Source: Patescibacteria group bacterium
GTDB lineage: Bacteria; Patescibacteriota; Microgenomatia; 0-14-0-10-38-17
Direction of reading: 5' to 3'
DNA: 64,000 nucleotides
Assembly (NCBI GenBank): GCA_050947035.1
Contig: JBMNVW010000002.1
Location: 4,820-68,819, forward strand
Both the position numbers and the translations under genes were made by a program. The first letter of the stretch is position 1. Each line of letters starts with the position of its first letter. Positions 1-64,000 of the stretch are shown here, piece after piece. The notes under the pieces were generated by a model. It was not told the origin of the DNA. It ran no database searches and worked only from the letters and a program-made list of their open reading frames with translations.

Positions 1-1
1 A

Positions 2-3000
2 ACTTCCCCCACCTTCAAGTTACAAATTGCCGGATCCGGCGATTTACTTTCCATTGGCGATACGGCCGGGAACACCTTCTTCTCGGTGACTGATTCTTTA
101 ATTACCTCAAATCTTCCCCATACCTTTACCTCAAGTGGGGATGTGAGTATGGCCTATGATTTAATTTTTACTAATCAAACTTCTGCCAAGATTGAATCAT
201 ACGGCCCCTTCTCTATTATTGCCGGGGAGTCTCATGAATCAAACAATCTGACTCTAAAGACTTACAATGCCGGAAAGTTAATTGTTGATTCGGCTAACTT
301 CTGGGTAGATAGTGCTAATGTCGGTATCGGTACTACCGACCCCGCCTACACCCTGGATGTTAATGGCGATATTGGTATTGCTTCTGGGTCTGATTTGTAT
401 CTTGGTGGAATAGGGTTGGGTGGGACCGGCGGAGCCGGGTTGGTAGGATTTGATAATGCCGGACTAAGTTATGTGACCTCCTCGACGGTTCAAGGAGGAA
501 TAGAAGATTTGGATGGGGCTATCAGTAGTGTTTCTGGGGAGATTAGATGGACCATGGATGGAGATAGTGGTACTCCTCAGATTGTGGGGGCGGGCCAAAC
601 CGCCAGTTGGGTGGGGGGAACGGGAATTAGTACAACAGTGGGAGCCGACAGACAACTAACCATTGACTTTGATACGACCTGGGGAGATGGTCGATACATT
701 CAAGATCAGTTTTCTTCGGCCCAAGATGCTGATTTCTGGATTGATGGAGTTGGGTTAGTGGGCACCAGGTTGGGGGTGGGCGCCACTCACCCCTCCTACT
801 CTCTTTACACCACTGGCAACTTAGGGGTGGGAGGAACGGCTTACTTTGCTGGCAACGTCGGGGTGGGGACGACTTCGCCCTGGAATTTCTTGGATGTTTC
901 CACCGGTTCATCAACAAATACCACCGGTGTTATTGTCGGCGCCACGTCAGGTTCTTCGACAAATAACGATGCAACACTAATTGGCTTTCGGCTTCGTAAC
1001 ACTAACAATGGTTTCATGAACAGTTCTAATTTATACGATGCTGGCATAGCCGGTATCGTAAACGGAACAGGAGTAAATAGATCGGCATTAGCATTTTACA
1101 CACGTCAATCGTCAGCGGCGGTAGTAGAAAGAATGAGAATTGACTATTTGGGCTCCGTCGGCATTGGTACCACTGATCCTGCCGCCCTCCTCTCAGTCGG
1201 CGCCACCTCTCAATTCAGGGTTGATAGCAGTGGTGATATTACCCGGATTAAGAACCTGGCCTACTCTTGGCCATCAAGCCATACTGCTGATGGATTCTTA
1301 CAAGATGATGGTTCAGGCAACCTGGCTTGGACTACCATTGCTGGAGCGGGTGGAGTAACTGGAACTGGTACCCAAAACTATTTACCTATTTGGTTATCAG
1401 GCGGATCTAGTTTGGGAGATTCCTCTATTTATGAATCAGGCAATAATGTGGGAATTGGCGGAACGGCCCCTAGCACTTCTCCCTCCCTGTACGTGGGAGC
1501 AGATGGTAATGTGGGGATAGGAACGACGGGGCCGGGGGCAAAACTACATGTTCAATATCCAAGCTCAGGCGATATTATTTTTGACGCCGGTACTGGTGAT
1601 GGTGCCTCAGACATGAATATCCAATATGGTTACAACGGCTATGGCTGGTATTGGAAGTATTTAGGCAGTGGCTCTGGTGATAACAATGAATTACAGTTGT
1701 GGAGTGAGGGGGCGGGTAGTACTGATCAACAAGCATACGGAATAAAACAAAGCGGCAAAATGACTTTTTATCAGGATGCCACCTTTAATGGTGATATTTT
1801 AATGACCGATGACGATTACATCGGTATTAGCGGTGCAGAAAGAATCCAATTTGATACTGCCGGACATATTGAAATGATGGGGGCAAATGTGGGAATTGGG
1901 ACGACGGAGCCGCTAACTAAACTAGATATAAGAGATACAAGTCCCAAAATACATCTTTATGACTCCACAGCGCAAACCCAAACAAATTACCTGCTTGGTT
2001 CAATTGTAGCTAGTAACGCCTATACTCCATCTATAGATCGCACAGCCGCTAGTATTGATTTTTATTCCAATGCATCTCAATGGTTTAAGGGCGAGATTGT
2101 TTTTAAAACTAACAACTCAGATAGTACCGCTAATGCGGCTGTGGAAAGGGTTAGGATAAATGCGGCAGGCAACGTCGGCATCGGCACCAGCAGTCCCTCT
2201 GGAGCCCTGCAAGTAGTTGATGATGAGGTGCGAATTGGCAGTGGGGGGACGATAAATTATGCTACCGGGGATGGGGATCTTTACGTCCAAGATGATCTGG
2301 AAGTGGATGGAATAATTTATGGCACAATCGAAGGTTCATTTACCCCTTCCGGTGACTTAGACATGAATGAACACATTATCACTAATATCGGCAATACCGG
2401 AACAGATTTTACTAGCGGCGGTGGATTAACCTTGGCTGGTGATTTAACTGTTTCCGGGGGTGATATTGCCTTGGGCACAACCAATATCTTCTCTGGTGGT
2501 GATACAACAAGCTTGAATAATATTGATGCTATCAATGCCACTACAGAAAGCACCCTAGAGGGGGCATTAGATTTAACTGGGAGAATCACAGGAACATTAA
2601 ATAGCAACTCTTTCACTGTTTCCACTGATTGGGGTGATGTTTCCACTGATGCTTCCGGCAATGTGCAAATTGACAGCAATGTGGTTGGGGCAACTGAAGT
2701 AGCCGATGATTCTCTTGATTTTGCTCAATTCGCTGACAGTATGAGCCTCGATAATTTAACTAAGATTGATCTTAGCTCCTATGACTTTGGCTTTTATGGA
2801 ACTGGCAATGTGGGGATTGGTACCACCACCCCTTCCTACAAACTAGACATAGCTGGCACTGGTACTCTCTTTAGAATTGCTTCAGGAGGAACTGACCTTT
2901 TTACTGTTACAGATTCACTGATTACCTCTAACCTACCCCATACCTTTACCTCCAGTGGGGATGTGAGTATGGCTTACAACCTTCTCTTTACTAATCCCGC

Positions 3001-6000
3001 TGCCTCTTATGTCCGCTCCTCTGCCCCGCTATATATTGAGGCCGGAGAAACCTATGGTTCTTCAAATCTAACCTTGAGAACTTATAACACTGGCGATATT
3101 ATTTTAGAAAGCGCTAATCTCTGGGCCGACGGGTCAAGTGTCGGCATCGGCACCACTGATCCTTCTCAAGAGCTACATGTAAATGGAGATATCAGAGTTA
3201 CCGGTGGGTATTATGATTCCGAAAACAGTATTGGCTCCAACGGCGATGTCTTAACTTCCACTGGAGTGGGAACAACCTGGTCGTCTGTTTCTGATTTATC
3301 GGTTGGTAATGCCGATACTCTAGATACTCTAGATTCAACTGATTTCTTAAGAGCCACTGCTTCTGATACCTTTGAAGCTGGTAATACCCTAACTATCAAC
3401 GGAGCTTTGGATGTTAATGGGGCAGTAACTTTGGGTGATGGTGGTGATGATATTTCTATTAATAGTGATGATTGGGATATCTCAAGTGCTGGGGTAGGGT
3501 CTGGCTTTACCCAATTTAATGTTGACAACCTAAGACTAGATGGTAATACGCTATCAGCTACTAATGCTTCTGGGCTATATCTTTATGATGATGGTTCAAA
3601 TGGAATCTTTATCGAGGATGGGGGGAACGTGGGGGTGGGGACAACAGGTCCGAACTCTTCTCTGCATGTTAATGGCATGATAACGACTAACTCTGGTTTC
3701 GGTCTTAGTTTCGCTAACTATCACAAAATTTATGAAAAATCGTATAGCGTGAGAACAAGCGATCCTGCCACCTTGGTTGACGAAAATGGAAGCCCATTTG
3801 ACGTGAATAAAAGTTATCGTGTTAGGGGCGTAGTAACTAGCACAGGGACACAAACAGGAGCTGTAGCTTACTTTTATGGCAATGGGTCATCTTTTAGCAT
3901 ATATAAAAACTACGAATCTGGTAATACTTCTAATCATATTGAATTTTACCTTGATTCCGGTACTCCGAAAGTGCGCCTTTTTGATCATACTAGTTTTTAC
4001 AACGTTTCTGTTTTGACAGAAGAAGTTATCAATAAAGGACGCATCGCAGGACCAGAAATGTTCATTTATGCATATGGCGGCGGCAACGTCGGCATCGGAA
4101 CGACGAATCCCGGATCTTACAAGCTAAACGTGGCTGGTAATACCTACATTGATGGGGCCCTAACTACTACCGGAGCCATAACCGCCCCAACTAGTACTAA
4201 TACTATTAATAACTTAGTAATTAACTCCGGGACAATTACCTCTGGCACCTGGCAAGCAACCGCCATTGCCCCTACCTATGGCGGCACTGGAGATAATACC
4301 TCTTCTACCACTGGCGTTCCTTACATTACCGCTGGTAATTGGCAGTATGAGTCGACCCTTGATGAAACTAGAGGTGGAACTGGTTTATCCTCCTACTCGA
4401 CTGGGGATTTGCTTTATGCTTCAGGAACCGATACTTTAGGCAATTTGGGTATTGGCACTACAGGCCAAATCTTGACTGTTTCTGGCGGAGTGCCGGTTTG
4501 GGCGGACTCTTCAGGATTAGGAACCGATGACCAAACCTTGGCAGAGGTATTAACAGAGGGTAATACTACTTCAGGAAACAATATTGTTATGAGTACTACT
4601 GATGAGTTAAGGTTCTATGATGATGATACTGATCAGCGAATCTATGCTAGTGCTGATGGTACTCTTAACATTGCCAGTACCAACCTGGCAATAGATACTA
4701 GCAGCTGGGATATTTCTACTGCCGGGGTAGGCTCTGGCTTTACCCAATTTAATGTTGACAACCTAAGACTAGATGGTAATACCCTATCAGCTACTAATGC
4801 TTCTGGGCTATATCTTTATGATGATGGTTCTAATGGAATCTTTATCGAGGATGGGGGGAACGTGGGGATTGGGACGACGGATCCGGGGGCAAAACTGGAA
4901 GTGGCCGGCAATTTAAAAGCCGATAAATTTGTTGACACCGCCGGCGGCGGCGCTTACTATCTTGACCCTGCCCACGGAACCATCTCACTTCTTACCGCCG
5001 GCAATGCCGGTATTGGCACTGTCAGCGCTGATTATAGATTAGATGTTCGGTCCGGAACCACAGACAATGTAGCAAAATTCTCCTCTTCTGATGATTTGGG
5101 TCAAATACTAATAGCCGATAATGATACCACCACCTATCTTGGCGCCAAAGACAGTAGGGCATTTTTGGGATCAAGCAGTGGTCTTTCGAGCAACAATTTA
5201 GTAATTAACAGCGATGGCAACGTTGGCATCGGGACGACCGATCCCTCATATGATCTCCACGTTGCTGGCGATTCCTACGCCAATAGATTTCTAGCTCCTA
5301 ACGGCACCCCGAGCAACCCTGTTTATTCCTTTTTTGCCAGCCCCACAACGGGTATTTTTAGAGGTTTTGCTATTAACGAAATAGGTTTTAGTAATTCCGG
5401 CAGCACCAGCATGTTGATCAATGCCGATGGCAACGTTGGCATTGGAACAACTGATCCTGATTATAATCTGGAAGTTTCCGGGACATTAGGAATTGGTTCT
5501 ACTGCTTATTTCGGCTCTTTCGTCGGCCTAGGGGTCGCTTCGCCCAACACAACCTTGCACGTCAAGGACACCCAGGACTATCAATTGCTGTTGCAAAATA
5601 ATGACAACACTACTGGGGACACCGCCGGCCTTCTCTTTAAAGTTGCTACTCTTGATACAGCAAACGCCAAGGGGGGAATTTTGTTTGAAAGGACAGGTTC
5701 CTACGGTCGAGGCAGTATTCATTTTGTTGCCAATAATGACGCCGCAAATAGTGACGCCGATCTTGATGATAAGGCAATGACCATTTATGCCGATGGTAAT
5801 GTTGGTGTCGGGACAACATCGGTTAATAGCCCTTTTGGTGTTTATGGACAAATAGCCTCTTTTTCTCACCCAACCGCCACCAGTGGTAATGTTGTCTCTA
5901 TTCAAGCTGGTACCGGCACAGGGGCCAGCGCCAACAGAATACGATATGGAGGATCTGGTAATAACAGTCATAATTTTGACATTCAGGGTCCAGGAGATAC

Positions 6001-8242
6001 CTTTCTCATATACGGCAGCACTTATGATTCAACTATCTACCGGGCCGGCTACAGCTCTAGTTGGAACACTCCTTCTGATCAGAGAATTAAGACTGAGATA
6101 AACACTCTTAGTGGTGCTCTAGAAAAAATTACTCAGCTAAATCCAGTTACATTTAAGTGGAAAGATGACTATCGAAATAGTATTAATACCAATCTAAAAG
6201 ACATAAATTACGGCTTTATTGCTCAAGAGGTCCAACGGGTCATGCCCCACATGGTAACAATAAAAGACTCACTTAGCTACGGTGACACCACCATTGAAGA
6301 CTTCTTAAATTTAGACACCAGCGATCTCACCCCCTACATAGTCAAGGCAATTCAAGAACAACAAAGCCAAATAAACAATATTTCTCAAAAAGTAACTCTG
6401 CTCAACAATGACCTTTCTGTTACCAATTCTGGCGATCTAAATATCGAAATTGTCGGCGATGATTACCAAGTTCATAACACCTCTACTAATAAAATTGTTA
6501 ATCGGATAGGCTCCTTCGGGGAAACAGTAATTGCTAAGGCTAGAGTCGGCCTAATCGAAACAACTAGCCTAATTGCCGATACGGTGACTACCCGCCGAGT
6601 TAAATCTGAAAAGCTTCTCTCCCCCATTATCGAGACGGAGGAAATCAGACTCAAAGCGCAAAATTCAAAACTCAAAACCACAACTCAAAACTCAAAATTA
6701 TCAATTGTTAATTCGGCCAACGAACCAACGGCTGAATTTGATACGGAAACTAAAACCACTACCCTATTTGGTGACTTAATAATAGAGCGCGGACTAAAGT
6801 CCGCTACTTCAGAATTTGAGAAAACTAAAAGCAAACAAGCCACTTTTGGCGATTTGCTGGCCCAAAACGTCGGCATCGGTCAATTAGAGGCCGAAAGTGT
6901 TAAAACCGAAGAACTAGACGTTGCCCAAGATGCCACTATCGCCGGCACTCTATATGTTGATCGGGTTGTGGCTCGAGATGGGGGCTTTGGCGAACTTTTG
7001 GCTAAAGACATTAGCATGGATAGTCTAAGATCAATTGTGAGGGAAGAAATGGAAAAGAACACTGAGAACACGAATAATATAAGCACTGAGGACACGAATG
7101 TAAGCACGAATGACACAGAAAATACAGATTCCGGATCGGAGTCCGGAATGACCGAGACCTCGGAGTCCGAAATGACGGATGAAGAGATGGATATTGAAAG
7201 TTTGTTAGCCGAAGTGGAGGGCTGGCTAAATCTAAACACGGATAGTGATTTAGTCGTTGGTGAAGAAACAGCCATCCCTGAAAATCAAATTAACGCCATT
7301 GCCGATAATTTTATTCATCAGGGAGATTTAACTATCTTGGGACAAACGACTGCCAATAACGCTCTAATTACTGGACAATTAATTATTGGCGATTTAACTT
7401 TGGCTGATAACAGTATTAGCAACCTTAACGGCAACCTCTATCTGCAAAAAGAAGGCTTGGGCGGTTTGGATGTTTTAAATGGCAAGTTTATGATTGATAC
7501 CGAAGGCAACGTTTTTATCGCTCAACACCTAACAGTTAGCGGTGATTTAATGGCCGGAAAAATTAAACCCAAAGAGGGAGAGGATTTGGTTTTGGATTTG
7601 ATTAATAGTGTGGGACAGGGAGAGGATGACAATGAGGACACGAATGGGGACACGAATCAAACGAACGATGAAGAAAATGACACTGAGGATACGAATATTA
7701 ATACGAATAACGCAGAGAACACGCTAGAAGAAACAGGGTTTGGGAAACTGCTCGTCAAAGGAGCCAATCAAGAAACAGTCGCTCAAATTGATGCTTCCGG
7801 TTCAGCTCAATTTGCCGGCACGGTTAGGGCTGATAGCCTGGCCATATCAAAACCGGAAAATAGTCAAGAAGACATTGTTATCGCCGCCTCAGAAAATTTT
7901 GACCAGGTTAACATCTGGGCCCCGGGGATTACCAGCAACGCTTCGGCCGGCCAGGCCAGTCTTCCTGTCGGTCAAACCGATTTAATTATTTACAACAACC
8001 GACTAGTTGATGAATCAATGGTTTATCTTACCCCTACCTCTGACACCCAAAACCAGGTTCTTTATGTTAAAGCGAAAGTAGCGAAAAAGAACACTGAAGA
8101 CACGAATGGGAACACAAATGACACAAATAGTAATACGAATATCGACACAAATGACACGAACAATGATAAGAGTTACTTTGTGGTGGGGATAAACCAGTCC
8201 ATTAACGAAGAGGTGAAATTTAATTGGTGGATAATAAACTAA
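2..8242 (+). CDS. Giant repetitive surface/tail-fibre-like protein, 5'-partial (reading frame open to window edge). It has many G(N)VGIGTT(D/S)P repeats and a C-terminal peptidase S74 intramolecular chaperone domain, followed by acidic (D/E)TN-rich tracts.
   Basis: There is no in-frame stop from position 2 to the listed start at 86, which is a GTG. The upstream translation TSPTFKLQIAGSGDLLSIGDTAGNTFFSVTDSLITSN parallels the internal repeat around nt 2830-2930. More than 20 NVGIGTT motifs are present. The S74 signature SDQRIKTEINTL...NPVTFKWKDD...YGFIAQEVQ lies at about nt 6060-6400. Confidence 0.8.
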   Translation, partial: TSPTFKLQIAGSGDLLSIGDTAGNTFFSVTDSLITSNLPHTFTSSGDVSMAYDLIFTNQTSAKIESYGPFSIIAGESHESNNLTLKTYNAGKLIVDSANFWVDSANVGIGTTDPAYTLDVNGDIGIASGSDLYLGGIGLGGTGGAGLVGFDNAGLSYVTSSTVQGGIEDLDGAISSVSGEIRWTMDGDSGTPQIVGAGQTASWVGGTGISTTVGADRQLTIDFDTTWGDGRYIQDQFSSAQDADFWIDGVGLVGTRLGVGATHPSYSLYTTGNLGVGGTAYFAGNVGVGTTSPWNFLDVSTGSSTNTTGVIVGATSGSSTNNDATLIGFRLRNTNNGFMNSSNLYDAGIAGIVNGTGVNRSALAFYTRQSSAAVVERMRIDYLGSVGIGTTDPAALLSVGATSQFRVDSSGDITRIKNLAYSWPSSHTADGFLQDDGSGNLAWTTIAGAGGVTGTGTQNYLPIWLSGGSSLGDSSIYESGNNVGIGGTAPSTSPSLYVGADGNVGIGTTGPGAKLHVQYPSSGDIIFDAGTGDGASDMNIQYGYNGYGWYWKYLGSGSGDNNELQLWSEGAGSTDQQAYGIKQSGKMTFYQDATFNGDILMTDDDYIGISGAERIQFDTAGHIEMMGANVGIGTTEPLTKLDIRDTSPKIHLYDSTAQTQTNYLLGSIVASNAYTPSIDRTAASIDFYSNASQWFKGEIVFKTNNSDSTANAAVERVRINAAGNVGIGTSSPSGALQVVDDEVRIGSGGTINYATGDGDLYVQDDLEVDGIIYGTIEGSFTPSGDLDMNEHIITNIGNTGTDFTSGGGLTLAGDLTVSGGDIALGTTNIFSGGDTTSLNNIDAINATTESTLEGALDLTGRITGTLNSNSFTVSTDWGDVSTDASGNVQIDSNVVGATEVADDSLDFAQFADSMSLDNLTKIDLSSYDFGFYGTGNVGIGTTTPSYKLDIAGTGTLFRIASGGTDLFTVTDSLITSNLPHTFTSSGDVSMAYNLLFTNPAASYVRSSAPLYIEAGETYGSSNLTLRTYNTGDIILESANLWADGSSVGIGTTDPSQELHVNGDIRVTGGYYDSENSIGSNGDVLTSTGVGTTWSSVSDLSVGNADTLDTLDSTDFLRATASDTFEAGNTLTINGALDVNGAVTLGDGGDDISINSDDWDISSAGVGSGFTQFNVDNLRLDGNTLSATNASGLYLYDDGSNGIFIEDGGNVGVGTTGPNSSLHVNGMITTNSGFGLSFANYHKIYEKSYSVRTSDPATLVDENGSPFDVNKSYRVRGVVTSTGTQTGAVAYFYGNGSSFSIYKNYESGNTSNHIEFYLDSGTPKVRLFDHTSFYNVSVLTEEVINKGRIAGPEMFIYAYGGGNVGIGTTNPGSYKLNVAGNTYIDGALTTTGAITAPTSTNTINNLVINSGTITSGTWQATAIAPTYGGTGDNTSSTTGVPYITAGNWQYESTLDETRGGTGLSSYSTGDLLYASGTDTLGNLGIGTTGQILTVSGGVPVWADSSGLGTDDQTLAEVLTEGNTTSGNNIVMSTTDELRFYDDDTDQRIYASADGTLNIASTNLAIDTSSWDISTAGVGSGFTQFNVDNLRLDGNTLSATNASGLYLYDDGSNGIFIEDGGNVGIGTTDPGAKLEVAGNLKADKFVDTAGGGAYYLDPAHGTISLLTAGNAGIGTVSADYRLDVRSGTTDNVAKFSSSDDLGQILIADNDTTTYLGAKDSRAFLGSSSGLSSNNLVINSDGNVGIGTTDPSYDLHVAGDSYANRFLAPNGTPSNPVYSFFASPTTGIFRGFAINEIGFSNSGSTSMLINADGNVGIGTTDPDYNLEVSGTLGIGSTAYFGSFVGLGVASPNTTLHVKDTQDYQLLLQNNDNTTGDTAGLLFKVATLDTANAKGGILFERTGSYGRGSIHFVANNDAANSDADLDDKAMTIYADGNVGVGTTSVNSPFGVYGQIASFSHPTATSGNVVSIQAGTGTGASANRIRYGGSGNNSHNFDIQGPGDTFLIYGSTYDSTIYRAGYSSSWNTPSDQRIKTEINTLSGALEKITQLNPVTFKWKDDYRNSINTNLKDINYGFIAQEVQRVMPHMVTIKDSLSYGDTTIEDFLNLDTSDLTPYIVKAIQEQQSQINNISQKVTLLNNDLSVTNSGDLNIEIVGDDYQVHNTSTNKIVNRIGSFGETVIAKARVGLIETTSLIADTVTTRRVKSEKLLSPIIETEEIRLKAQNSKLKTTTQNSKLSIVNSANEPTAEFDTETKTTTLFGDLIIERGLKSATSEFEKTKSKQATFGDLLAQNVGIGQLEAESVKTEELDVAQDATIAGTLYVDRVVARDGGFGELLAKDISMDSLRSIVREEMEKNTENTNNISTEDTNVSTNDTENTDSGSESGMTETSESEMTDEEMDIESLLAEVEGWLNLNTDSDLVVGEETAIPENQINAIADNFIHQGDLTILGQTTANNALITGQLIIGDLTLADNSISNLNGNLYLQKEGLGGLDVLNGKFMIDTEGNVFIAQHLTVSGDLMAGKIKPKEGEDLVLDLINSVGQGEDDNEDTNGDTNQTNDEENDTEDTNINTNNAENTLEETGFGKLLVKGANQETVAQIDASGSAQFAGTVRADSLAISKPENSQEDIVIAASENFDQVNIWAPGITSNASAGQASLPVGQTDLIIYNNRLVDESMVYLTPTSDTQNQVLYVKAKVAKKNTEDTNGNTNDTNSNTNIDTNDTNNDKSYFVVGINQSINEEVKFNWWIIN

Positions 8243-8274
8243 ATTTCTAATTACTAATTTCTAATCAAATCCCA

Positions 8275-8643
8275 ATGACCAATGATCAAAAAAAATATGA
8301 CTTGGAGGAAAGAACTGCTCGCTTTGCTGAAAATGTCATTCGATTCTGTAAAACAATCAAAATTAACGACATCAATCGACCTTTAATTAGTCAATTAATT
8401 AGGGCTAGTACTAGCATAGCCGCTAATTACTGCGAGGCTGATGATGCTGAATCAAGGAATGATTTTAAACATAAGATTGGTATTTGCAAAAAAGAGGCCA
8501 GAGAATCTAAAAGTTGGTTAAGAATGCTAGTCGTTGCTAATCCGGAAACAAAAAAAGAAGCAAGAAGGCTTTGGCAGGAAGCGAAAGAGCTTCACTTAAT
8601 CTTTAACGCTATCACTCATTCCACTAACAAAAACAAAAAATAA
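8275..8643 (+). CDS. Four-helix-bundle protein of the 23S rRNA intervening-sequence protein family, located outside the rRNA genes.
   Basis: The protein is 122 aa and its sequence (ERTARFAENVIRFCKTI...ASTSIAANYCEA...KEARESKSWLRM) is typical of this family. It is flanked by inverted AT-rich arms: aaatttctaattactaatttctaat upstream and attagtaattagtaattagaaatt downstream. Confidence 0.7.
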   Translation: MTNDQKKYDLEERTARFAENVIRFCKTIKINDINRPLISQLIRASTSIAANYCEADDAESRNDFKHKIGICKKEARESKSWLRMLVVANPETKKEARRLWQEAKELHLIFNAITHSTNKNKK

Positions 8644-8748
8644 TGATTTGTTGGACATTTGGATTTAGACATTGACTAGAAATTAGTAATTAGTAATTAG
8701 AAATTCTTCTCCGTCCCTGTTCGTATCTTTCGTGTGCTTTTAGTATTA

Positions 8749-10950
8749 TTATTCTGTCGGGGTGGTTTCTGGGGTTTCCTCTACCTCTTCTTCCGGAGAA
8801 ATAATTTCCTCTTCGGTCGACTCTTCTAAAACCGGCTCAGGAGGAGCAATGTCTTCTTCAGGTAAATCAACTGGTTCAAATTGGGGTTCGGGAAGAGCTT
8901 GAGGTGGTTCCAGCTGTTCGTTCACTTCTTCTTCACCTTCAACCGGCTCTTGTTGAGGCAAACGGTCTTTAATTTGTTCTAAATCTTGCTGAACTCGATC
9001 AAAATCGGCTGAACCCGGCTCAACCAAAGAAAGCACCGTTTGTAATTGCAAGGCGGCGTCAGTCCATTTTTCTTGCTGGACATAAGCGGCGGCCAAATTG
9101 TAATGAGCGTTGGCATGGTCGGGTTTTAAATTAACCGCTGTTTCAAACTGCCGCTGGGCCAACTCAAAATTACCCAAAGCAAAATAAAGCCCACCCAGCT
9201 CTACCCGTAAATTAGGATTAACCGGATCCAAGGCAATTGCTTGACTTAGTGACTCAATTGCCCATTGCTCGGCCTCTTGGGCGACACCAATAATTTGCCG
9301 ATAAACATCAGCCAGACTTGCCCAATTGTTAGACCAAAAAGGGTTAATCGCTACCGCGTTTTTGGCTTCCCTAATAGCCTGCTGAATAAGAATAGCAATT
9401 TGTTGTTGGTCTTGTTCAGTCAAATTTTCATTTTGAGAAAAAGTACCAGCTAGAGCAAGATTGGTTTGAGCATAACCAAGACGGTAAGTATCAGAATGAG
9501 GATTTTTTTCTAGGGCTTCAATCTGCCAATTATAAGCATTACCGCCTTCACCTCGATTAAAAGCGGCTACGGAACGAGCAAATAAAACATCAGCCCAAGC
9601 TGCTCGACCATACCAAAAACCAGAAAACAATAAAGCACCAGCTAAAATTATTAACAAAATATAGCGATTTATCTCTAGCTTTGGCCTAACTTCTCCTAAA
9701 CCAACCCCGCTACTCTCGTCCGACAAGCCAACCAAACTTAGCAAAACAAAGAAAACTAGCCACAGACTAATGTCAAAGGGAACAAAAAAAGCAATAACTA
9801 ACAATAGCAAAACCAAAATTTCCGGACGAGCATTTATTATCCGGTTATCAGCATCTTTAAGCTTTCGCCAAATAGATACGGCTAAGCCCGAAAAAGCCAA
9901 TAGTCCTAATAGGCCAACCTCAGTTAAAAGATTTAGATAATGTCCAAAAGAGTTAGCAAAGTAAATTGCCCAAGCCGAGGTGTTATTAACCGTTACAGGA
10001 CGAAAACGAGCGTAAGCGGTTCGAAAATTGCCCGGACCAACACCAAAAATAGCCCCAACAAAACTTTTAAAATTCTCTACGGCCACAATCCAAGCATTTT
10101 GCAAGCCAATTAAAACCGGCTCTGACTCTAGTAAGACAACCACTCCCATTACCACCCCTAAAGCCAAAATGATCAATAGGGCCAGCAAGCCGATTAGGCT
10201 GGTTAATTTAAAGTCTTTTTTTATCAATCTTAATAAGGCCAATAAAACATAAACGGCCGCCAAAACAATTAAAACAATTGTTGTTAAGATTGACCCTGTT
10301 GGCGTCCAAGTGTTAATAGAAAAAATCTCCCAAGTAAAAAACTTAGCCAAAAAGCCAGTATATTGAAAAACTGTTAACAGCGCTAAGACTACTGCCGAAG
10401 CGGTTAAGGCGCCGAACATCAATCTTTGTGTCTTTTTGGCTTCCTTGCCCTCTCCCCTAACCTGCTTAATTAACAGCATTAACAGGAAACCGGCCAAAAC
10501 GACGGCCGTTGTTTTAGAAAAAGCATTAATCCTGGCCGAAACATTGGGTTGTAAAAAAGAGGAAATAACAAAAGCCAAAACCAAAAGTAAGCCAAAAACT
10601 AAAACTTTTTTATTGTCAAAAAAAATCGTTTGGTTATTATTTTCGCTTTTACCAAGGACGACCGGCAATAAAAAAGCCACCCAACCAAGCAAAACACCCA
10701 AAATAAAAAGTATGGTCTTGGGTAAAACGTAAACACTAAATAAAGAAGGAATAAAGATGAGAGGAACTAAAAAAGTAATTAAGGCTAACCAATATTTTAA
10801 GTATTTCATTTTTGAAGAAGACTTTATCTTTGAGGCAGTTCTGGCAGACTTGACACCCAGGGTGTCATTAAGTGTTTCCCCCATTAGCTTAATACTATAA
10901 CATTTTTGATGGGGCGTCAATAATATATAAACCCAAAGCACAAAATCCAA
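8749..10950 (-). CDS. Polytopic membrane protein with an O-antigen-ligase-like (Wzy_C) domain, C-terminal TPR repeats, and an acidic proline/glutamate-rich tail.
   Basis: Multiple transmembrane segments; the motif FGHYLNLLTEVGLLGLLAF fits the Wzy_C H-N-x-x-L...E-x-G pattern; TPR-like repeats (AHYNLAAAYVQQEKWTDA) near the C-terminus. Confidence 0.6.
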   Translation of the reverse strand: MDFVLWVYILLTPHQKCYSIKLMGETLNDTLGVKSARTASKIKSSSKMKYLKYWLALITFLVPLIFIPSLFSVYVLPKTILFILGVLLGWVAFLLPVVLGKSENNNQTIFFDNKKVLVFGLLLVLAFVISSFLQPNVSARINAFSKTTAVVLAGFLLMLLIKQVRGEGKEAKKTQRLMFGALTASAVVLALLTVFQYTGFLAKFFTWEIFSINTWTPTGSILTTIVLIVLAAVYVLLALLRLIKKDFKLTSLIGLLALLIILALGVVMGVVVLLESEPVLIGLQNAWIVAVENFKSFVGAIFGVGPGNFRTAYARFRPVTVNNTSAWAIYFANSFGHYLNLLTEVGLLGLLAFSGLAVSIWRKLKDADNRIINARPEILVLLLLVIAFFVPFDISLWLVFFVLLSLVGLSDESSGVGLGEVRPKLEINRYILLIILAGALLFSGFWYGRAAWADVLFARSVAAFNRGEGGNAYNWQIEALEKNPHSDTYRLGYAQTNLALAGTFSQNENLTEQDQQQIAILIQQAIREAKNAVAINPFWSNNWASLADVYRQIIGVAQEAEQWAIESLSQAIALDPVNPNLRVELGGLYFALGNFELAQRQFETAVNLKPDHANAHYNLAAAYVQQEKWTDAALQLQTVLSLVEPGSADFDRVQQDLEQIKDRLPQQEPVEGEEEVNEQLEPPQALPEPQFEPVDLPEEDIAPPEPVLEESTEEEIISPEEEVEETPETTPTE

Positions 10951-11003
10951 AAAGAGAATTCAAAATTAAAAAAACACATCTTATGGCTTTGGTTTTCTTT
11001 TCC

Positions 11004-11171
11004 GAACGGGATTCTTCGGGAGTACCCTCAGAATGACGTCTTTTTTCGTCATCCTGGGGATCTTCTCTTCCTCGTCATCCTGAGCCCCCCACCCCCGTCA
11101 TCCTGAGCGTCAGCGAAGGATCCCGTCCGAGAAGAGTCTCCAGATTCTTCGGGAGTACCCTCAGAATGACG
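11004..11171. repeat. Cluster of MITE-like hairpin repeats (family A, terminal inverted repeats cgtcatcctgag / ctcagaatgacg), located upstream of the GIY-YIG gene.
   Basis: Copies of gattcttcgggagtaccctcagaatgacg and cgtcatcctgag(c/g) were read directly. A complete 76-bp element spans 11096-11171. Confidence 0.7.
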
Positions 11172-11203
11172 ATACGTGACAAAAATATGCTAATTTAAAT
11201 CTA

Positions 11204-11491
11204 ATGAAAGTAATCGCCACGTATATCTTAACCAATAAAAGAAATACCGTTCTCTACATCGGTGTTACCAGCGATTTAATAAAAAGAATTTGGCAACATA
11301 AAGAAAAACTAGTTGCGGGTTTTACCCGCAAATACAACATTAACAAATTAATCTATTACGAGGTTTTTGATAATATCCGAGAAGCAATAAAAAGAGAGCG
11401 ATATTTAAAAGGCAAAAAAAGGCAGTACAAAATTAATTTAATTAGAAAAAAGAACCCCAAGATGAAAGATTTGTATCCGGATTTATTGTGA
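11204..11491 (+). CDS. Small stand-alone GIY-YIG (URI-domain) nuclease family protein.
   Basis: The sequence KVIATYILTNKRNTVLYIGVTSDLIKRIWQHK...YYEVFDNIREAIKRERYLKG matches the GIY-YIG signature. The gene is bracketed on both sides by family-A repeats. Confidence 0.7.
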   Translation: MKVIATYILTNKRNTVLYIGVTSDLIKRIWQHKEKLVAGFTRKYNINKLIYYEVFDNIREAIKRERYLKGKKRQYKINLIRKKNPKMKDLYPDLL

Positions 11492-11496
11492 AAAAG

Positions 11497-11699
11497 AGAT
11501 TCTTCGGGAGTACCGTCAGAATGACGGGGTTGGTGTGTGTCATCCTGAGGCCGCTTCTAGCCTTCGTCATCCTGAGGCCGCTTCAAGCGACCGAAGGATC
11601 TCAGGGGATTCTCGGACGGGGTTCTTCGGGAGTACCCTCAGAATGACGGGGTGGAAGAACGGGACTCTTCGTCCGCCAGCTGGCAAATTCAGAATGACG
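11497..11699. repeat. Second cluster of family-A MITE-like repeats, immediately downstream of the GIY-YIG gene.
   Basis: The motifs gattcttcgggagtaccgtcagaatgacgg, cgtcatcctgaggccgcttc(t/a)ag and ttcttcgtccgccagctggcaaattcagaatgacg were read directly. Confidence 0.7.
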
Positions 11700-11747
11700 A
11701 AAGAAAAAAGCCTTAGAATAACGAGAAAATTATAATTTTTAGGTTTT

Positions 11748-12845
11748 TTATTGTAAGTAACTTAATGGATTAACATTACCCGAAGGGGTGCGAATCTCAA
11801 AATGAAGATGAGTTCCGGTAGAACGACCCGTTGATCCCATTCTACCCAAAACCTGACCCCGCAAAACCTGCTGACCATTATTAACTGCCACTGAAGAAAG
11901 GTGGGCATAAAGAGTCTTAACACCATCGCCATGATCAATAACGACATAAATTCCATAGCCTCGAGAAGGAGCAGTCCAGCCAGCATCAACTACTGTCCCA
12001 CCTCGAGAAGCAACTATCGCCGGCCCTGAAGGATCGGCAATATCAATTGCCTTATGATACCAATGATATCCTTGGGAAATTCTACCGGTAGTAGGCCAAA
12101 TATATTCTCCTTGGGCTTGAGCGATATAATCGGGAACCTGAGGAATAGTCTCTGAGGGGGTAGCTGGCGGCGACCAAGGCTTAGCCTTAGGCACCACTCC
12201 ACCAGGAACAATCAAGTCTTGGCCAACCGCTAAAGCAAAAGTCTCATCATTAATAAAAGTATTAAAAGGGAAATCAACAATGGCCTGAGGATCAACACCA
12301 TAATTTTTGGCAATTGAATAAACTGTCTCTCCCCTTTTCACTGTATGCAAAACGCCAGTCTCGGGTAAAATTTTCAAAGTCTGGCCTACCTTAACATCAT
12401 CAACCGATTTTAAATCATTAGCCCACCTAATTGTGTCCAGGGAAACATTAAATTTTTGCGCAATTGAAGAAACAGTATCGCCCTCGACAACAGTATATTC
12501 GACCACTCCGCCTCTTCGACCAGAATTATTATTTTCTACCCCCAAAACAGAAAAATTAAAGCTAGCATCTCCTAAAACGGCCCCATCCTGGCTTATTGCC
12601 TGATCAATTCTATCAGGAGAAAAAAGGGGTGAAATAGCCACTCCTAAAATAACCATTAGACCAACACCAAAATGGCTGACAGGGCGAGAGAGGCGTCCCC
12701 GCTTTCGATAAAGAAAATAGGCTCCTCGAGACTTATTTTCATCTAAAAAAGAAGTTAAGAGCAATAAGCGCTTTTTAAAAAAAACCAACCAGGCTTTTAA
12801 AAAAAGATTAAGGTTCTCTGAAAGGGATTTTTTTTGGCCAATCAC
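11748..12845 (-). CDS. LysM-domain M23-family metallopeptidase (peptidoglycan endopeptidase).
   Basis: Two LysM-like segments (YTVVEGDTVSSIAQKF, HTVKRGETVYSIAKNY) and the M23 motifs HKAIDIA...GSTGRSTGTHLHFEIR. An N-terminal transmembrane segment is present. Confidence 0.8.
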   Translation of the reverse strand: MIGQKKSLSENLNLFLKAWLVFFKKRLLLLTSFLDENKSRGAYFLYRKRGRLSRPVSHFGVGLMVILGVAISPLFSPDRIDQAISQDGAVLGDASFNFSVLGVENNNSGRRGGVVEYTVVEGDTVSSIAQKFNVSLDTIRWANDLKSVDDVKVGQTLKILPETGVLHTVKRGETVYSIAKNYGVDPQAIVDFPFNTFINDETFALAVGQDLIVPGGVVPKAKPWSPPATPSETIPQVPDYIAQAQGEYIWPTTGRISQGYHWYHKAIDIADPSGPAIVASRGGTVVDAGWTAPSRGYGIYVVIDHGDGVKTLYAHLSSVAVNNGQQVLRGQVLGRMGSTGRSTGTHLHFEIRTPSGNVNPLSYLQ

Positions 12846-12885
12846 TGCTTGACTATATTAGCAAATATGGGGCATTTGTTCAATT

Positions 12886-13007
12886 GGCGCGAACTAAAGT
12901 TCGCTACTTCAGTCTTTTGGAGTAGCGCGGTTTACTGCGCGTCCCAACTCTTCTTGAGCGTGGGCTTGGGCCCAAGGCCCATCAGCCTCGGGCTGAAAAG
13001 CCCGCTA
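12886..13007. repeat. Modular stem-loop repeat, families D and E: ggcgcgaactaaagttcgctacttcag...agtagcgcggtttactgcgcg followed by gggcccaaggcccatcagcctcgggctgaaaagcccgct.
   Basis: Near-identical copies occur at 15333-15391 and 16105-16197. A partial inverse copy lies at 24445-24468 and a variant at 17573-17614. Confidence 0.7.
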
Positions 13008-13060
13008 ATCCGGAAAATAAGGAGGGGCAAAAAAGAAACTTTAGACTTTAAATTATTGGT

Positions 13061-14269
13061 TTATTTCCCTAACTGAGAAAGAAAATCTTCATTGCTCTTA
13101 GTCTTTTTTAATTTTTCCAAAAATACCTCTGTCCTCTCCTCATCCCCTAAAAGATCAATCATCTTGCGCATGGTAACAATTTTAGGATAAATTTTTTCTC
13201 CAAATAAGAGCTCTTCTTTTCTGGTTCCTGACCGCTGAATATCAATAGCCGGGAAAACCCTTCTATCGGCCAAGCGCCGATCTAAATGAAGCTCCATATT
13301 ACCAGTCCCCTTAAATTCTTCATAAATAAGATCGTCCATTCGCGAACCGGTATCCACTAAGCAGGTACCCACCACCGTTAAGCTGCCACCATCTTCTATA
13401 TTTCTGGCCGCACCAAAATAGCGTTTAGCCGGAAAAAGAGCGGCCGGATCAAAACCACCCGATAAGGTTCTTCCCGAGGTGGGAATTGATAAATTGTAGG
13501 CTCTGGCTAATCTAGTGACTGAATCCATCAAAATAAACACATCTTTGCCCATTTCTACTAATCTTTTGGCTCGCTCCAAAGAAACTTCTGCTGCTAAAGT
13601 TTGATTTTCTGGTGGTTCATCAAAATTTGAAGCGATTACTTCTCCTCTGTCTTCGGTTACTTCTTTAACATGACGACGAATATCAGTTACTTCTTCTGGT
13701 CGTTCACCAATCAAAACCGCCATCAAATGAAAATCGGGAAAATTAGTGGCCAAACCGGTCATCATATCTTTTAAAAGCCAAGTTTTACCAGCCTTAGGGG
13801 GAGAAACAATTAAACCTCGCTGGCCATTGCCAATTGGGGCGACTAAATCAATTATTCTAGTGGAAAGAATATCTTTTTTGGTCTCCATTCTCAACCATTT
13901 ATCAGGAAAAATTGGCAACAAATCATCAAAGTGAGGCCGCTGGCCGAGATCAGATTCCTCAACCGAAACCCCATTAACCTTTTCCACTCGCAATAATCCG
14001 TAATAACGCTCTTTTTCTTTGGGTTCTCTAACTTGACCCCCCACTATATCTCCCGGCCGAAGCTTAAAACGATAGATTTGAGAAGAGGAAATATAAATGT
14101 CTTGAGAAGAAGGAACAAAATTAGGCCGCAAAAAGCCATGGTCATCATCGGCCCGAACATCCAAAATTCCCTCCTTGTAATCGGTAGGAAGATCGGCGTC
14201 AGGAATTCTCATTTTTGAGAGACCATTAGAATCTCTTTGATGCTTGTCTGGTGAAGAATTATTAGTCAT
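13061..14269 (-). CDS. rho: Transcription termination factor Rho.
   Basis: Walker A motif GLIVSPPKAGKT, the Rho RNA-binding/ATPase architecture, and a C-terminal sequence typical of Rho. Confidence 0.9.
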   Translation of the reverse strand: MTNNSSPDKHQRDSNGLSKMRIPDADLPTDYKEGILDVRADDDHGFLRPNFVPSSQDIYISSSQIYRFKLRPGDIVGGQVREPKEKERYYGLLRVEKVNGVSVEESDLGQRPHFDDLLPIFPDKWLRMETKKDILSTRIIDLVAPIGNGQRGLIVSPPKAGKTWLLKDMMTGLATNFPDFHLMAVLIGERPEEVTDIRRHVKEVTEDRGEVIASNFDEPPENQTLAAEVSLERAKRLVEMGKDVFILMDSVTRLARAYNLSIPTSGRTLSGGFDPAALFPAKRYFGAARNIEDGGSLTVVGTCLVDTGSRMDDLIYEEFKGTGNMELHLDRRLADRRVFPAIDIQRSGTRKEELLFGEKIYPKIVTMRKMIDLLGDEERTEVFLEKLKKTKSNEDFLSQLGK

Positions 14270-14492
14270 GAAAGTTAACGCTTGAATCTTATGCTAAATG
14301 CCTCCTCTTGTTTTGAAAGGAGCCGACAAATACAAACAAAAGTCAAAACAAAAAAGTCTTTAGCCTATTAGCAAAATCAAATGGGTTAAAAAATATTCAC
14401 TTTGCTTTTCGTTCGAAAAATACGGCAAAGAAAAACTAAGAAAGAAGCAACTGGCTAGTATTAAACCACCCAAAGCTTGTTTTGTCAAGAAA

Positions 14493-15263
14493 TTATTTTG
14501 ATAAATCTCCGCCAGAAAAGAGAACAAAATCAAAAAAATCCGGCAACTCCGGCCAACCCTTGATAACTTGAAGGCGCCTGGAAACATCAGACACCTGGCC
14601 TTGAGAATCAATCAAAACCCCCTGAGAAGGCAAGGCTGGTTCTCCTGCGGCAGTAAAACGAACTGAATCAGTTTGATCACTATAAAAGCGAACATTAACA
14701 AAATAGTGGCTACTACCAAGGCCACTTATAGTTAGCCCTTGACCAAAACCCTCACCACAAGAAACACCGCTTTGACCATCATAATAACGCTCGGTCTTGT
14801 ATTGTCCTCCCTCTTGATAATAAACTATCGCCTCTGCCTTTCCCAAAGACTCATCATCCCAACAAATATTTAAATTACCAGACCAAGAGATGTCATCATT
14901 AGGAAAAGCTTCACCATCAATAGTAAAATAATTAAGCCAAAAAGTGGCCGATTCACCTGGATAAAGGGTCCGAATCACCTGGCTATTGCCGGAAAGATCG
15001 GACAAGCGAACCTCAGAACTGGCCCCAATATTACCAAGAGAATCTTCGTTGAGGGTAATCGGAGCGGTACTGCCTTCCTCAATTTGCTTTAAGGCCTCTT
15101 CTATCCCTGCCTCGGCGGCCTCAAAAGCTTTGTTAGACTCGGTTTCTTTTTGAGAAATAGAAATATCAGTCGTTGTCCTGGCTACTAAAGAAAGACCGGC
15201 CGTTAAAGCCACCGATAAAACTAATAAAACCACTAAAAGGGCTTGACCAGAAGAGCGCTTCAT
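14493..15263 (-). CDS. Secreted or anchored protein with a PilX-like N-terminal hydrophobic segment; possibly a pilus-assembly or pseudopilin-associated protein.
   Basis: The N-terminus MKRSSGQALLVVLLVLSVALTAGLSLV resembles the PilX N-terminal domain. The rest of the protein is Gly/Ser-rich. Confidence 0.35.
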   Translation of the reverse strand: MKRSSGQALLVVLLVLSVALTAGLSLVARTTTDISISQKETESNKAFEAAEAGIEEALKQIEEGSTAPITLNEDSLGNIGASSEVRLSDLSGNSQVIRTLYPGESATFWLNYFTIDGEAFPNDDISWSGNLNICWDDESLGKAEAIVYYQEGGQYKTERYYDGQSGVSCGEGFGQGLTISGLGSSHYFVNVRFYSDQTDSVRFTAAGEPALPSQGVLIDSQGQVSDVSRRLQVIKGWPELPDFFDFVLFSGGDLSK

Positions 15264-15332
15264 TACCTACCAATTTATACTAACAAGAAAGGAATTGTCA
15301 AATGACAAAGAGGTGTTCCTCTTTGTCATTCT

Positions 15333-15391
15333 GGCGCGAACTAAAGTTCGCTACTTCAGTCCTCTTGAAAGTAGCGCGGTTTACCGCGCGC
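15333..15391. repeat. Family-D stem-loop repeat copy.
   Basis: The sequence ggcgcgaactaaagttcgctacttcagtcctcttgaaagtagcgcggtttaccgcgcg matches the copy at 12886-12951. Confidence 0.7.
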
Positions 15392-15561
15392 TAAAAAAGA
15401 ATACATGGGAAATTAAGGGAAAAGGACGATAGGAGAAAGGGAAGATTTTCTTTCAGGAGGAAGGTAGTGGCCTGCCCTACACACTACCTCCCACCTCGAA
15501 GAAGAAGCTTTTTATTTCTTCTTGACTTTTTAAAAATTTTTGGCTAACATTAATATACTTT

Positions 15562-15626
15562 AAGAGCATTGCTTATCGGGTTTTCCGCCATCTGGAATCG
15601 ACGACAGCGATGCTCTTATTTTTTTT
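15562..15626 (+). terminator. Candidate rho-independent terminator on the plus strand: a long hairpin (aagagcattgc...gcgatgctctt) followed by a run of nine T residues. It may end an unannotated plus-strand small RNA.
   Basis: The stem and T-run were read directly. No plus-strand ORF lies upstream of it in the 15264-15620 region. Confidence 0.4.
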
Positions 15627-15646
15627 AAAGTAATTTTTTCTTTTTA

Positions 15647-15802
15647 TTAAGCGCTTGCCTGGGAAACAAAAACTCCTCCTAATTTTACCATTTTTGCCAA
15701 CTGGCGCCTATTCCAGCCGCTTGACCTAATTGAATCCAAAATTGAACTACCAGAATTCTTCTTCTTAGTAAAAATGGCTCTTTCTTTAGGCTTTTTATCC
15801 AT
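15647..15802 (-). CDS. Candidate small basic protein of 51 aa (MDKKPKERAIFTKKKNSGSSILDSIRSSGWNRRQLAKMVKLGGVFVSQASA). It falls below the size threshold of the ORF track.
   Basis: ATG-to-TAA ORF found by manual translation of the minus strand in an otherwise gene-free 940-bp gap. Confidence 0.2.
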   Translation of the reverse strand: MDKKPKERAIFTKKKNSGSSILDSIRSSGWNRRQLAKMVKLGGVFVSQASA

Positions 15803-15979
15803 CGTCAAAAACAAGATTAGCATAGGGTTAAATCATTGTCAAGCCTATAACATTTTTAAGTCTTTAAAAGACCTAGCTTATAATTTTAACTATTAATACT
15901 TTTAGCTTTAATATCCCCTATTTTGAATAATTTTTAATTATTGTGGAAAAAAGAAGAACTGTTAAATTGTTTTTTTCTC

Positions 15980-16079
15980 CGTCATCCTGAGGTTGCTTCA
16001 AGCGACCGAAGGATCTCATTCCTCGGTTACCTTCCCGGACGGGATTCTTCGTCCGCCGGCTGGCGGACTCAGAATGACG
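15980..16079. repeat. Complete family-A MITE-like element of about 100 bp.
   Basis: Its full sequence is cgtcatcctgaggttgcttcaagcgaccgaaggatctca...ggacgggattcttcgtccgccggctggcggactcagaatgacg, with imperfect terminal inverted repeats. Confidence 0.7.
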
Positions 16080-16104
16080 AACAAAAAAGACACGAAAAAT
16101 ATAT

Positions 16105-16197
16105 GGCGCGGACTTGGGCCTAAGGCCCATCAGCCTCGGGCTGAAAAGCCCGCTACTCCAGGTTTTGGTTTTTGAAGTAGCGCAATTTATTGCGCGC
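16105..16197. repeat. Rearranged copy of the family E and D stem-loop modules.
   Basis: The module gggcctaaggcccatcagcctcgggctgaaaagcccgct is followed by the hairpins gctactcca...gaagtagc and gcgcaatttattgcgcgc. Confidence 0.65.
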
Positions 16198-16205
16198 AGT
16201 ATCCT

Positions 16206-17513
16206 CTAGGCGATTAATTTGATTGCCTCATTCAAACTAGAAGCATTTTTAGAAGAAATAATTTTCTTATAACCTAATCTTTTCGCCTCAGTAATTCGCT
16301 TTTCTTCTTGAGAAGCTGGCCTTATCTCTCCTAATAGGCCAATTTCTCCAAAGACAACCACCTCAGGTCCAATAACATTATTCTTATAAGAAGACCAAAT
16401 TGCCAAACAAGAGGCTAAATCTACTGCCGGCTCTTCACTTTTAACGCCTCCGGCAATATTTAAAATAACATCTTGGTTGTAAAGAGGAGTTTTCAAATGC
16501 TTTTGCAAAATAGCCACATGAAGTTCTAGTTTATTCCTGCTCATACCTTTAGCCAATCTCCTTGGATAGGCCATATTGGTTTTAGTTACCAAGGACTGAA
16601 CCTCTAAAATTAATGGTCTTGTCCCTTTCAAAAGAACAGTTTTGACCACCCCGGCCATCGGCTTTTGATCAGCTGATAAAAACAACTTAGCCGGATTATT
16701 AACCGGTTCCAGTCCTGAAGAAGTCATCACAAATACCCCTACTTCACCGGTGGCCCCAAAACGGTTTTTAACCGAACGTAATAATCTTAATTGTCCATGC
16801 TGATCGCCTTCAAAATAGATGACCGTGTCCACAGCATGCTCTAGCACTTTAGGACCAGCAATTGAGCCTGACTTGGTAACATGACCAACTAAAAACATGG
16901 AAATATTTTTTCTCTTGGCAAAATTAATTAAGCGAGAAGCCGATTCCCTAACCTGACCAAGAGAACCGGCCGCCCCAGTTAAATCTTGGGTGGTTAAAGT
17001 TTGGATTGAGTCAACAATAACCAGGCTATTTTTATCAAGGCTATCAAGGGTGGCTATCACCTCGTCCACATCGGTTACTGAAATTAGTCTTAAATTCTTT
17101 CCGCTAACTTTTAATCGATCGGCCCTCATCTTAATCTGTTCCGGTGATTCCTCACCACAAATACAACAAACAGGCTCAGGAGCAAAAGCCTCGGTAAGCT
17201 GTAAAAGAAGAGTTGATTTACCAATTCCGGGTTCTCCGGCTAGCAAAACTGCCGATCCGGGGACTACTCCTCCCCCCAAAACTCGATCTAGTTCGTCAAT
17301 ACCACTTTGAAGGCGATTTTTTTCTTGACTTTTGACTTGGGAAAATTGAAGAACTTTAGCTTTATTTGCTCTAGAGGACGATTTTGAGCCAGTGCTGACA
17401 AGCTGGGTTTCTTCTAGGCTATTCCACTCCCCGCAACTAGGACAACGACCCTGCCATTTAGGAGCCTGATAACCACATTGCTGACAGACAAAAGCGGTTT
17501 TGATTTTCGCCAT
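16206..17513 (-). CDS. radA: DNA repair protein RadA (Sms).
   Basis: N-terminal zinc ribbon (CQQCGYQAPKWQGRCPSCGEWNS), Walker A motif GEPGIGKST, and a C-terminal Lon-like domain. Confidence 0.9.
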   Translation of the reverse strand: MAKIKTAFVCQQCGYQAPKWQGRCPSCGEWNSLEETQLVSTGSKSSSRANKAKVLQFSQVKSQEKNRLQSGIDELDRVLGGGVVPGSAVLLAGEPGIGKSTLLLQLTEAFAPEPVCCICGEESPEQIKMRADRLKVSGKNLRLISVTDVDEVIATLDSLDKNSLVIVDSIQTLTTQDLTGAAGSLGQVRESASRLINFAKRKNISMFLVGHVTKSGSIAGPKVLEHAVDTVIYFEGDQHGQLRLLRSVKNRFGATGEVGVFVMTSSGLEPVNNPAKLFLSADQKPMAGVVKTVLLKGTRPLILEVQSLVTKTNMAYPRRLAKGMSRNKLELHVAILQKHLKTPLYNQDVILNIAGGVKSEEPAVDLASCLAIWSSYKNNVIGPEVVVFGEIGLLGEIRPASQEEKRITEAKRLGYKKIISSKNASSLNEAIKLIA

Positions 17514-17738
17514 AACTCTATTTTAACAAAAAGGAAGTACAGATATATAGATAAATCAGTAACTTGCCTTTTGGACTAACGAGGCTTTCAGCGCAGACTA
17601 AAGTCTGCTAGTCCAATTGTTTTTTGGAATTTACGATTTGGGATTTGGAGTTTGAGATTTATTTAGTAATTAGATCAATTAAAATAATTAGATTATTTCA
17701 ATCCTTTATACTAAATACTAGATACTAGCTTCTAAATA

Positions 17739-18875
17739 CTACTTATAGCCAACCGGTTTCTTGGCTAAAACTAAGCCCAAACTAATCCGACGGTTATTCG
17801 GATCAATAGAATCAATAAAACAACTCACTTCATCGCCGACCTTAATTTTTTTATCAGCCGGGATTTTGGAAATATGAATCAAGCCCTCTACTCCTTCATT
17901 CAACTCCACCAACCAACCATAATTAGTAATCTTGGTAACTTTACCGGTAATTTGCTTATTTTCTGGATATTTTTTGACTATTTCCTCCCAAGGATCAGTC
18001 TTTAATTGTTTAATTGAAAGCTGAAGACGACCATCTTCTTTGTTTAAAACTTGGGCATCAACGGTATCGCCAACCTGATAACGATTAGTTAAAGCATTAA
18101 CCTTTTCCCAAGAGACTTCAGAAATATGAATTAACCCCTCCAGGGTTATCTTGTTCTTTTTAACTTCTACAAAAAGACCATAAGGGGCAATTTTAACAAT
18201 TTTAGCTTTGACAGTATCGCCTTCTTTTAATTTTTCAAGGGCCTTTTTCTCCTTGGCGATTTGTCCGGCTTCAGAAACTGCCCTCTCAGAAAAAACTAAT
18301 CGGTTCTTATCTCGATCAACTTCAATAACTTTGACTTTAATTTTATTGTCAATTAATAAATCCTCACGCCCATTCCACTCTTCCCCCAAACAAGAACCAG
18401 GAATAAAACCGGTTAAATTAAAAGGGGCCTGAACCAAAATCCCTCCCGCATTTTGATCCTGACCAACAACTTCGATGGGTTCCTTGTTAGAAAGTTTTTC
18501 TTGATAAAAGTCCCAGGCATAATCTTGGGCCACATTTCTTAAATTGAGCAAAATTTGTCCTCTAGGGTCTTCGGCTTCACCAACTACCGTTCTTACTTTT
18601 TCGCCTTCCTTTAGTTGATTAATAAAATCCTTAACTCGATCTAACTCTCGACCAAAAAGAACTCCCTCGGTCTTGGCTCCAATATCAAAATAAACCCTTT
18701 TAGGAGTAATTTCTGAAATCGTTGCTTCTATTTCTTCGCCTTTTTTGGGGACATAGAGGTCATCTGAAGATTGATCTAATAAATCAGCCATGGTTTTGGG
18801 CTGATCAGTTTTTTTAGTCTTTTTTGTTTTTTTTACTGAGCTGGTTGACTTTTTCGATTTTTTCTTTTTGGCCAT
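17739..18875 (-). CDS. S1 RNA-binding domain protein (ribosomal protein S1-like) with a Lys-rich N-terminus.
   Basis: Four tandem S1-like repeats (for example GEKVRTVVGEAED and GDTVKAKIVKIAPYGLFVEV). Confidence 0.75.
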   Translation of the reverse strand: MAKKKKSKKSTSSVKKTKKTKKTDQPKTMADLLDQSSDDLYVPKKGEEIEATISEITPKRVYFDIGAKTEGVLFGRELDRVKDFINQLKEGEKVRTVVGEAEDPRGQILLNLRNVAQDYAWDFYQEKLSNKEPIEVVGQDQNAGGILVQAPFNLTGFIPGSCLGEEWNGREDLLIDNKIKVKVIEVDRDKNRLVFSERAVSEAGQIAKEKKALEKLKEGDTVKAKIVKIAPYGLFVEVKKNKITLEGLIHISEVSWEKVNALTNRYQVGDTVDAQVLNKEDGRLQLSIKQLKTDPWEEIVKKYPENKQITGKVTKITNYGWLVELNEGVEGLIHISKIPADKKIKVGDEVSCFIDSIDPNNRRISLGLVLAKKPVGYK

Positions 18876-18995
18876 TCATTGCTCCTCCTTTTTAATAATG
18901 ATGCAAAAAGTATTATAACATTAATAAGTTCAAAGTTAAAAGTCAAAAGTTAAAAATAGTAATTGCTAAATTATTTGGAAATTGGGTTAATTGGG

Positions 18996-20030
18996 TTAAT
19001 TGGAAATTTTATTCTTTACCCACTCCCCAATCTCCCCCCAACTCTTATCTACTGGTTCCCAAACCCAAAGGCCGTGTTTACTAATCGGCGGATTGGTTAA
19101 AAATTGTTCTGGTAAGGATAAAAACTCTAAATCTGCTCCTTGTCTAAAGTAAGTCACCCCGGCATTAATCAACAAATTAAGGGGCAAGTTGCTATCAACA
19201 TCCTCTTGCCAACAACGATAAAGACCACCAACCGCTTGAGGATTGGTTATTAAAAAATGAGGTTGGGACAATTTATTAATAATTGCCAAAAGGGCTTTTT
19301 GCTGACGTTTAACTCGCGCTTCATCTGTCCCTTCTTGGGGATCATCACTTTTGCGAGAACGAATGTATTCTAATACTCTTTTGCCGTCCATAGTCTGCCG
19401 ACCAGCTTCAAACCTAAGATGAGTTAAACCATTAGCTCCATCATCAGTAGGAAAATAATAATCGTCAAAGGCCCGCTCCACTTCTATTTCAACACCAGAC
19501 AGTAAATCAACAATTCCAGCTATGGCTTCAAAATCAAGAACTAAATAATAATCGATTCTTTGACCTAAAATTTTTTCTAATTCCGAAGTTAGTAAATCAG
19601 TTTTATTATCAAGACCTTGTTCTTGACCATAAAAATAAAGAGCATTAACTTTAGTTTTTAACTCTTCCAACCATAAATCCCGCGGCAAAGAAACAAAAAC
19701 GGCCTTCTCCCTCTCGGGCCGCCAAAAACTAACCATAAGCGTATCTGTTAATAGGCCGTCGTTGGCCTCTCTTTGATCTAACCCCAAAATAAGCAAATTA
19801 AACTCTTGAGCGTTGCTTAGATCGGTGCTTAAAAAAATTTTTTTGATTTCATTATATTTTAGCCCCGAAGATAAAGAAAAGCGTTGATAATAGCTAAGAA
19901 AAAAAACAAAACTAGCAAAAAAAAGCAAAAAAAAGACCACTATAAAAGTGGTCGAAAAGTATTTCAAATATTTTTTTAAGTCTGGTTTAGGGAGTTTTCT
20001 TATCGTCTCCATTACTAAATAATAATCCAA
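18996..20030 (-). CDS. LCP (LytR-CpsA-Psr) family cell-envelope phosphotransferase.
   Basis: N-terminal transmembrane segment followed by the LCP core NLLILGLDQREANDGLLTDTLMVSFWRP. Confidence 0.8.
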   Translation of the reverse strand: MDYYLVMETIRKLPKPDLKKYLKYFSTTFIVVFFLLFFASFVFFLSYYQRFSLSSGLKYNEIKKIFLSTDLSNAQEFNLLILGLDQREANDGLLTDTLMVSFWRPEREKAVFVSLPRDLWLEELKTKVNALYFYGQEQGLDNKTDLLTSELEKILGQRIDYYLVLDFEAIAGIVDLLSGVEIEVERAFDDYYFPTDDGANGLTHLRFEAGRQTMDGKRVLEYIRSRKSDDPQEGTDEARVKRQQKALLAIINKLSQPHFLITNPQAVGGLYRCWQEDVDSNLPLNLLINAGVTYFRQGADLEFLSLPEQFLTNPPISKHGLWVWEPVDKSWGEIGEWVKNKISN

Positions 20031-20061
20031 AGAATATCCAAAAACCAGTTTTTAAAAAAAA

Positions 20062-20182
20062 TGCTTTGGCTATGACCTATTTTCTCGCCTCCTTGCGGAA
20101 GACAATATCGTCAGCGCTATCGCGTTTCACTTCTGAGTTCGGAATGGAATCAGGTGGTACCACGACGCTCCAATAACCAAAG
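20062..20182 (-). rRNA. rrf: 5S rRNA.
   Basis: The reverse complement reads ...CCACCTGATTCCATTCCGAACTCAGAAGTGAAACGCGATAGCGCTGACGATA..., matching the conserved 5S core. Confidence 0.8.
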
Positions 20183-21075
20183 CAAGTTTTATTTTAACAA
20201 AAATTTTCTTTTAGTAAAGCTTAATCTACTCTTTGTTAGAACAAGAATGTTTTTTTCTCTTTTTTTTAGTCATTTAGGAATTAAGTTTTTTCACATCCAA
20301 ATTCGATCGATTAGTACTGGTCAGCTGAATTCGTTGCCGAACTTACACTTCCAGCCTATCAACCAGGTAGTCTTCCTGGGATCTAAGACTCCTCATCTTG
20401 GAGTAGGCTTCCCGCTTGAGATGCTTTCAGCGGTTATCCATTACAAACGTAGCTACCCAGCTTGCCGCTGATGCGACAACTGGCCCACCAGAGGTTTGTC
20501 CATCCTGGTCCTCTCGTACTGAGGACAGATCTCCTCAAGAGTCAAAACGATTACTGCGGATAGAGACCGAGCTGTCTTACGACGCTCTGAACCCAGCTCA
20601 CGTAGGATTTTAATGGGCGAACAGACCAACCCTTGGAGACTTCTTCATCTCCAGGATATCCTGAGCCGACATCGAGGTCGCGAACTGGCCCGTAGATGTG
20701 TACTCTCGGGACCAACCACGCTGTTATCCCCGGGGTAGCTTTTATCCGTTAAGCCCTGGCTTCATCCATAGAAGCACAGGGGATCACTAAGACCTGCTTT
20801 CGCACCTGCTCGACCCGCCGGTCTTGCAGTCAAGCTGGCTTGTGCCTTTACACTTTCCTCCCGATTTCCATCCGGGATAAGCCAACCTTTGTGCGCTCGC
20901 GTTACTTTTTAGCAAGCGACTGCCCCAGTCAAACTACCCACCAGGCACTGTTCCTAAGTTCGTATCCAGAACTTCCAGGTTAGAACTGAATTTAATGAAG
21001 AGAGGTATTCCACTGGCGACCGAAGTCTCCCTCCTATTCTCGACAGTCATTAAATACAATTCAATGCCAAGTTGT

Positions 21076-21106
<31 letters not shown>

Positions 21107-21427
21107 AGTAATTAGGCCGCATCTTCACAGCCATTTCAATTTCGCCGAGTAGAGGTTTGTAGACAGTTGTTCGGTCGTTGGGCCTTTCATACAGGTCGGA
21201 ACTTACCCGACAAAGGACTTCGCTACCGTAGAACAGTTAGAGTTACTGCTGCCGTTCACCGGGGCTTCAATTCTCCGCCCGCATTTTTTCCGAAGAAAAA
21301 ATGAGAACAAAGTCATTTAACCTTCCGGCACTGGGCAGGCTTCAGCCCCTATACCTCCTCTTTTGGAGTTTGCAGAGACCTGTGTTTTTGGTAAACAGTC
21401 GCCGAACAATCTTTAGCTGAGACCCAT

Positions 21428-21631
21428 CTCGCCCACAGGACGAGAAAATCCTAAAGGATTAAACTCTAAATTCTAATTTCTAAAATCCAAACAATAACTA
21501 AATTCTAAATTCCAATGTTCCAAACAGATTATTTGTTTCGAATTTGGAATTTGGAAAATTAGGATTTGTTTGGGATTTCGGATTTCGGATTTAGAATTTT
21601 CTAGAATTTCCTTGTCCTATGGACAAGACAG
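21428..21631. repeat. IVS-like insertion (a) in the 23S. It is AT-rich, with ttctaaattccaa-type repeats, and is capped by the hairpins ctcgcccacaggacgag and cttgtcctatggacaag.
   Basis: It aligns at about 85-90% with the tRNA-Ala/23S spacer element at 24073-24249. Confidence 0.7.
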
Positions 21632-22177
21632 GCAGGGCATCTTGTGACCTTACGCCCAGCTTGTTTGCCGAGTTCCTTAAACCTCTTTCTCTCGCTCGCC
21701 TTGGTCTTCTCGACCTACCCACCTGTGTTGGTTCTTGGTACGATTTTTGTAAACTCTCACTGCGACACTTTTCTCGGAAGATAAAATCAGCTAATTGAAT
21801 CAAAAAAGATTCTCTTCATCGTAAGCTTGACATTAACGAACCGGCGGATTTGCCTACCAGTCCTGCCTTGCTACTTAAACGACAGCAACATCAATCGCTG
21901 CGCTAGCATTATCTGTCTCCGTCATGACCCAGTTAATAACGATTTTACAAAAGTACAGGAATATCAACCTGTTATCCATCCACTACCCAAGTAAAACTTG
22001 GCTCATGTTAGGATCGACTAACCCCCTGACGACGAACGTTGCAGGGGAAACCTTAGGTTTTCGGCGGTCTGGATTCTCACCAGACTATTTGCTACTCATG
22101 CCAGCATTCTCACTTCCGAACGCTCCAATAAACCTCACAGTTTATCTTCACCGCCTTCGGAACGCTCCCCTACCACC

Positions 22178-22316
22178 TCGCCCCCTGGGCGAGAAACTCC
22201 AAATATTCTAAATCCAAAATCCAAATAATATTGATCTGATAGGTCTTATTGGACCTATGTTTGTGGAAATTGAAAATTTGAAATTTGAAATTTCTTGTCC
22301 AAAAGACAAGGTCTGG
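22178..22316. repeat. IVS-like insertion (b) in the 23S, at the approximate helix-45 position. It contains the palindrome tctgataggtcttattggacc.
   Basis: AT-rich gaaatttgaaattt repeats end in the hairpin cttgtccaaaagacaag. Confidence 0.65.
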
Positions 22317-22945
22317 AACTTCGGTATGTAGCTTAATCCTCGATCATCTTCGGCGCTAACTTTCATCGGCCAGTGAGCTGTTACGCTTTCTTTAAAGGAT
22401 GGCTGCCTCTAAGCCAACCTCCTGGGTGTCTTTGAAAACTAACTACCTTAACAACTTAGCTACAATTTAGAGACCTTATTTGCCAGTCTGGGATGTTTCC
22501 CTCTCGCCTTATCAGTTTAGCCCGATAAGACTGACTCTCTTGTCTTGCCTTTGGTATTCGGAGTTTGATTGATATCAAGACCTTTAAGACCCTGAGACCA
22601 TTCAGTGCTCTACCCCCAAAGACATCTAAACAAGAGGCTATACCCATATATATTTCGGGGAGAACCAGCTATCACCAAGCTCGATTGGCATATTACCTCT
22701 AACCACAAGTCGTCCAAGCCTTTTGCAGCAGACATTGGTTCGGGCCTCCTCCTACCTCTCGGTAAAATTCACCCTGCTCATGGTTAGCTCGCCTGGTTTC
22801 GGGTCCCCCGCTCTTTGTTTATTCGGTTAAAAACCGAAAACGCCCTGTTAAGACTTGGTTTCCCTATGCCTCCACCATAAAAATGGCTTAAACAACACAA
22901 AGGACGAGGACTCGCTGGCTCATTCTTCAATAGGCACGGCATTAC

Positions 22946-23098
22946 CCGTTCTCCGAACGGGAAGCTCCAATTTCCAATTAAGCCAATTTCCAAACAAATT
23001 CCAAATAACAAATCTTCAAAATTGAAAATTAAAGCATTTTTAGAATTGATTGGTCATTGGTAATTGGTGGATTGAAAATTCCTGTTCGAAGAACAGGC
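22946..23098. repeat. IVS-like insertion (c) in the 23S, at the approximate helix-25 position.
   Basis: It begins with cccgttctccgaacggg, contains AT-rich ccaatttccaa repeats, and ends in the hairpin cctgttcgaagaacagg. Confidence 0.65.
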
Positions 23099-23392
23099 TT
23101 TGCCTGCTTGTTAGCAAACGGTTTCAGGTACTATTTCACTCCCCTTCCGGGGTGCTTTTCACCTTTCCCTCACGGTACTATTCACTATCGGTCGACAAAA
23201 GTATTTAGTCTTGGCTAATGGTTCAGCCGGATTCACACAAAGTATGTTCATTGTGTTACTTGGGAAAACTAGCTTGTTTTTATTTTGGTTTCGTATACCA
23301 GGCTTTCACTGTCTTTGGCCACCTATTCCAAAATGTTCTACTACCAAAACAAAAAACAAATATGCTTGCCTCCCACAACCCCCACCTCGTGC

Positions 23393-23563
23393 ACAGCACG
23401 AGAAAATCCCAAAATCCAAACTCCAAAATCCAAACAAATCCCAAAATGATCAAATATTCAAAATTCTAAAAAATAGTTAGAACATTGAGAATTTAGACAT
23501 TGGAAATTGATTGAAAATTGAAAATTGAAAATTGAAAATTCCTTGTGCTATGCACAAGACAGG
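23393..23563. repeat. IVS-like insertion (d) in the 23S 5' domain.
   Basis: It begins with ctcgtgcacagcacgagaaaatcc, contains (gaaaatt)n repeats, and ends in the hairpin cttgtgctatgcacaag. Confidence 0.65.
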
Positions 23564-23990
23564 TTTAGACTATTCCGATTTCGCTCACCGCTACTGACGG
23601 AATCGCTATTGCTTTCTCTTCCTCCGGGTACTAAGATGTTTCAATTCCCCGGGTAACCTCTATATGCGAAGCATATAGTCCGTCGTGTTGCCACGACAGG
23701 GGTTCCCCCATTCGGAAACCATCGGATCAACGGTTGCTTGGCACCTACCCGACGATATCGATCGCCTGCGACGTCCTTCCTCGGCTTTTGTCACCTAGGC
23801 ATCCACCGTTTGCGTTAATGGATGTGAAAAAACCTAATTCCTTGACTAATAATTAAAAAGAGCGAAAAAAAATTAACTTTTAAAAGTTAAAATTCTTGCT
23901 CTAACAAAGAATAGATTTTTTTCAAATCTATCTAATTACATGACAAAAACAATTTATCAAAGTGCTTTAGCTCTTTTTTAAAAACAGTGC

Positions 23991-24067
23991 TGGTGGAGCT
24001 AACCGGAATCGAACCGGTGACCTCCACATTGCAAATGTGGCGCTCTATCCAGCTGAGCTATAGCCCC
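23991..24067 (-). tRNA. tRNA-Ala (TGC).
   Basis: The reverse complement is GGGGCTATAGCTCAGCTGGATAGAGCGCCACATTTGCAATGTGGAGGTCACCGGTTCGATTCCGGTTAGCTCCACCA. It has the G3:U70 pair, anticodon TGC, and an encoded CCA. Confidence 0.85.
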
Positions 24068-24072
24068 TCATG

Positions 24073-24249
24073 CTCGCCCACAGGGCGAGAAATCCTAAAT
24101 TCTAATTTCTAAAATCCAAACAAGATCTAAATTCTAAATTCCAATGTTCCAAACAGATTATTTGTTTTAGGTTTGGAATTTGAAAAATTAAAATTTGTTT
24201 AGGATTTCGGGTTTTGAATTTAGGGTTTTCCTTATCCATAAGGATAAGG
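24073..24249. repeat. IVS-family element in the tRNA-Ala/23S spacer; paralogue of IVS (a).
   Basis: Its structure is gctcgcccacagggcgagaaatcctaaattctaatttctaaaatccaaaca...ccttatccataaggataagg. Confidence 0.7.
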
Positions 24250-24543
24250 TTGGGCTAAATTAAAGAGCTTGCTCTAATACGAAGAAGAAATTTTGCTCGT
24301 TAACAAAATTTAGGAGCCCAAAAGGGGGCCAACTAAAGTTATATTTTGGTCAACAGAAAACATATAATTTCTTCTCATTAAAGCAAAGCTTATTATATAG
24401 ACGAGGCTTATCTTTGTCAATAATGCGCTAGTCCAATTTTTTTCGAAGTAGCGAACTTTAGTTCGCGCTAAAAAACGAACAGATCTAGACTTACCGTTTT
24501 AGACAAGAACTGGAGATGCTTCTTTGGTCTGTCAGTTATATTT

Positions 24544-24610
24544 GGTGCACGCGCCTGGACTCGCCATGCCCGCCGATAGCCGCAGCCTGAGCCGTATACG
24601 AACAGTATTG
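24544..24610 (-). pseudogene. Relic of a duplicated tRNA: a degenerate copy of the tRNA-Ile 3' acceptor/T-arm sequence.
   Basis: The 20 bases ggtgcacgcgcctggactcg at 24544-24563 are identical to the tRNA-Ile 3' end at 24679-24698. Downstream sequence retains only patchy similarity (cctgagcc). Confidence 0.4.
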
Positions 24611-24679
24611 AAAAGGCGAACGCTAAGGCAAGGCGGGAACCAGGGACCGGTCGCCCCAGGCGACCGCTCAACCTTTCTA

Positions 24680-24754
24680 GTGCACGCGCCTGGACTCGAA
24701 CCAGGGACCTCGTCTTTATCAGAGACGCGCTCTAACCACCTGAGCCACGCGTGC
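24680..24754 (-). tRNA. tRNA-Ile (GAT).
   Basis: The reverse complement is GCACGCGTGGCTCAGGTGGTTAGAGCGCGTCTCTGATAAAGACGAGGTCCCTGGTTCGAGTCCAGGCGCGTGCAC. The anticodon loop CTGATAA gives anticodon GAT. Confidence 0.85.
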
Positions 24755-25040
24755 GAAATTAGTCGTTAGTCTTTGGTCTTTAGCTGTTAGTTTCTTTATC
24801 TTTACATTGACAATATCTTTTTTTTCAATTTTCCAATATTCTAATATTTCCTATAATACCACAAAGCTAATCTGACTCCTCTTTTTCTCCATCAAAAAAC
24901 CCCGCCTATTCCTGGCGGGGTTATTTTTTGGCATTCCGAATGTGGTAGGAAAATTAAATCAAAACATCCGTTGACATTTTGATTTTAGAAAAATGTTTAA
25001 AGTCCTTCCACCGTGAGAGGCAAAAAGACTATCTCTCCTA

Positions 25041-27232
<2,192 letters not shown>

Positions 27233-27481
27233 AAAAAAAGAATTTCCGGAATTAAAAATAGGCTTATTGCTTAATTTTAAACCGGACCCCGACGATATCA
27301 AACAAGATCGATATCCGACCGGGGATTTCCTACCACATTCTGAATGCCAATATTTAAATTAACATTATTTTTGTCTGTTAAGTAAACCAAAATGTCAAAG
27401 AGCCAAAAAAGAAGAAAACACCTTAAAATAAGGCAAACATTATCTTATCATGAAGATAGGATGAAGTAAAGATAAGGGCCT

Positions 27482-28042
27482 CTATCTCCCCTCCATTGCT
27501 TTCCACAAAACAATCGCCAAAGAAATCATCACATTAAGACTAATATTAAAACCCCACATGGGTATCTCTAACACTTGATCAACCAAATCCAAAACCTCAT
27601 CGCCAATACCATAAGTCTCATTGCCGATCACCAAAGCCAAGGGAAATGAATAGTCGATCTTTCGATAATCCAAACTCTGATCTGATTGTTCAACCGCAAA
27701 AACTGTCAAATTAGAAACTTTTTTCTTTAATTTCTTAATTGCTCCTTGGGCTGTTTCCTGGTAAAACCAGGGCACCCACTTTTCAGTACCAATAGCGGCC
27801 CGATGAATCTTAATGTTCGGCGGCGTTTGGCTGCGACCGCAAATAATGACTTGACTAGCAGCGACCGCATCTGCCAACCGAAAAATTGCCCCGATATTAT
27901 AAGTATCTAAAACATTGTCTAAAATAATATAAATCGGTTGACGGTTTATTTTTTTTAATTGCTCCGCCGGTGGTTTTTGATGACGCAAGAACTTAGCATC
28001 TAATTTTTGTTTCATTTTTTCATTTCCTAAAATAGAGACCAC
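27482..28042 (-). CDS. SpoU/TrmH-family RNA 2'-O-methyltransferase.
   Basis: SPOUT signatures: YIILDNVLDTYNIGAIFRLADA, ALVIGNETYGI, and a C-terminal trefoil-knot region. Confidence 0.75.
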   Translation of the reverse strand: MVSILGNEKMKQKLDAKFLRHQKPPAEQLKKINRQPIYIILDNVLDTYNIGAIFRLADAVAASQVIICGRSQTPPNIKIHRAAIGTEKWVPWFYQETAQGAIKKLKKKVSNLTVFAVEQSDQSLDYRKIDYSFPLALVIGNETYGIGDEVLDLVDQVLEIPMWGFNISLNVMISLAIVLWKAMEGR

Positions 28043-28310
28043 TACTAAGGCAGCTTAATTCTCTATACTATTAATAATATATAGATTCCCACGGGCAAAG
28101 CCCATGGTTCTTTCCGTTTGATCTATTAGTATCAGCTTCATCCAGGCTTACAGCCGGTGGTTTTTTCCAATCTTGAAATAAGACCTCAATCTATTTCCCT
28201 AAGGAAATTAAAATTCCTCCAAATCCAGACCGTTTTAGAAGTCATTGTTAGAAGATATTTTAGCATTCGAAGAAAAAAGCCCAAAATAACTATTACTGTT
28301 ATTGTTAAGA

Positions 28311-28496
28311 CTATTTTTCCTTAACAATAATTGCTCCAACCGGACAAACACTGGCTAAATTTTTGGCCTCTTGAGGTTCAAGAATTTTCCCCTTGGATTC
28401 AAAGTGATCATTTTTAGCCTCAAAATGATTAGGATAAATGGCCACACAAGTGCCACACTTAATACACTTTTCCTGGTCAATTACCACCTTAGCCAT
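28311..28496 (-). CDS. Small ferredoxin with two 4Fe-4S cluster motifs.
   Basis: CIKCGTC...CP and C...CPVGAI cysteine motifs in a 61-aa protein. Confidence 0.8.
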   Translation of the reverse strand: MAKVVIDQEKCIKCGTCVAIYPNHFEAKNDHFESKGKILEPQEAKNLASVCPVGAIIVKEK

Positions 28497-28515
28497 ACTT
28501 TTTTTTAAAAAATTT

Positions 28516-29280
28516 TTAAGTTGCTAGCCAACCGCCATCAACATAAACCACCGAACCGGTCATATAACCAGCCTCCTCTGAAGCCAAGAAAACAGCCGCC
28601 GCCCCAATATCCTCTGGTTGACCAATTCTTTTAATTGGTAAACGAGCCAACAAACCCTGCTTAACTTTTTCGTCTTCTGTTACCTCTTTAGTCATATCGG
28701 TTTCGATTGAGCCGGGAGCAATAGCATTAACGGTAATGCCCTTAACGCCCAATTCAATTGCCAAGCCTTCAGTTAAAGCAACCACTCCGCCTTTTGAAGC
28801 ACAATAATGGGCCAAGGCCGGATAACCAACCCCCACTCCTCCAGAAGCAACCGAAGCAATATTAATAATCCTTCCCCAACCGTTTTTTTCCATTTGAGGA
28901 ACCACGGCCTTAACACACAAAAACTGCCCCTTAAGATTGACATCAATTACCCAATCCCAATCTTTTTCGGTCATTTGGTCAAGGGTCTTGTAATTTAAAA
29001 CCCCAGCGTTATTAACCAAAATGTCAAGTCGACCAAATTCTTGAACCATCTTGCCAACCATCGCCTCCACTTGATCTTTTTTGGAAACATCAGCCTTGAT
29101 AGCGATTGATTTTCGACCCAATCTCTTAACTTCAGAAACAACTTCTTGGGCTTCCTCTTCTGAAGAATAATAATTAACCGCCACATCTACCCCCTGTTTG
29201 GCCAAACAAAGAGCAACCCCCCGACCGATACCTCGAGAAGCGCCGGTTACTAAGGCCGTCTTACCAGTTAAATCAAACAT
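28516..29280 (-). CDS. Short-chain dehydrogenase/reductase (FabG-like 3-oxoacyl-ACP reductase family). The start was moved to the internal Met of MFDLTGK.
   Basis: TGASRGIGRG Rossmann motif, NNAG motif, and a YxxxK catalytic motif (YCASKGG). The listed 22-aa N-terminal extension overlaps a family-C repeat. Confidence 0.85.
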   Translation of the reverse strand: MFDLTGKTALVTGASRGIGRGVALCLAKQGVDVAVNYYSSEEEAQEVVSEVKRLGRKSIAIKADVSKKDQVEAMVGKMVQEFGRLDILVNNAGVLNYKTLDQMTEKDWDWVIDVNLKGQFLCVKAVVPQMEKNGWGRIINIASVASGGVGVGYPALAHYCASKGGVVALTEGLAIELGVKGITVNAIAPGSIETDMTKEVTEDEKVKQGLLARLPIKRIGQPEDIGAAAVFLASEEAGYMTGSVVYVDGGWLAT

Positions 29281-29283
29281 TTT

Positions 29284-29345
29284 ATATAAATTAAAGACAG
29301 TCCAACCCGTGAACCACGTCGGGTTCAGGGTTGTCCCGCACCCCA
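29284..29345. repeat. Family-C double-hairpin repeat, inverted copy, lying in the 5' leader of the SDR gene.
   Basis: The two hairpins gaaccacgtcgggttc and gtcccgcaccccatgtgggtgtcaggac are homologous to 34075-34152. Confidence 0.6.
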
Positions 29346-29364
29346 TGTGGGTGTCAGGACAAAA

Positions 29365-29823
29365 TTAGAATATCACAAGGGCTGTTAAAAACGCAACTAA
29401 AAAAATAAAACCAACTAAATATCCTAAAAGCAGGCGATCAGAAATTTCAACATTGTTAAACAACTTCTTTTTTAAAATTGTCCGTCTTTTTTGATAATCA
29501 AAAACCAACTCCTTAATAAAAAAGAGGTTGACACCCAAAACAATCCCCGAAGCAATTAGGGTTTCATTAGAAACTACCAACCAAAAAGAAAACAATAAAA
29601 AACTCAATTGAAAAAGGGCAGAAAACAAAATAAGAGAAGCTTGAGAAGTTTTTACCAAACTAAGATAAACAGAAATTAAAAACCAACCAAACAACAACCC
29701 TAAAAGTAAATAAACTGCCCCCAACCAAGCCGCTAGACCATTGATGGCCAAAAAAGCAACCACAGCCAATAGGGTTCCAGGAAGATAAAGATAATTAAGT
29801 ACCCCGCCTTTTAACCTCATCAA
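29365..29823 (-). CDS. Hypothetical polytopic membrane protein.
   Basis: Four predicted transmembrane segments and no recognisable motif. Confidence 0.4.
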   Translation of the reverse strand: MMRLKGGVLNYLYLPGTLLAVVAFLAINGLAAWLGAVYLLLGLLFGWFLISVYLSLVKTSQASLILFSALFQLSFLLFSFWLVVSNETLIASGIVLGVNLFFIKELVFDYQKRRTILKKKLFNNVEISDRLLLGYLVGFIFLVAFLTALVIF

Positions 29824-29914
29824 CTTAAATTAAACAAAAAAAATCTCCTCTTGGCAAGAAAAAAATAATTTCTAACTGTCAAAATTTTCTAATAACCAAA
29901 TGATATTTAATTTT

Positions 29915-29948
29915 GGAACTCGGGCGCGAAAACCGCACCCCTACTTTG
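29915..29948. repeat. Family-C hairpin variant downstream of the glycosylase gene.
   Basis: The sequence ggaactcgggcgcgaaaaccgcacccctactttg shares the frame ggaaYtcgggc...ccctacttt with the copies at 44850 and 34110. Confidence 0.55.
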
Positions 29949-29960
29949 AATTGTCAATTG

Positions 29961-30809
29961 TTAACTGTCTTTACTCAGATATCGACAATATTTAGGCCAA
30001 AAGCGAAGTTTCTTTTTGGCCCATGGACCAGCATAATCAACTCCAACTCTCGGACCGGAATTTATTTTTTCCTCCGGTATTTTTTTGCCTTTTGCTAACC
30101 AGATCTTTTCTGATAAAACCAAATCCAAACCGTCGTGTTTTTGATCAATCTTTAAAAAAGAGGTTAGTTTTCCCGGGCCAACAGCAACCTTGCCCTTACC
30201 GCCAACAACAGGTTTTAACGAGCGAATTAAAACTGCTCCTGCTTTTCCTTTTTGATGGGCAACAACATTAAACATTTGATGTTGACCATAAATTAAATAA
30301 ATATAAGCCTGCCCTGGAGGGGAATACATCATTTTTGATCGACCCTGATTACCAAACCGAGCATGCGAAGCCAGGTCTTTTTTTCCTAAATAGGCTTCGG
30401 TTTCAGTAATTTCACCGGCTCGCAACACTCGAAACTGATCCTGAACAACTAAAATTTTTCCTAACAGCTTTTTAGCCACCAATTGAGGAGAGTGAAGATA
30501 AAAGTCTCTGGAAAGGCGATTTTTGGTTAATTTTTCCCGCCAGTGAGCTTGTTTTAGCTGCCACATAAATAGCCCACCCAAATTGCTCCCCTTACCGCTT
30601 TCCAATACTTGGTGCTTTATTCTTTCCAGCCTGGCGCGGGGTTCTTCCTTGGCTAACTTCATATAGAGAGCCTTGTGTTTTAGATCGCCCAAACTTTTAG
30701 CTAAATCATAGCCATATTTTTGGAATTCTCGGGAAATATACTTGTCCTCTTCTTTATCGAATCTTTTTAAAACGTCACTAATGGGGGTGAAATCGCCAAA
30801 TTTATTCAT
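29961..30809 (-). CDS. DNA-3-methyladenine glycosylase (MPG/AAG family) with an extra N-terminal domain of about 85 aa.
   Basis: MPG core: LVAKKLLGKILV...RAGEITETEAYLG...ASHA...MMYSPPGQAYIYLIYGQHQMFNVV...AVLIRSLKP. Confidence 0.75.
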   Translation of the reverse strand: MNKFGDFTPISDVLKRFDKEEDKYISREFQKYGYDLAKSLGDLKHKALYMKLAKEEPRARLERIKHQVLESGKGSNLGGLFMWQLKQAHWREKLTKNRLSRDFYLHSPQLVAKKLLGKILVVQDQFRVLRAGEITETEAYLGKKDLASHARFGNQGRSKMMYSPPGQAYIYLIYGQHQMFNVVAHQKGKAGAVLIRSLKPVVGGKGKVAVGPGKLTSFLKIDQKHDGLDLVLSEKIWLAKGKKIPEEKINSGPRVGVDYAGPWAKKKLRFWPKYCRYLSKDS

Positions 30810-30967
30810 AATAAAAGATACCCACGGGCAAAGCCCGTGGTTTTCGCCTTTCTTGAAATAAAGTACACAAATCTAACGGATTAGAAACGAATTTCACGAA
30901 ACACTAATTGTGTGTTTCCGATCCTTATAGTGATTTATTATTACTCTCAATTTCAAAAAACTAATAA

Positions 30968-31552
30968 TTAGTTTTGTCCACTATCCACCTTTGTCTTGGT
31001 CCCTCTAAATTTCTCCGTTCCATTTTTAATCGCCAAAACCAATTGCTTAGCCACCTCTTCTGTCACCTTTTTTAAAGAATTTCTTTCCTCTTGGGAAAAT
31101 TTTTCTAAAACAAAATCGGCCATCTTCCCTTCCTTTTCACTTTCCTCTGGCCGGCCAATACCAACTCTGGCTCGCCAAAAATCTTTAGTCCCTAAAGCTT
31201 CTATAACCGATTCCACTCCCCGATGACCAGCCGAACCCCGATTTTTATCAATTCTTATTTCGCCAAAACCAAGGTCTAAATCATCATTAACGAGTAACAA
31301 ATTATTAATATCAAGTTTATAAAAATCGACTAACTCTTTAACCGCTTGGCCGCTTAAATTCATAAAAGTTTGGGGTTTGGCTAACAAGAAGCCCTCGCCT
31401 CTTGCCTCCAAACAGCCAGTCTGAGAATTTTTTTGCCAACCTTTATTTGGGGAAATCTGGGGTAATAACTGATCTAGAACCAAGAAGCCAATATTATGTC
31501 TGGTTTCTTGATATTTCTCTTTCCAATTGCCTAAACCAACAATCGTCAACAT
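30968..31552 (-). CDS. pth: Peptidyl-tRNA hydrolase.
   Basis: The sequence MLTIVGLGNWKEKYQETRHNIGF...HRGVESV is the classic Pth signature. Confidence 0.9.
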   Translation of the reverse strand: MLTIVGLGNWKEKYQETRHNIGFLVLDQLLPQISPNKGWQKNSQTGCLEARGEGFLLAKPQTFMNLSGQAVKELVDFYKLDINNLLLVNDDLDLGFGEIRIDKNRGSAGHRGVESVIEALGTKDFWRARVGIGRPEESEKEGKMADFVLEKFSQEERNSLKKVTEEVAKQLVLAIKNGTEKFRGTKTKVDSGQN

Positions 31553-31570
31553 AAGGTTATTTTAGCATGG

Positions 31571-31643
31571 GTGGACCGTACCGGAATCGAACCGGTCACC
31601 TCACCCATGCGAAGGGTGCGCTCTACCAAATGAGCTAACGGCC
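31571..31643 (-). tRNA. tRNA-Ala (CGC); no CCA encoded.
   Basis: The reverse complement is GGGCCGTTAGCTCATTTGGTAGAGCGCACCCTTCGCATGGGTGAGGTGACCGGTTCGATTCCGGTACGGTCCA. It has the G3:U70 pair and anticodon CGC. Confidence 0.7.
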
Positions 31644-31735
31644 CGAAATTAATTTCCAATTTTCAATTTCCAATAAATAACTAATGTTTTAATTTACAAT
31701 GAAAATTTAATAATTTTAAAACTGAAACCCATTTT

Positions 31736-31845
31736 CGTCATTCCTGAAATATAGTCCAGAGAACCATCAGAATGTCTCCTGGGAAACGGCCGAGTCAAAC
31801 TCGGCTGCGTCGCCCAGCTGGTTTCCAAAACCAGCTGGTCTCCTT
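31736..31845. repeat. Hairpin-rich family-A-related element between the two tRNAs.
   Basis: It contains cgtcattcctga...atcagaatg and the palindrome cccagctggtttccaaaaccagctgg. Confidence 0.5.
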
Positions 31846-31932
31846 GTGCCGCGGGAGGGATTTGAACCCACAAGATGGGGATACCATCACAGGTTTTTGA
31901 GACCTGCGTGTTTGCCAATTTCACCACCGCGG
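31846..31932 (-). tRNA. tRNA-Leu (CAA) with a long variable arm.
   Basis: The reverse complement is GCCGCGGTGGTGAAATTGGCAAACACGCAGGTCTCAAAAACCTGTGATGGTATCCCCATCTTGTGGGTTCAAATCCCTCCCGCGGCA. Confidence 0.7.
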
Positions 31933-31995
31933 CTAACTTAGTCTTTAGTCGTTAGACCTTAGACTTTAGCAGCTTAAAAAACCAACCTAATTATA

Positions 31996-32625
31996 TCACT
32001 CCCGGACAGCTAATATTCTTTTTACCTCTTCGTTGCTAACTTGATCAAAATTTTCATAAAACTGACTAACAGAAAAAAATAATTTGGGAGCCTTAAGGTA
32101 AATCACTCGATCAGCTTCTTTTTTAATTTTCTCCAAGGCCGCAGAAGAAATCACCGGCACGGCCACAATTACCTCATCGGGGTTTTCTTTTTTTACCTGC
32201 CTAATAGCAGCAATAATTGTTGCTCCCGTAGCCACCCCATCATCAACAATAACCACTTTTTTATTTACCAAAGAAGGCCAAGGCCAAGAAGAAAAAAATT
32301 TTTTTCTTCTTTTAACCTGGGCTACTCTTAAATCTATTTCTTGATTAAGATAACCTTGATCAATATTTAATTGGTCAATAAGCTCTTCGTTTAAAAAAAC
32401 TGAAGACCCGTCTTCTCCTACCGCCCCAATGGCTAATTCTTCGTTTTGAGGAGCAGAAAGTTTTTTAGTAATAACCACCAATAGAGGCCAACTAAGCTCT
32501 TGGTTTATCGAACTGCCAACAACTACCCCACCTCGAGGAATAGCCAAGAGAATAGCTTTATTTATTTTTTCCAAAACTAATTTTTGGGCCAACAGGCGAC
32601 CGGCCTCAAGTCGAGAAGAAAACAT
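31996..32625 (-). CDS. Predicted phosphoribosyltransferase.
   Basis: The PRPP-binding motif VVIVDDGVATGATIIAA. Confidence 0.7.
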   Translation of the reverse strand: MFSSRLEAGRLLAQKLVLEKINKAILLAIPRGGVVVGSSINQELSWPLLVVITKKLSAPQNEELAIGAVGEDGSSVFLNEELIDQLNIDQGYLNQEIDLRVAQVKRRKKFFSSWPWPSLVNKKVVIVDDGVATGATIIAAIRQVKKENPDEVIVAVPVISSAALEKIKKEADRVIYLKAPKLFFSVSQFYENFDQVSNEEVKRILAVRE

Positions 32626-32637
32626 AATAAGTATAAA

Positions 32638-32973
32638 CTACTTTTTATCTAACTTAGCTAATTTTCCCAAAACAAAATCCACTACCCAGGGAATTTTATA
32701 CTCCTCTCCCCGATAGGCTTTAACAATCAAAAAAAGCCAACCAGCAAAAAAAAGAATATTCCAAGAGGGCAACAATATCGCCCAACCCAAAACAGGAATT
32801 AAGCCAAGCAGACCGTTTCCTAAAGCAAAAATTAAACATAAAATTAACGCCTGTTTCGAATGAAAGATAACTAAAGAAGAGGTCTCTTTGGTTGCTAAAA
32901 AATAAATTGCCGGAAAAAATAAATAAGCAAGAACCGCTCTCTGCCGTTCTGTTTCATTTTTAATAGTTGTCAT
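32638..32973 (-). CDS. Small membrane protein.
   Basis: Three transmembrane segments. Confidence 0.4.
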   Translation of the reverse strand: MTTIKNETERQRAVLAYLFFPAIYFLATKETSSLVIFHSKQALILCLIFALGNGLLGLIPVLGWAILLPSWNILFFAGWLFLIVKAYRGEEYKIPWVVDFVLGKLAKLDKK

Positions 32974-33054
32974 TTTTTCACCTCCTTTATAAAAAAATTG
33001 TGTTTTCCGACCCTTGGGGTCGAATAGCTTCGGACCTATGGATCTAAAAGTTGC

Positions 33055-33942
33055 CTAGCCTAGGATTACCAGTAAAGAGAAAAAAAAGTAAAGCAATAGA
33101 ATCGCTCCTTCTCTTTTGTTAATCTCTTTTTTAGACCAAGAAAAAAAGTAAAAAAGAGCAAAACCAAACAAAAATAAAAGCACTGATCTAAGATAGCCTG
33201 TTAAGCTAACAACCTTAAAGGGAGACAAAAAAGCCATTAATCCCAAAATAATTGTGGTGTTAAAAACTAAAGGTATCAATAACCCGTCAAGGAAAACCAG
33301 GGGCTTTTTTTTCGTCAGTTCTAGATTAACTAAAACTTCCGGTAAACTAACTATTAAAGCTAGGGGCAATAACCCTAAGTTAAACAAAGATAGATTAATT
33401 TCTAAAGAGAAAAGGGCTAATAAAGATAATAGGAAAAAAATTATCGATAATAAAAATCCTAAAATCATCTGCCAATTAGCTTCGGGCCTTCTTTTCGTTA
33501 CCGCCTTGTAAGCCAAAAACGGCAAACGCCAGCGCCAGCCAAATAAGGCTGCCCCCACTATTAATAAGACTAAGCCCTCACTCTTGGAAAGTTGAAAATC
33601 TTTTAAAAAAATTAATGGCAAGGCAACAATTAAAAAAACGGCCAAAAAATCAAGCCGCAAATTTTTCACTTTCACCCTAACCTTATTCTTAAAAATTGCC
33701 ACCAAACCAGGAATAAGTAAAAAACTAATCAAGTTAACCCCCATAATCAAGCCTAAAACTGCTTCTCCCCAAGAAGAAAAGGCCAATAGCAAAACTAAAA
33801 AAACTTCCGGAGCAACCATTAATAGAAAAAGCCCCGACTCCAGGCTTACTTTTTTTCTTTTCTTGGGCGAAACCAACAAAAAAAGCGACCAAGAAAAAAA
33901 CAAAACAAATAAAAATAAAACAATAAACTGATTTAAAAACAT
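33055..33942 (-). CDS. Polytopic membrane protein; a weak SLPE motif hints at a CaCA-type cation antiporter.
   Basis: Eight to ten transmembrane segments. SLPEVLVNL resembles the G(S/T)SLPE alpha-repeat motif. Confidence 0.35.
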   Translation of the reverse strand: MFLNQFIVLFLFVLFFSWSLFLLVSPKKRKKVSLESGLFLLMVAPEVFLVLLLAFSSWGEAVLGLIMGVNLISFLLIPGLVAIFKNKVRVKVKNLRLDFLAVFLIVALPLIFLKDFQLSKSEGLVLLIVGAALFGWRWRLPFLAYKAVTKRRPEANWQMILGFLLSIIFFLLSLLALFSLEINLSLFNLGLLPLALIVSLPEVLVNLELTKKKPLVFLDGLLIPLVFNTTIILGLMAFLSPFKVVSLTGYLRSVLLFLFGFALFYFFSWSKKEINKREGAILLLYFFFSLLVILG

Positions 33943-34024
33943 CTTAATAAAATTTCTAATTACTAATTACTAATTTCTAATTTTTATTCAATTCTTAATG
34001 AAATTATTGTTAGATTGTTAAATT

Positions 34025-34152
34025 GTCGGGATTCTTCGTCCGCCAGCCGGCGGATTCAGAATGACGGAAAAGAAAACTTGTCATTCTGAACCCTATGTGG
34101 TTCATGGGTTGAACTTTCGGGTTCGGGCACTCACATGGGAGTGTCCCTACTT
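34025..34152. repeat. Composite repeat downstream of the ligase gene: a partial family-A right arm followed by the family-C double hairpin.
   Basis: The family-A part is gtcgggattcttcgtccgccagccggcggattcagaatgacgg. It is followed by gaaccctatgtggttc and gggcactcacatgggagtgtccctactttt. Confidence 0.65.
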
Positions 34153-34213
34153 TTAACTTTAAATTTTTAATTGTCAATTGTTTTTTGGACTTTTAATTTT
34201 GAACTTTTAACTA

Positions 34214-36055
34214 TCAATTATTATTCTCCTGTATTTCCTTTAATTCTTCAAGTTCTCTTTTAGTTGTTGCTTGTTTGGGCAAGCGGTCAGAACGGAAACG
34301 AACTAAGCGAGGAAAGCGCAGGGCTAATCCAGCACTGTGTAAGGGAGAAACGGTGACGTTGTCCGCCTCAATTTCGACAACAATCTTCGGCTGACACCAA
34401 ATATCAGGGAAAAGATTCTTGTCGACTTTATAATTCTTTGGTTTTCTCTCAGCAATAGCCTGATCACAAAGAGATCTCATCTTTCGCCACTGGTCATCAG
34501 TTAACCCGGTACCAACCTTAGATACAGTCAAAAACCGATCGTCATCATATGTCTTTTTAATGCCCAGAAGGAAAGCCCCAATCCCAAATTCCGCCCGACG
34601 GCCTCGCCCTCGATAATACCCCATAACCACTCCATCAATAGTGTCAGAAAGGCCTCCTCCAGCTTTGCCTTTTTCCTGCTTAAATTTTACCCAAGTAAAG
34701 CCCCTCTTACCAACATCATAGGAACTGCGCCACTTTTTAACCACTACCCCCTCCAAACCTTTATTAATCTGCTTTTGATGATAAGTTTTTAATTCTTTCG
34801 GGTCATCAGTTAAAATCTGAGGAGATAGAAAGATTTTCTTTTTTTTGCCTTTTTGGGTAATCAGTTTTTTAAGAATTTTCCGCCTCTTATAAAAAGGGGT
34901 GTCAAGTAGACTTTGGCCATTAAAATATAAAATATCAAAACAATAATAACGAAGAGGGGTCTTGGCAATGGCTTCTTTAATCTGGTGTTTTCTTTTTCTT
35001 TGAATTGTTTTTTGAAAGGGTAGCAACTGGCCAGTCTTAGCATTATAGCCAATCACTTCTCCATCTAAAATTACACTCTTGGCCTCAATTTCTTTTTCTA
35101 TTCCTCGACTAATGTCAGGAAACATTTCGGCAATATCTTCCAGGCTTCTGGTAAACAACCAGGTTTTTAATTTTCCTTTTTGATGACGAAAATGAACTTG
35201 CAACCTGGTACCATCAAATTTAGGCTCCACGGCCACTAAATCATTATCATCATCTTCGGTAACCATTTTTTCAACCATTTCCTCAGCTCCAGATAGACGC
35301 TGGCAAAGGGCCAAATTAATAGGCACCCCCAAAGACACCGTCACTTTTTTTAATCCTGAAAGGCCATCTTCTTTGATAATTCGAGCAATATATCCAATAT
35401 CAGAATGAACGTTGTAGGCTGATTCAATTTCGTCTCTATGGCTTTTATCGCCTGATATTAGCCAGGAGAGGGCATCTAGAATAGTTAACTCAGAAAAACC
35501 AAGACGAAGACGACCAAGGGGAATACGAACCAAAAAACGCACCGACAGAGAGTCAATCGACTTTAATAAAGAAGCCATTAGAGCAACTTTTTGCTCCTGG
35601 CTCCCCTCTCCCCCTGAACAAGCAACAATCATCAAATAATCATAAATATCCTTAGTGCTTAAAGAAGATTTCTGTTTCAAGATTTTATCAGCCCGCGGGT
35701 CAATTGGGTCAATAGCAAGATCATCAAAAAGTCGATTGTCAAGTTGCTTTTGGCCTTTTTCTTTTAGGGTTTGGGCCACTGTTCCTAAATCGCCAACCGT
35801 TTTATACATCTGTCTGACTTCTTTTTGGGTAAAACCAAAAGAAGCCGACAACACCCTAATCATCATCTTGTCTGCTAAATCAAACTCTATCCTCTGATGA
35901 GGCGGAGCCAAATAACCCAAAATTAAATAACAAAGCTTATCGATCTGATCAGAGACTGCTTCCCGAAAAAGATCAGCCAAAATTTGAGTAATCTCCAAAC
36001 GAGAATCAGTTTTCTCTAATTTTTCTAAATAAACAGCTAAATCTTTAAATTTCAT
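34214..36055 (-). CDS. ATP-dependent DNA ligase (archaeal/eukaryotic LigB type).
   Basis: Adenylation motif I VEPKFDGTRLQVH, an OB-fold region, and a length of 613 aa. Confidence 0.85.
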   Translation of the reverse strand: MKFKDLAVYLEKLEKTDSRLEITQILADLFREAVSDQIDKLCYLILGYLAPPHQRIEFDLADKMMIRVLSASFGFTQKEVRQMYKTVGDLGTVAQTLKEKGQKQLDNRLFDDLAIDPIDPRADKILKQKSSLSTKDIYDYLMIVACSGGEGSQEQKVALMASLLKSIDSLSVRFLVRIPLGRLRLGFSELTILDALSWLISGDKSHRDEIESAYNVHSDIGYIARIIKEDGLSGLKKVTVSLGVPINLALCQRLSGAEEMVEKMVTEDDDNDLVAVEPKFDGTRLQVHFRHQKGKLKTWLFTRSLEDIAEMFPDISRGIEKEIEAKSVILDGEVIGYNAKTGQLLPFQKTIQRKRKHQIKEAIAKTPLRYYCFDILYFNGQSLLDTPFYKRRKILKKLITQKGKKKKIFLSPQILTDDPKELKTYHQKQINKGLEGVVVKKWRSSYDVGKRGFTWVKFKQEKGKAGGGLSDTIDGVVMGYYRGRGRRAEFGIGAFLLGIKKTYDDDRFLTVSKVGTGLTDDQWRKMRSLCDQAIAERKPKNYKVDKNLFPDIWCQPKIVVEIEADNVTVSPLHSAGLALRFPRLVRFRSDRLPKQATTKRELEELKEIQENNN

Positions 36056-36066
36056 AAAAAGTGTTT

Positions 36067-37146
36067 TTATCTTAAAATATATTTTGCTCCTTTGGTTTTG
36101 CCTACCTTTCTGATTACTTTCTTTTTCCGTAAATCCTGAAACTCTCTTAAAATTGTGTCTTCAGACACCATCGACAAAATTGACCGCGCCGCCGCCATAT
36201 CAATCCCGCCATGAGCATTAATATATTCCATCAACTTAACTTGGCGACTCGATAGGCTAATTTGTCTGCCCCCCAAGCGCTTTCTTAAACGTCCGTCAAC
36301 CGATAGCCGCTCTATTTCTTCCTTAATCCTTTCTAATTCTACCGATAAAGCTTGAGAAAAAAATTCTAACCACTCAGTTAGGTCTCTTTTTTCTAAATTA
36401 CGAGATTGATCGGAAGTTTTTTTTAAAAAACTATAATAATCACCTAAGTTTTTATCAAAAAACTCCTCTAGAGAAAATAATCTTCTGATATCGTAGCCTT
36501 CGGCAAATAAAATCAGGTTGGCAAAGGCTCGAGAAGTTCGGCCATTGCCTTCCACAAAAGGATGAATGGCCACTAAAATATAATGGGAAATTCCTGCTCG
36601 TAAAACTGGATGCAAATCCCGACCCTCCTTAGAGTTTAAGAATTTAAAAAAGGAGGTAACTAAGTAGGGAACCTCCACTGCTGGTGGAGCCCGAAAAACA
36701 ACTGCTCCCGAAAGAGAGCGAACAACCACCTGATTTTTGCGATATTCTCCCGATTTTTCTGGTTCTAAAATTCTCTTAGCCACTAATTGATGAATTTTTT
36801 TTAAATCCTCCTTTTGATAAAAAATCTCTTTATTCTTTCTAGTTTTTTTCTTATCAATTAGCTCCTCAATAAAATCAACCACGTTTCGATAATTTATTAC
36901 CTCCTGGACATCTCTCTTCCCGGCTAAAATATCTTCTCCGGCCATAACCTGAGCCGCCTGAGATAAGGATAATTCATTACCCTCAATTCGCGTACCAAAA
37001 TGAACCGTCCTTAAGACCGCATCTTCCTGAAAACTTTTCTCATAAGAAGGAATTAACGGTGCCCGATCAATCACCGCTCGAGATGCCTCGATATGGCCAA
37101 TATTTGTCAAGATCTTTGGTGAGATGGTAAATTTAGGATAGAACAA
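36067..37146 (-). CDS. Fic-family AMPylase (COG3177-like) with a C-terminal winged helix-turn-helix domain.
   Basis: Canonical Fic motif HPFVEGNGRTSRAFANLIL and an N-terminal TRIEGN inhibitory-helix-like segment. It lies 11 bp upstream of the ligase gene on the same strand. Confidence 0.85.
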   Translation of the reverse strand: MFYPKFTISPKILTNIGHIEASRAVIDRAPLIPSYEKSFQEDAVLRTVHFGTRIEGNELSLSQAAQVMAGEDILAGKRDVQEVINYRNVVDFIEELIDKKKTRKNKEIFYQKEDLKKIHQLVAKRILEPEKSGEYRKNQVVVRSLSGAVVFRAPPAVEVPYLVTSFFKFLNSKEGRDLHPVLRAGISHYILVAIHPFVEGNGRTSRAFANLILFAEGYDIRRLFSLEEFFDKNLGDYYSFLKKTSDQSRNLEKRDLTEWLEFFSQALSVELERIKEEIERLSVDGRLRKRLGGRQISLSSRQVKLMEYINAHGGIDMAAARSILSMVSEDTILREFQDLRKKKVIRKVGKTKGAKYILR

Positions 37147-37341
37147 GAGAAAATAGGTTAATTATTAACTACCTTCAGTATGTTGAATAATCTTTTAAAC
37201 ATTGAAATAGCCAAGCTTTAATATTGTTATATTGTTTCATTGCTAAATTGTTATTGAGCAAAACAAACGCAAAAAAAACAATCTAACAATACAACAATTA
37301 AACAATGTCTTTGTCTTAATTATAGTATAATAATAGGCATC

Positions 37342-37728
37342 ATGGTTAAAGAAAGAAAAAAAGAAACCGGCAAAGAAAACTTGACCGAAGAAGATACTCT
37401 CAAAATCCCCTTCTTGCCCGAACATCTCGATGAGCCCCACGAAATTAAAAATAAACTTCAAAAAGAACTGGAAGAATTTCAAAAAACCTTTATTAATGAG
37501 TTGGCCGGCCTTATTAGTTCTGCCTTTGGCTTATTGGCCGCCTTGGCCTGGCGTGGTGTTATCAAAGAGTTTGTTGAAGTTTATGTTAAAAGGCTATTAG
37601 GCGAAACGTCGGGCATGATTTCGGAGCTTATTTTTGCTCTTATCATTACTATCTTGGCTGTTGTGGTTACTTGGCGAATGACCAAACTAAAAAAGAAATT
37701 CTTTAGTAAAAAAAACAAAAAGAGATAA
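37342..37728 (+). CDS. Small protein with one transmembrane helix and a Lys-rich tail.
   Basis: The ORF has a hydrophobic stretch (LIFALIITILAVVVTW). It is probably co-transcribed with the downstream PBP gene. Confidence 0.4.
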   Translation: MVKERKKETGKENLTEEDTLKIPFLPEHLDEPHEIKNKLQKELEEFQKTFINELAGLISSAFGLLAALAWRGVIKEFVEVYVKRLLGETSGMISELIFALIITILAVVVTWRMTKLKKKFFSKKNKKR

Positions 37729-37781
37729 ACTTTCCTCTTCTTATTTACTTATTTTTTTTCTTTCTTTAATCAAAATAATTT

Positions 37782-40049
37782 ATGAAAAAGAAAAAAATTC
37801 CCATAATCAAAAAAATAACTTCTTTTTGGCCTTTAAAAACAAAAAGGAGCCAAAAATCCCGATCAAAAAAGAAAAAGAAAACAAAGAAAAAAACCAAACT
37901 CACCCCCACTAAAAAAAATGTCCTAATCAGCTTAGTTGTTGTTTCGACAATCCTGATAATTGCTTTTTATTTTTTAATTCTAAAAGACCTCCCCTCGCCA
38001 AAGGGTTTATCCCAAAACACCCCCTTTTCTACTTCAATATATGATCGCAACGGAAAATTGCTTTATGAAATTTATGTCGATAAAAATCGTCTTCCGATCA
38101 GGCTTGACCAGCTTCCCAACCATGTTAAAGAGGCTACCCTAGCCATTGAAGACCAAGATTTTTACCACCACTATGGTTTTTCTGTCCGGGGAATTGCTAG
38201 AGCTTTTTATAAAACTGTTTTTGGCCGCACCCTGCAAGGCGGCTCTACTATTACCCAACAACTAGTTAAAAATGCTCTGTTAACCCCGGAAAGAACCCTA
38301 ACAAGAAAAATAAAAGAAGCCTTGCTAACCGTAGTTACCGAAATAATTTATACCAAAGACGAAATATTAGAAATGTATTTTAATCAAACCCCCTATGGAG
38401 GAACGGCTTGGGGAATTGAAGCGGCTGCTCGTCGATATTTTGACAAACCCGCTTCTGAACTTAGTCTGGCTGAGGCGGCTCTTTTGGCGGGTTTGCCGGC
38501 TTCTCCGACCACTTATTCTCCTTTTGGCGCCCAACCGCAATTGGCAAAAAATCGTCAAGAATTAGTTCTTAATCGAATGATAGAAGTCGGTTTTATTTCT
38601 CAAGAAGAAGCCGATCAGGCCAAAGAAGAAGAGTTGGACTACGCCACCATAAAAGAACCAATTTTAGCCCCCCACTTTGTCATGTATGTCAAAGAGCAAT
38701 TGGTTGATATGTTTGGCCAAAAGCAAGTTGAGCAAGGTGGACTAAAAGTAACCACTTCTCTTGATTGGGAAATTCAAGAGGAGGCCCAAAAAATTGTTAA
38801 GGAAGAGGTCGAGGAGAGTCTCCAATACAATGTTACCAATGGCGCCGCTCTGGTCACCAATCCCAAAACAGGAGAAATTTTGGCTATGGTTGGCTCACGA
38901 GACTATTTTGATTCTGATCTTGGCGGCAACTTTAATGTTGTCACTAATGCTCTAAGACAGCCTGGTTCCTCAATTAAACCAATTAATTATGCTATTGCCC
39001 TTGATAAAGGAAAAATCACCGCCTCTACCCTTTTAATTGATGCTCCCACCTGTTTTATTCAAACCGGCCTTAAAACTTATTGTCCTAGCAATTACAACAA
39101 CAACTTTAACGGCCTTGTTCAAGCTCGCTTTGCTCTAGGTAATTCCTACAATATTCCCGCTGTCAAAGTTCTAGCTCTTAACGGCCTTGATATCTTTATT
39201 GAAGAGGCCAGAAAGTTTGGTATTACCACTTTTAATGATCCTAAAAATTATGGTTTATCTCTAACCTTAGGAGGCGGAGAAATAAAAATGACCGATATGG
39301 CCACTGCCTTTGGGGTTTTGGCTAATTTGGGTGTCAAAAAAGATTTGGTCGCCCTACTAGAAGTAACCGACAAAAACGGCCAAATTCTTCTTGATAATCA
39401 AGATGTTCTCGGCCAAGTTGGCCAAAGAGTTATTAGTAAAGAAGCCGCTTATATTACTTCTCATATTTTACTTGATAACGGCGCTCGAAGCGCTGTTTTT
39501 GGCCCTTATTCTTACTTGGTTGTTAAAAACCACCCGGAAGTATCAGTTAAAACTGGCACCACCAATAACCTGCGAGACAATTGGACCATTGGTTATAATC
39601 CGTCCCGATTGGTAGCGGTTTGGATTGGCAACAATGACAATACTCCGATGAGAAGTGTTTCTTCCGGAGCAATTGGCGCCTCTTCTATTTGGAATAGAAT
39701 TATCACCTTTGCTTTTGAAAAAGACGAACTGCCTGAAGAATGGCCCTCTAAGCCGGAAAATGTTATCGGTGCCTCCGTTTGTTCTTTATCAGGTAATTTG
39801 CCGGGAGAATCAGGCTGTGAAACCAGGTTTGAATACTTTATAAAGGGGCAGTTGCCAGCTGTTGAAGAAAGTAAAATAGAAACAGTTCTCATTAATAATG
39901 ATACTGGTGCCCTAGTCAAACCCGGAGAAGAAGCAGAAAACGTTGAGCATCAAGAAAAAAATATTATTCGTGACCCATTGGGAGCGATTTTTTGCCTAGA
40001 TTGTCCTAATTCTGGCCAACCCGATCTAATTCATTATCCCCTAAGATAG
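37782..40049 (+). CDS. Class A penicillin-binding protein (bifunctional glycosyltransferase/transpeptidase, PBP1A-like).
   Basis: GT51 motifs (EDQDFYHHYG, GGSTITQQLVKN) and transpeptidase motifs (SSIKP, SYN, KTGTT). It has a Lys-rich N-terminal tail and a transmembrane anchor. Confidence 0.9.
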   Translation: MKKKKIPIIKKITSFWPLKTKRSQKSRSKKKKKTKKKTKLTPTKKNVLISLVVVSTILIIAFYFLILKDLPSPKGLSQNTPFSTSIYDRNGKLLYEIYVDKNRLPIRLDQLPNHVKEATLAIEDQDFYHHYGFSVRGIARAFYKTVFGRTLQGGSTITQQLVKNALLTPERTLTRKIKEALLTVVTEIIYTKDEILEMYFNQTPYGGTAWGIEAAARRYFDKPASELSLAEAALLAGLPASPTTYSPFGAQPQLAKNRQELVLNRMIEVGFISQEEADQAKEEELDYATIKEPILAPHFVMYVKEQLVDMFGQKQVEQGGLKVTTSLDWEIQEEAQKIVKEEVEESLQYNVTNGAALVTNPKTGEILAMVGSRDYFDSDLGGNFNVVTNALRQPGSSIKPINYAIALDKGKITASTLLIDAPTCFIQTGLKTYCPSNYNNNFNGLVQARFALGNSYNIPAVKVLALNGLDIFIEEARKFGITTFNDPKNYGLSLTLGGGEIKMTDMATAFGVLANLGVKKDLVALLEVTDKNGQILLDNQDVLGQVGQRVISKEAAYITSHILLDNGARSAVFGPYSYLVVKNHPEVSVKTGTTNNLRDNWTIGYNPSRLVAVWIGNNDNTPMRSVSSGAIGASSIWNRIITFAFEKDELPEEWPSKPENVIGASVCSLSGNLPGESGCETRFEYFIKGQLPAVEESKIETVLINNDTGALVKPGEEAENVEHQEKNIIRDPLGAIFCLDCPNSGQPDLIHYPLR

Positions 40050-40059
40050 ATTCCTTTCC

Positions 40060-42450
40060 TCACCTTGAGTCCTGCTGAGCGGGCAATAATTTATCTCTTG
40101 TTTCTGTTTCATCAGCTATTTGACCAAAACCCTCTTCCTTTCTATCTCCATCAATAAAATACTCCTCTTCTGTCTTTTGACAACTTTTTCCCTCCTCATC
40201 CCAAGATAAACAAACCGGCCGACTAACTATATTTTCAGGAAGCAAAAATTCTTCTGGCTCTTCCTGAACCAACAACGTCTCCATTATTCGACGCCAAATC
40301 GGAGAAGCACCAGTCACCCCTGAGGCAATCCTTGCCATGGACGAATTATCATTATTCCCCACCCAAGCAGCCACTAACAAATCCGGGCTATAGCCAATGG
40401 TCCAATTGTCTCGCAGGTTATTGGTGGTGCCAGTTTTAACGGCTACTTGATATTGAGGAATATTAATAATAGAGTTGGCACCAAAAACAGGGCTTCGAGC
40501 TTGGTTGTCAGACAAAACACTGGTTAACAACCAAGCTACTTGAGGCGAAATTACTTGCTCCCCACAAGAAGTATTGTCTGATTTTGCTCGAACAGCAAAG
40601 GTCTTGGGGTTAATCTTGGCTTCTTCAAGGCAAGGATTAGCCCAAATAAGCTTGCCCTTGCGATCGTGAACTTTAATAATGGTCTGCAAAGGAGCTTTAA
40701 GGCCGCCATTAGCCAAAACTCCATAAACAGTGGCTAATTCTTTCATTGTCACCTCTCCTCCTCCTAGGGTTAGGGATAAACCAAACTGGTCATCATCCGA
40801 CCAACTGGTAATCCCCATTTTATGACCCAAAGAGATCATCCGATCAACCCCCAAAGAGGCCAAAACCTTAACCGCCGGAACATTATAGGAACAGGCTAGA
40901 GCCGTTCTTAAAGTCATCAGACCATGAAAACGGTTATCATAATTGCTTGGTCGATAGGGAGGTTGACCAGGAAGCCTAAAACTAACCGGAGCATCTAAAA
41001 TGCGACTGGCTAAAGTATAACCATTTTGAAGAGCAAGAGCATAATTAACTACCTTAATTGTTGATCCTGGTTGCCTTGGAGCGACAGTAACATTAAAGTT
41101 TCCATCATTTTCAGAATCAAAATAGTCTCGTGAGCCAACCATAGCCAAAATTTCGCCTGTTTTGGGATTGGTGACCAGAGCGGCGCCATTGGTAACCCGA
41201 AAAGAAGTTAGCTTGGCCAACTCTTCCTCAATCGCCTTTTCAGCCATTTGTTGAGTCGACAAATCTAGGGTCGTGGTTACCTGTAATCCCCCCTCCTCAA
41301 CAAATCGATCACCAAAAATATCAGCTAGTTCTTGCTTAACTTGCATAACAAAATGGGGCGCCAGGATATTCTGATTAATATTCTTCAATCTAATCTCAGC
41401 GTTTTGGGCCCTTTGAGCCGCCCTATCAGTAATAAAACCTTTTTTTTCCATTTGGAATAAAACTTCTCTTTGGCGAATTTTAGCCAGTTGCGGTTGAGCC
41501 CCAAAAGGAGAATAGGTAGTGGGGGAAGCCGGCAAGCCCGCCAAAAGAGCCGCCTCGGCCAAATTAAGCTCTCTGGCTGATTTGCCAAAATAATATTGGC
41601 TAGCCTCTTCAATACCATAAGTTGCCCCACCATAACCAACTTCATTTAAATACATCTGTAAAATCTCATCTTTGGAGAATTTCGCCTCAACCATTAGGGC
41701 TAAAATAATCTCTTTTAGCTTCCGGCTCATTGTTCTTTCCGGCGATAAAAGAGCGTTTTTGACTAATTGCTGGGTGATCGTGGAGCCACCCTCAATCTTT
41801 CCTTGAGAAATCAAACGCCAAAAAGATCGACCAATGCCAGAAAAAGAAATCCCTCGATGTTGATAAAAATTACCATCTTCAATGGCAATAGTAGCCTCTT
41901 TAACAACTAGAGGAATCTCTTCTAGAGGAACCAGGGTGCGGTTTTGATGACGAAAAACTCGATAAAGCAAGTTTCCGTTTTGATCATAAATTCTTGTCGT
42001 CTGTTTAATATTCCTGGTAATTAATTTTTGCGGTTGAGGCAGATCCTTAAAAACCGACCAGCCAAAATAAATCAAAAAAAATAAAAAAACAACCAAAACT
42101 AAAAGGCGCAGTCGAAAAAGAAGAAAAATCTTCTTTAAAAAACCTTTAAAGGTAAATAAAAAAGCAAAAACCTTGTTTTTAAAAGAAAAAAACCAAACCT
42201 TTAGCCGTTTTTTCAAAAAGAGGGCTTTACCAAAAAGAAAAGAAAAGGGTTTTTTAAAACTAACCGAAAAAGCCTTCTTGATAAGGTCTTGGCTTACTTT
42301 TCCTAAAACCCTAAGAACCCACCTCAGTCCGGCTAAAAGGAGCCAAAAAAGGCGCAAAATAATTTTTAAAAGAAGAAAAAGAGGCCGGCCAAAAAAAACA
42401 AAACAGTCAACGACAAAAATTATTATTTGTTTTCTTTCCCCCGCCATCAA
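40060..42450 (-). CDS. Second class A PBP, paralogous to and convergent with the first; it has a long Lys/Phe-rich N-terminal tail.
   Basis: GT51 motifs (EDGNFYQHRG, GGSTITQQLVKN), transpeptidase motifs (STIKV, SYN, KTGTT), and about 45% identity to the neighbouring PBP across the conserved blocks. Confidence 0.85.
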   Translation of the reverse strand: MMAGERKQIIIFVVDCFVFFGRPLFLLLKIILRLFWLLLAGLRWVLRVLGKVSQDLIKKAFSVSFKKPFSFLFGKALFLKKRLKVWFFSFKNKVFAFLFTFKGFLKKIFLLFRLRLLVLVVFLFFLIYFGWSVFKDLPQPQKLITRNIKQTTRIYDQNGNLLYRVFRHQNRTLVPLEEIPLVVKEATIAIEDGNFYQHRGISFSGIGRSFWRLISQGKIEGGSTITQQLVKNALLSPERTMSRKLKEIILALMVEAKFSKDEILQMYLNEVGYGGATYGIEEASQYYFGKSARELNLAEAALLAGLPASPTTYSPFGAQPQLAKIRQREVLFQMEKKGFITDRAAQRAQNAEIRLKNINQNILAPHFVMQVKQELADIFGDRFVEEGGLQVTTTLDLSTQQMAEKAIEEELAKLTSFRVTNGAALVTNPKTGEILAMVGSRDYFDSENDGNFNVTVAPRQPGSTIKVVNYALALQNGYTLASRILDAPVSFRLPGQPPYRPSNYDNRFHGLMTLRTALACSYNVPAVKVLASLGVDRMISLGHKMGITSWSDDDQFGLSLTLGGGEVTMKELATVYGVLANGGLKAPLQTIIKVHDRKGKLIWANPCLEEAKINPKTFAVRAKSDNTSCGEQVISPQVAWLLTSVLSDNQARSPVFGANSIINIPQYQVAVKTGTTNNLRDNWTIGYSPDLLVAAWVGNNDNSSMARIASGVTGASPIWRRIMETLLVQEEPEEFLLPENIVSRPVCLSWDEEGKSCQKTEEEYFIDGDRKEEGFGQIADETETRDKLLPAQQDSR

Positions 42451-42512
42451 TTTATATTATAACAAGGGTTTGGGTTTATTAACCAGGCTTTTCCAATGCT
42501 ATAATACTTTTA

Positions 42513-43561
42513 TGAATAAACCCCCAACCCAACCTCAGGCAAGACAAAATCCTATTACTGGAGAGTGGGTAATTATTGCTCGTAATCGAGCTAAAAAACC
42601 TTCCAGCTTTATCAAAAATAACTTAACAAAAGAAAATCCAAAAAAGGATCAAAAAAATAACCTAAAATCAAAAAAAACCTGCCCTTTTTGCCAAATCTTA
42701 AAAAGAGAAACTCCTCTCCTGGTTCAATCCGAAGGCCAAGAACTTCCTATTCCTAATGCTCATAATTGGACTATTGTCGTTGTTCCTAATAAATACCCCG
42801 CCTTCATTCCCGCCAAAAAGCTTAATAAAAAAAGCGCCGGCTTTTACCAAACTATGACGGCGGTCGGTCATCATGAATTAGTTATTACCCAAGACCACCA
42901 ACAAACCATTGACCAAATGCCCGCTTCTTTAATTGAAGAAGTTTTTACTGTTTACCAAAAACGATATCTCTATCTTGCTAAACAACCCCATATTAAATAT
43001 ATTTCTATTTTTCATAACCAAGGACCAGAGGCTGGTGCCTCAATTAGCCACCCCCACTCCCAAATTATCGCCATTTCCGTCACCGATACCGACATTAAAA
43101 AAAACCTAAAAGGTAGCAAAAAATTTTGGCAGAAAAATAATTCTTGCCTTCACTGTCAAATTATTGCTGACAATAAAAAAAATCCTAATCGAGTTGTTTG
43201 GGAAAATGACTCTTTTATTATTTTCTCGCCTTTTGCCCCCAAAAGTGCCTTTACTTTACAGATTTATCCTAAAAAGCACCAAGCTTATTTCGAAAAAATT
43301 AATCAAGCAGAAATTAAACAATTGGCCGAAGCTTTTAAGGTGGCCTTAAAAGCAATAAAAAAGGGTTTGGGCAACCCGGATTATAATTTTTTTCTTCATA
43401 CTGCTCCCTGTGATAAAAAAAATTACCAATACTATCACTGGCACTGGCAGATCATGCCTAAAACCCAAATTTGGGCCGGTTTTGAATTAGGAGCCGGTAT
43501 GGAAATCTTGACTATTTCCCCTGAAGAGGCGGCCAAATATTTGAGAAAACAAATAAAATAG
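42513..43561 (+). CDS. Galactose-1-phosphate uridylyltransferase-like (HIT superfamily, GalT family) nucleotidyltransferase. The start was moved to the Met of MNKPPTQ.
   Basis: Active-site motif SHPHSQII and the histidine/cysteine cluster CPFC...H. The listed 113-aa N-terminal extension is low-complexity and overlaps the PBP gene. Confidence 0.65.
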
Positions 43562-43777
43562 TTAAAAAATAAACCATTGCTAAATTGCTACATTGTTGAA
43601 TTGCTGCGCCCGCTAATCGCCTGAAACACAAAAATAGTATTTAGTATCTGGTATTTAGTATTTAGGAAAAAGAGGTGTCAAAAAACAGTTCAGGGTTAAA
43701 AATTAAAAGCAAAAAACTAGTTGGTTGACAATCAAAGATCGAAAATTGAAAATTGAAAATTAAATAAGGGATGTTTC

Positions 43778-44773
43778 CTAGTTGCTGTTTCTAATAGCTG
43801 TCCAAATTGTTTTAGTAATTTCTTCTAAAACCGTTTGAGCCCGATCTTGGGAATCACCCTGGCTCATAATCACCAAAATAAAATCACCCTTCTCAGTAAA
43901 AATAATCGCCGCATCGTGAAGCAAGTTTTCATCCAGGCCAATTTTATGGGCAACAACCAAATCCTCCGGCAAAACAGACGGAATTTGATCGTTAAAAATA
44001 GTATTAGTTAAAAAACCAATAAATTCTTGGCTATGAGACGAGGTCAACATCTTTCCCTGATGAAGAGAAGCTAAAAACTGGCCCATGTCCTCGGGGGTAG
44101 TTTTCCCAGCTAGATAATCAGTTCTTGATAATTCTAAAAAATCAATCAAAGCTTGAATCTTCTCTTCTCCTAAATTATCAGCAATAACGCTTATGGCCGT
44201 ATTGTCTGATTGTTCAACCGCCAATTTTATCAAAGCTCGATAAGTATAGATCGTTCCTTCCGGCTGAAGATGAACACTGCCGTTACCAGGTAATTTGTCC
44301 TCTTCTTTTAGCTGATATTCGGCCGTCAAATCAAATTGTCTTTTCTCCGCCTCTTTATAGGCAGTAGCAATAACCGGTAATTTCATTAATGATGCCCCAG
44401 GAAAAATTTCTTGGTGATTAATTCCAATCGCGTTTTGGTTCTCAATTTCCAATAAATAAATTCCATAAATACCACTCTCTTGATCAACAAATTCTAACAA
44501 TTCTTCTTGAAGTTCTTTTTGCCAAGGGGTTGGTGTTGGCACGATAATTGTTGGCGAAAGCTCCTCTGTTCTAAGATCGTCAATTTTTACCACTTTAGGA
44601 GCAGAAATCCTTTCCCAAAAAGAAGGCAAGAGGCTTGATAGGTAAAAAATCATCGCCAATCCCGTCGAAGCCAACAAAAGAATTAAAACTACTCGTCCTG
44701 AAGACTCCTCTTGTTGGTCTTTTTCCTTTTTATTAGTAATTTTTTTCTTAAAAATCTCTTTTTCGGCAAACAC
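43778..44773 (-). CDS. Class A beta-lactamase-like serine hydrolase, membrane-anchored.
   Basis: S-x-x-K motif (ASLMK), SDN motif (EQSDNTA), and a K(T/I)G motif (HKIG). An N-terminal transmembrane segment is present. Confidence 0.7.
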   Translation of the reverse strand: MFAEKEIFKKKITNKKEKDQQEESSGRVVLILLLASTGLAMIFYLSSLLPSFWERISAPKVVKIDDLRTEELSPTIIVPTPTPWQKELQEELLEFVDQESGIYGIYLLEIENQNAIGINHQEIFPGASLMKLPVIATAYKEAEKRQFDLTAEYQLKEEDKLPGNGSVHLQPEGTIYTYRALIKLAVEQSDNTAISVIADNLGEEKIQALIDFLELSRTDYLAGKTTPEDMGQFLASLHQGKMLTSSHSQEFIGFLTNTIFNDQIPSVLPEDLVVAHKIGLDENLLHDAAIIFTEKGDFILVIMSQGDSQDRAQTVLEEITKTIWTAIRNSN

Positions 44774-44849
44774 TTTTTATTAAAATTTCTAATTTAAAAT
44801 TAAATATTGGTCCAATAAGACCTATCAGACTAATGTCATTTTTAATTTT

Positions 44850-44887
44850 GGAATTCGGGCACTCACATGGGAGTGCCCCTACTTTCG
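44850..44887. repeat. Family-C hairpin overlapping the stop of the PfkB kinase gene.
   Basis: The sequence ggaattcgggcactcacatgggagtgcccctactttcg has a 9-bp perfect stem, ggggcactc / gagtgcccc. Confidence 0.6.
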
Positions 44888-45832
44888 ACTTTTACTTTGA
44901 GCCCCGCCAAATTTCTTTAACCTTTCCTCCAGCTCTTTTTTGCTTAATAATCCCGCCTTAGGCCCAATCTGACCAATAACTGACAGTGACTCAATCATGC
45001 CAATCTTGACGGCTTCCGGCAAGGATTTTCCCCATATTAAACCGGCGACCAATCCCGTTGAAAAAGCATCTCCGGCTCCCGTGGCATCAATCACTTTCCC
45101 CTCTAGGGCTGGTTCTTTTGATATTTTGCCAGACTGATAAAAATAGGCCCCCTGCTTACCACAAGTAACAATAACAATTTCTGGACCAGCGTCTTTTATT
45201 TTCTCAAGATAATCTTTCCCCCAAAAACTCTTTGCCTCCTCTTCATTAAGAATTAAAACTTTTACTTTAGGAAAAATTTTAGCCAATTCCTCCTGATGAA
45301 CTAACTCTAAATTACCCGGATTTAAAACTGTTGATATTTTATAAATTTTAGCCTTATCAACCACCTCTTCTAATAAAGCAACATTGCCCTCAAGAGAAGC
45401 CAAGTATAGCCATCGCGTCTGTGACAAGGCCTTAAAGGGAAAAATGTCTTTGTCAACTCTAGTTTGACCTCTGAAAGTAAGGATAATTCTTTCTCCTGTG
45501 GACGACAACAAAATGGTCGAAAAGTCGGTTTCTTCACCATTAATCTGCCTTAAATAGGCCTTGTCAAACTCTTCTTCGGCCAAGCCTTCTTTCAGCCAGT
45601 TTCCTGCCCAATCATTACCAAAGCGAGCTACACAAGCGCAGTTTAGGCCTAAACGGGAAAAACCAGCCGCCGTGTTGGTCCCACCGCCCCCCACGGCCAT
45701 AACCCTTTTGGCTACCTCAACTTTACCTCCTGATAAGACCAAAGACTCCCGACCCCGATCGTCAATAACAAAATCATCAGACTGTAAAAAAACATCAACG
45801 GTGGCTGAGCCAACAGTAATAATATCGTACAT
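44879..45832 (-). CDS. PfkB-family carbohydrate kinase (ribokinase-like).
   Basis: DATGAGDAF motif and a GG-containing N-terminal sugar-binding region. Confidence 0.8.
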   Translation of the reverse strand: MYDIITVGSATVDVFLQSDDFVIDDRGRESLVLSGGKVEVAKRVMAVGGGGTNTAAGFSRLGLNCACVARFGNDWAGNWLKEGLAEEEFDKAYLRQINGEETDFSTILLSSTGERIILTFRGQTRVDKDIFPFKALSQTRWLYLASLEGNVALLEEVVDKAKIYKISTVLNPGNLELVHQEELAKIFPKVKVLILNEEEAKSFWGKDYLEKIKDAGPEIVIVTCGKQGAYFYQSGKISKEPALEGKVIDATGAGDAFSTGLVAGLIWGKSLPEAVKIGMIESLSVIGQIGPKAGLLSKKELEERLKKFGGAQSKSRK

Positions 45833-45858
45833 GATAGTTAAAAATTAAAAATTCAAAA

Positions 45859-46617
45859 TTAAAAGTTAAAAACAATTTCATTTAATTTCTTGGCGACTTC
45901 TAGCGGATCATCGGCCTGCCAAACATTACGACCGACAATTAGTCCGTCAGCACCAGCGGTCATTATTTCCTCAGCTAAACCAAAAAAATCTTTCTTATCG
46001 GTCTTAGGCCCCCCCTGAACGGTCACCTTAAGTCGACCAGCGGCTTTGATTACCCAAGAAAAACTATTTGGATCACCGGTATAGGGTAATTTAGCTACCT
46101 CGGCTCCCATTTCTAGAGCTAATCTAGCCGCATAAGACAAAATTTCCCGACTGTATTCTTTGCCCTTAACCGCTTTTCCTCGAGGATACATCCAGCCAAT
46201 TAAGGGAATGCCAGCCTGATCAGCCTCTCGGCCAATTTTGGCAAATTGACTCATCATCTTTTTCTCGTGCTTGCTACCAACATAAACGGTATAACCAACT
46301 GCTTTTGCCCCCAAGGAAATAGCCTCATCTACCTGACATAATTGAGGTGAATAGGGCTCCTCGTCTAAAAGATTAGTTTTTCCGTTGAGCTTAATAATCA
46401 GGGGAGCTTTATTTTTTCCTGGTTGATAATATCGCTCGGCTACTCCTTTTTGCAAGGCAATACCAGTAAAATAACCACTATCCGCCAAAGATAAAACCTT
46501 CTCCGGATTAATATTTTCCTGATTAAAATCGGCGGTGCCATGTTCCATACCATGGTCATAAGCCAAAATTAAAAATCGACCTTTTTTGCTAATTGACTTT
46601 AAATTATTCCTTTCCAT
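45859..46617 (-). CDS. Class I fructose-bisphosphate aldolase of the archaeal/DhnA type.
   Basis: The sequence LILAYDHGMEHG..., a conserved Schiff-base lysine context (IIKLNGKT), and a (beta/alpha)8 barrel length of 252 aa. Confidence 0.7.
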   Translation of the reverse strand: MERNNLKSISKKGRFLILAYDHGMEHGTADFNQENINPEKVLSLADSGYFTGIALQKGVAERYYQPGKNKAPLIIKLNGKTNLLDEEPYSPQLCQVDEAISLGAKAVGYTVYVGSKHEKKMMSQFAKIGREADQAGIPLIGWMYPRGKAVKGKEYSREILSYAARLALEMGAEVAKLPYTGDPNSFSWVIKAAGRLKVTVQGGPKTDKKDFFGLAEEIMTAGADGLIVGRNVWQADDPLEVAKKLNEIVFNF

Positions 46618-46627
46618 CGATTTATTG

Positions 46628-47548
46628 TTATCCTAAAAATTTTAGTACTTCTTTTTTAATAGCGTTTTTAGTTAAACCATATTTTTTATAGAGGTCTTCT
46701 GGTTTTCTGGCTGACTGGCCAAAGCAATCAGGGATACCAATTCTCTTAACTGGAACCGGGCAATTGGCGGCTAAAATCTCACTAACCGCTGACCCTAATC
46801 CGCCAATAATAGAGTGCTCCTCAACCGTTATCACTCGACCAGTTTTTTTAGCCGAATTAATAAGAGTTTTTTCATCCATTGGTTTTATAGTGGCGCAATT
46901 AATTAATTCAATGTCAAAATCATTCGTCCAATCTAAAAGACGAGAAATAATCGGACCAGTAGCAATAAGAGTGGCTTTTTTACCAGAATTTAATATCCTG
47001 GCTTTACCAATAACAAAATTCTCTTTTTGATCAACAGAGGCGGTTTTATCACGACTAATTCTAATATAAACTGGCCCTTGATATTTGGCGGCAGCAAAAA
47101 CTGCCGATCGAACTTGATTAGCATCAGCCGGAGACAAAATAACCATTTCCGGCAAAACCCTCATTAGGGCTAAGTCCTCGATTGATTGAGCCGTCGCTCC
47201 ATCACCGGCATTAGAAAAGCCCAGGTGAGAACCAACCAGTTTTACATTAGCCCTATTTTGACAAATAGAAACTCTGATTTGATCAAAGGCCCGCCCCGGA
47301 ATAAAAACCGCAAAAGAAGATAAAAAAGGAATAAATCCTTCCATGGCCAGCCCGGCCGCCACCCCAACAGCATTTTGTTCAGCTACCCCCAAATTAAAAA
47401 ATCGATTCTCTTCTAGTTTTGTGGCTAGCTTTTCTATTCTGGTTGATGAGGCCAAATCTGGGCTTAGAGCCAAAATCCGCTCATCTTTTTTTGCCAACTC
47501 TAATAATGCTTCCCCATAGGCATCTCGTTGTGATTTTAGTTTGACCAT
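46628..47548 (-). CDS. Transketolase, C-terminal subunit (split transketolase).
   Basis: Pyrimidine-binding and C-terminal domains (GVAEQNAVGVAAGLA, GPVYIR). Confidence 0.85.
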   Translation of the reverse strand: MVKLKSQRDAYGEALLELAKKDERILALSPDLASSTRIEKLATKLEENRFFNLGVAEQNAVGVAAGLAMEGFIPFLSSFAVFIPGRAFDQIRVSICQNRANVKLVGSHLGFSNAGDGATAQSIEDLALMRVLPEMVILSPADANQVRSAVFAAAKYQGPVYIRISRDKTASVDQKENFVIGKARILNSGKKATLIATGPIISRLLDWTNDFDIELINCATIKPMDEKTLINSAKKTGRVITVEEHSIIGGLGSAVSEILAANCPVPVKRIGIPDCFGQSARKPEDLYKKYGLTKNAIKKEVLKFLG

Positions 47549-47640
47549 ACCTTAAAATTTCTAATTTTTAATTCTTAATTTCTAATGATTAAAACAATGT
47601 TTGTTCTTTCGACTTTAAAATATTAACTCGTCTTTATCTA

Positions 47641-48468
47641 TCAACTGCCTCCTAGCTCCTTCATGGCTTGCCGATATTCCTCTTCGGACAAGACACCAGA
47701 ATGAAACCGTTTCTTATTTTCCATAAAAGAAACGCCTCGCCCTAAAATGGTCTGAGCAATAATAACGCTAGGGGTTCGATGAGAATCTTTGGCTTGACAA
47801 AGAGCGTGAAGCAATTCGTCATAATGGTGGCCGCTAATAATAAAGACTTCCCAACCAAAGGCTTTATATTTCTCTGCTAAAGACTCTAAAGCCAATAATG
47901 ATTCTGTTTCGCCACCAATTTGCATTCCGTTGCGATCGATAATGTTAACTAAATTACCTAGCTCTTGATGGCTAGCCGTCAAAATCGCTTCCCAAGTTGA
48001 CCCTTCGTTATGCTCTCCATCTGAAGTCAAGCAATAAACATTGTGATGCTCCCCTTTAATTTTTGCCGACAGGGCTCGGCCAACTGCTACTGATAAACCC
48101 TGACCTAAAGACCCACTAGACGAGTCGAGTAAGGGCAAAAAAATCTTACTTGGATGACCTTGAAGAGGAGAACCCAAATCTCTTAAAGAACCAAGCTTAT
48201 CTTTATCAATAAGACCGCATTCGGCTAAGACAGCATAATAGGCCGGACAAACATGACCATTAGATAAAATAAACCGATCCCGACGAGGATCTTGATGATC
48301 TTGGCAGTTATAACGAATAACTCCCCCAAAAAAAAGAGCCACCAAAATGTCCATTGAAGAAAAAGATCCGCCTAAATGACCAGAACCAGACTGGTGAATC
48401 ATTTTAAGAACCTGTCGACGGAGTTTTGTCGCTTTTTCTTCTAGTTTAGGAACGGGAAGATTCGACAT
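47641..48468 (-). CDS. Transketolase, N-terminal (TPP-binding) subunit.
   Basis: SGHLGGSFS and GSLGQGL TPP-binding motifs. Confidence 0.85.
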   Translation of the reverse strand: MSNLPVPKLEEKATKLRRQVLKMIHQSGSGHLGGSFSSMDILVALFFGGVIRYNCQDHQDPRRDRFILSNGHVCPAYYAVLAECGLIDKDKLGSLRDLGSPLQGHPSKIFLPLLDSSSGSLGQGLSVAVGRALSAKIKGEHHNVYCLTSDGEHNEGSTWEAILTASHQELGNLVNIIDRNGMQIGGETESLLALESLAEKYKAFGWEVFIISGHHYDELLHALCQAKDSHRTPSVIIAQTILGRGVSFMENKKRFHSGVLSEEEYRQAMKELGGS

Positions 48469-48533
48469 TAGTTATTAATATACCATAGGATAGGTTAAAA
48501 TAGAAACAATTAAGGTTTTGTTTTCACTAAAAA

Positions 48534-49148
48534 ATGGTTGCCAAAGAAGTTATTTTTGATTTAGAAACAAAAAAACTTTTCGATGATATTCCGGGACGAA
48601 ACCCAATTAATTTAGGAGTCTCAATTGTTTCTCTTTATCAAAGAACTCTAAACCAAAATCTAGAGGAGGAAGATGGCCAAATAATTAGTTTCTGGGAGAA
48701 AGATTTAGACCGACTTTGGCCAATTTTTTCTTGGGCTGATCGAGTCATTGGCTTTAACTCGGTTAAATTTGATGTTCCCGCTCTTCAAGCCTATGCTAAC
48801 AAGCCCCTATCTTCTCTCCCCCACTTTGATATCTTAGAAAAAATAAAACTTGCTTTTGGTAAAAGAATTAGTCTAAACAACCTGGCCCAAGTCAATCTTG
48901 GCAAAAAGAAAGTTGATGTTGGCTTCAACGCTGTTAAATATTACTATCAAGGTGATCAAGAAAGCCTAAAAAAATTAAAAAAATACTGCGAGATGGACGT
49001 ATTAATAACTAAAGATCTTTATGACTTTGTTTTAAGAAAGAGGGGGTTAAAAATTCCTGACCGAAAAACAAAAACAGCTTCCTGGCTTGACTTAGATTTT
49101 TCTTATCCTAAGTCTTTTTTCACCATTAGCCAAGAAAAATTATTTTAA
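48534..49148 (+). CDS. RNase H-like / DnaQ-like 3'-5' exonuclease-fold protein.
   Basis: Exo I-like motif FDLETK, Exo III-like motif YCEMDV, and a length of 204 aa. Confidence 0.45.
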   Translation: MVAKEVIFDLETKKLFDDIPGRNPINLGVSIVSLYQRTLNQNLEEEDGQIISFWEKDLDRLWPIFSWADRVIGFNSVKFDVPALQAYANKPLSSLPHFDILEKIKLAFGKRISLNNLAQVNLGKKKVDVGFNAVKYYYQGDQESLKKLKKYCEMDVLITKDLYDFVLRKRGLKIPDRKTKTASWLDLDFSYPKSFFTISQEKLF

Positions 49149-49151
49149 TTC

Positions 49152-49688
49152 TTAAATCAGTTCTTTAACTGCTGAAAGAGCCTCTTTTGGGCTATTGACA
49201 ATTCGATAAACTTGTTTTTCTTTCTCTCTGATTAACATGTTTTTAGCCAAAGCCTCAATTACTTCGTGCCAAAAAGAACCATAAAAAACCATTGGCTTAT
49301 GATTACCAAAATAAAGCCTAGCCAAACCCCAAGTCATAGCAAACTCTGATAAGGTGCCCGTACCGCCATTAAAAATTACATAAACTTCTCCCAACTCGAT
49401 TAGCTTCATCGTTCGCTCGATATAGCCTTCTAGAACTAACAGCTCATCAACTTTATTTTTCGGATCTTGGCCTTCAAAAAAGGTCATTCCTTTAGGATCA
49501 AATGTTGCCCCAATTACCCTGCCGCCACCGGCATGAGCCCCCTCAGTTGAAGCCCTCATTACCCCTGGACCAGCTCCATTAACAATATCAAAACCGGCCT
49601 CGGCCAATAATTTACTGGTCTCAAAAGCCACCTGATAAAGCGAATCGCCCGGCTTGGCTTCTGAATAGCCAAAAATGGTTATCTTCAT
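49152..49688 (-). CDS. LOG-family protein (TIGR00730; cytokinin riboside 5'-monophosphate phosphoribohydrolase-like).
   Basis: The motifs GAGPGVMRA and GGTGTLSEF. Confidence 0.8.
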   Translation of the reverse strand: MKITIFGYSEAKPGDSLYQVAFETSKLLAEAGFDIVNGAGPGVMRASTEGAHAGGGRVIGATFDPKGMTFFEGQDPKNKVDELLVLEGYIERTMKLIELGEVYVIFNGGTGTLSEFAMTWGLARLYFGNHKPMVFYGSFWHEVIEALAKNMLIREKEKQVYRIVNSPKEALSAVKELI

Positions 49689-49760
49689 TTAAGTTTATTG
49701 GTCATATTGGTCTTATAGGACCTATATTAAAACTTTAAATTTTAAACTTTGCCTTTACAC

Positions 49761-50420
49761 TTACTTGCTACTATTCACTATTTTCTCTAGCCTTCTTATC
49801 GCTCCAATCGGATCTTTGCTTTCCCAAAGCGCACTGCCAATATAGAATTCTTCTGCGCCCATTTTATGACAAAAGGCCAAGCTTGTCTTGTCCACCCCAC
49901 CATCAACACCAATTTTAAAAAACCACCGCTCTTTCCCCCGCCAAACCACCATGTCTTTAATTTTAGGCAAAATTTGTGGGTCAATCTCTTGACCAGAAAA
50001 ACCCGCCTCTACTCCTAAGAGCAAAACCTGATCAACCATGTCTAGAGTCTGTTTATCTAATTTAGATATTTTTGTTTTTAAATCAAGAGCCAAGCCCGCC
50101 AAAAAACCTTTTTCTTTAGCCTGACGAATAAATTCAATTTGAGAAGGCATTGCCTCGATTTGAGCAGTAACTAAATTTGTTTCTCCCGGCCAATTTTGCT
50201 TATCTAGATAAGCAGCTGGATCTTCAACCATAAGATGAAAATCAAGTAAAAAATTGTTTTTTTTTGCTAATCCCAATAGATCGCTGGGGGTAATAGTTTT
50301 ATTTGAGGCAAACTTACCATCAACAACATCAATTTGAACCCGATCAACTTGGCCTTTTAAAAAAGAAAGTTTTTTTTCAACCTGATCAATATCGGCCGTT
50401 AAAATCGTGGGAATAATCAT
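49761..50420 (-). CDS. rpe: Ribulose-phosphate 3-epimerase-like protein.
   Basis: The motifs IIPTILTAD, DVVDGKF, DFHLMV, GVDGGV and GSAL align with the Rpe barrel. Confidence 0.65.
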   Translation of the reverse strand: MIIPTILTADIDQVEKKLSFLKGQVDRVQIDVVDGKFASNKTITPSDLLGLAKKNNFLLDFHLMVEDPAAYLDKQNWPGETNLVTAQIEAMPSQIEFIRQAKEKGFLAGLALDLKTKISKLDKQTLDMVDQVLLLGVEAGFSGQEIDPQILPKIKDMVVWRGKERWFFKIGVDGGVDKTSLAFCHKMGAEEFYIGSALWESKDPIGAIRRLEKIVNSSK

Positions 50421-50432
50421 AAAAAAATAAAA

Positions 50433-51464
50433 TCAGCGGCCAATTTTAATCGCCAACTCGACTAAACGGCAGGAGTAAGCCCATTCGTTATCATACCAGG
50501 CCGAAAGGTAAAGTAAATCATCACTAACCACCTTTGTCGAAGCGGCGTCAATAACCGCCGAAGATGGCCGACCAATAATATCAGAAGAAACCAAAGGATC
50601 GTAAGAAACGGTTAAAATCCCCATCAACTCTTTAGCGGCTTTCTTTTCCAACATTTGATTAACTTCATCAACAGAAACAAAGCGCTTAGTCTTAAAAATA
50701 AAGGTTGAGTAAGAACCACAGACAATCGGCGCCCGAATTGCGGTGGCGGCAAATCGACCAGCAACAGCCGGATACACTGCTTCCACTGATTTGGCCGCTC
50801 CTGTTCCAGTCGGCACCAAATTTATTGCCGCTGCTCGAGCCCGTCTTAAATCCTTACCGGAACCGTCAACCACTTGTTGGCTAGCAGTATAAGCGTGAAT
50901 CGTGGTCATTAAAGCCTCCTGAAAACCAATTTCTTGATCAATAATCTTGACAATGGGAGCCACACAATTAGTCGTGCAGGAAGCGTTAGAAATTAATTTT
51001 TGCTTATCATATTGATCGTCATTAACTCCTAAAACAAAAGTGGGGATAGTTTTATCTTTTGGCGGCGCCGAAAGAATTACTTTTTTAGCTTTGCCTAAAA
51101 AATGGCTTTCTGCCTTTCTATTTAAAAAAGCTCCCGTGCATTCTAAAACCGTGTCAACTTTATAATCCTTCCAGGAAATTTTAGCCGGATCTCTCTGGGC
51201 CAAAACTGGATACTCATCTTTACCAATCTTAATTCGACCAATTTCTGCTGATTCCTTAGGCGGCAGAGCCACCACCTCTTCCGGCCAAGTGCCATAAACG
51301 CTATCGTGTTTAAAAAGATGGGCCCAACCAGCCGTATCCATAGACCCTGAGGTGTTAATCGCTGTTACCTTAACTTTTTTGCGATAATTTTTTCTTATCG
51401 TTCTTAAAGTAACTCGACCAATTCGGCCAAAACCGGTAATTGCAAGATTTAGCATAACTTTCAA
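50433..51464 (-). CDS. gap: Glyceraldehyde-3-phosphate dehydrogenase.
   Basis: ITGFGRIGR NAD-binding motif and the ASCTTNC catalytic-cysteine motif. Confidence 0.9.
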   Translation of the reverse strand: MKVMLNLAITGFGRIGRVTLRTIRKNYRKKVKVTAINTSGSMDTAGWAHLFKHDSVYGTWPEEVVALPPKESAEIGRIKIGKDEYPVLAQRDPAKISWKDYKVDTVLECTGAFLNRKAESHFLGKAKKVILSAPPKDKTIPTFVLGVNDDQYDKQKLISNASCTTNCVAPIVKIIDQEIGFQEALMTTIHAYTASQQVVDGSGKDLRRARAAAINLVPTGTGAAKSVEAVYPAVAGRFAATAIRAPIVCGSYSTFIFKTKRFVSVDEVNQMLEKKAAKELMGILTVSYDPLVSSDIIGRPSSAVIDAASTKVVSDDLLYLSAWYDNEWAYSCRLVELAIKIGR

Positions 51465-51591
51465 AAATTTCTAATTTCTAATTTCTAATGTTTCAATGAC
51501 TAAAGCTTTGGGATTTATAATCTGAAATTTAGAATTTATTTGGTTATTGGAATTTGAGATTTGTTTGGAAATTGGGTTAATTGGAAATTGG

Positions 51592-52662
51592 TTATTTTGC
51601 CAGGGCTTCTATCCCTGGCAAAGTTCCCTTGGCCAAAAAGTCTAACATCGCCCCACCACCGGAAGCAATATAATTTATACTATCAATAAGCTCTAACCTC
51701 GTCAATGCTGCTTGGGTATCGCCTCCACCGGCCACCACAAATCCCCCTGAGGCAATAGCGGCCTCAAATAAAGCCCTAGTCCCCCGATAATGGCCTTGGT
51801 CGGTGTTTCCTACCGGACCGGCCAAAACTACTGTCTTGGCCTGAATAATTTTTTTTCTAAAATTAGCAATTGTTTGCTTATCTAAATCCTGCTTATCCTT
51901 GGTAAGGCGGCCAGGAAAAACTTTTTTACTTTCTAAAAGTTTAGTAAAACCGGAAATTTTTTCTGGTAATAAGCCTCCTAATAAAATTTGATCAGCCCAA
52001 TCAAGCATTTGGCTGGTAAATTCTAATTTATCTTCTTTTACTCCACCAATTACCAAAATAAGGGGGCGAGCCGGATTATTTAACAAAGAGGTTAGGCTAT
52101 TAATTTCTTTTTCTAAGGTCAGTCCGGAGGCTGAAGGTAAAAGTTTAGGTAACCCCACTACTGAAGCGTGCTTCCGATGAGAAACAGAAAAAGCATCGTT
52201 AATATAAAAATTGCCTAACTTAGCTAATCTTTTAGCAAAAACCGGGTCGTTATCTTCTTCGCCAGAATAAAAACGTAAATTTTCTAACAATAATATTTGT
52301 CCTTTTTCTAATTTTTTTGTCCAGCTTTGGGTTAAATTGCCAATTGTTTTTGGAGAGAAAAGAATCTTTTTCTTATAACCAATCAAGCCAAAGGCAAGCT
52401 CATTTAATTTTTGGGCCACCGGAGCAAGAGAAAATTGAGAATCAGATTCTTTTTGGGGCCGACCAAGGTGAGAAAGTAGAATCACCCTAGCCCCAGCCTC
52501 AATCAAAAATCTTAAAGTTGGCAAGGATAATCTAATCCGCTCATCATCAACAACCGCCAACTCTCCCTTATCGTTTTCTTTTAAAGAAACATTATAATCT
52601 ACCCGTACCAAAACTCGTAAACCATCAAAAACTGAAGGAGAAAAAGAACTTAAAGCTTTCAT
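51592..52662 (-). CDS. pgk: Phosphoglycerate kinase.
   Basis: The motif VRVDYNV and the C-terminal GGGA...G motifs. Confidence 0.9.
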   Translation of the reverse strand: MKALSSFSPSVFDGLRVLVRVDYNVSLKENDKGELAVVDDERIRLSLPTLRFLIEAGARVILLSHLGRPQKESDSQFSLAPVAQKLNELAFGLIGYKKKILFSPKTIGNLTQSWTKKLEKGQILLLENLRFYSGEEDNDPVFAKRLAKLGNFYINDAFSVSHRKHASVVGLPKLLPSASGLTLEKEINSLTSLLNNPARPLILVIGGVKEDKLEFTSQMLDWADQILLGGLLPEKISGFTKLLESKKVFPGRLTKDKQDLDKQTIANFRKKIIQAKTVVLAGPVGNTDQGHYRGTRALFEAAIASGGFVVAGGGDTQAALTRLELIDSINYIASGGGAMLDFLAKGTLPGIEALAK

Positions 52663-52685
52663 TCTCTATAATATTAGTACTATTT

Positions 52686-53132
52686 TTAATTAGAAATTTT
52701 TTCTATTTTTTCTAATCGTCGTTTATGTCTTTCTTGACCAGAAAATTGGGTTTCTAAAAAAACCTTAACCAATTTTTTGGCTTGATTAAAATTAACAAAA
52801 TCAGCCGGTAAAGCTAAGCAATTAATATCATCAAGGGCCCGGCCATGATAGACTTGTTTTTTATCAAAACCAAGCCCGCAACGGACCCTGTCAAAACGAT
52901 TAACAACAATATCAACTCCAATGCCAGAACCACAAAGAACAAGTCCTCGACTTTGAGGGTTATCACTTAAAGACTTGGCTAACTTTTTGGCAAAATCAGG
53001 ATAATCATCATCGGCATCAAAAACTAAATTGCCAAAATCCTTAACCTGATATCCTCGTTTTTCTAACCACGCTTTTAGCTTTTGTTTCAAGGCAAATCCG
53101 CGATGGTCAGTAGCAAGATAAACTAACACCAT
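52686..53132 (-). CDS. rpiB: Ribose-5-phosphate isomerase B.
   Basis: The sequence LATDHRGFALKQKLKAWLEKRGYQVKDFG and a length of 148 aa. Confidence 0.85.
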   Translation of the reverse strand: MVLVYLATDHRGFALKQKLKAWLEKRGYQVKDFGNLVFDADDDYPDFAKKLAKSLSDNPQSRGLVLCGSGIGVDIVVNRFDRVRCGLGFDKKQVYHGRALDDINCLALPADFVNFNQAKKLVKVFLETQFSGQERHKRRLEKIEKISN

Positions 53133-53206
53133 ATTTCAATTTCCAATTGAATATTGGTCCAATAAGACCTATCAGACCAATATTATCTATAATTTTTAAT
53201 TTTTTT

Positions 53207-53869
53207 CTAAATACCAGATGCTAACTCTCTTAACTTCTCTTCCGGATTATCAGCCAAAACCACTGCCGATGAAATCAATACTCCTCTAGCGCCCATTTTT
53301 TTAGCTAGTAAAACATCTTCCCGACTATTAATTCCGGCCCCCACAACAAGGGGAACGTTTTTTTCTTTGGCTATAATAATTGCTTTACGAACCGACCCGG
53401 GAGATGCTTTAGTAATAGAATCTGGACCACCAATCAGCTCCTTTATTTCATAAGCCAAATAGTCTGGTTTAGCAAAAACAAGTTTCTTTAATTGGCCCAA
53501 GGTTTCTCCACAAACCATCGCTCCAAAATCATTATTAACATCTTTGGCTCTTCTGATAATTTGTTTTATTGTCCCCGGAGGAAGACGATGCTCTGAATGG
53601 TTAAGCAGGGTTCCTGTTGCCCCAGAAGCCATAAGCGCCTCTAAATTAATCCAACCCGTGGCCTGGCCCGGTTTTTGCCAATCGGCATGCTGAGCCCAGA
53701 CTGGCCCTTCAATCGCCTGACTAATCCGAAGCAAGTCTACTGTCTGGACAAGAGGAATAATTTCTACCTTTTTATTTTGAGCAACCCGATGGCAAATTTT
53801 GGCCAAACGCAAAGCCTTCTCTCCCGTCGCTTCGGGATAAGTTTTAAAGTTGATAAATATTTTAAACAC
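53207..53869 (-). CDS. tpiA: Triosephosphate isomerase, short archaeal type.
   Basis: The sequences INFKTYPEATG and GAGIN, at a length of 220 aa, are typical of archaeal-type TIM. Confidence 0.7.
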   Translation of the reverse strand: MFKIFINFKTYPEATGEKALRLAKICHRVAQNKKVEIIPLVQTVDLLRISQAIEGPVWAQHADWQKPGQATGWINLEALMASGATGTLLNHSEHRLPPGTIKQIIRRAKDVNNDFGAMVCGETLGQLKKLVFAKPDYLAYEIKELIGGPDSITKASPGSVRKAIIIAKEKNVPLVVGAGINSREDVLLAKKMGARGVLISSAVVLADNPEEKLRELASGI

Positions 53870-53876
53870 TCTGATT

Positions 53877-53926
53877 AAAAATTTCTAATTCTTAATTTCT
53901 ATTCAATTTTTAATGATTTAATGTTC
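53877..53926. repeat. AT-rich element of about 50 bp (family F) immediately upstream of the tpiA start. It is nearly identical to the copy at 61434-61487, which lies upstream of the korB-like gene.
   Basis: The sequence aaatttctaattcttaatttctattcaatttttaatgatttaatgtt was read at both sites. Confidence 0.7.
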
Positions 53927-54008
53927 AATTATCGCTTGTAATTTAAGATTTAAAATTGGGGCTTGGTGTTTTTTTGATTTCATTAGAATAATTCTAATAA
54001 TTTAAAAA

Positions 54009-54299
54009 TCATATTCCTAGCTTTTTTCTCCCTTCTTCACTCATTCTCTCCGGACTCCAAGGCGGATCAAAAACTAACTTCACCTCAACCTCTTTAATTT
54101 CTTCTAGTTTACTAATTTTTTCTTTCACTTGATCGGTTAGCTTTAGCATAAACGGACAACCGGGAGTGGTTAGGGTCATTTTAATTACTGCCTTTCCCTT
54201 TTTAAAAGTAACCTCATAAATTAAACCTAAATCCCAAATGCTAATATCCATTTCTGGATCAGAGATTTCTTTTAGGGCGTTAATTATTTTTTCCTTCAT
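54009..54299 (-). CDS. DUF59 (MIP18/SufT-like) Fe-S cluster assembly-related protein.
   Basis: The sequence NALKEISDPEMDISIWDLGLIYEV and a length of 96 aa. Confidence 0.7.
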   Translation of the reverse strand: MKEKIINALKEISDPEMDISIWDLGLIYEVTFKKGKAVIKMTLTTPGCPFMLKLTDQVKEKISKLEEIKEVEVKLVFDPPWSPERMSEEGRKKLGI

Positions 54300-54317
54300 A
54301 ATTTTATTCTAACATCT

Positions 54318-55172
54318 TCACTCTTGATCAACCATTTCTTTGGCCTGAGAAATAATTTTTTTGCTTTTGTGGCCAATTAACTTTTGCCAAGCCAAATTAT
54401 TAACCAGATCCTGACAAAAAATTAATCCTTCCTTAAGTAAGATTCGTTTATCCTCAGGTGATAGGCTTGGCAAGCAGGTTAAAGGATGCTTGTTGCTCTT
54501 GTCAATCAAATCAGGCAAGGCTCTACCTTTAGGGTAATCCCAAGACAAAACCGCCAAACCGACACACTGGCAATATTTGAGCGCCTCTGAAGTTACTCGA
54601 GAATTAGTGGCTAATAATCCTTTAGTAAAGCGGTCCGGGGTACCAAAAACCGTCAATCTTGTTTCTTGCAAGTCATAAAATCGAGCCCAAATATAAAGGG
54701 CTGTTTTTAGAGCCACCTTAATACCGGCTCTACCATGAAACTTACACTCAATCAAATAACAGGCCGGTTCCTTCGATTGGGCCAAATAGTCTGAGAAGTT
54801 TGTTTTAGCAATAACATCTACCTCATGATCGACACATTTGCCAGACAAAACTTGAGAAACTTTAACTTGATAATCAAAAGACTCCAGCAGTTTAGCTAAA
54901 AAAGCCTCAAAAGGATAGCCAGTCGGACCCAAATCAATAATCGCCTGTTTAAGATTGTACTTGGAGGCCAAAAGAGACTTTTCTTGTTTTAACCAGGCAA
55001 AAACTAACCGATAAATTTCCTTCGTGGTTATTCCTGAATAAATTTTTTTATTTAACTTTCTAATAATTTTTTCTTCGGTCGCCTTTTTTGCTCCCGCCTT
55101 AGCCAAAGATCGCCTAACCTTACTTTCCGAAAAAGGCTCTCTTTCCCCGGATCGTTTAACAACCTCAATCAT
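54318..55172 (-). CDS. Fusion of an ATP-cone domain and a restriction-endonuclease-like (Mrr/PD-(D/E)xK) domain.
   Basis: N-terminal ATP-cone (MIEVVKRSGEREPFSESKVRRSLAKAG...TKEIYRLV) and a C-terminal nuclease core (DHEVDVIAKT...YLIECKFH). Confidence 0.65.
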   Translation of the reverse strand: MIEVVKRSGEREPFSESKVRRSLAKAGAKKATEEKIIRKLNKKIYSGITTKEIYRLVFAWLKQEKSLLASKYNLKQAIIDLGPTGYPFEAFLAKLLESFDYQVKVSQVLSGKCVDHEVDVIAKTNFSDYLAQSKEPACYLIECKFHGRAGIKVALKTALYIWARFYDLQETRLTVFGTPDRFTKGLLATNSRVTSEALKYCQCVGLAVLSWDYPKGRALPDLIDKSNKHPLTCLPSLSPEDKRILLKEGLIFCQDLVNNLAWQKLIGHKSKKIISQAKEMVDQE

Positions 55173-56248
55173 TTGCTTTTATTTTTAATAAACAAAACTG
55201 CTAAAAAGGTAGTAATCGGTACCGCCGCTACCAAGCCAATACTACCCACTAAAATTCTAACTACTTCTTCAGCGATAATTTCGTAATTAACTACCAACGA
55301 TAATCTTTGGTTACTATTAATAAATAACAACAATAATGGTAAAGAAGCGCCAGTATAAACCAGTACTAAAGTATTAACCATGGAGGCAATATGGTCTCGA
55401 CCAATAGACAAACTTTCTTGAAATAATTTTTTAGATTTAATTTTAGGATTAACCTTTTTTAATTTCTCTACGATCGCACTTTGAGAAATAGTTACATCAT
55501 CCAAAACACCTAAGGCACCAATAATAATTCCTGCTAGAACCAGTCCTTGCGGATTAATTAAACCCTGATGAGAAATCGACAAAAAACCAGCCTCCTCAGA
55601 AGATAAACCAGATATATTAGTCCCTTTAACAAAAATTTGCGCTAAAACCCCTGTTATAACCAAAGCAATTACTGTCGAAGCGGCGGCAATTGTTGTTTTT
55701 CGGCTAAAACCATGAGCTGAATAAAACAATAATGGCACCATCAGAACTGAAACCGCTATGCTGACTAAAACAGGATCTTTGCCTTGGTTAATTGGCGGCA
55801 AAATTAAAAAACCAACCACCAAAAATGATAACACCAAACCAATCAAAGAAGAAAACCCCTTAATTCCTCCCACCACTAAAACAAGCAAAACAAAAATTAT
55901 TGCCAACAAAATTAATTTAGGCCGACGGACATAATCGGCAATATAAAAAATGTTATTACCTTCCATGTCTGTTGACAAAGCCAGGACAATCTTGTCGCCT
56001 GTTTTAAATTTCTGGCTAGTTAAGGGATCATAAAACCCTGTTTCCACAGTCAATTTTTGCCCGGCAAAACGCCCATCCTTAACCAAAACTGAAACTTCTT
56101 GATAAAATTGACCAAGCTCTTGCTTCTGATCTAAAATCTCAACAATTTCCCCTTCCATTAATACTTCTTCTTGAGCCCAAACAGGAGACGGGCTTAAGAA
56201 GAAGCCTAAAAACAAAAATAAAACTACTAATTTTCTCATTGCTTTCAA
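55169..56248 (-). CDS. YibE/F-family membrane protein.
   Basis: Signal peptide, a periplasmic N-terminal domain, and six to seven transmembrane segments. It overlaps the downstream gene by 4 bp. Confidence 0.55.
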   Translation of the reverse strand: MKAMRKLVVLFLFLGFFLSPSPVWAQEEVLMEGEIVEILDQKQELGQFYQEVSVLVKDGRFAGQKLTVETGFYDPLTSQKFKTGDKIVLALSTDMEGNNIFYIADYVRRPKLILLAIIFVLLVLVVGGIKGFSSLIGLVLSFLVVGFLILPPINQGKDPVLVSIAVSVLMVPLLFYSAHGFSRKTTIAAASTVIALVITGVLAQIFVKGTNISGLSSEEAGFLSISHQGLINPQGLVLAGIIIGALGVLDDVTISQSAIVEKLKKVNPKIKSKKLFQESLSIGRDHIASMVNTLVLVYTGASLPLLLLFINSNQRLSLVVNYEIIAEEVVRILVGSIGLVAAVPITTFLAVLFIKNKSK

Positions 56249-56251
56249 TTT

Positions 56252-56569
56252 TTAAGAAGACAAAGTTTGGTTAATTTCCTCCTCTAAAACTTCAGCATTT
56301 TGCAACCCCAACCATTGTTTGACTACCTGGCCATCTTTAAATAAAAATAAGGCCGGAATACTCATTATGCTATATTGACTAGCCAAACCCTGATTATCAT
56401 CAATATTAACCTTGGCGATTTTGATTTTTCCACCTATTTCTTTGGCTAAATCATCTAAAACCGGCCCCATCATCTGACAAGGTCCACACCAAGGAGCCCA
56501 AAAATCAACCAAAACTGGTAAATCCGACTCTAGCACTTCACTTTTAAAAGATTGTTGGTCTACATCCAT
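56252..56569 (-). CDS. trxA: Thioredoxin.
   Basis: WAPWCGPCQ active site. The start is taken at the internal Met (MDVDQQ). Confidence 0.85.
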   Translation of the reverse strand: MDVDQQSFKSEVLESDLPVLVDFWAPWCGPCQMMGPVLDDLAKEIGGKIKIAKVNIDDNQGLASQYSIMSIPALFLFKDGQVVKQWLGLQNAEVLEEEINQTLSS

Positions 56570-56643
56570 ATTATTCACCCCCCACAAGAAACATTTTAAC
56601 ACTAAATTTGTCTTCCTTTAAGAACCATGTTAGGATAATTTTA

Positions 56644-57525
56644 ATGGGCAAAGTTACTAAAGGTATTATTGCCGCCGCCGGACGAGGAACTCGCTTTCTT
56701 CCTGTTACTAAAGCTTATCCCAAAGAGCTACTTGCTATTCTTGATAAACCCAATATTCAATACTTGGTCGAGGAAATGATTGGAGCAGGAATTTCCGAAA
56801 TTAATATTGTTCATCGACCGGGTGATAAAAAAATCGCCCAATATTTTACCCCTGATCAAGAACTAAAAAAATTCTTAAAAGATAATAATAAAGAATCATT
56901 TCTGTCTAGCCTAGAAGAAATCTGGAATAAGGCCAATATTTATTTTACTCCCCAAGACCCAAATCTTCCTTATGGTAATGCTTCTCCAATACTATCAGTT
57001 AAAAAATTTATTGGCGATGACCCCTTTGTCTATATGTTTGGTGATGATCTGGTTGTTGAAAAAAAACCGGGTAACTATCTTGCCTCTTTAATTAAAACTT
57101 ACCAAAAATATCAACCGGCAGTAATTTTAGGCGCTCAAGAGGTGCCATGGGAAGAGATTGATCGTTACGCCAGCATAAAATACATTGATGATCCCAAATA
57201 TCCTCACCGGGCCGTTGAAGTTTTAGAAAAATTGCCCTCTAACGAAGCCCCGTCCAATGTAGCTCAGTTCGGCCGTTTTATTGTTTCTAATAAAATTTTT
57301 CCTGTTTTAGAAAAACAAGAATTATCACGCGATAATGAACTCTGGTTTGCTGATGCTAACAACACCCTGGCCAAAGAGGATGTTGCCATTGCTGAGCCAA
57401 TTACTGACGGGGAATGGTTAACCACTGGCGATCCTCTGCGTTGGCTAAAAGTAAATCTAGTTTTGGCTCTTAAAGATAAAAAATTATCAGCTGATATCAA
57501 AGAATTTTTAACTAAAAATATCTAA
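56644..57525 (+). CDS. galU: UTP--glucose-1-phosphate uridylyltransferase.
   Basis: The sequence KGIIAAAGRGTRFLPVTKAYPKELLAILDKPNIQYLVEE matches the GalU N-terminal signature. Confidence 0.8.
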   Translation: MGKVTKGIIAAAGRGTRFLPVTKAYPKELLAILDKPNIQYLVEEMIGAGISEINIVHRPGDKKIAQYFTPDQELKKFLKDNNKESFLSSLEEIWNKANIYFTPQDPNLPYGNASPILSVKKFIGDDPFVYMFGDDLVVEKKPGNYLASLIKTYQKYQPAVILGAQEVPWEEIDRYASIKYIDDPKYPHRAVEVLEKLPSNEAPSNVAQFGRFIVSNKIFPVLEKQELSRDNELWFADANNTLAKEDVAIAEPITDGEWLTTGDPLRWLKVNLVLALKDKKLSADIKEFLTKNI

Positions 57526-57535
57526 CAATTTCTCT

Positions 57536-57874
57536 GTGGTTAATAAAGAAGTTCAGCCAGCCCGAGAAACTCCTCCCCCCGAAACTGAAGCCTGGCTAAT
57601 TGATGCTCATTCTTTTTATAATGGTTTCTGGAACGATAAACAAGAAACTTTTGAAACAACCATCATTAATCAAAAAGGCGAAAAAACCTATTGCCAAAGC
57701 GGTCAATGGGAACTTCAACACCAAGGAGAAACTATCGCCGAAGCGATTAGCTGCGTTTTTTTCGATACTGGTTTACCCTGGATAAAAATTAGCCTTGTTG
57801 CTGGCATTTCTCCGAAAAAGGAACAAGCCTTGAGATCTTCACTAAAACACTATGGAGCAATGAAGGCCGGATAA
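57536..57874 (+). CDS. Hypothetical protein.
   Basis: ORF only; no motif recognised. Confidence 0.3.
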   Translation: MVNKEVQPARETPPPETEAWLIDAHSFYNGFWNDKQETFETTIINQKGEKTYCQSGQWELQHQGETIAEAISCVFFDTGLPWIKISLVAGISPKKEQALRSSLKHYGAMKAG

Positions 57875-57967
57875 GCTTAAGCCCTTAATTTTAAACTAAA
57901 GAATTGCTCCTCGGATGAAGACTCCCCACTCACCAACTGACGGGCTTATAATCACGGGCTGTTGCTT

Positions 57968-58909
57968 TTAATTCTTAATCACAAACTCCACTTTTTTTCC
58001 TTTTGCTTTCGGCGCATATTCTTTTGTTAGTTTTTTAGCTTTTTCCACCACCTTATCACTAATTTCCCCCCTAACTAATGTGGTTGGGCCAGGAATATCT
58101 TTTAATTCAATCAGACAATCTCCTTTTTGGGTAGTTTTTTTAATTTCCTCATTTTCCTCGTGATTTCTGCCAATAACGATTAGAGTCTTATCAGACCAAA
58201 AATGACGACCAAGACTAGCCAGTCCCAAGCTATCAGACAAACTCTTAGGAAAAACGGCGATAATTTTAGACAGGCGCTTAGAAAAATTTTTATCGGTTAG
58301 CAAACAGCCCCCAGCTGGAGTAGTATAATTTTTTAACCCCCAATTTTGAACTAGTCTTAATTGTTCTTTTCGCGATCGGCCCTTAAGGCTAAATAATTTT
58401 CCCCTATCAAGCCAGCCTTTTTTTTCCGGTATCGTTGCTGGTAATAACTTTGCTGATAAAGGCCTAACCACCAAGCCCTCCAAGCCCGCTTCTTGGTCAA
58501 TTATTGTCAATGCTTGTTTATTTTGAGATAGGGGTCGTTGACCCAAAACATCACCGGTAACTAAAAATCTCGCTCTATTATTAGCCATTAAAGCGGCGGC
58601 TTTTTTTAACATTAATAAATGACAATCAAGACAAGGATTAAGACCAACCCCATAACCATGCTCCGGCGATAAAACTTTGTCTAATTGTTCTTGGCTAATA
58701 TCTAAAGTTCGCAAAGAAATATCCAACTCTCGAGCTTGTTTTTGGGCCGGCAAAGAAGTGTCAAAAAAATAACTTTTAAAAGTTACCCCGATTAAGTCTA
58801 TCCCCTGATCTTGAATAATTTTAGCTGCCAAAAGACTATCCAAACCTCCGGAAAGTAAAACTAAGGCAGTAATTTGCTTCTTTTCTTTGTTCATAATCGA
58901 TACCAACAA
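57968..58909 (-). CDS. PP-loop ATPase resembling MnmA-type tRNA 2-thiouridylase.
   Basis: The sequences ALVLLSGGLDSLLAAKIIQDQGIDLIGVTFKSY and CLDCH parallel the MnmA PP-loop and catalytic-cysteine regions. Confidence 0.5.
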   Translation of the reverse strand: MLVSIMNKEKKQITALVLLSGGLDSLLAAKIIQDQGIDLIGVTFKSYFFDTSLPAQKQARELDISLRTLDISQEQLDKVLSPEHGYGVGLNPCLDCHLLMLKKAAALMANNRARFLVTGDVLGQRPLSQNKQALTIIDQEAGLEGLVVRPLSAKLLPATIPEKKGWLDRGKLFSLKGRSRKEQLRLVQNWGLKNYTTPAGGCLLTDKNFSKRLSKIIAVFPKSLSDSLGLASLGRHFWSDKTLIVIGRNHEENEEIKKTTQKGDCLIELKDIPGPTTLVRGEISDKVVEKAKKLTKEYAPKAKGKKVEFVIKN

Positions 58910-60627
58910 TTATTAATTTTATCAATTAAGCTCTCCGCTTTAAAATGAAGGGCCGGATTGTTAGTTTGAAAATAAATTTGAGCTAAACCTGAATTAGCAG
59001 AATAAGAATGAGGGTTTATTTTTAAAGATCTTTCTAAGCTTTGTCTATACAAGTCCTCTTTTCCTAACAAACGAAAAAATCGACCTAATTTAATCAAACC
59101 CAAAGCTTGACTTTGGAAATCATCAACCAAATTTTTATTAATAACTAATTCCTCTGGCCCATTATCTAAATTAGTAAAAATAACCACATTTTCGTCAAGA
59201 TAAACCAAGCGCCATTCCTCATCTTGATAAAGATTAGTTAAAAATACTTTAGCCCAGGGGGTTTGATCAGTGTGAGAGATAAAAACTACCTCAATATTGT
59301 ACTCTTCTTTTGCTTTTTGCCAACTGTCCTTGTCTAACTGGATATTCTTATATTCTTGCCAAAAGCCAACCGGATAAGCCTCGGGTCGAGAATCAACAAA
59401 AACTCTAACATCAGGATAAAAATAGTCTAAGTAACTACCAATATCAAAATTGTTAAAAATATTCTTTTGAGGAAAATTTTTAATTAAAAAAAGAGCCGCT
59501 TCTTTGGCTGGCTGATCACCACCAAAACCAAAGTTTCGATCAGAATCCGACCAGCGATAAACTAAATTAGTAGAATAAATAAAAATTAATAAAAGGGCGG
59601 CTGATAAGCCGACTATTCTTATCCCCCAATCAAAATACTGTTTTATTTCTTGGGGAAGCTTTTTTAAAAAAAACCAAAAACTGCCTCCCCAAAGCCAAAA
59701 AGAATAAAGGGCAAAAAAAGGAAAATGACGAATTTGCTTGGCTGAAACAATTGATAAAACTAACCAGCCTGAAAAATCAAGCCATCTTTTTCTATTAAGA
59801 ATAAACAATAAGCCAAAAATAAAGCTTATTTTAAAAAAAGTAATACTGGCCCGATAACCAAAATCAGCCAAAAAGAAAATTGATTGGTTCTCGACAATTT
59901 GATAACCATAATTTTGCCAAATCAAGAACGGCGCCAGAGCTCCTTTAATAAAATTAGGATTTATTAGATTAGCCAATATGGCCAGCAATAAAGGAAGAAA
60001 AACCTTTTTTATTCCCTCTTTTGATTTAAAAATTTTATTTCGGAAAAACCAAATAAAATTTATTCCGATCAAAAAAAGACCAAAAATAAAAGAAATATGT
60101 AAATTAACCCAAAAAAGCTGCAACAACGGTAACCACCACAATAGCTTTTTCTCTCCTGACCTGGCCTTAGTAAAAATTATTAAAAAGAGAGTAAACAGTA
60201 AAAATCCAAAAATCTCCGGTCGAATATAGATCCGTTCCCGAAAAACCAACATTGGCAAGATTGACAAAAAAGCCGCCCAAGACGGCGGGGTTTTTTGAGA
60301 GACCAACCAGAAAAGACCCCCCCAGACTAAAACAAAAATAGCTGTCTTAAATAAAATTAAACCGTTATTGCCAAAATTATTATAAATTAAGGCAAAAACA
60401 ACTTCTGACAACCAATGATGATTTTGGAAAGAAAAATCTGTTTCTAGATAAGAAAAAAGATTGGTCCTGGGAATTGATTTTTCTTTTAAAATAATTTCTC
60501 CTAGTCTGATATGGCGACCCAGATCTTGATTCCACTCTACTCCTGAAGTGTGAAAAGAAAAACAAAAAACTACTAATAAAATAATTCCTAACCAAAACCA
60601 AAAAGAATAATCTTTTTTTCTTAGCAC
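58891..60627 (-). CDS. Large polytopic membrane protein with C-terminal TPR-like repeats (putative glycosyl- or polymer-transferase).
   Basis: More than 10 transmembrane segments and a C-terminal YRQSLERSLKINPHSYSANSGLAQIYF repeat region. Confidence 0.45.
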   Translation of the reverse strand: MLRKKDYSFWFWLGIILLVVFCFSFHTSGVEWNQDLGRHIRLGEIILKEKSIPRTNLFSYLETDFSFQNHHWLSEVVFALIYNNFGNNGLILFKTAIFVLVWGGLFWLVSQKTPPSWAAFLSILPMLVFRERIYIRPEIFGFLLFTLFLIIFTKARSGEKKLLWWLPLLQLFWVNLHISFIFGLFLIGINFIWFFRNKIFKSKEGIKKVFLPLLLAILANLINPNFIKGALAPFLIWQNYGYQIVENQSIFFLADFGYRASITFFKISFIFGLLFILNRKRWLDFSGWLVLSIVSAKQIRHFPFFALYSFWLWGGSFWFFLKKLPQEIKQYFDWGIRIVGLSAALLLIFIYSTNLVYRWSDSDRNFGFGGDQPAKEAALFLIKNFPQKNIFNNFDIGSYLDYFYPDVRVFVDSRPEAYPVGFWQEYKNIQLDKDSWQKAKEEYNIEVVFISHTDQTPWAKVFLTNLYQDEEWRLVYLDENVVIFTNLDNGPEELVINKNLVDDFQSQALGLIKLGRFFRLLGKEDLYRQSLERSLKINPHSYSANSGLAQIYFQTNNPALHFKAESLIDKINNCWYRL

Positions 60628-60686
60628 AAAATTTTTAAACGAAGAATTCTAATAAGTAGTCTCCTTATCAGGGACCAAGATAAATT

Positions 60687-61427
60687 TTATTTTTGCCAAA
60701 TTACTCCTAGGGCTAAGCTATTTCTTTTCTTGGCCAAAAAATCTAAAACTTGTTGCTGATCTTGGGGAAGACTATCAGGATAAAAAAACTGAGAAGCCAA
60801 GTTATCAGTCTTCTTTTTTGTCCAAATCAGACAGGGCATAACCATCTCTACCAGAGAAAAACCTTGATAGGCAATCGCTTGCTTTATTATTTTTGTTGTC
60901 TCTTTTAGGTCAAAAGGATAAGCTCGAGCTAAAAATCCGGCCCCACTGGCGGCGGCCAAAAGCAAAGGCTTTAAGGGTGAATAAACAGACCCGGATGGTG
61001 TTGACTTAGTTGGTAGGTTTTTTGGAGTTACCGACGAGGCCTGCCCGGCCGTTAAAGCAAAAACTTGATTATTATGAAGTAAAACAGTAATATTGTCATT
61101 TCTTTGGGCAGCATGAATTAAATGATTTGCCCCCTCATTTAATAACCCCCCATCGCCTCCTTGAGCAATAACAGTTAAATCAGGATTAGCCAGTTTTGCC
61201 CCGACAGCAACCGGTACTGATCGACCATGAAGAGTAGCAAAGCCACAAACTCGCAAATTATTAATCATATTGCCCCCACAACCAATATCGTAAGTAACCA
61301 CAGTATCTTTTGGGTCAATCGCTAACTCCAGTAAAGACTTTTTTACCGCAGATAATACCGCAAAATTCCCGCAGCCCGGACACCAGGTAGGAATTTGAGA
61401 TGGAAAAGTATATTCAGATAAATCCAT
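60687..61427 (-). CDS. 2-oxoacid:ferredoxin oxidoreductase beta (TPP-binding) subunit, present as an orphan.
   Basis: The motifs WCPGCGN, DIGCGGN and GGDGG. No alpha subunit lies adjacent. Confidence 0.75.
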   Translation of the reverse strand: MDLSEYTFPSQIPTWCPGCGNFAVLSAVKKSLLELAIDPKDTVVTYDIGCGGNMINNLRVCGFATLHGRSVPVAVGAKLANPDLTVIAQGGDGGLLNEGANHLIHAAQRNDNITVLLHNNQVFALTAGQASSVTPKNLPTKSTPSGSVYSPLKPLLLAAASGAGFLARAYPFDLKETTKIIKQAIAYQGFSLVEMVMPCLIWTKKKTDNLASQFFYPDSLPQDQQQVLDFLAKKRNSLALGVIWQK

Positions 61428-61433
61428 TAGTTA

Positions 61434-61487
61434 AATTTCTAATTCTTAATTCTTAATTTCTATTCAATTTTTAATGATTTAATGTTT
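61434..61487. repeat. Family-F AT-rich element upstream of the korB-like gene.
   Basis: See the copy at 53877-53926. Confidence 0.7.
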
Positions 61488-61520
61488 TGAATGTTTTAGG
61501 ATTTAAAATTTGTTTGGAAA

Positions 61521-61540
61521 CCTGTCTGCCGACAGACAGG
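61521..61540 (-). terminator. GC-rich hairpin (cctgtctgccgacagacagg) downstream of dnaN; a candidate terminator of the same shape as the IVS-capping hairpins.
   Basis: A 9-bp perfect palindrome. On the minus strand it is followed by tttccaaacaaatttt. Confidence 0.4.
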
Positions 61541-61562
61541 TTGGGTTAATTGGAAATTATTA

Positions 61563-62675
61563 TTACTCTTCTTCTTGTATTTTTACCGGCATAATAATAT
61601 GTAAAAAATCTTTACTTTTGGGATTTTTAAAAATCACTGGTTTTTCTGACTCTTGCAACTCAATCACCACTTGATCGCTATCTAAATTAGTTAATAGATC
61701 AACCAAAAAGCGAAAATTAAAAGCCACTTTTTGATCTTTACCTTTAATTTGAGCCTCAACCTGACTAATGTTTTCTCCTAAAGAAGGAGCATTGGCAAAA
61801 ATCTCAATCTTGTGATCGGCAATAATTAATTTTATAGTGTTAGCTGATTCCCGAGCAAAAATAGAAGCTGTTCTTATTGCTCCCAAAAACTCTTCCCTGT
61901 CAACAGTAACCGTAGTTTCCTTATCCTGAGGAATAACTTTATCGATATTGGGATATTCCCCTTCTAATAAGCGAGAAGAAAATTCTAAGTTGGGTAAAAA
62001 GAAAACGGCTTGTTTTTCTTCACTGGCCAAGCCCAACTCCAATTCCGATAAATCATCCTCCGGCTTGTTTCTTACTAGTTCTGTTAATATTGTTGCTGGA
62101 ATAACAAAGTTAAGGTCAGAATATTTTTTCTCTAATTTAATTTTCTTAAAAGATAATCGATATCCATCGGTGGCTGATAATAAACAAATATCGTTATTAA
62201 ATTTAAAATTAACTCCCGATAAAACCGGTCGAGTATTATCGCTGGAGGCTGCAAAAACTACCTTTTCTAGGGCTTTAATAAACTTCTCATAAGGAAAAGA
62301 AACTTTTTTATTTGTTTTGGTGGGGATTTTGGGGAAATCATTAATTGAATTAGTTGGCAAATTAGCCGTAAAATTACCGCAAACAATTTTTAAATTTTCC
62401 TTTTTTTCTGTTAAAGTCACTTTCTCTGCTGGCAAAGAAGAAACAAAATCAGAGAAAGTTTTTGACAAAACAGCTACTCCTCCCTCAGAATCAATTTTGG
62501 CTCCACAATAATAATTAACTCCAGTCTCCAAATTAGTAGCGGAAATTTTAAGACGATTTTTTTCTGTTTTTAAAGCAATATTGGTAAGGATTGGCAGCTG
62601 AGGGTGAGAAGAAACAAAATGAGTAGCTACTGATAGGCCTTTATTTAAATTTTCTTGCAAAAGAGTAACTTTCAT
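61563..62675 (-). CDS. dnaN: DNA polymerase III beta subunit (sliding clamp).
   Basis: The sequence MKVTLLQENLNKGLSVATHFVS, a three-domain length of 370 aa, and a position next to dnaA. Confidence 0.9.
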   Translation of the reverse strand: MKVTLLQENLNKGLSVATHFVSSHPQLPILTNIALKTEKNRLKISATNLETGVNYYCGAKIDSEGGVAVLSKTFSDFVSSLPAEKVTLTEKKENLKIVCGNFTANLPTNSINDFPKIPTKTNKKVSFPYEKFIKALEKVVFAASSDNTRPVLSGVNFKFNNDICLLSATDGYRLSFKKIKLEKKYSDLNFVIPATILTELVRNKPEDDLSELELGLASEEKQAVFFLPNLEFSSRLLEGEYPNIDKVIPQDKETTVTVDREEFLGAIRTASIFARESANTIKLIIADHKIEIFANAPSLGENISQVEAQIKGKDQKVAFNFRFLVDLLTNLDSDQVVIELQESEKPVIFKNPKSKDFLHIIMPVKIQEEE

Positions 62676-63016
62676 AAATATTATTTTAACAGATATATTA
62701 ATAATATTAAAAAGTTTTAAGTAGTAGTATTAGTAGTATTAGGTAATGTTTATAAGTGGAATCAGGCATTTCTTGGGAAGGGGCGGTTTGTTGATTTTTA
62801 AAAAAAGAAGGGAACATTAGGAATTTTTTTAAATTGGTCTTATAGTTTGGTTTTAGTTTTGGTTTTTCTTTGTCTTTAAAAGTAGGAAAAAGTAATGCTT
62901 TTTGTGGAAAAAAATGATTTTCTTGTGGAAAAGCAGACCTTATCTTTTTACACAAATAAATCAAGCCCGGCTTTGAGCTTTCCCCAATAGTCCACAACAA
63001 CTCACAAAAATATTAA
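62676..63016. promoter_or_regulatory. dnaA-dnaN intergenic region; candidate oriC with degenerate DnaA-box-like 9-mers.
   Basis: It is AT-rich with tandem tagtagtatt repeats. The 9-mers ttttacaca and tagtccaca each match TTATCCACA at 7 of 9 positions. Confidence 0.4.
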
Positions 63017-64000
63017 TCAGGATTGAAGATTATTTCTGATTTGGTTGATGTTAGACCTTAAGCCTTGATTGTTCGAGTATTCCCGTTCAATTTTATCTAC
63101 GGCATACATTATTGAAGTATGGTCTCGGCCACCAACGAGATCACCAATTTTCATTAACGGCAAGTCTAAATCTTTTCTCAATAAATAAATAGCAATATGG
63201 CGGGCAGTAACTAATTCCGACTTACGGCTTTTTCCACAAAGCTCTTTAGTTTTAAAGGAAAAGTGCTTGGCGGTTCGGGAAAGAACTGTTCTTGGGGTGA
63301 CTCTTTTGGTTTTCTTTTTTCTTAGGGAGCCAAATAAATTTTGGGCAAATTCTAGGTCAACTTGACCATCATTGCTTTGGGCTTTAATTACTAGTCGAAG
63401 TAGGGCCCCCTCTAACTCTCTAATATTAGATTCTATTGTTTCGGCTAAAAAAGCGGCCACCTCTTCAGGCAGGGAAAAATTTTTTTCTTGAGCTTTTTGT
63501 TTAAGAATTGCCAGCCTCATTTCATAATCGGGTGGTTGAATATCAACGGTTAAACCACCCATAAAACGAGAAATTAATCGATCTTCAACCTTAGGAATTT
63601 CTTCTGGTTTACGGTCAGAAGTTAGGACAACCTGTCGACCTGACAAATAAAGAGCGTTAAAGGTGTGGAAGAATTCCTCTTGAGAATATTCTTTACCGGC
63701 AATAAATTGAATATCGTCAACCAAGAGACAATCGCATTTTCTATATTTATCTTTAAACTTAGTAATAGTTTTCTTTTGCAAAGCTTCAACTAATTCATTA
63801 GTAAAGGTTTCAGCGCTGACATAAAGAACTTTAAGGTTTTTATTTTTTTTGGCAATAGCATTGCCGATGGCATGAGTAAGATGGGTTTTGCCCACCCCTA
63901 CTCCACCCCAAACAAAAAAGGGATTATAAGTTTGGCCGGGGTTTTTAACAATGGCTTGGGCGGCGGCATGAGCAAAATTATTAGCCGAACCAACCACAAA
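63017..64000 (-). CDS. dnaA: Chromosomal replication initiator DnaA (the N-terminus lies beyond the window end).
   Basis: AAA+ Walker A motif GGVGVGKTHL, the domain IV DNA-binding motif (VTARHIAIYLLRK...DHTS), and a C-terminus at 63017. Confidence 0.9.
   Translation of the reverse strand, partial: FVVGSANNFAHAAAQAIVKNPGQTYNPFFVWGGVGVGKTHLTHAIGNAIAKKNKNLKVLYVSAETFTNELVEALQKKTITKFKDKYRKCDCLLVDDIQFIAGKEYSQEEFFHTFNALYLSGRQVVLTSDRKPEEIPKVEDRLISRFMGGLTVDIQPPDYEMRLAILKQKAQEKNFSLPEEVAAFLAETIESNIRELEGALLRLVIKAQSNDGQVDLEFAQNLFGSLRKKKTKRVTPRTVLSRTAKHFSFKTKELCGKSRKSELVTARHIAIYLLRKDLDLPLMKIGDLVGGRDHTSIMYAVDKIEREYSNNQGLRSNINQIRNNLQS

Follow-up and report, generated by a model that had tools for sequence, protein, structure and literature searches.

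An ATP-cone fused to a predicted PD-(D/E)xK nuclease in a patescibacterial genome: architecture, genomic setting and possible role

Textbooks present the ATP-cone as the allosteric switch of dNTP synthesis; to our knowledge its biology outside ribonucleotide reductases (RNRs) and NrdR is essentially unexplored. In NrdR, mutation of K50 and K62 impairs nucleotide binding, while R51 contacts phosphate (PMC9110341). The closest described relative of the nuclease part considered here is AF1548, which has been addressed by prediction only, as a restriction endonuclease with D38, E51 and K53 as predicted catalytic residues (PMC1821046). Here we analysed a 64,000-nucleotide stretch of a Patescibacteria group bacterium (contig JBMNVW010000002.1, hereafter the window), which encodes a 284-aa protein combining both elements. 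A literature search, with subscription journals mostly outside its scope, yielded no study of an ATP-cone-nuclease fusion and no biochemistry of any member of this family. In this work we determined the domain architecture, the conservation of residues, the phyletic breadth and the statistics of gene neighbourhoods.

Architecture and active site of the 284-aa protein

The protein is 100% identical to protein P0001, 'ATP cone domain-containing protein [Patescibacteria group bacterium]', and its AF2 model forms one confident chain (pLDDT 94.4, pTM 0.88). The initial annotation had proposed a fusion of an ATP-cone with a PD-(D/E)xK core. This fusion is genuine according to Pfam, the match to the solved structure 1Y88 and the fold, but a third domain resembling the AF1548 C-terminus (residues ~219-281) had been overlooked. 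A frameshift artefact joining two genes does not account for the fusion, as the architecture is kept in more than 3,000 proteins and the chain folds as a single confident unit. The domains and the catalytic codons are placed as follows:

54933..55172, minus strand: ATP-cone, residues 1-80, a beta-hairpin plus helices (Pfam PF03477, Foldseek)
54528..54920, minus strand: PD-(D/E)xK nuclease core of the Mrr_cat / AF1548 type, residues 85-215 (Foldseek, homologues)
54330..54518, minus strand: AF1548-like C-terminal helical domain, residues 219-281 (1Y88 alignment to residue 281)
54741..54818, minus strand: catalytic motif stretch (translation check gives D, E, K)
54816-54818, minus strand: codon of D119
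54747-54749, minus strand: codon of E142
54741-54743, minus strand: codon of K144

In agreement with the proposed ATP-cone, residues 3-62 pass PF03477 with 40.8 bits (gathering threshold 25.8). In the AF2 model the cone superposes by Foldseek on the ATP-cones of NrdR (9fxk_F, rmsd 1.7 A, 81 columns) and on those of RNRs, while by sequence NrdR can be aligned no further than halfway through the cone. Within this first half V4, K6, R7, E12, F14 and K18 align with V48, K50, R51, E56, F58 and K62 of S. coelicolor NrdR. Judged from the modelled structure, LASKY (residues 68-72) may correspond to FASVY/Y128 of NrdR; phmmer aligned residues 3-48 only, and its top matches were spurious designed repeat proteins. 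Among 247 full-length homologues K6 is conserved in 98%, K18 in 99%, F/Y14 in 100% and Y72 in 98%, but E12 in 70%, and position 7 is Arg in 11%, Ala in 56% and Ser in 15%. Given these values for R7 and E12, nucleotide specificity may differ from that of NrdR.

The nuclease core of the 284-aa protein reaches 19.7 bits with Mrr_cat (PF04471), just under the threshold of 21, whereas five homologues at 42-46% identity pass with 26.9-41.9 bits. A 10-aa insertion, NFSDYLAQSK (residues 124-133), is seen only in the clade of the window, and the Mrr_cat shortfall coincides with it. Residues 91-281 match AF1548/1Y88 both in sequence (phmmer E=8e-24, 30% identity) and in fold (Foldseek E=7.7e-16, TM(target) 0.80), and by Foldseek the core also matches the catalytic domains of MspJI and AspBHI and the nuclease domains of Can2 and Cdn1. 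The C-terminal domain contains helices at residues 219-226, 239-247, 253-258 and 260-281 of the model. Its profile, PF22357 (AF1548-like_C), was detected in homologues, while a profile search of the 284-aa protein gave no match at E<=0.1.

D119, E142 and K144 align with D38, E51 and K53 of AF1548, so the catalytic residues that might have been missing are present. Together with E117 and E89, the alpha1 Glu of the nuclease, the residues of this D...(D/E)xK motif are 100% conserved in the 247 homologues, which speaks for retention of the catalytic function. Cys and His residues flanking the active site are nearly invariant as well.

Homologues number more than 3,000 (808 clusters at 50% identity); at least 594 species genomes carry the family, which spans Bacteroidota, Patescibacteria, Chlamydiota and other groups. 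An N-terminus of ~80 residues is present on nearly all of the top 150 homologues, a minority being stand-alone nuclease forms, and an exhaustive search of representative sequences with residues 81-284 revealed no other sensor domain on the nuclease module among these 150. The 284-aa protein is an ordinary member of this large bacterial family.

Gene neighbourhood in the window and in other lineages

The open reading frames and Pfam matches confirm the four tightly packed minus-strand genes of the initial annotation with their coordinates:

56252..56602, minus strand: thioredoxin (Pfam 105.9 bits; NCBIfam TIGR01068 126.3 bits, cutoff 96.8)
55169..56248, minus strand: YibE/F-family membrane protein (Pfam YibE_F 243.8 bits)
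54318..55172, minus strand: 284-aa ATP-cone / PD-(D/E)xK nuclease / AF1548-like_C protein (ORF, Pfam, 1Y88 match, AF2)
54009..54299, minus strand: small DUF59 / FeS_assembly_P (SufT-like) protein (Pfam PF01883 72.3 bits)

The reported 4-bp overlap of the YibE/F and nuclease genes can be read directly as ATGA, stop codon of the former and start of the latter; the thioredoxin and YibE/F genes are separated by 3 bp, the nuclease and DUF59 genes by 18 bp. For gene calls and transferred annotations we used a Pfam-annotated contig that is 99.3% identical to the window (L089). Since an SD-like GGGGGTG lies upstream and L089 carries the same gene call, the most probable start of thioredoxin is ATG 56569 (105 aa), not GTG 56602. 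For YibE/F, called as a 356-aa gene in L089, ATG 56239 is the probable start. The DUF59 protein resembles the SUF_assoc/SufT models with scores under their cutoffs. A promoter and terminator scan of the putative operon performed no better than on shuffled sequence, and no terminator-like site was seen on the minus strand of the four-gene run.

The co-directional run continues past these genes down to ~44.9 kb, with coordinates of the block at 44879..53869 taken from ORFs and Pfam annotations transferred from L089:

53207-53869, minus strand: TIM
52686-53132, minus strand: RpiB
51592-52662, minus strand: PGK
50433-51464, minus strand: GAPDH
49761-50420, minus strand: RPE
49152-49688, minus strand: LOG-family protein
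48534-49148, plus strand: gene interrupting the block
47641-48468 and 46628-47548, minus strand: split transketolase
45859-46617, minus strand: DeoC
44879-45832, minus strand: PfkB

This gene order is common to relatives at 85%, 73%, 69% and 44% identity, and RpiB, TIM and PGK persistently adjoin the nuclease gene in the clade of the window. With dnaN/dnaA ~7-9 kb away from the nuclease gene, the setting is a housekeeping one, and the tie to glycolysis and pentose genes in this clade could be plain inherited gene order.

The initial annotation treated thioredoxin, YibE/F, nuclease and DUF59 as one functional unit, in which a redox and a membrane protein would control or localise a nucleotide-gated nuclease within a single operon. 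The tight spacing, the lack of a terminator-like site on the minus strand and the near-invariant Cys and His residues around the active site fit such an operon. Moreover, YibE/F remains adjacent to the nuclease gene down to 45% identity, and thioredoxin lies a few genes away in the unrelated loci L031, L047, L066 and L095. However, only one of 80 species-level loci has YibE/F and DUF59 together with the nuclease gene and four have thioredoxin, which largely refutes the proposal at the family level; the inspection of 16 further loci also led us to reject family-wide conservation. YibE/F and DUF59 adjoin the gene only in a Shapirobacteria-like clade, and even there each partner is individually dispensable: DUF59 is dropped in the P0008 and P0013 loci, thioredoxin is absent at the P0013 locus and YibE/F at the P0015 locus. 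The spacing between YibE/F and nuclease varies from -4 to +388 bp in this clade (388 bp in L081). Also considering that the conserved block extends far past the four genes and that the promoter scan did not exceed shuffled sequence, we regard a functional four-gene operon as quite improbable. The three neighbours represent clade-specific synteny within a long housekeeping block rather than an obligatory module, and we advise against annotating the four-gene 'cluster' as a system.

In other lineages the most frequent partner is a β-CASP/RMMBL hydrolase with an 'RNA specificity' domain (37 of the 80 loci), often overlapping the nuclease gene and spaced by -17 to +33 bp in 26 loci. Usp (28/80), P-type ATPases (21/80) and Hsp20 (10/80) follow, and the gene is found amid those for Usp, Hsp20, a Crp-type regulator, Cu-ATPase, hemerythrin and Trx. 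A search of the window for β-CASP, Usp, Hsp20, P-type ATPase and the TP-family protein revealed no homologue. In Bradyrhizobium the genes bll3115-3117, linked to neighbours of the family through shared annotation names, are induced by microoxia (PMC6515984); an ATP-cone gene is not reported at that site. Bacteroidota and Chlamydiota share a cassette of overlapping genes in the order cone nuclease, MBL, AMP-phosphorylase-like protein and PRPP synthetase. The phosphorylase is of an archaeal-type nucleoside or AMP-phosphorylase-like kind (TIGR02645 601 bits; AMP_phos 506 vs 535). Ribose or nucleotide genes occur nearby in only 12 of the 80 loci, and in many patescibacterial loci the neighbours are unrelated housekeeping genes, MnmA, TsaD, GyrA and DnaG among them. 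Neighbourhoods this heterogeneous put little constraint on the physiological role, which may vary from lineage to lineage.

The first position of the nuclease gene in the Bacteroidota and Chlamydiota cassette would also suit an NrdR-like transcription factor, whose nuclease fold and C-terminal domain only bind DNA while the ATP/dATP-loaded cone controls operator binding, e.g. to autoregulate the downstream β-CASP/phosphorylase/PRPP-synthetase operon. The cone is most similar to that of NrdR, itself a precedent for a nucleotide-sensing repressor made of cone and DNA-binding domain. Yet a pure DNA binder is difficult to reconcile with five active-site residues conserved in all 247 sequences, the protein is devoid of a Zn-ribbon, and no RNR genes were found near the nuclease gene in the neighbourhoods inspected; we judge this explanation to be highly improbable. 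A linkage to RNR was rejected as well, the large ORFs flanking the gene in Patescibacteria encoding histidine kinase, P-type ATPase, DUF2079, GyrA, DnaG, MnmA and TsaD.

GyrA and DnaG as neighbours in some Patescibacteria, like dnaN/dnaA at ~7-9 kb in the window, might instead point to a structure-specific nuclease of DNA repair or recombination (Holliday-junction-resolvase-like or flap-type), which would be tuned by the cone to the dNTP pool and coordinate DNA processing with replication and repair capacity. The gene is chromosomal and apparently vertically inherited, the PD-(D/E)xK core and C-terminal helical domain are in common with AF1548, and the known role of the cone is ATP/dATP sensing in dNTP homeostasis (PMC9110341). 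Some homologues are named 'Holliday junction resolvase-like predicted endonuclease', but these names are automatic annotations. Since repair or recombination genes are not recurrently linked in the 80 loci and the strongest partner is the β-CASP/RMMBL hydrolase with its 'RNA specificity' domain, joined by stress proteins, we consider a repair function unlikely.

Restriction and defence

The suggestion that the protein is not a classical restriction enzyme held. For the statement that the window lacks a methyltransferase partner, +/-10 kb around the gene were checked via the annotation of L089, and none is encoded there; none occurs among the recurrent neighbours in the 80 loci either. As type IV enzymes need no methyltransferase, the protein might still act as a solitary, type IV-like restriction enzyme or an abortive-infection effector, in which the cone would sense a phage-caused disturbance of the nucleotide pool and unleash the nuclease. 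Sensor plus nuclease is a layout typical of defence effectors, and the Mrr_cat-type core resembles the modification-dependent MspJI and AspBHI as well as Can2/Cdn1 and ZorD from defence. However, none of the 5,027 PADLOC models (PADLOC-DB 2.0) matches over the full length. The 284-aa protein yields a partial match of 20 bits at residues 72-123, and homologues match subdomains (CARF_PDDEXK, ZorD Mrr-like and PDC-S02 nuclease parts) with up to 36.6 bits. A modified-DNA reader domain is absent, the ATP-cone and AF1548_C being the only extra domains. No copies were found in phage records or viral contigs, and only two in 72,556 plasmids. Instead of variable islands, blocks of housekeeping or stress genes with conserved synteny surround the gene, and its very high residue conservation and uniform architecture are unlike fast-evolving defence genes. 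We therefore rejected a defence system, as PADLOC gave subdomain matches only and next to nothing turned up in phages, viral contigs and plasmids, and consider restriction or abortive infection very unlikely. Of the proposed 'stress- or defence-linked' effector the defence part was not supported, given these matches and the housekeeping setting, while the stress part receives indirect support from other lineages.

Proposed role and comparison with known systems

We propose, with somewhat better than even confidence, that the 284-aa protein is a chromosomal adenine-nucleotide-gated nuclease in energy-limitation or stress physiology, possibly in nucleotide or ribose turnover. The residues and the modelled fold suggest nucleotide binding and cleavage; the direction of regulation, the substrate (DNA or RNA) and the physiological role are deduced from analogy and gene context. 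The protein would be cytoplasmic and chromosomally inherited, with its activity set by adenine nucleotides. ATP and/or dATP would bind to the NrdR-type cone (residues 1-80), which is joined to the AF1548/Mrr-type PD-(D/E)xK core and a helical domain at the C-terminus that probably binds nucleic acids. Following the example of RNRs and NrdR, the bound nucleotide may alter conformation or oligomeric state and thereby switch cleavage on or off. The family would act in responses to energy limitation or stress rather than in restriction or phage defence, and in the most specific version the nuclease would open a route of nucleic-acid turnover leading to nucleotide and ribose-phosphate salvage or catabolism.

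A further, doubtful extension is that the family forms a third functional class of proteins with an ATP-cone, next to RNRs and NrdR. Together with β-CASP, AMP-phosphorylase-like protein and PRPP synthetase it would turn cellular nucleic acids into bases and ribose phosphates when induced by hypoxia or energy stress, and in nucleotide-auxotrophic Patescibacteria, beside RpiB, TIM, PGK and LOG, it would be the entry point of a ribose-based energy metabolism. Due to its invariant catalytic residues, near-invariant nucleotide-binding lysines and breadth, the family is well suited to test the gating of a nuclease by a metabolite in a setting other than CRISPR or CBASS signalling. Should the links to β-CASP/AMP-phosphorylase-like/PRPP synthetase and to Usp/Hsp20/Crp-type proteins prove functional, they would suggest regulated turnover of self nucleic acids in hypoxia or energy limitation.

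AF1548 of Archaeoglobus fulgidus (PDB 1Y88, PF04471 and PF22357) shares the catalytic D/E/K and the C-terminal helical domain with the 284-aa protein, but is a stand-alone structural-genomics protein without an ATP-cone. NrdR is the closest match of the N-terminal domain by structure and sequence, with contact residues kept, and likewise fuses a cone to a nucleic-acid-directed module. In NrdR, however, the cone is C-terminal to a Zn-ribbon and no catalytic domain is present, while here it is N-terminal to a nuclease; the NrdR model TIGR00244 gives 21.4 bits (cutoff 124.65) on the cone part only, and no Zn-ribbon. The type IV enzymes Mrr, MspJI and AspBHI have a Mrr_cat-type catalytic domain, but in the 284-aa protein the ATP-cone replaces the DNA-recognition domain, a modified-DNA reader (winged helix, SRA-like) being absent, and the gene lies in conserved chromosomal synteny. 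The CARF-PD-(D/E)xK nucleases (Can1/Can2/Card1, Cdn1) possess related cores (Foldseek 7bdv, 8bao, 9u49), with matches to CARF_PDDEXK of PADLOC and, by Foldseek, to Can2 confined to the nuclease part. They follow the same logic of a small-molecule sensor joined to a PD-(D/E)xK effector, with CARF gating the Can2-type nucleases. The 284-aa gene differs in being outside defence islands and without CRISPR or CBASS context, and its product carries an ATP-cone, whose ligand is presumably ATP/dATP and not cyclic oligoadenylate.

Domain architecture and active site of the cone nuclease

The 284-aa product of 54318-55172 (minus strand), here called the cone nuclease, had been described as a fusion of an ATP-cone and a nuclease. 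The ATP-cone passes the Pfam threshold (PF03477, residues 3-62, 40.8 vs 25.8 bits). Mrr_cat (PF04471) reaches 19.7 bits in the window protein, slightly under its threshold of 21, which is passed by five homologues of 42-46% identity (26.9-41.9 bits) that also contain AF1548-like_C (PF22357). The sub-threshold score coincides with a 10-residue insertion, NFSDYLAQSK, which lies between the D119 strand and the ExK strand and occurs only in the window's clade. AF1548 from Archaeoglobus fulgidus (structure 1Y88) aligns to residues 91-281 (E=8e-24). The AlphaFold2 model is confident along the full chain (pLDDT 94.4, pTM 0.88). Foldseek places its C-terminal two thirds best on 1Y88 (E=7.7e-16, TM 0.80), followed by the catalytic domains of MspJI and AspBHI and the CARF nucleases Can2/Cdn1, and its N-terminus on the ATP-cones of NrdR and RNR (E. 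coli NrdR, rmsd 1.7 Å over 81 columns). Due to the 1Y88 match, the homologues above the Mrr_cat threshold, the model and the Foldseek matches, the nuclease assignment is secure, and the same evidence gives a protein of three domains. The two domains named in the initial annotation are thus present, while the helical C-terminal one had been overlooked.

Domains of the cone nuclease
Residues 1-80: ATP-cone (Pfam, Foldseek)
Residues 85-215: PD-(D/E)xK nuclease (1Y88, Foldseek)
Residues 219-281: helical C-terminal domain (1Y88 match, AF1548-like_C in homologues)

The catalytic residues D119, E142 and K144 are present, with their codons confirmed in the window, and align to D38/E51/K53 of AF1548, which were predicted to be catalytic (PMC1821046). 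Together with E89 and E117 they are conserved in 100% of 247 full-length homologues. Since the fusion recurs in >3,000 database proteins and at least 594 GTDB species genomes, in a family of 808 clusters at 50% identity, a frameshift artefact is excluded. Nearly all of the best 150 representatives are 263-305 aa long, their nuclease module beginning at residue 80-94; a minority are stand-alone AF1548-like forms or truncated gene calls, and none of these 150 carries another sensor domain on the nuclease module. Around the active site, a set of Cys and His residues is nearly invariant (C113 99.6%, H116 97%, C143 80%, H146 94%, C203 99.6% and C253 81% of the 247 homologues). They may bind a metal, in a structural or regulatory role, or act as a redox-sensitive switch.

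Within the cone, V4, K6, R7, E12, F14 and K18 correspond to V48, K50, R51, E56, F58 and K62 of Streptomyces coelicolor NrdR, where these residues contact the nucleotide (PMC9110341). In the same 247 homologues K6 (98%), K18 (99%), F/Y14 (100%) and Y72 (98%) are strongly conserved; across the family E12 is found in 70% and R7 in only 11%, with Ala (56%) or Ser (15%) also at this position. Judged by structural superposition, LASKY (residues 68-72, consensus LASRY) may be equivalent to the FASVY helix of NrdR, which carries the ATP/dATP-discriminating Y128. Because the sequence search against NrdR aligned residues 3-48 only, we infer this equivalence from structure.

Gene order in the window and its clade

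All four minus-strand ORFs of the proposed trx-YibE/F-nuclease-DUF59 cluster (54009-56602) were recovered at these positions. The reported 4-bp overlap is an ATGA common to the YibE/F stop and the nuclease start, and the remaining gaps are 3 bp and 18 bp.

Genes of the four-gene run
54009-54299, minus strand: DUF59 / FeS_assembly_P (Pfam 72.3 bits)
54318-55172, minus strand: cone nuclease, 284 aa (ORF and Pfam ATP-cone)
55169-56248, minus strand: YibE_F (Pfam 243.8 bits)
56252-56602, minus strand: thioredoxin (Pfam 105.9 bits; NCBIfam TIGR01068 126.3 bits vs cutoff 96.8)

The thioredoxin and YibE/F start codons are probably over-extended in these coordinates; on L089, a contig 99.3% identical to the window, the gene calls give a thioredoxin of 105 aa (window ATG 56569, GGGGGTG upstream) and a YibE/F of 356 aa (window ATG 56239). 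A promoter/terminator scan of the four-gene run returned nothing informative. The same-direction run continues past DUF59 to ~44.9 kb with TIM, RpiB, PGK, GAPDH, RPE, a LOG-family gene, a split transketolase, DeoC and PfkB. Between PGK and GAPDH, L089 has an additional 123-aa gene (Pfam 23S_rRNA_IVP, 13538-13970 in L089) that is missing from the window (51464-51592), so that the glycolytic block differs between the strains by an insertion or deletion. The transketolase is divided into two minus-strand genes (46628-47548 and 47641-48468), one of them for the N-terminal and the other for the pyrimidine-binding/C-terminal half, preceded by the LOG-family gene (PF03641) and followed by DeoC and the PfkB-family kinase, which together with RpiB and RPE make up a compact pentose/nucleoside-sugar catabolic block.

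Neighbours within 6 kb of the cone nuclease in 80 species-level loci
β-CASP/RMMBL metallo-hydrolase: 37/80
Usp: 28/80
P-type ATPase: 21/80
Hsp20: 10/80
TP-family phosphorylase: 9/80
PRPP synthetase: 8/80
Thioredoxin: 4/80
YibE/F: 1/80 (L001, Shapirobacteria, 68% identity)
DUF59: 1/80 (L001)
TIM/RpiB/PGK: 1/80 (L001)

Relatives at 85%, 73% and 69% identity keep the order ThiI-like, NTP-transferase (opposite strand), Trx, YibE/F, cone nuclease, DUF59, TIM, RpiB, PGK, GAPDH, RPE and LOG, the last relative without DUF59. At 45% identity YibE/F, cone, RpiB, TIM and PGK are found without Trx or DUF59, with a 4-bp cone/RpiB overlap, and at 44% cone, DUF59, TIM, RpiB and onward without YibE/F. Hence the lasting neighbours down to 44% identity are the genes for ribose-phosphate and triose enzymes rather than the redox protein. 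That trx, YibE/F, nuclease and DUF59 constitute one functional module, as first suggested for these closely packed genes, is improbable considering how rarely YibE/F, DUF59 (one of the 80 loci each) and Trx (four) recur, and a YibE/F-to-nuclease gap of -4 to +388 bp among close relatives. The arrangement is best described as the inherited gene order of a Microgenomates lineage; the cluster flagged in the window is not a system. Other Patescibacteria loci have unrelated housekeeping neighbours (MnmA, TsaD, GyrA, DnaG, DUF2079).

Upstream, the gene of a ThiI/NFACT-R_2-type PP-loop protein (57968-58909, minus strand, 313 aa) shares 19 bp with that of a multi-pass membrane protein of 578 aa without Pfam match (58891-60627, minus strand), a pair kept in the close relatives L081 and L085. 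The right end of the window (~61563-64000) is a replication-origin region, with dnaN at ~61563-62675 and dnaA from ~63017 past the window end (both minus strand, mapped from L089); the cumulative GC skew is lowest at ~60-62 kb and becomes positive over the final 2 kb.

Recurrent contexts and the question of defence

In Bacteroidota-type loci the next gene on the same strand encodes the β-CASP/RMMBL metallo-hydrolase, and its spacing of -17 to +33 bp in 26 loci identifies it as a true operon partner. Upstream there are several Usp paralogues, and the surroundings also contain Hsp20, a receiver-cNMP-Crp regulator, a D-2-hydroxyacid dehydrogenase and P-type ATPases. Ten Flavobacteriia loci (L023, L024, L040, L041, L045, L050, L052, L057, L066, L067) show 4-6 tandem Usp genes upstream, as well as Hsp20, the receiver-cNMP-Crp regulator and the dehydrogenase. 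By comparison with the mycobacterial DosR regulon, these loci look like a dormancy or hypoxia island.

A cassette that runs from the cone nuclease through a β-CASP/MBL hydrolase and a 'thymidine phosphorylase family' protein to a ribose-phosphate pyrophosphokinase crosses phyla (L006, L015, L027, L033, L049, L056, L072; L090 6001-10608; L091 1972-6597). The copy on a Criblamydia (Chlamydiota) plasmid has overlapping genes and is bordered by phosphoketolase, glycogen phosphorylase and acetate kinase; further copies lie on a Pontibacter megaplasmid and at least 7 Bacteroidota chromosomes. With 601 bits the phosphorylase scores above the cutoff of TIGR02645, an archaeal-type model, and it falls just short of the AMP-phosphorylase equivalog (506 vs 535); the kinase belongs to the PRK07199 subfamily (PRPP synthetase). 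In Bradyrhizobium diazoefficiens microoxia induces the consecutive genes bll3115-3117, as seen in both proteins and transcripts, alongside Usp proteins, the Cu-ATPase FixI and CRP/FNR regulators (PMC6515984). Matched by annotated name, they are a lead as possible counterparts of the cassette genes.

Relatives at 49-52% identity lie in copper/redox clusters (L093 4104-6590, L094 2221-7996, L095 2034-9038), all three with DUF5676 and an HMA P-type ATPase; L094 adds a CsoR-like repressor and a YHS protein, L095 hemerythrin, thioredoxin and a thioredoxin-reductase-like gene. P-type (Cu/heavy-metal) ATPases are recurrent neighbours of the cone nuclease across phyla, with no obvious mechanistic link.

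No methyltransferase was found within ±10 kb of the gene, as already noted for the window, or among the recurrent neighbours, in agreement with the view that this is not a classical restriction enzyme. A defence effector, one half of the proposed 'stress- or defence-linked' role, is very unlikely: PADLOC gave partial matches only, to nuclease subdomains of CARF_PDDEXK, ZorD and PDC-S02, no match was obtained by tblastn in 50,697 phage records and no relative on any IMG/VR contig, 2 of 72,556 plasmids were hit, and the gene lies ~7-9 kb from dnaN/dnaA within core metabolism. The stress half is indirectly supported by the contexts in other lineages.

Proposed mechanism and relation to known systems

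We consider it probable that the cone nuclease is an adenine-nucleotide-gated nuclease. ATP and/or dATP would bind the cone and, by analogy with RNR and NrdR, change the assembly state, which in turn would control access of DNA or RNA to the intact PD-(D/E)xK site, while the C-terminal helical domain may help to hold the nucleic acid. Much less can be said with certainty about its physiological role. Stress and energy limitation are a loose common theme of the contexts, and ribose-phosphate/nucleotide enzymes are nearby in two independent settings (RpiB and LOG in the window's clade, an AMP-phosphorylase-like enzyme and PRPP synthetase elsewhere), which tentatively suggests regulated nucleic-acid turnover feeding salvage or catabolism. 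A repair or recombination nuclease is a rather unlikely reading.

Databases already list this family with its architecture, automatically named 'ATP cone domain-containing protein', 'restriction endonuclease' or 'ATPase', and the nuclease half has a structural-genomics structure from 2004. As full-text searches found no functional study of the fusion, the window gene is an ordinary member of an uncharacterised family, which is a clean target for biochemistry and has a cross-phylum cassette of interest. An NrdR-like regulator is the least likely reading. The defining domains of NrdR are absent, as are those of the CARF-Can2 type and of type IV restriction enzymes, so that the protein belongs to none of them. 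The proposed gating follows the same working logic as in CARF-gated Can2 nucleases, although sensor and ligand differ, and the family brings together ATP-cone allostery and the ligand-gated PD-(D/E)xK nucleases, both of them known kinds.
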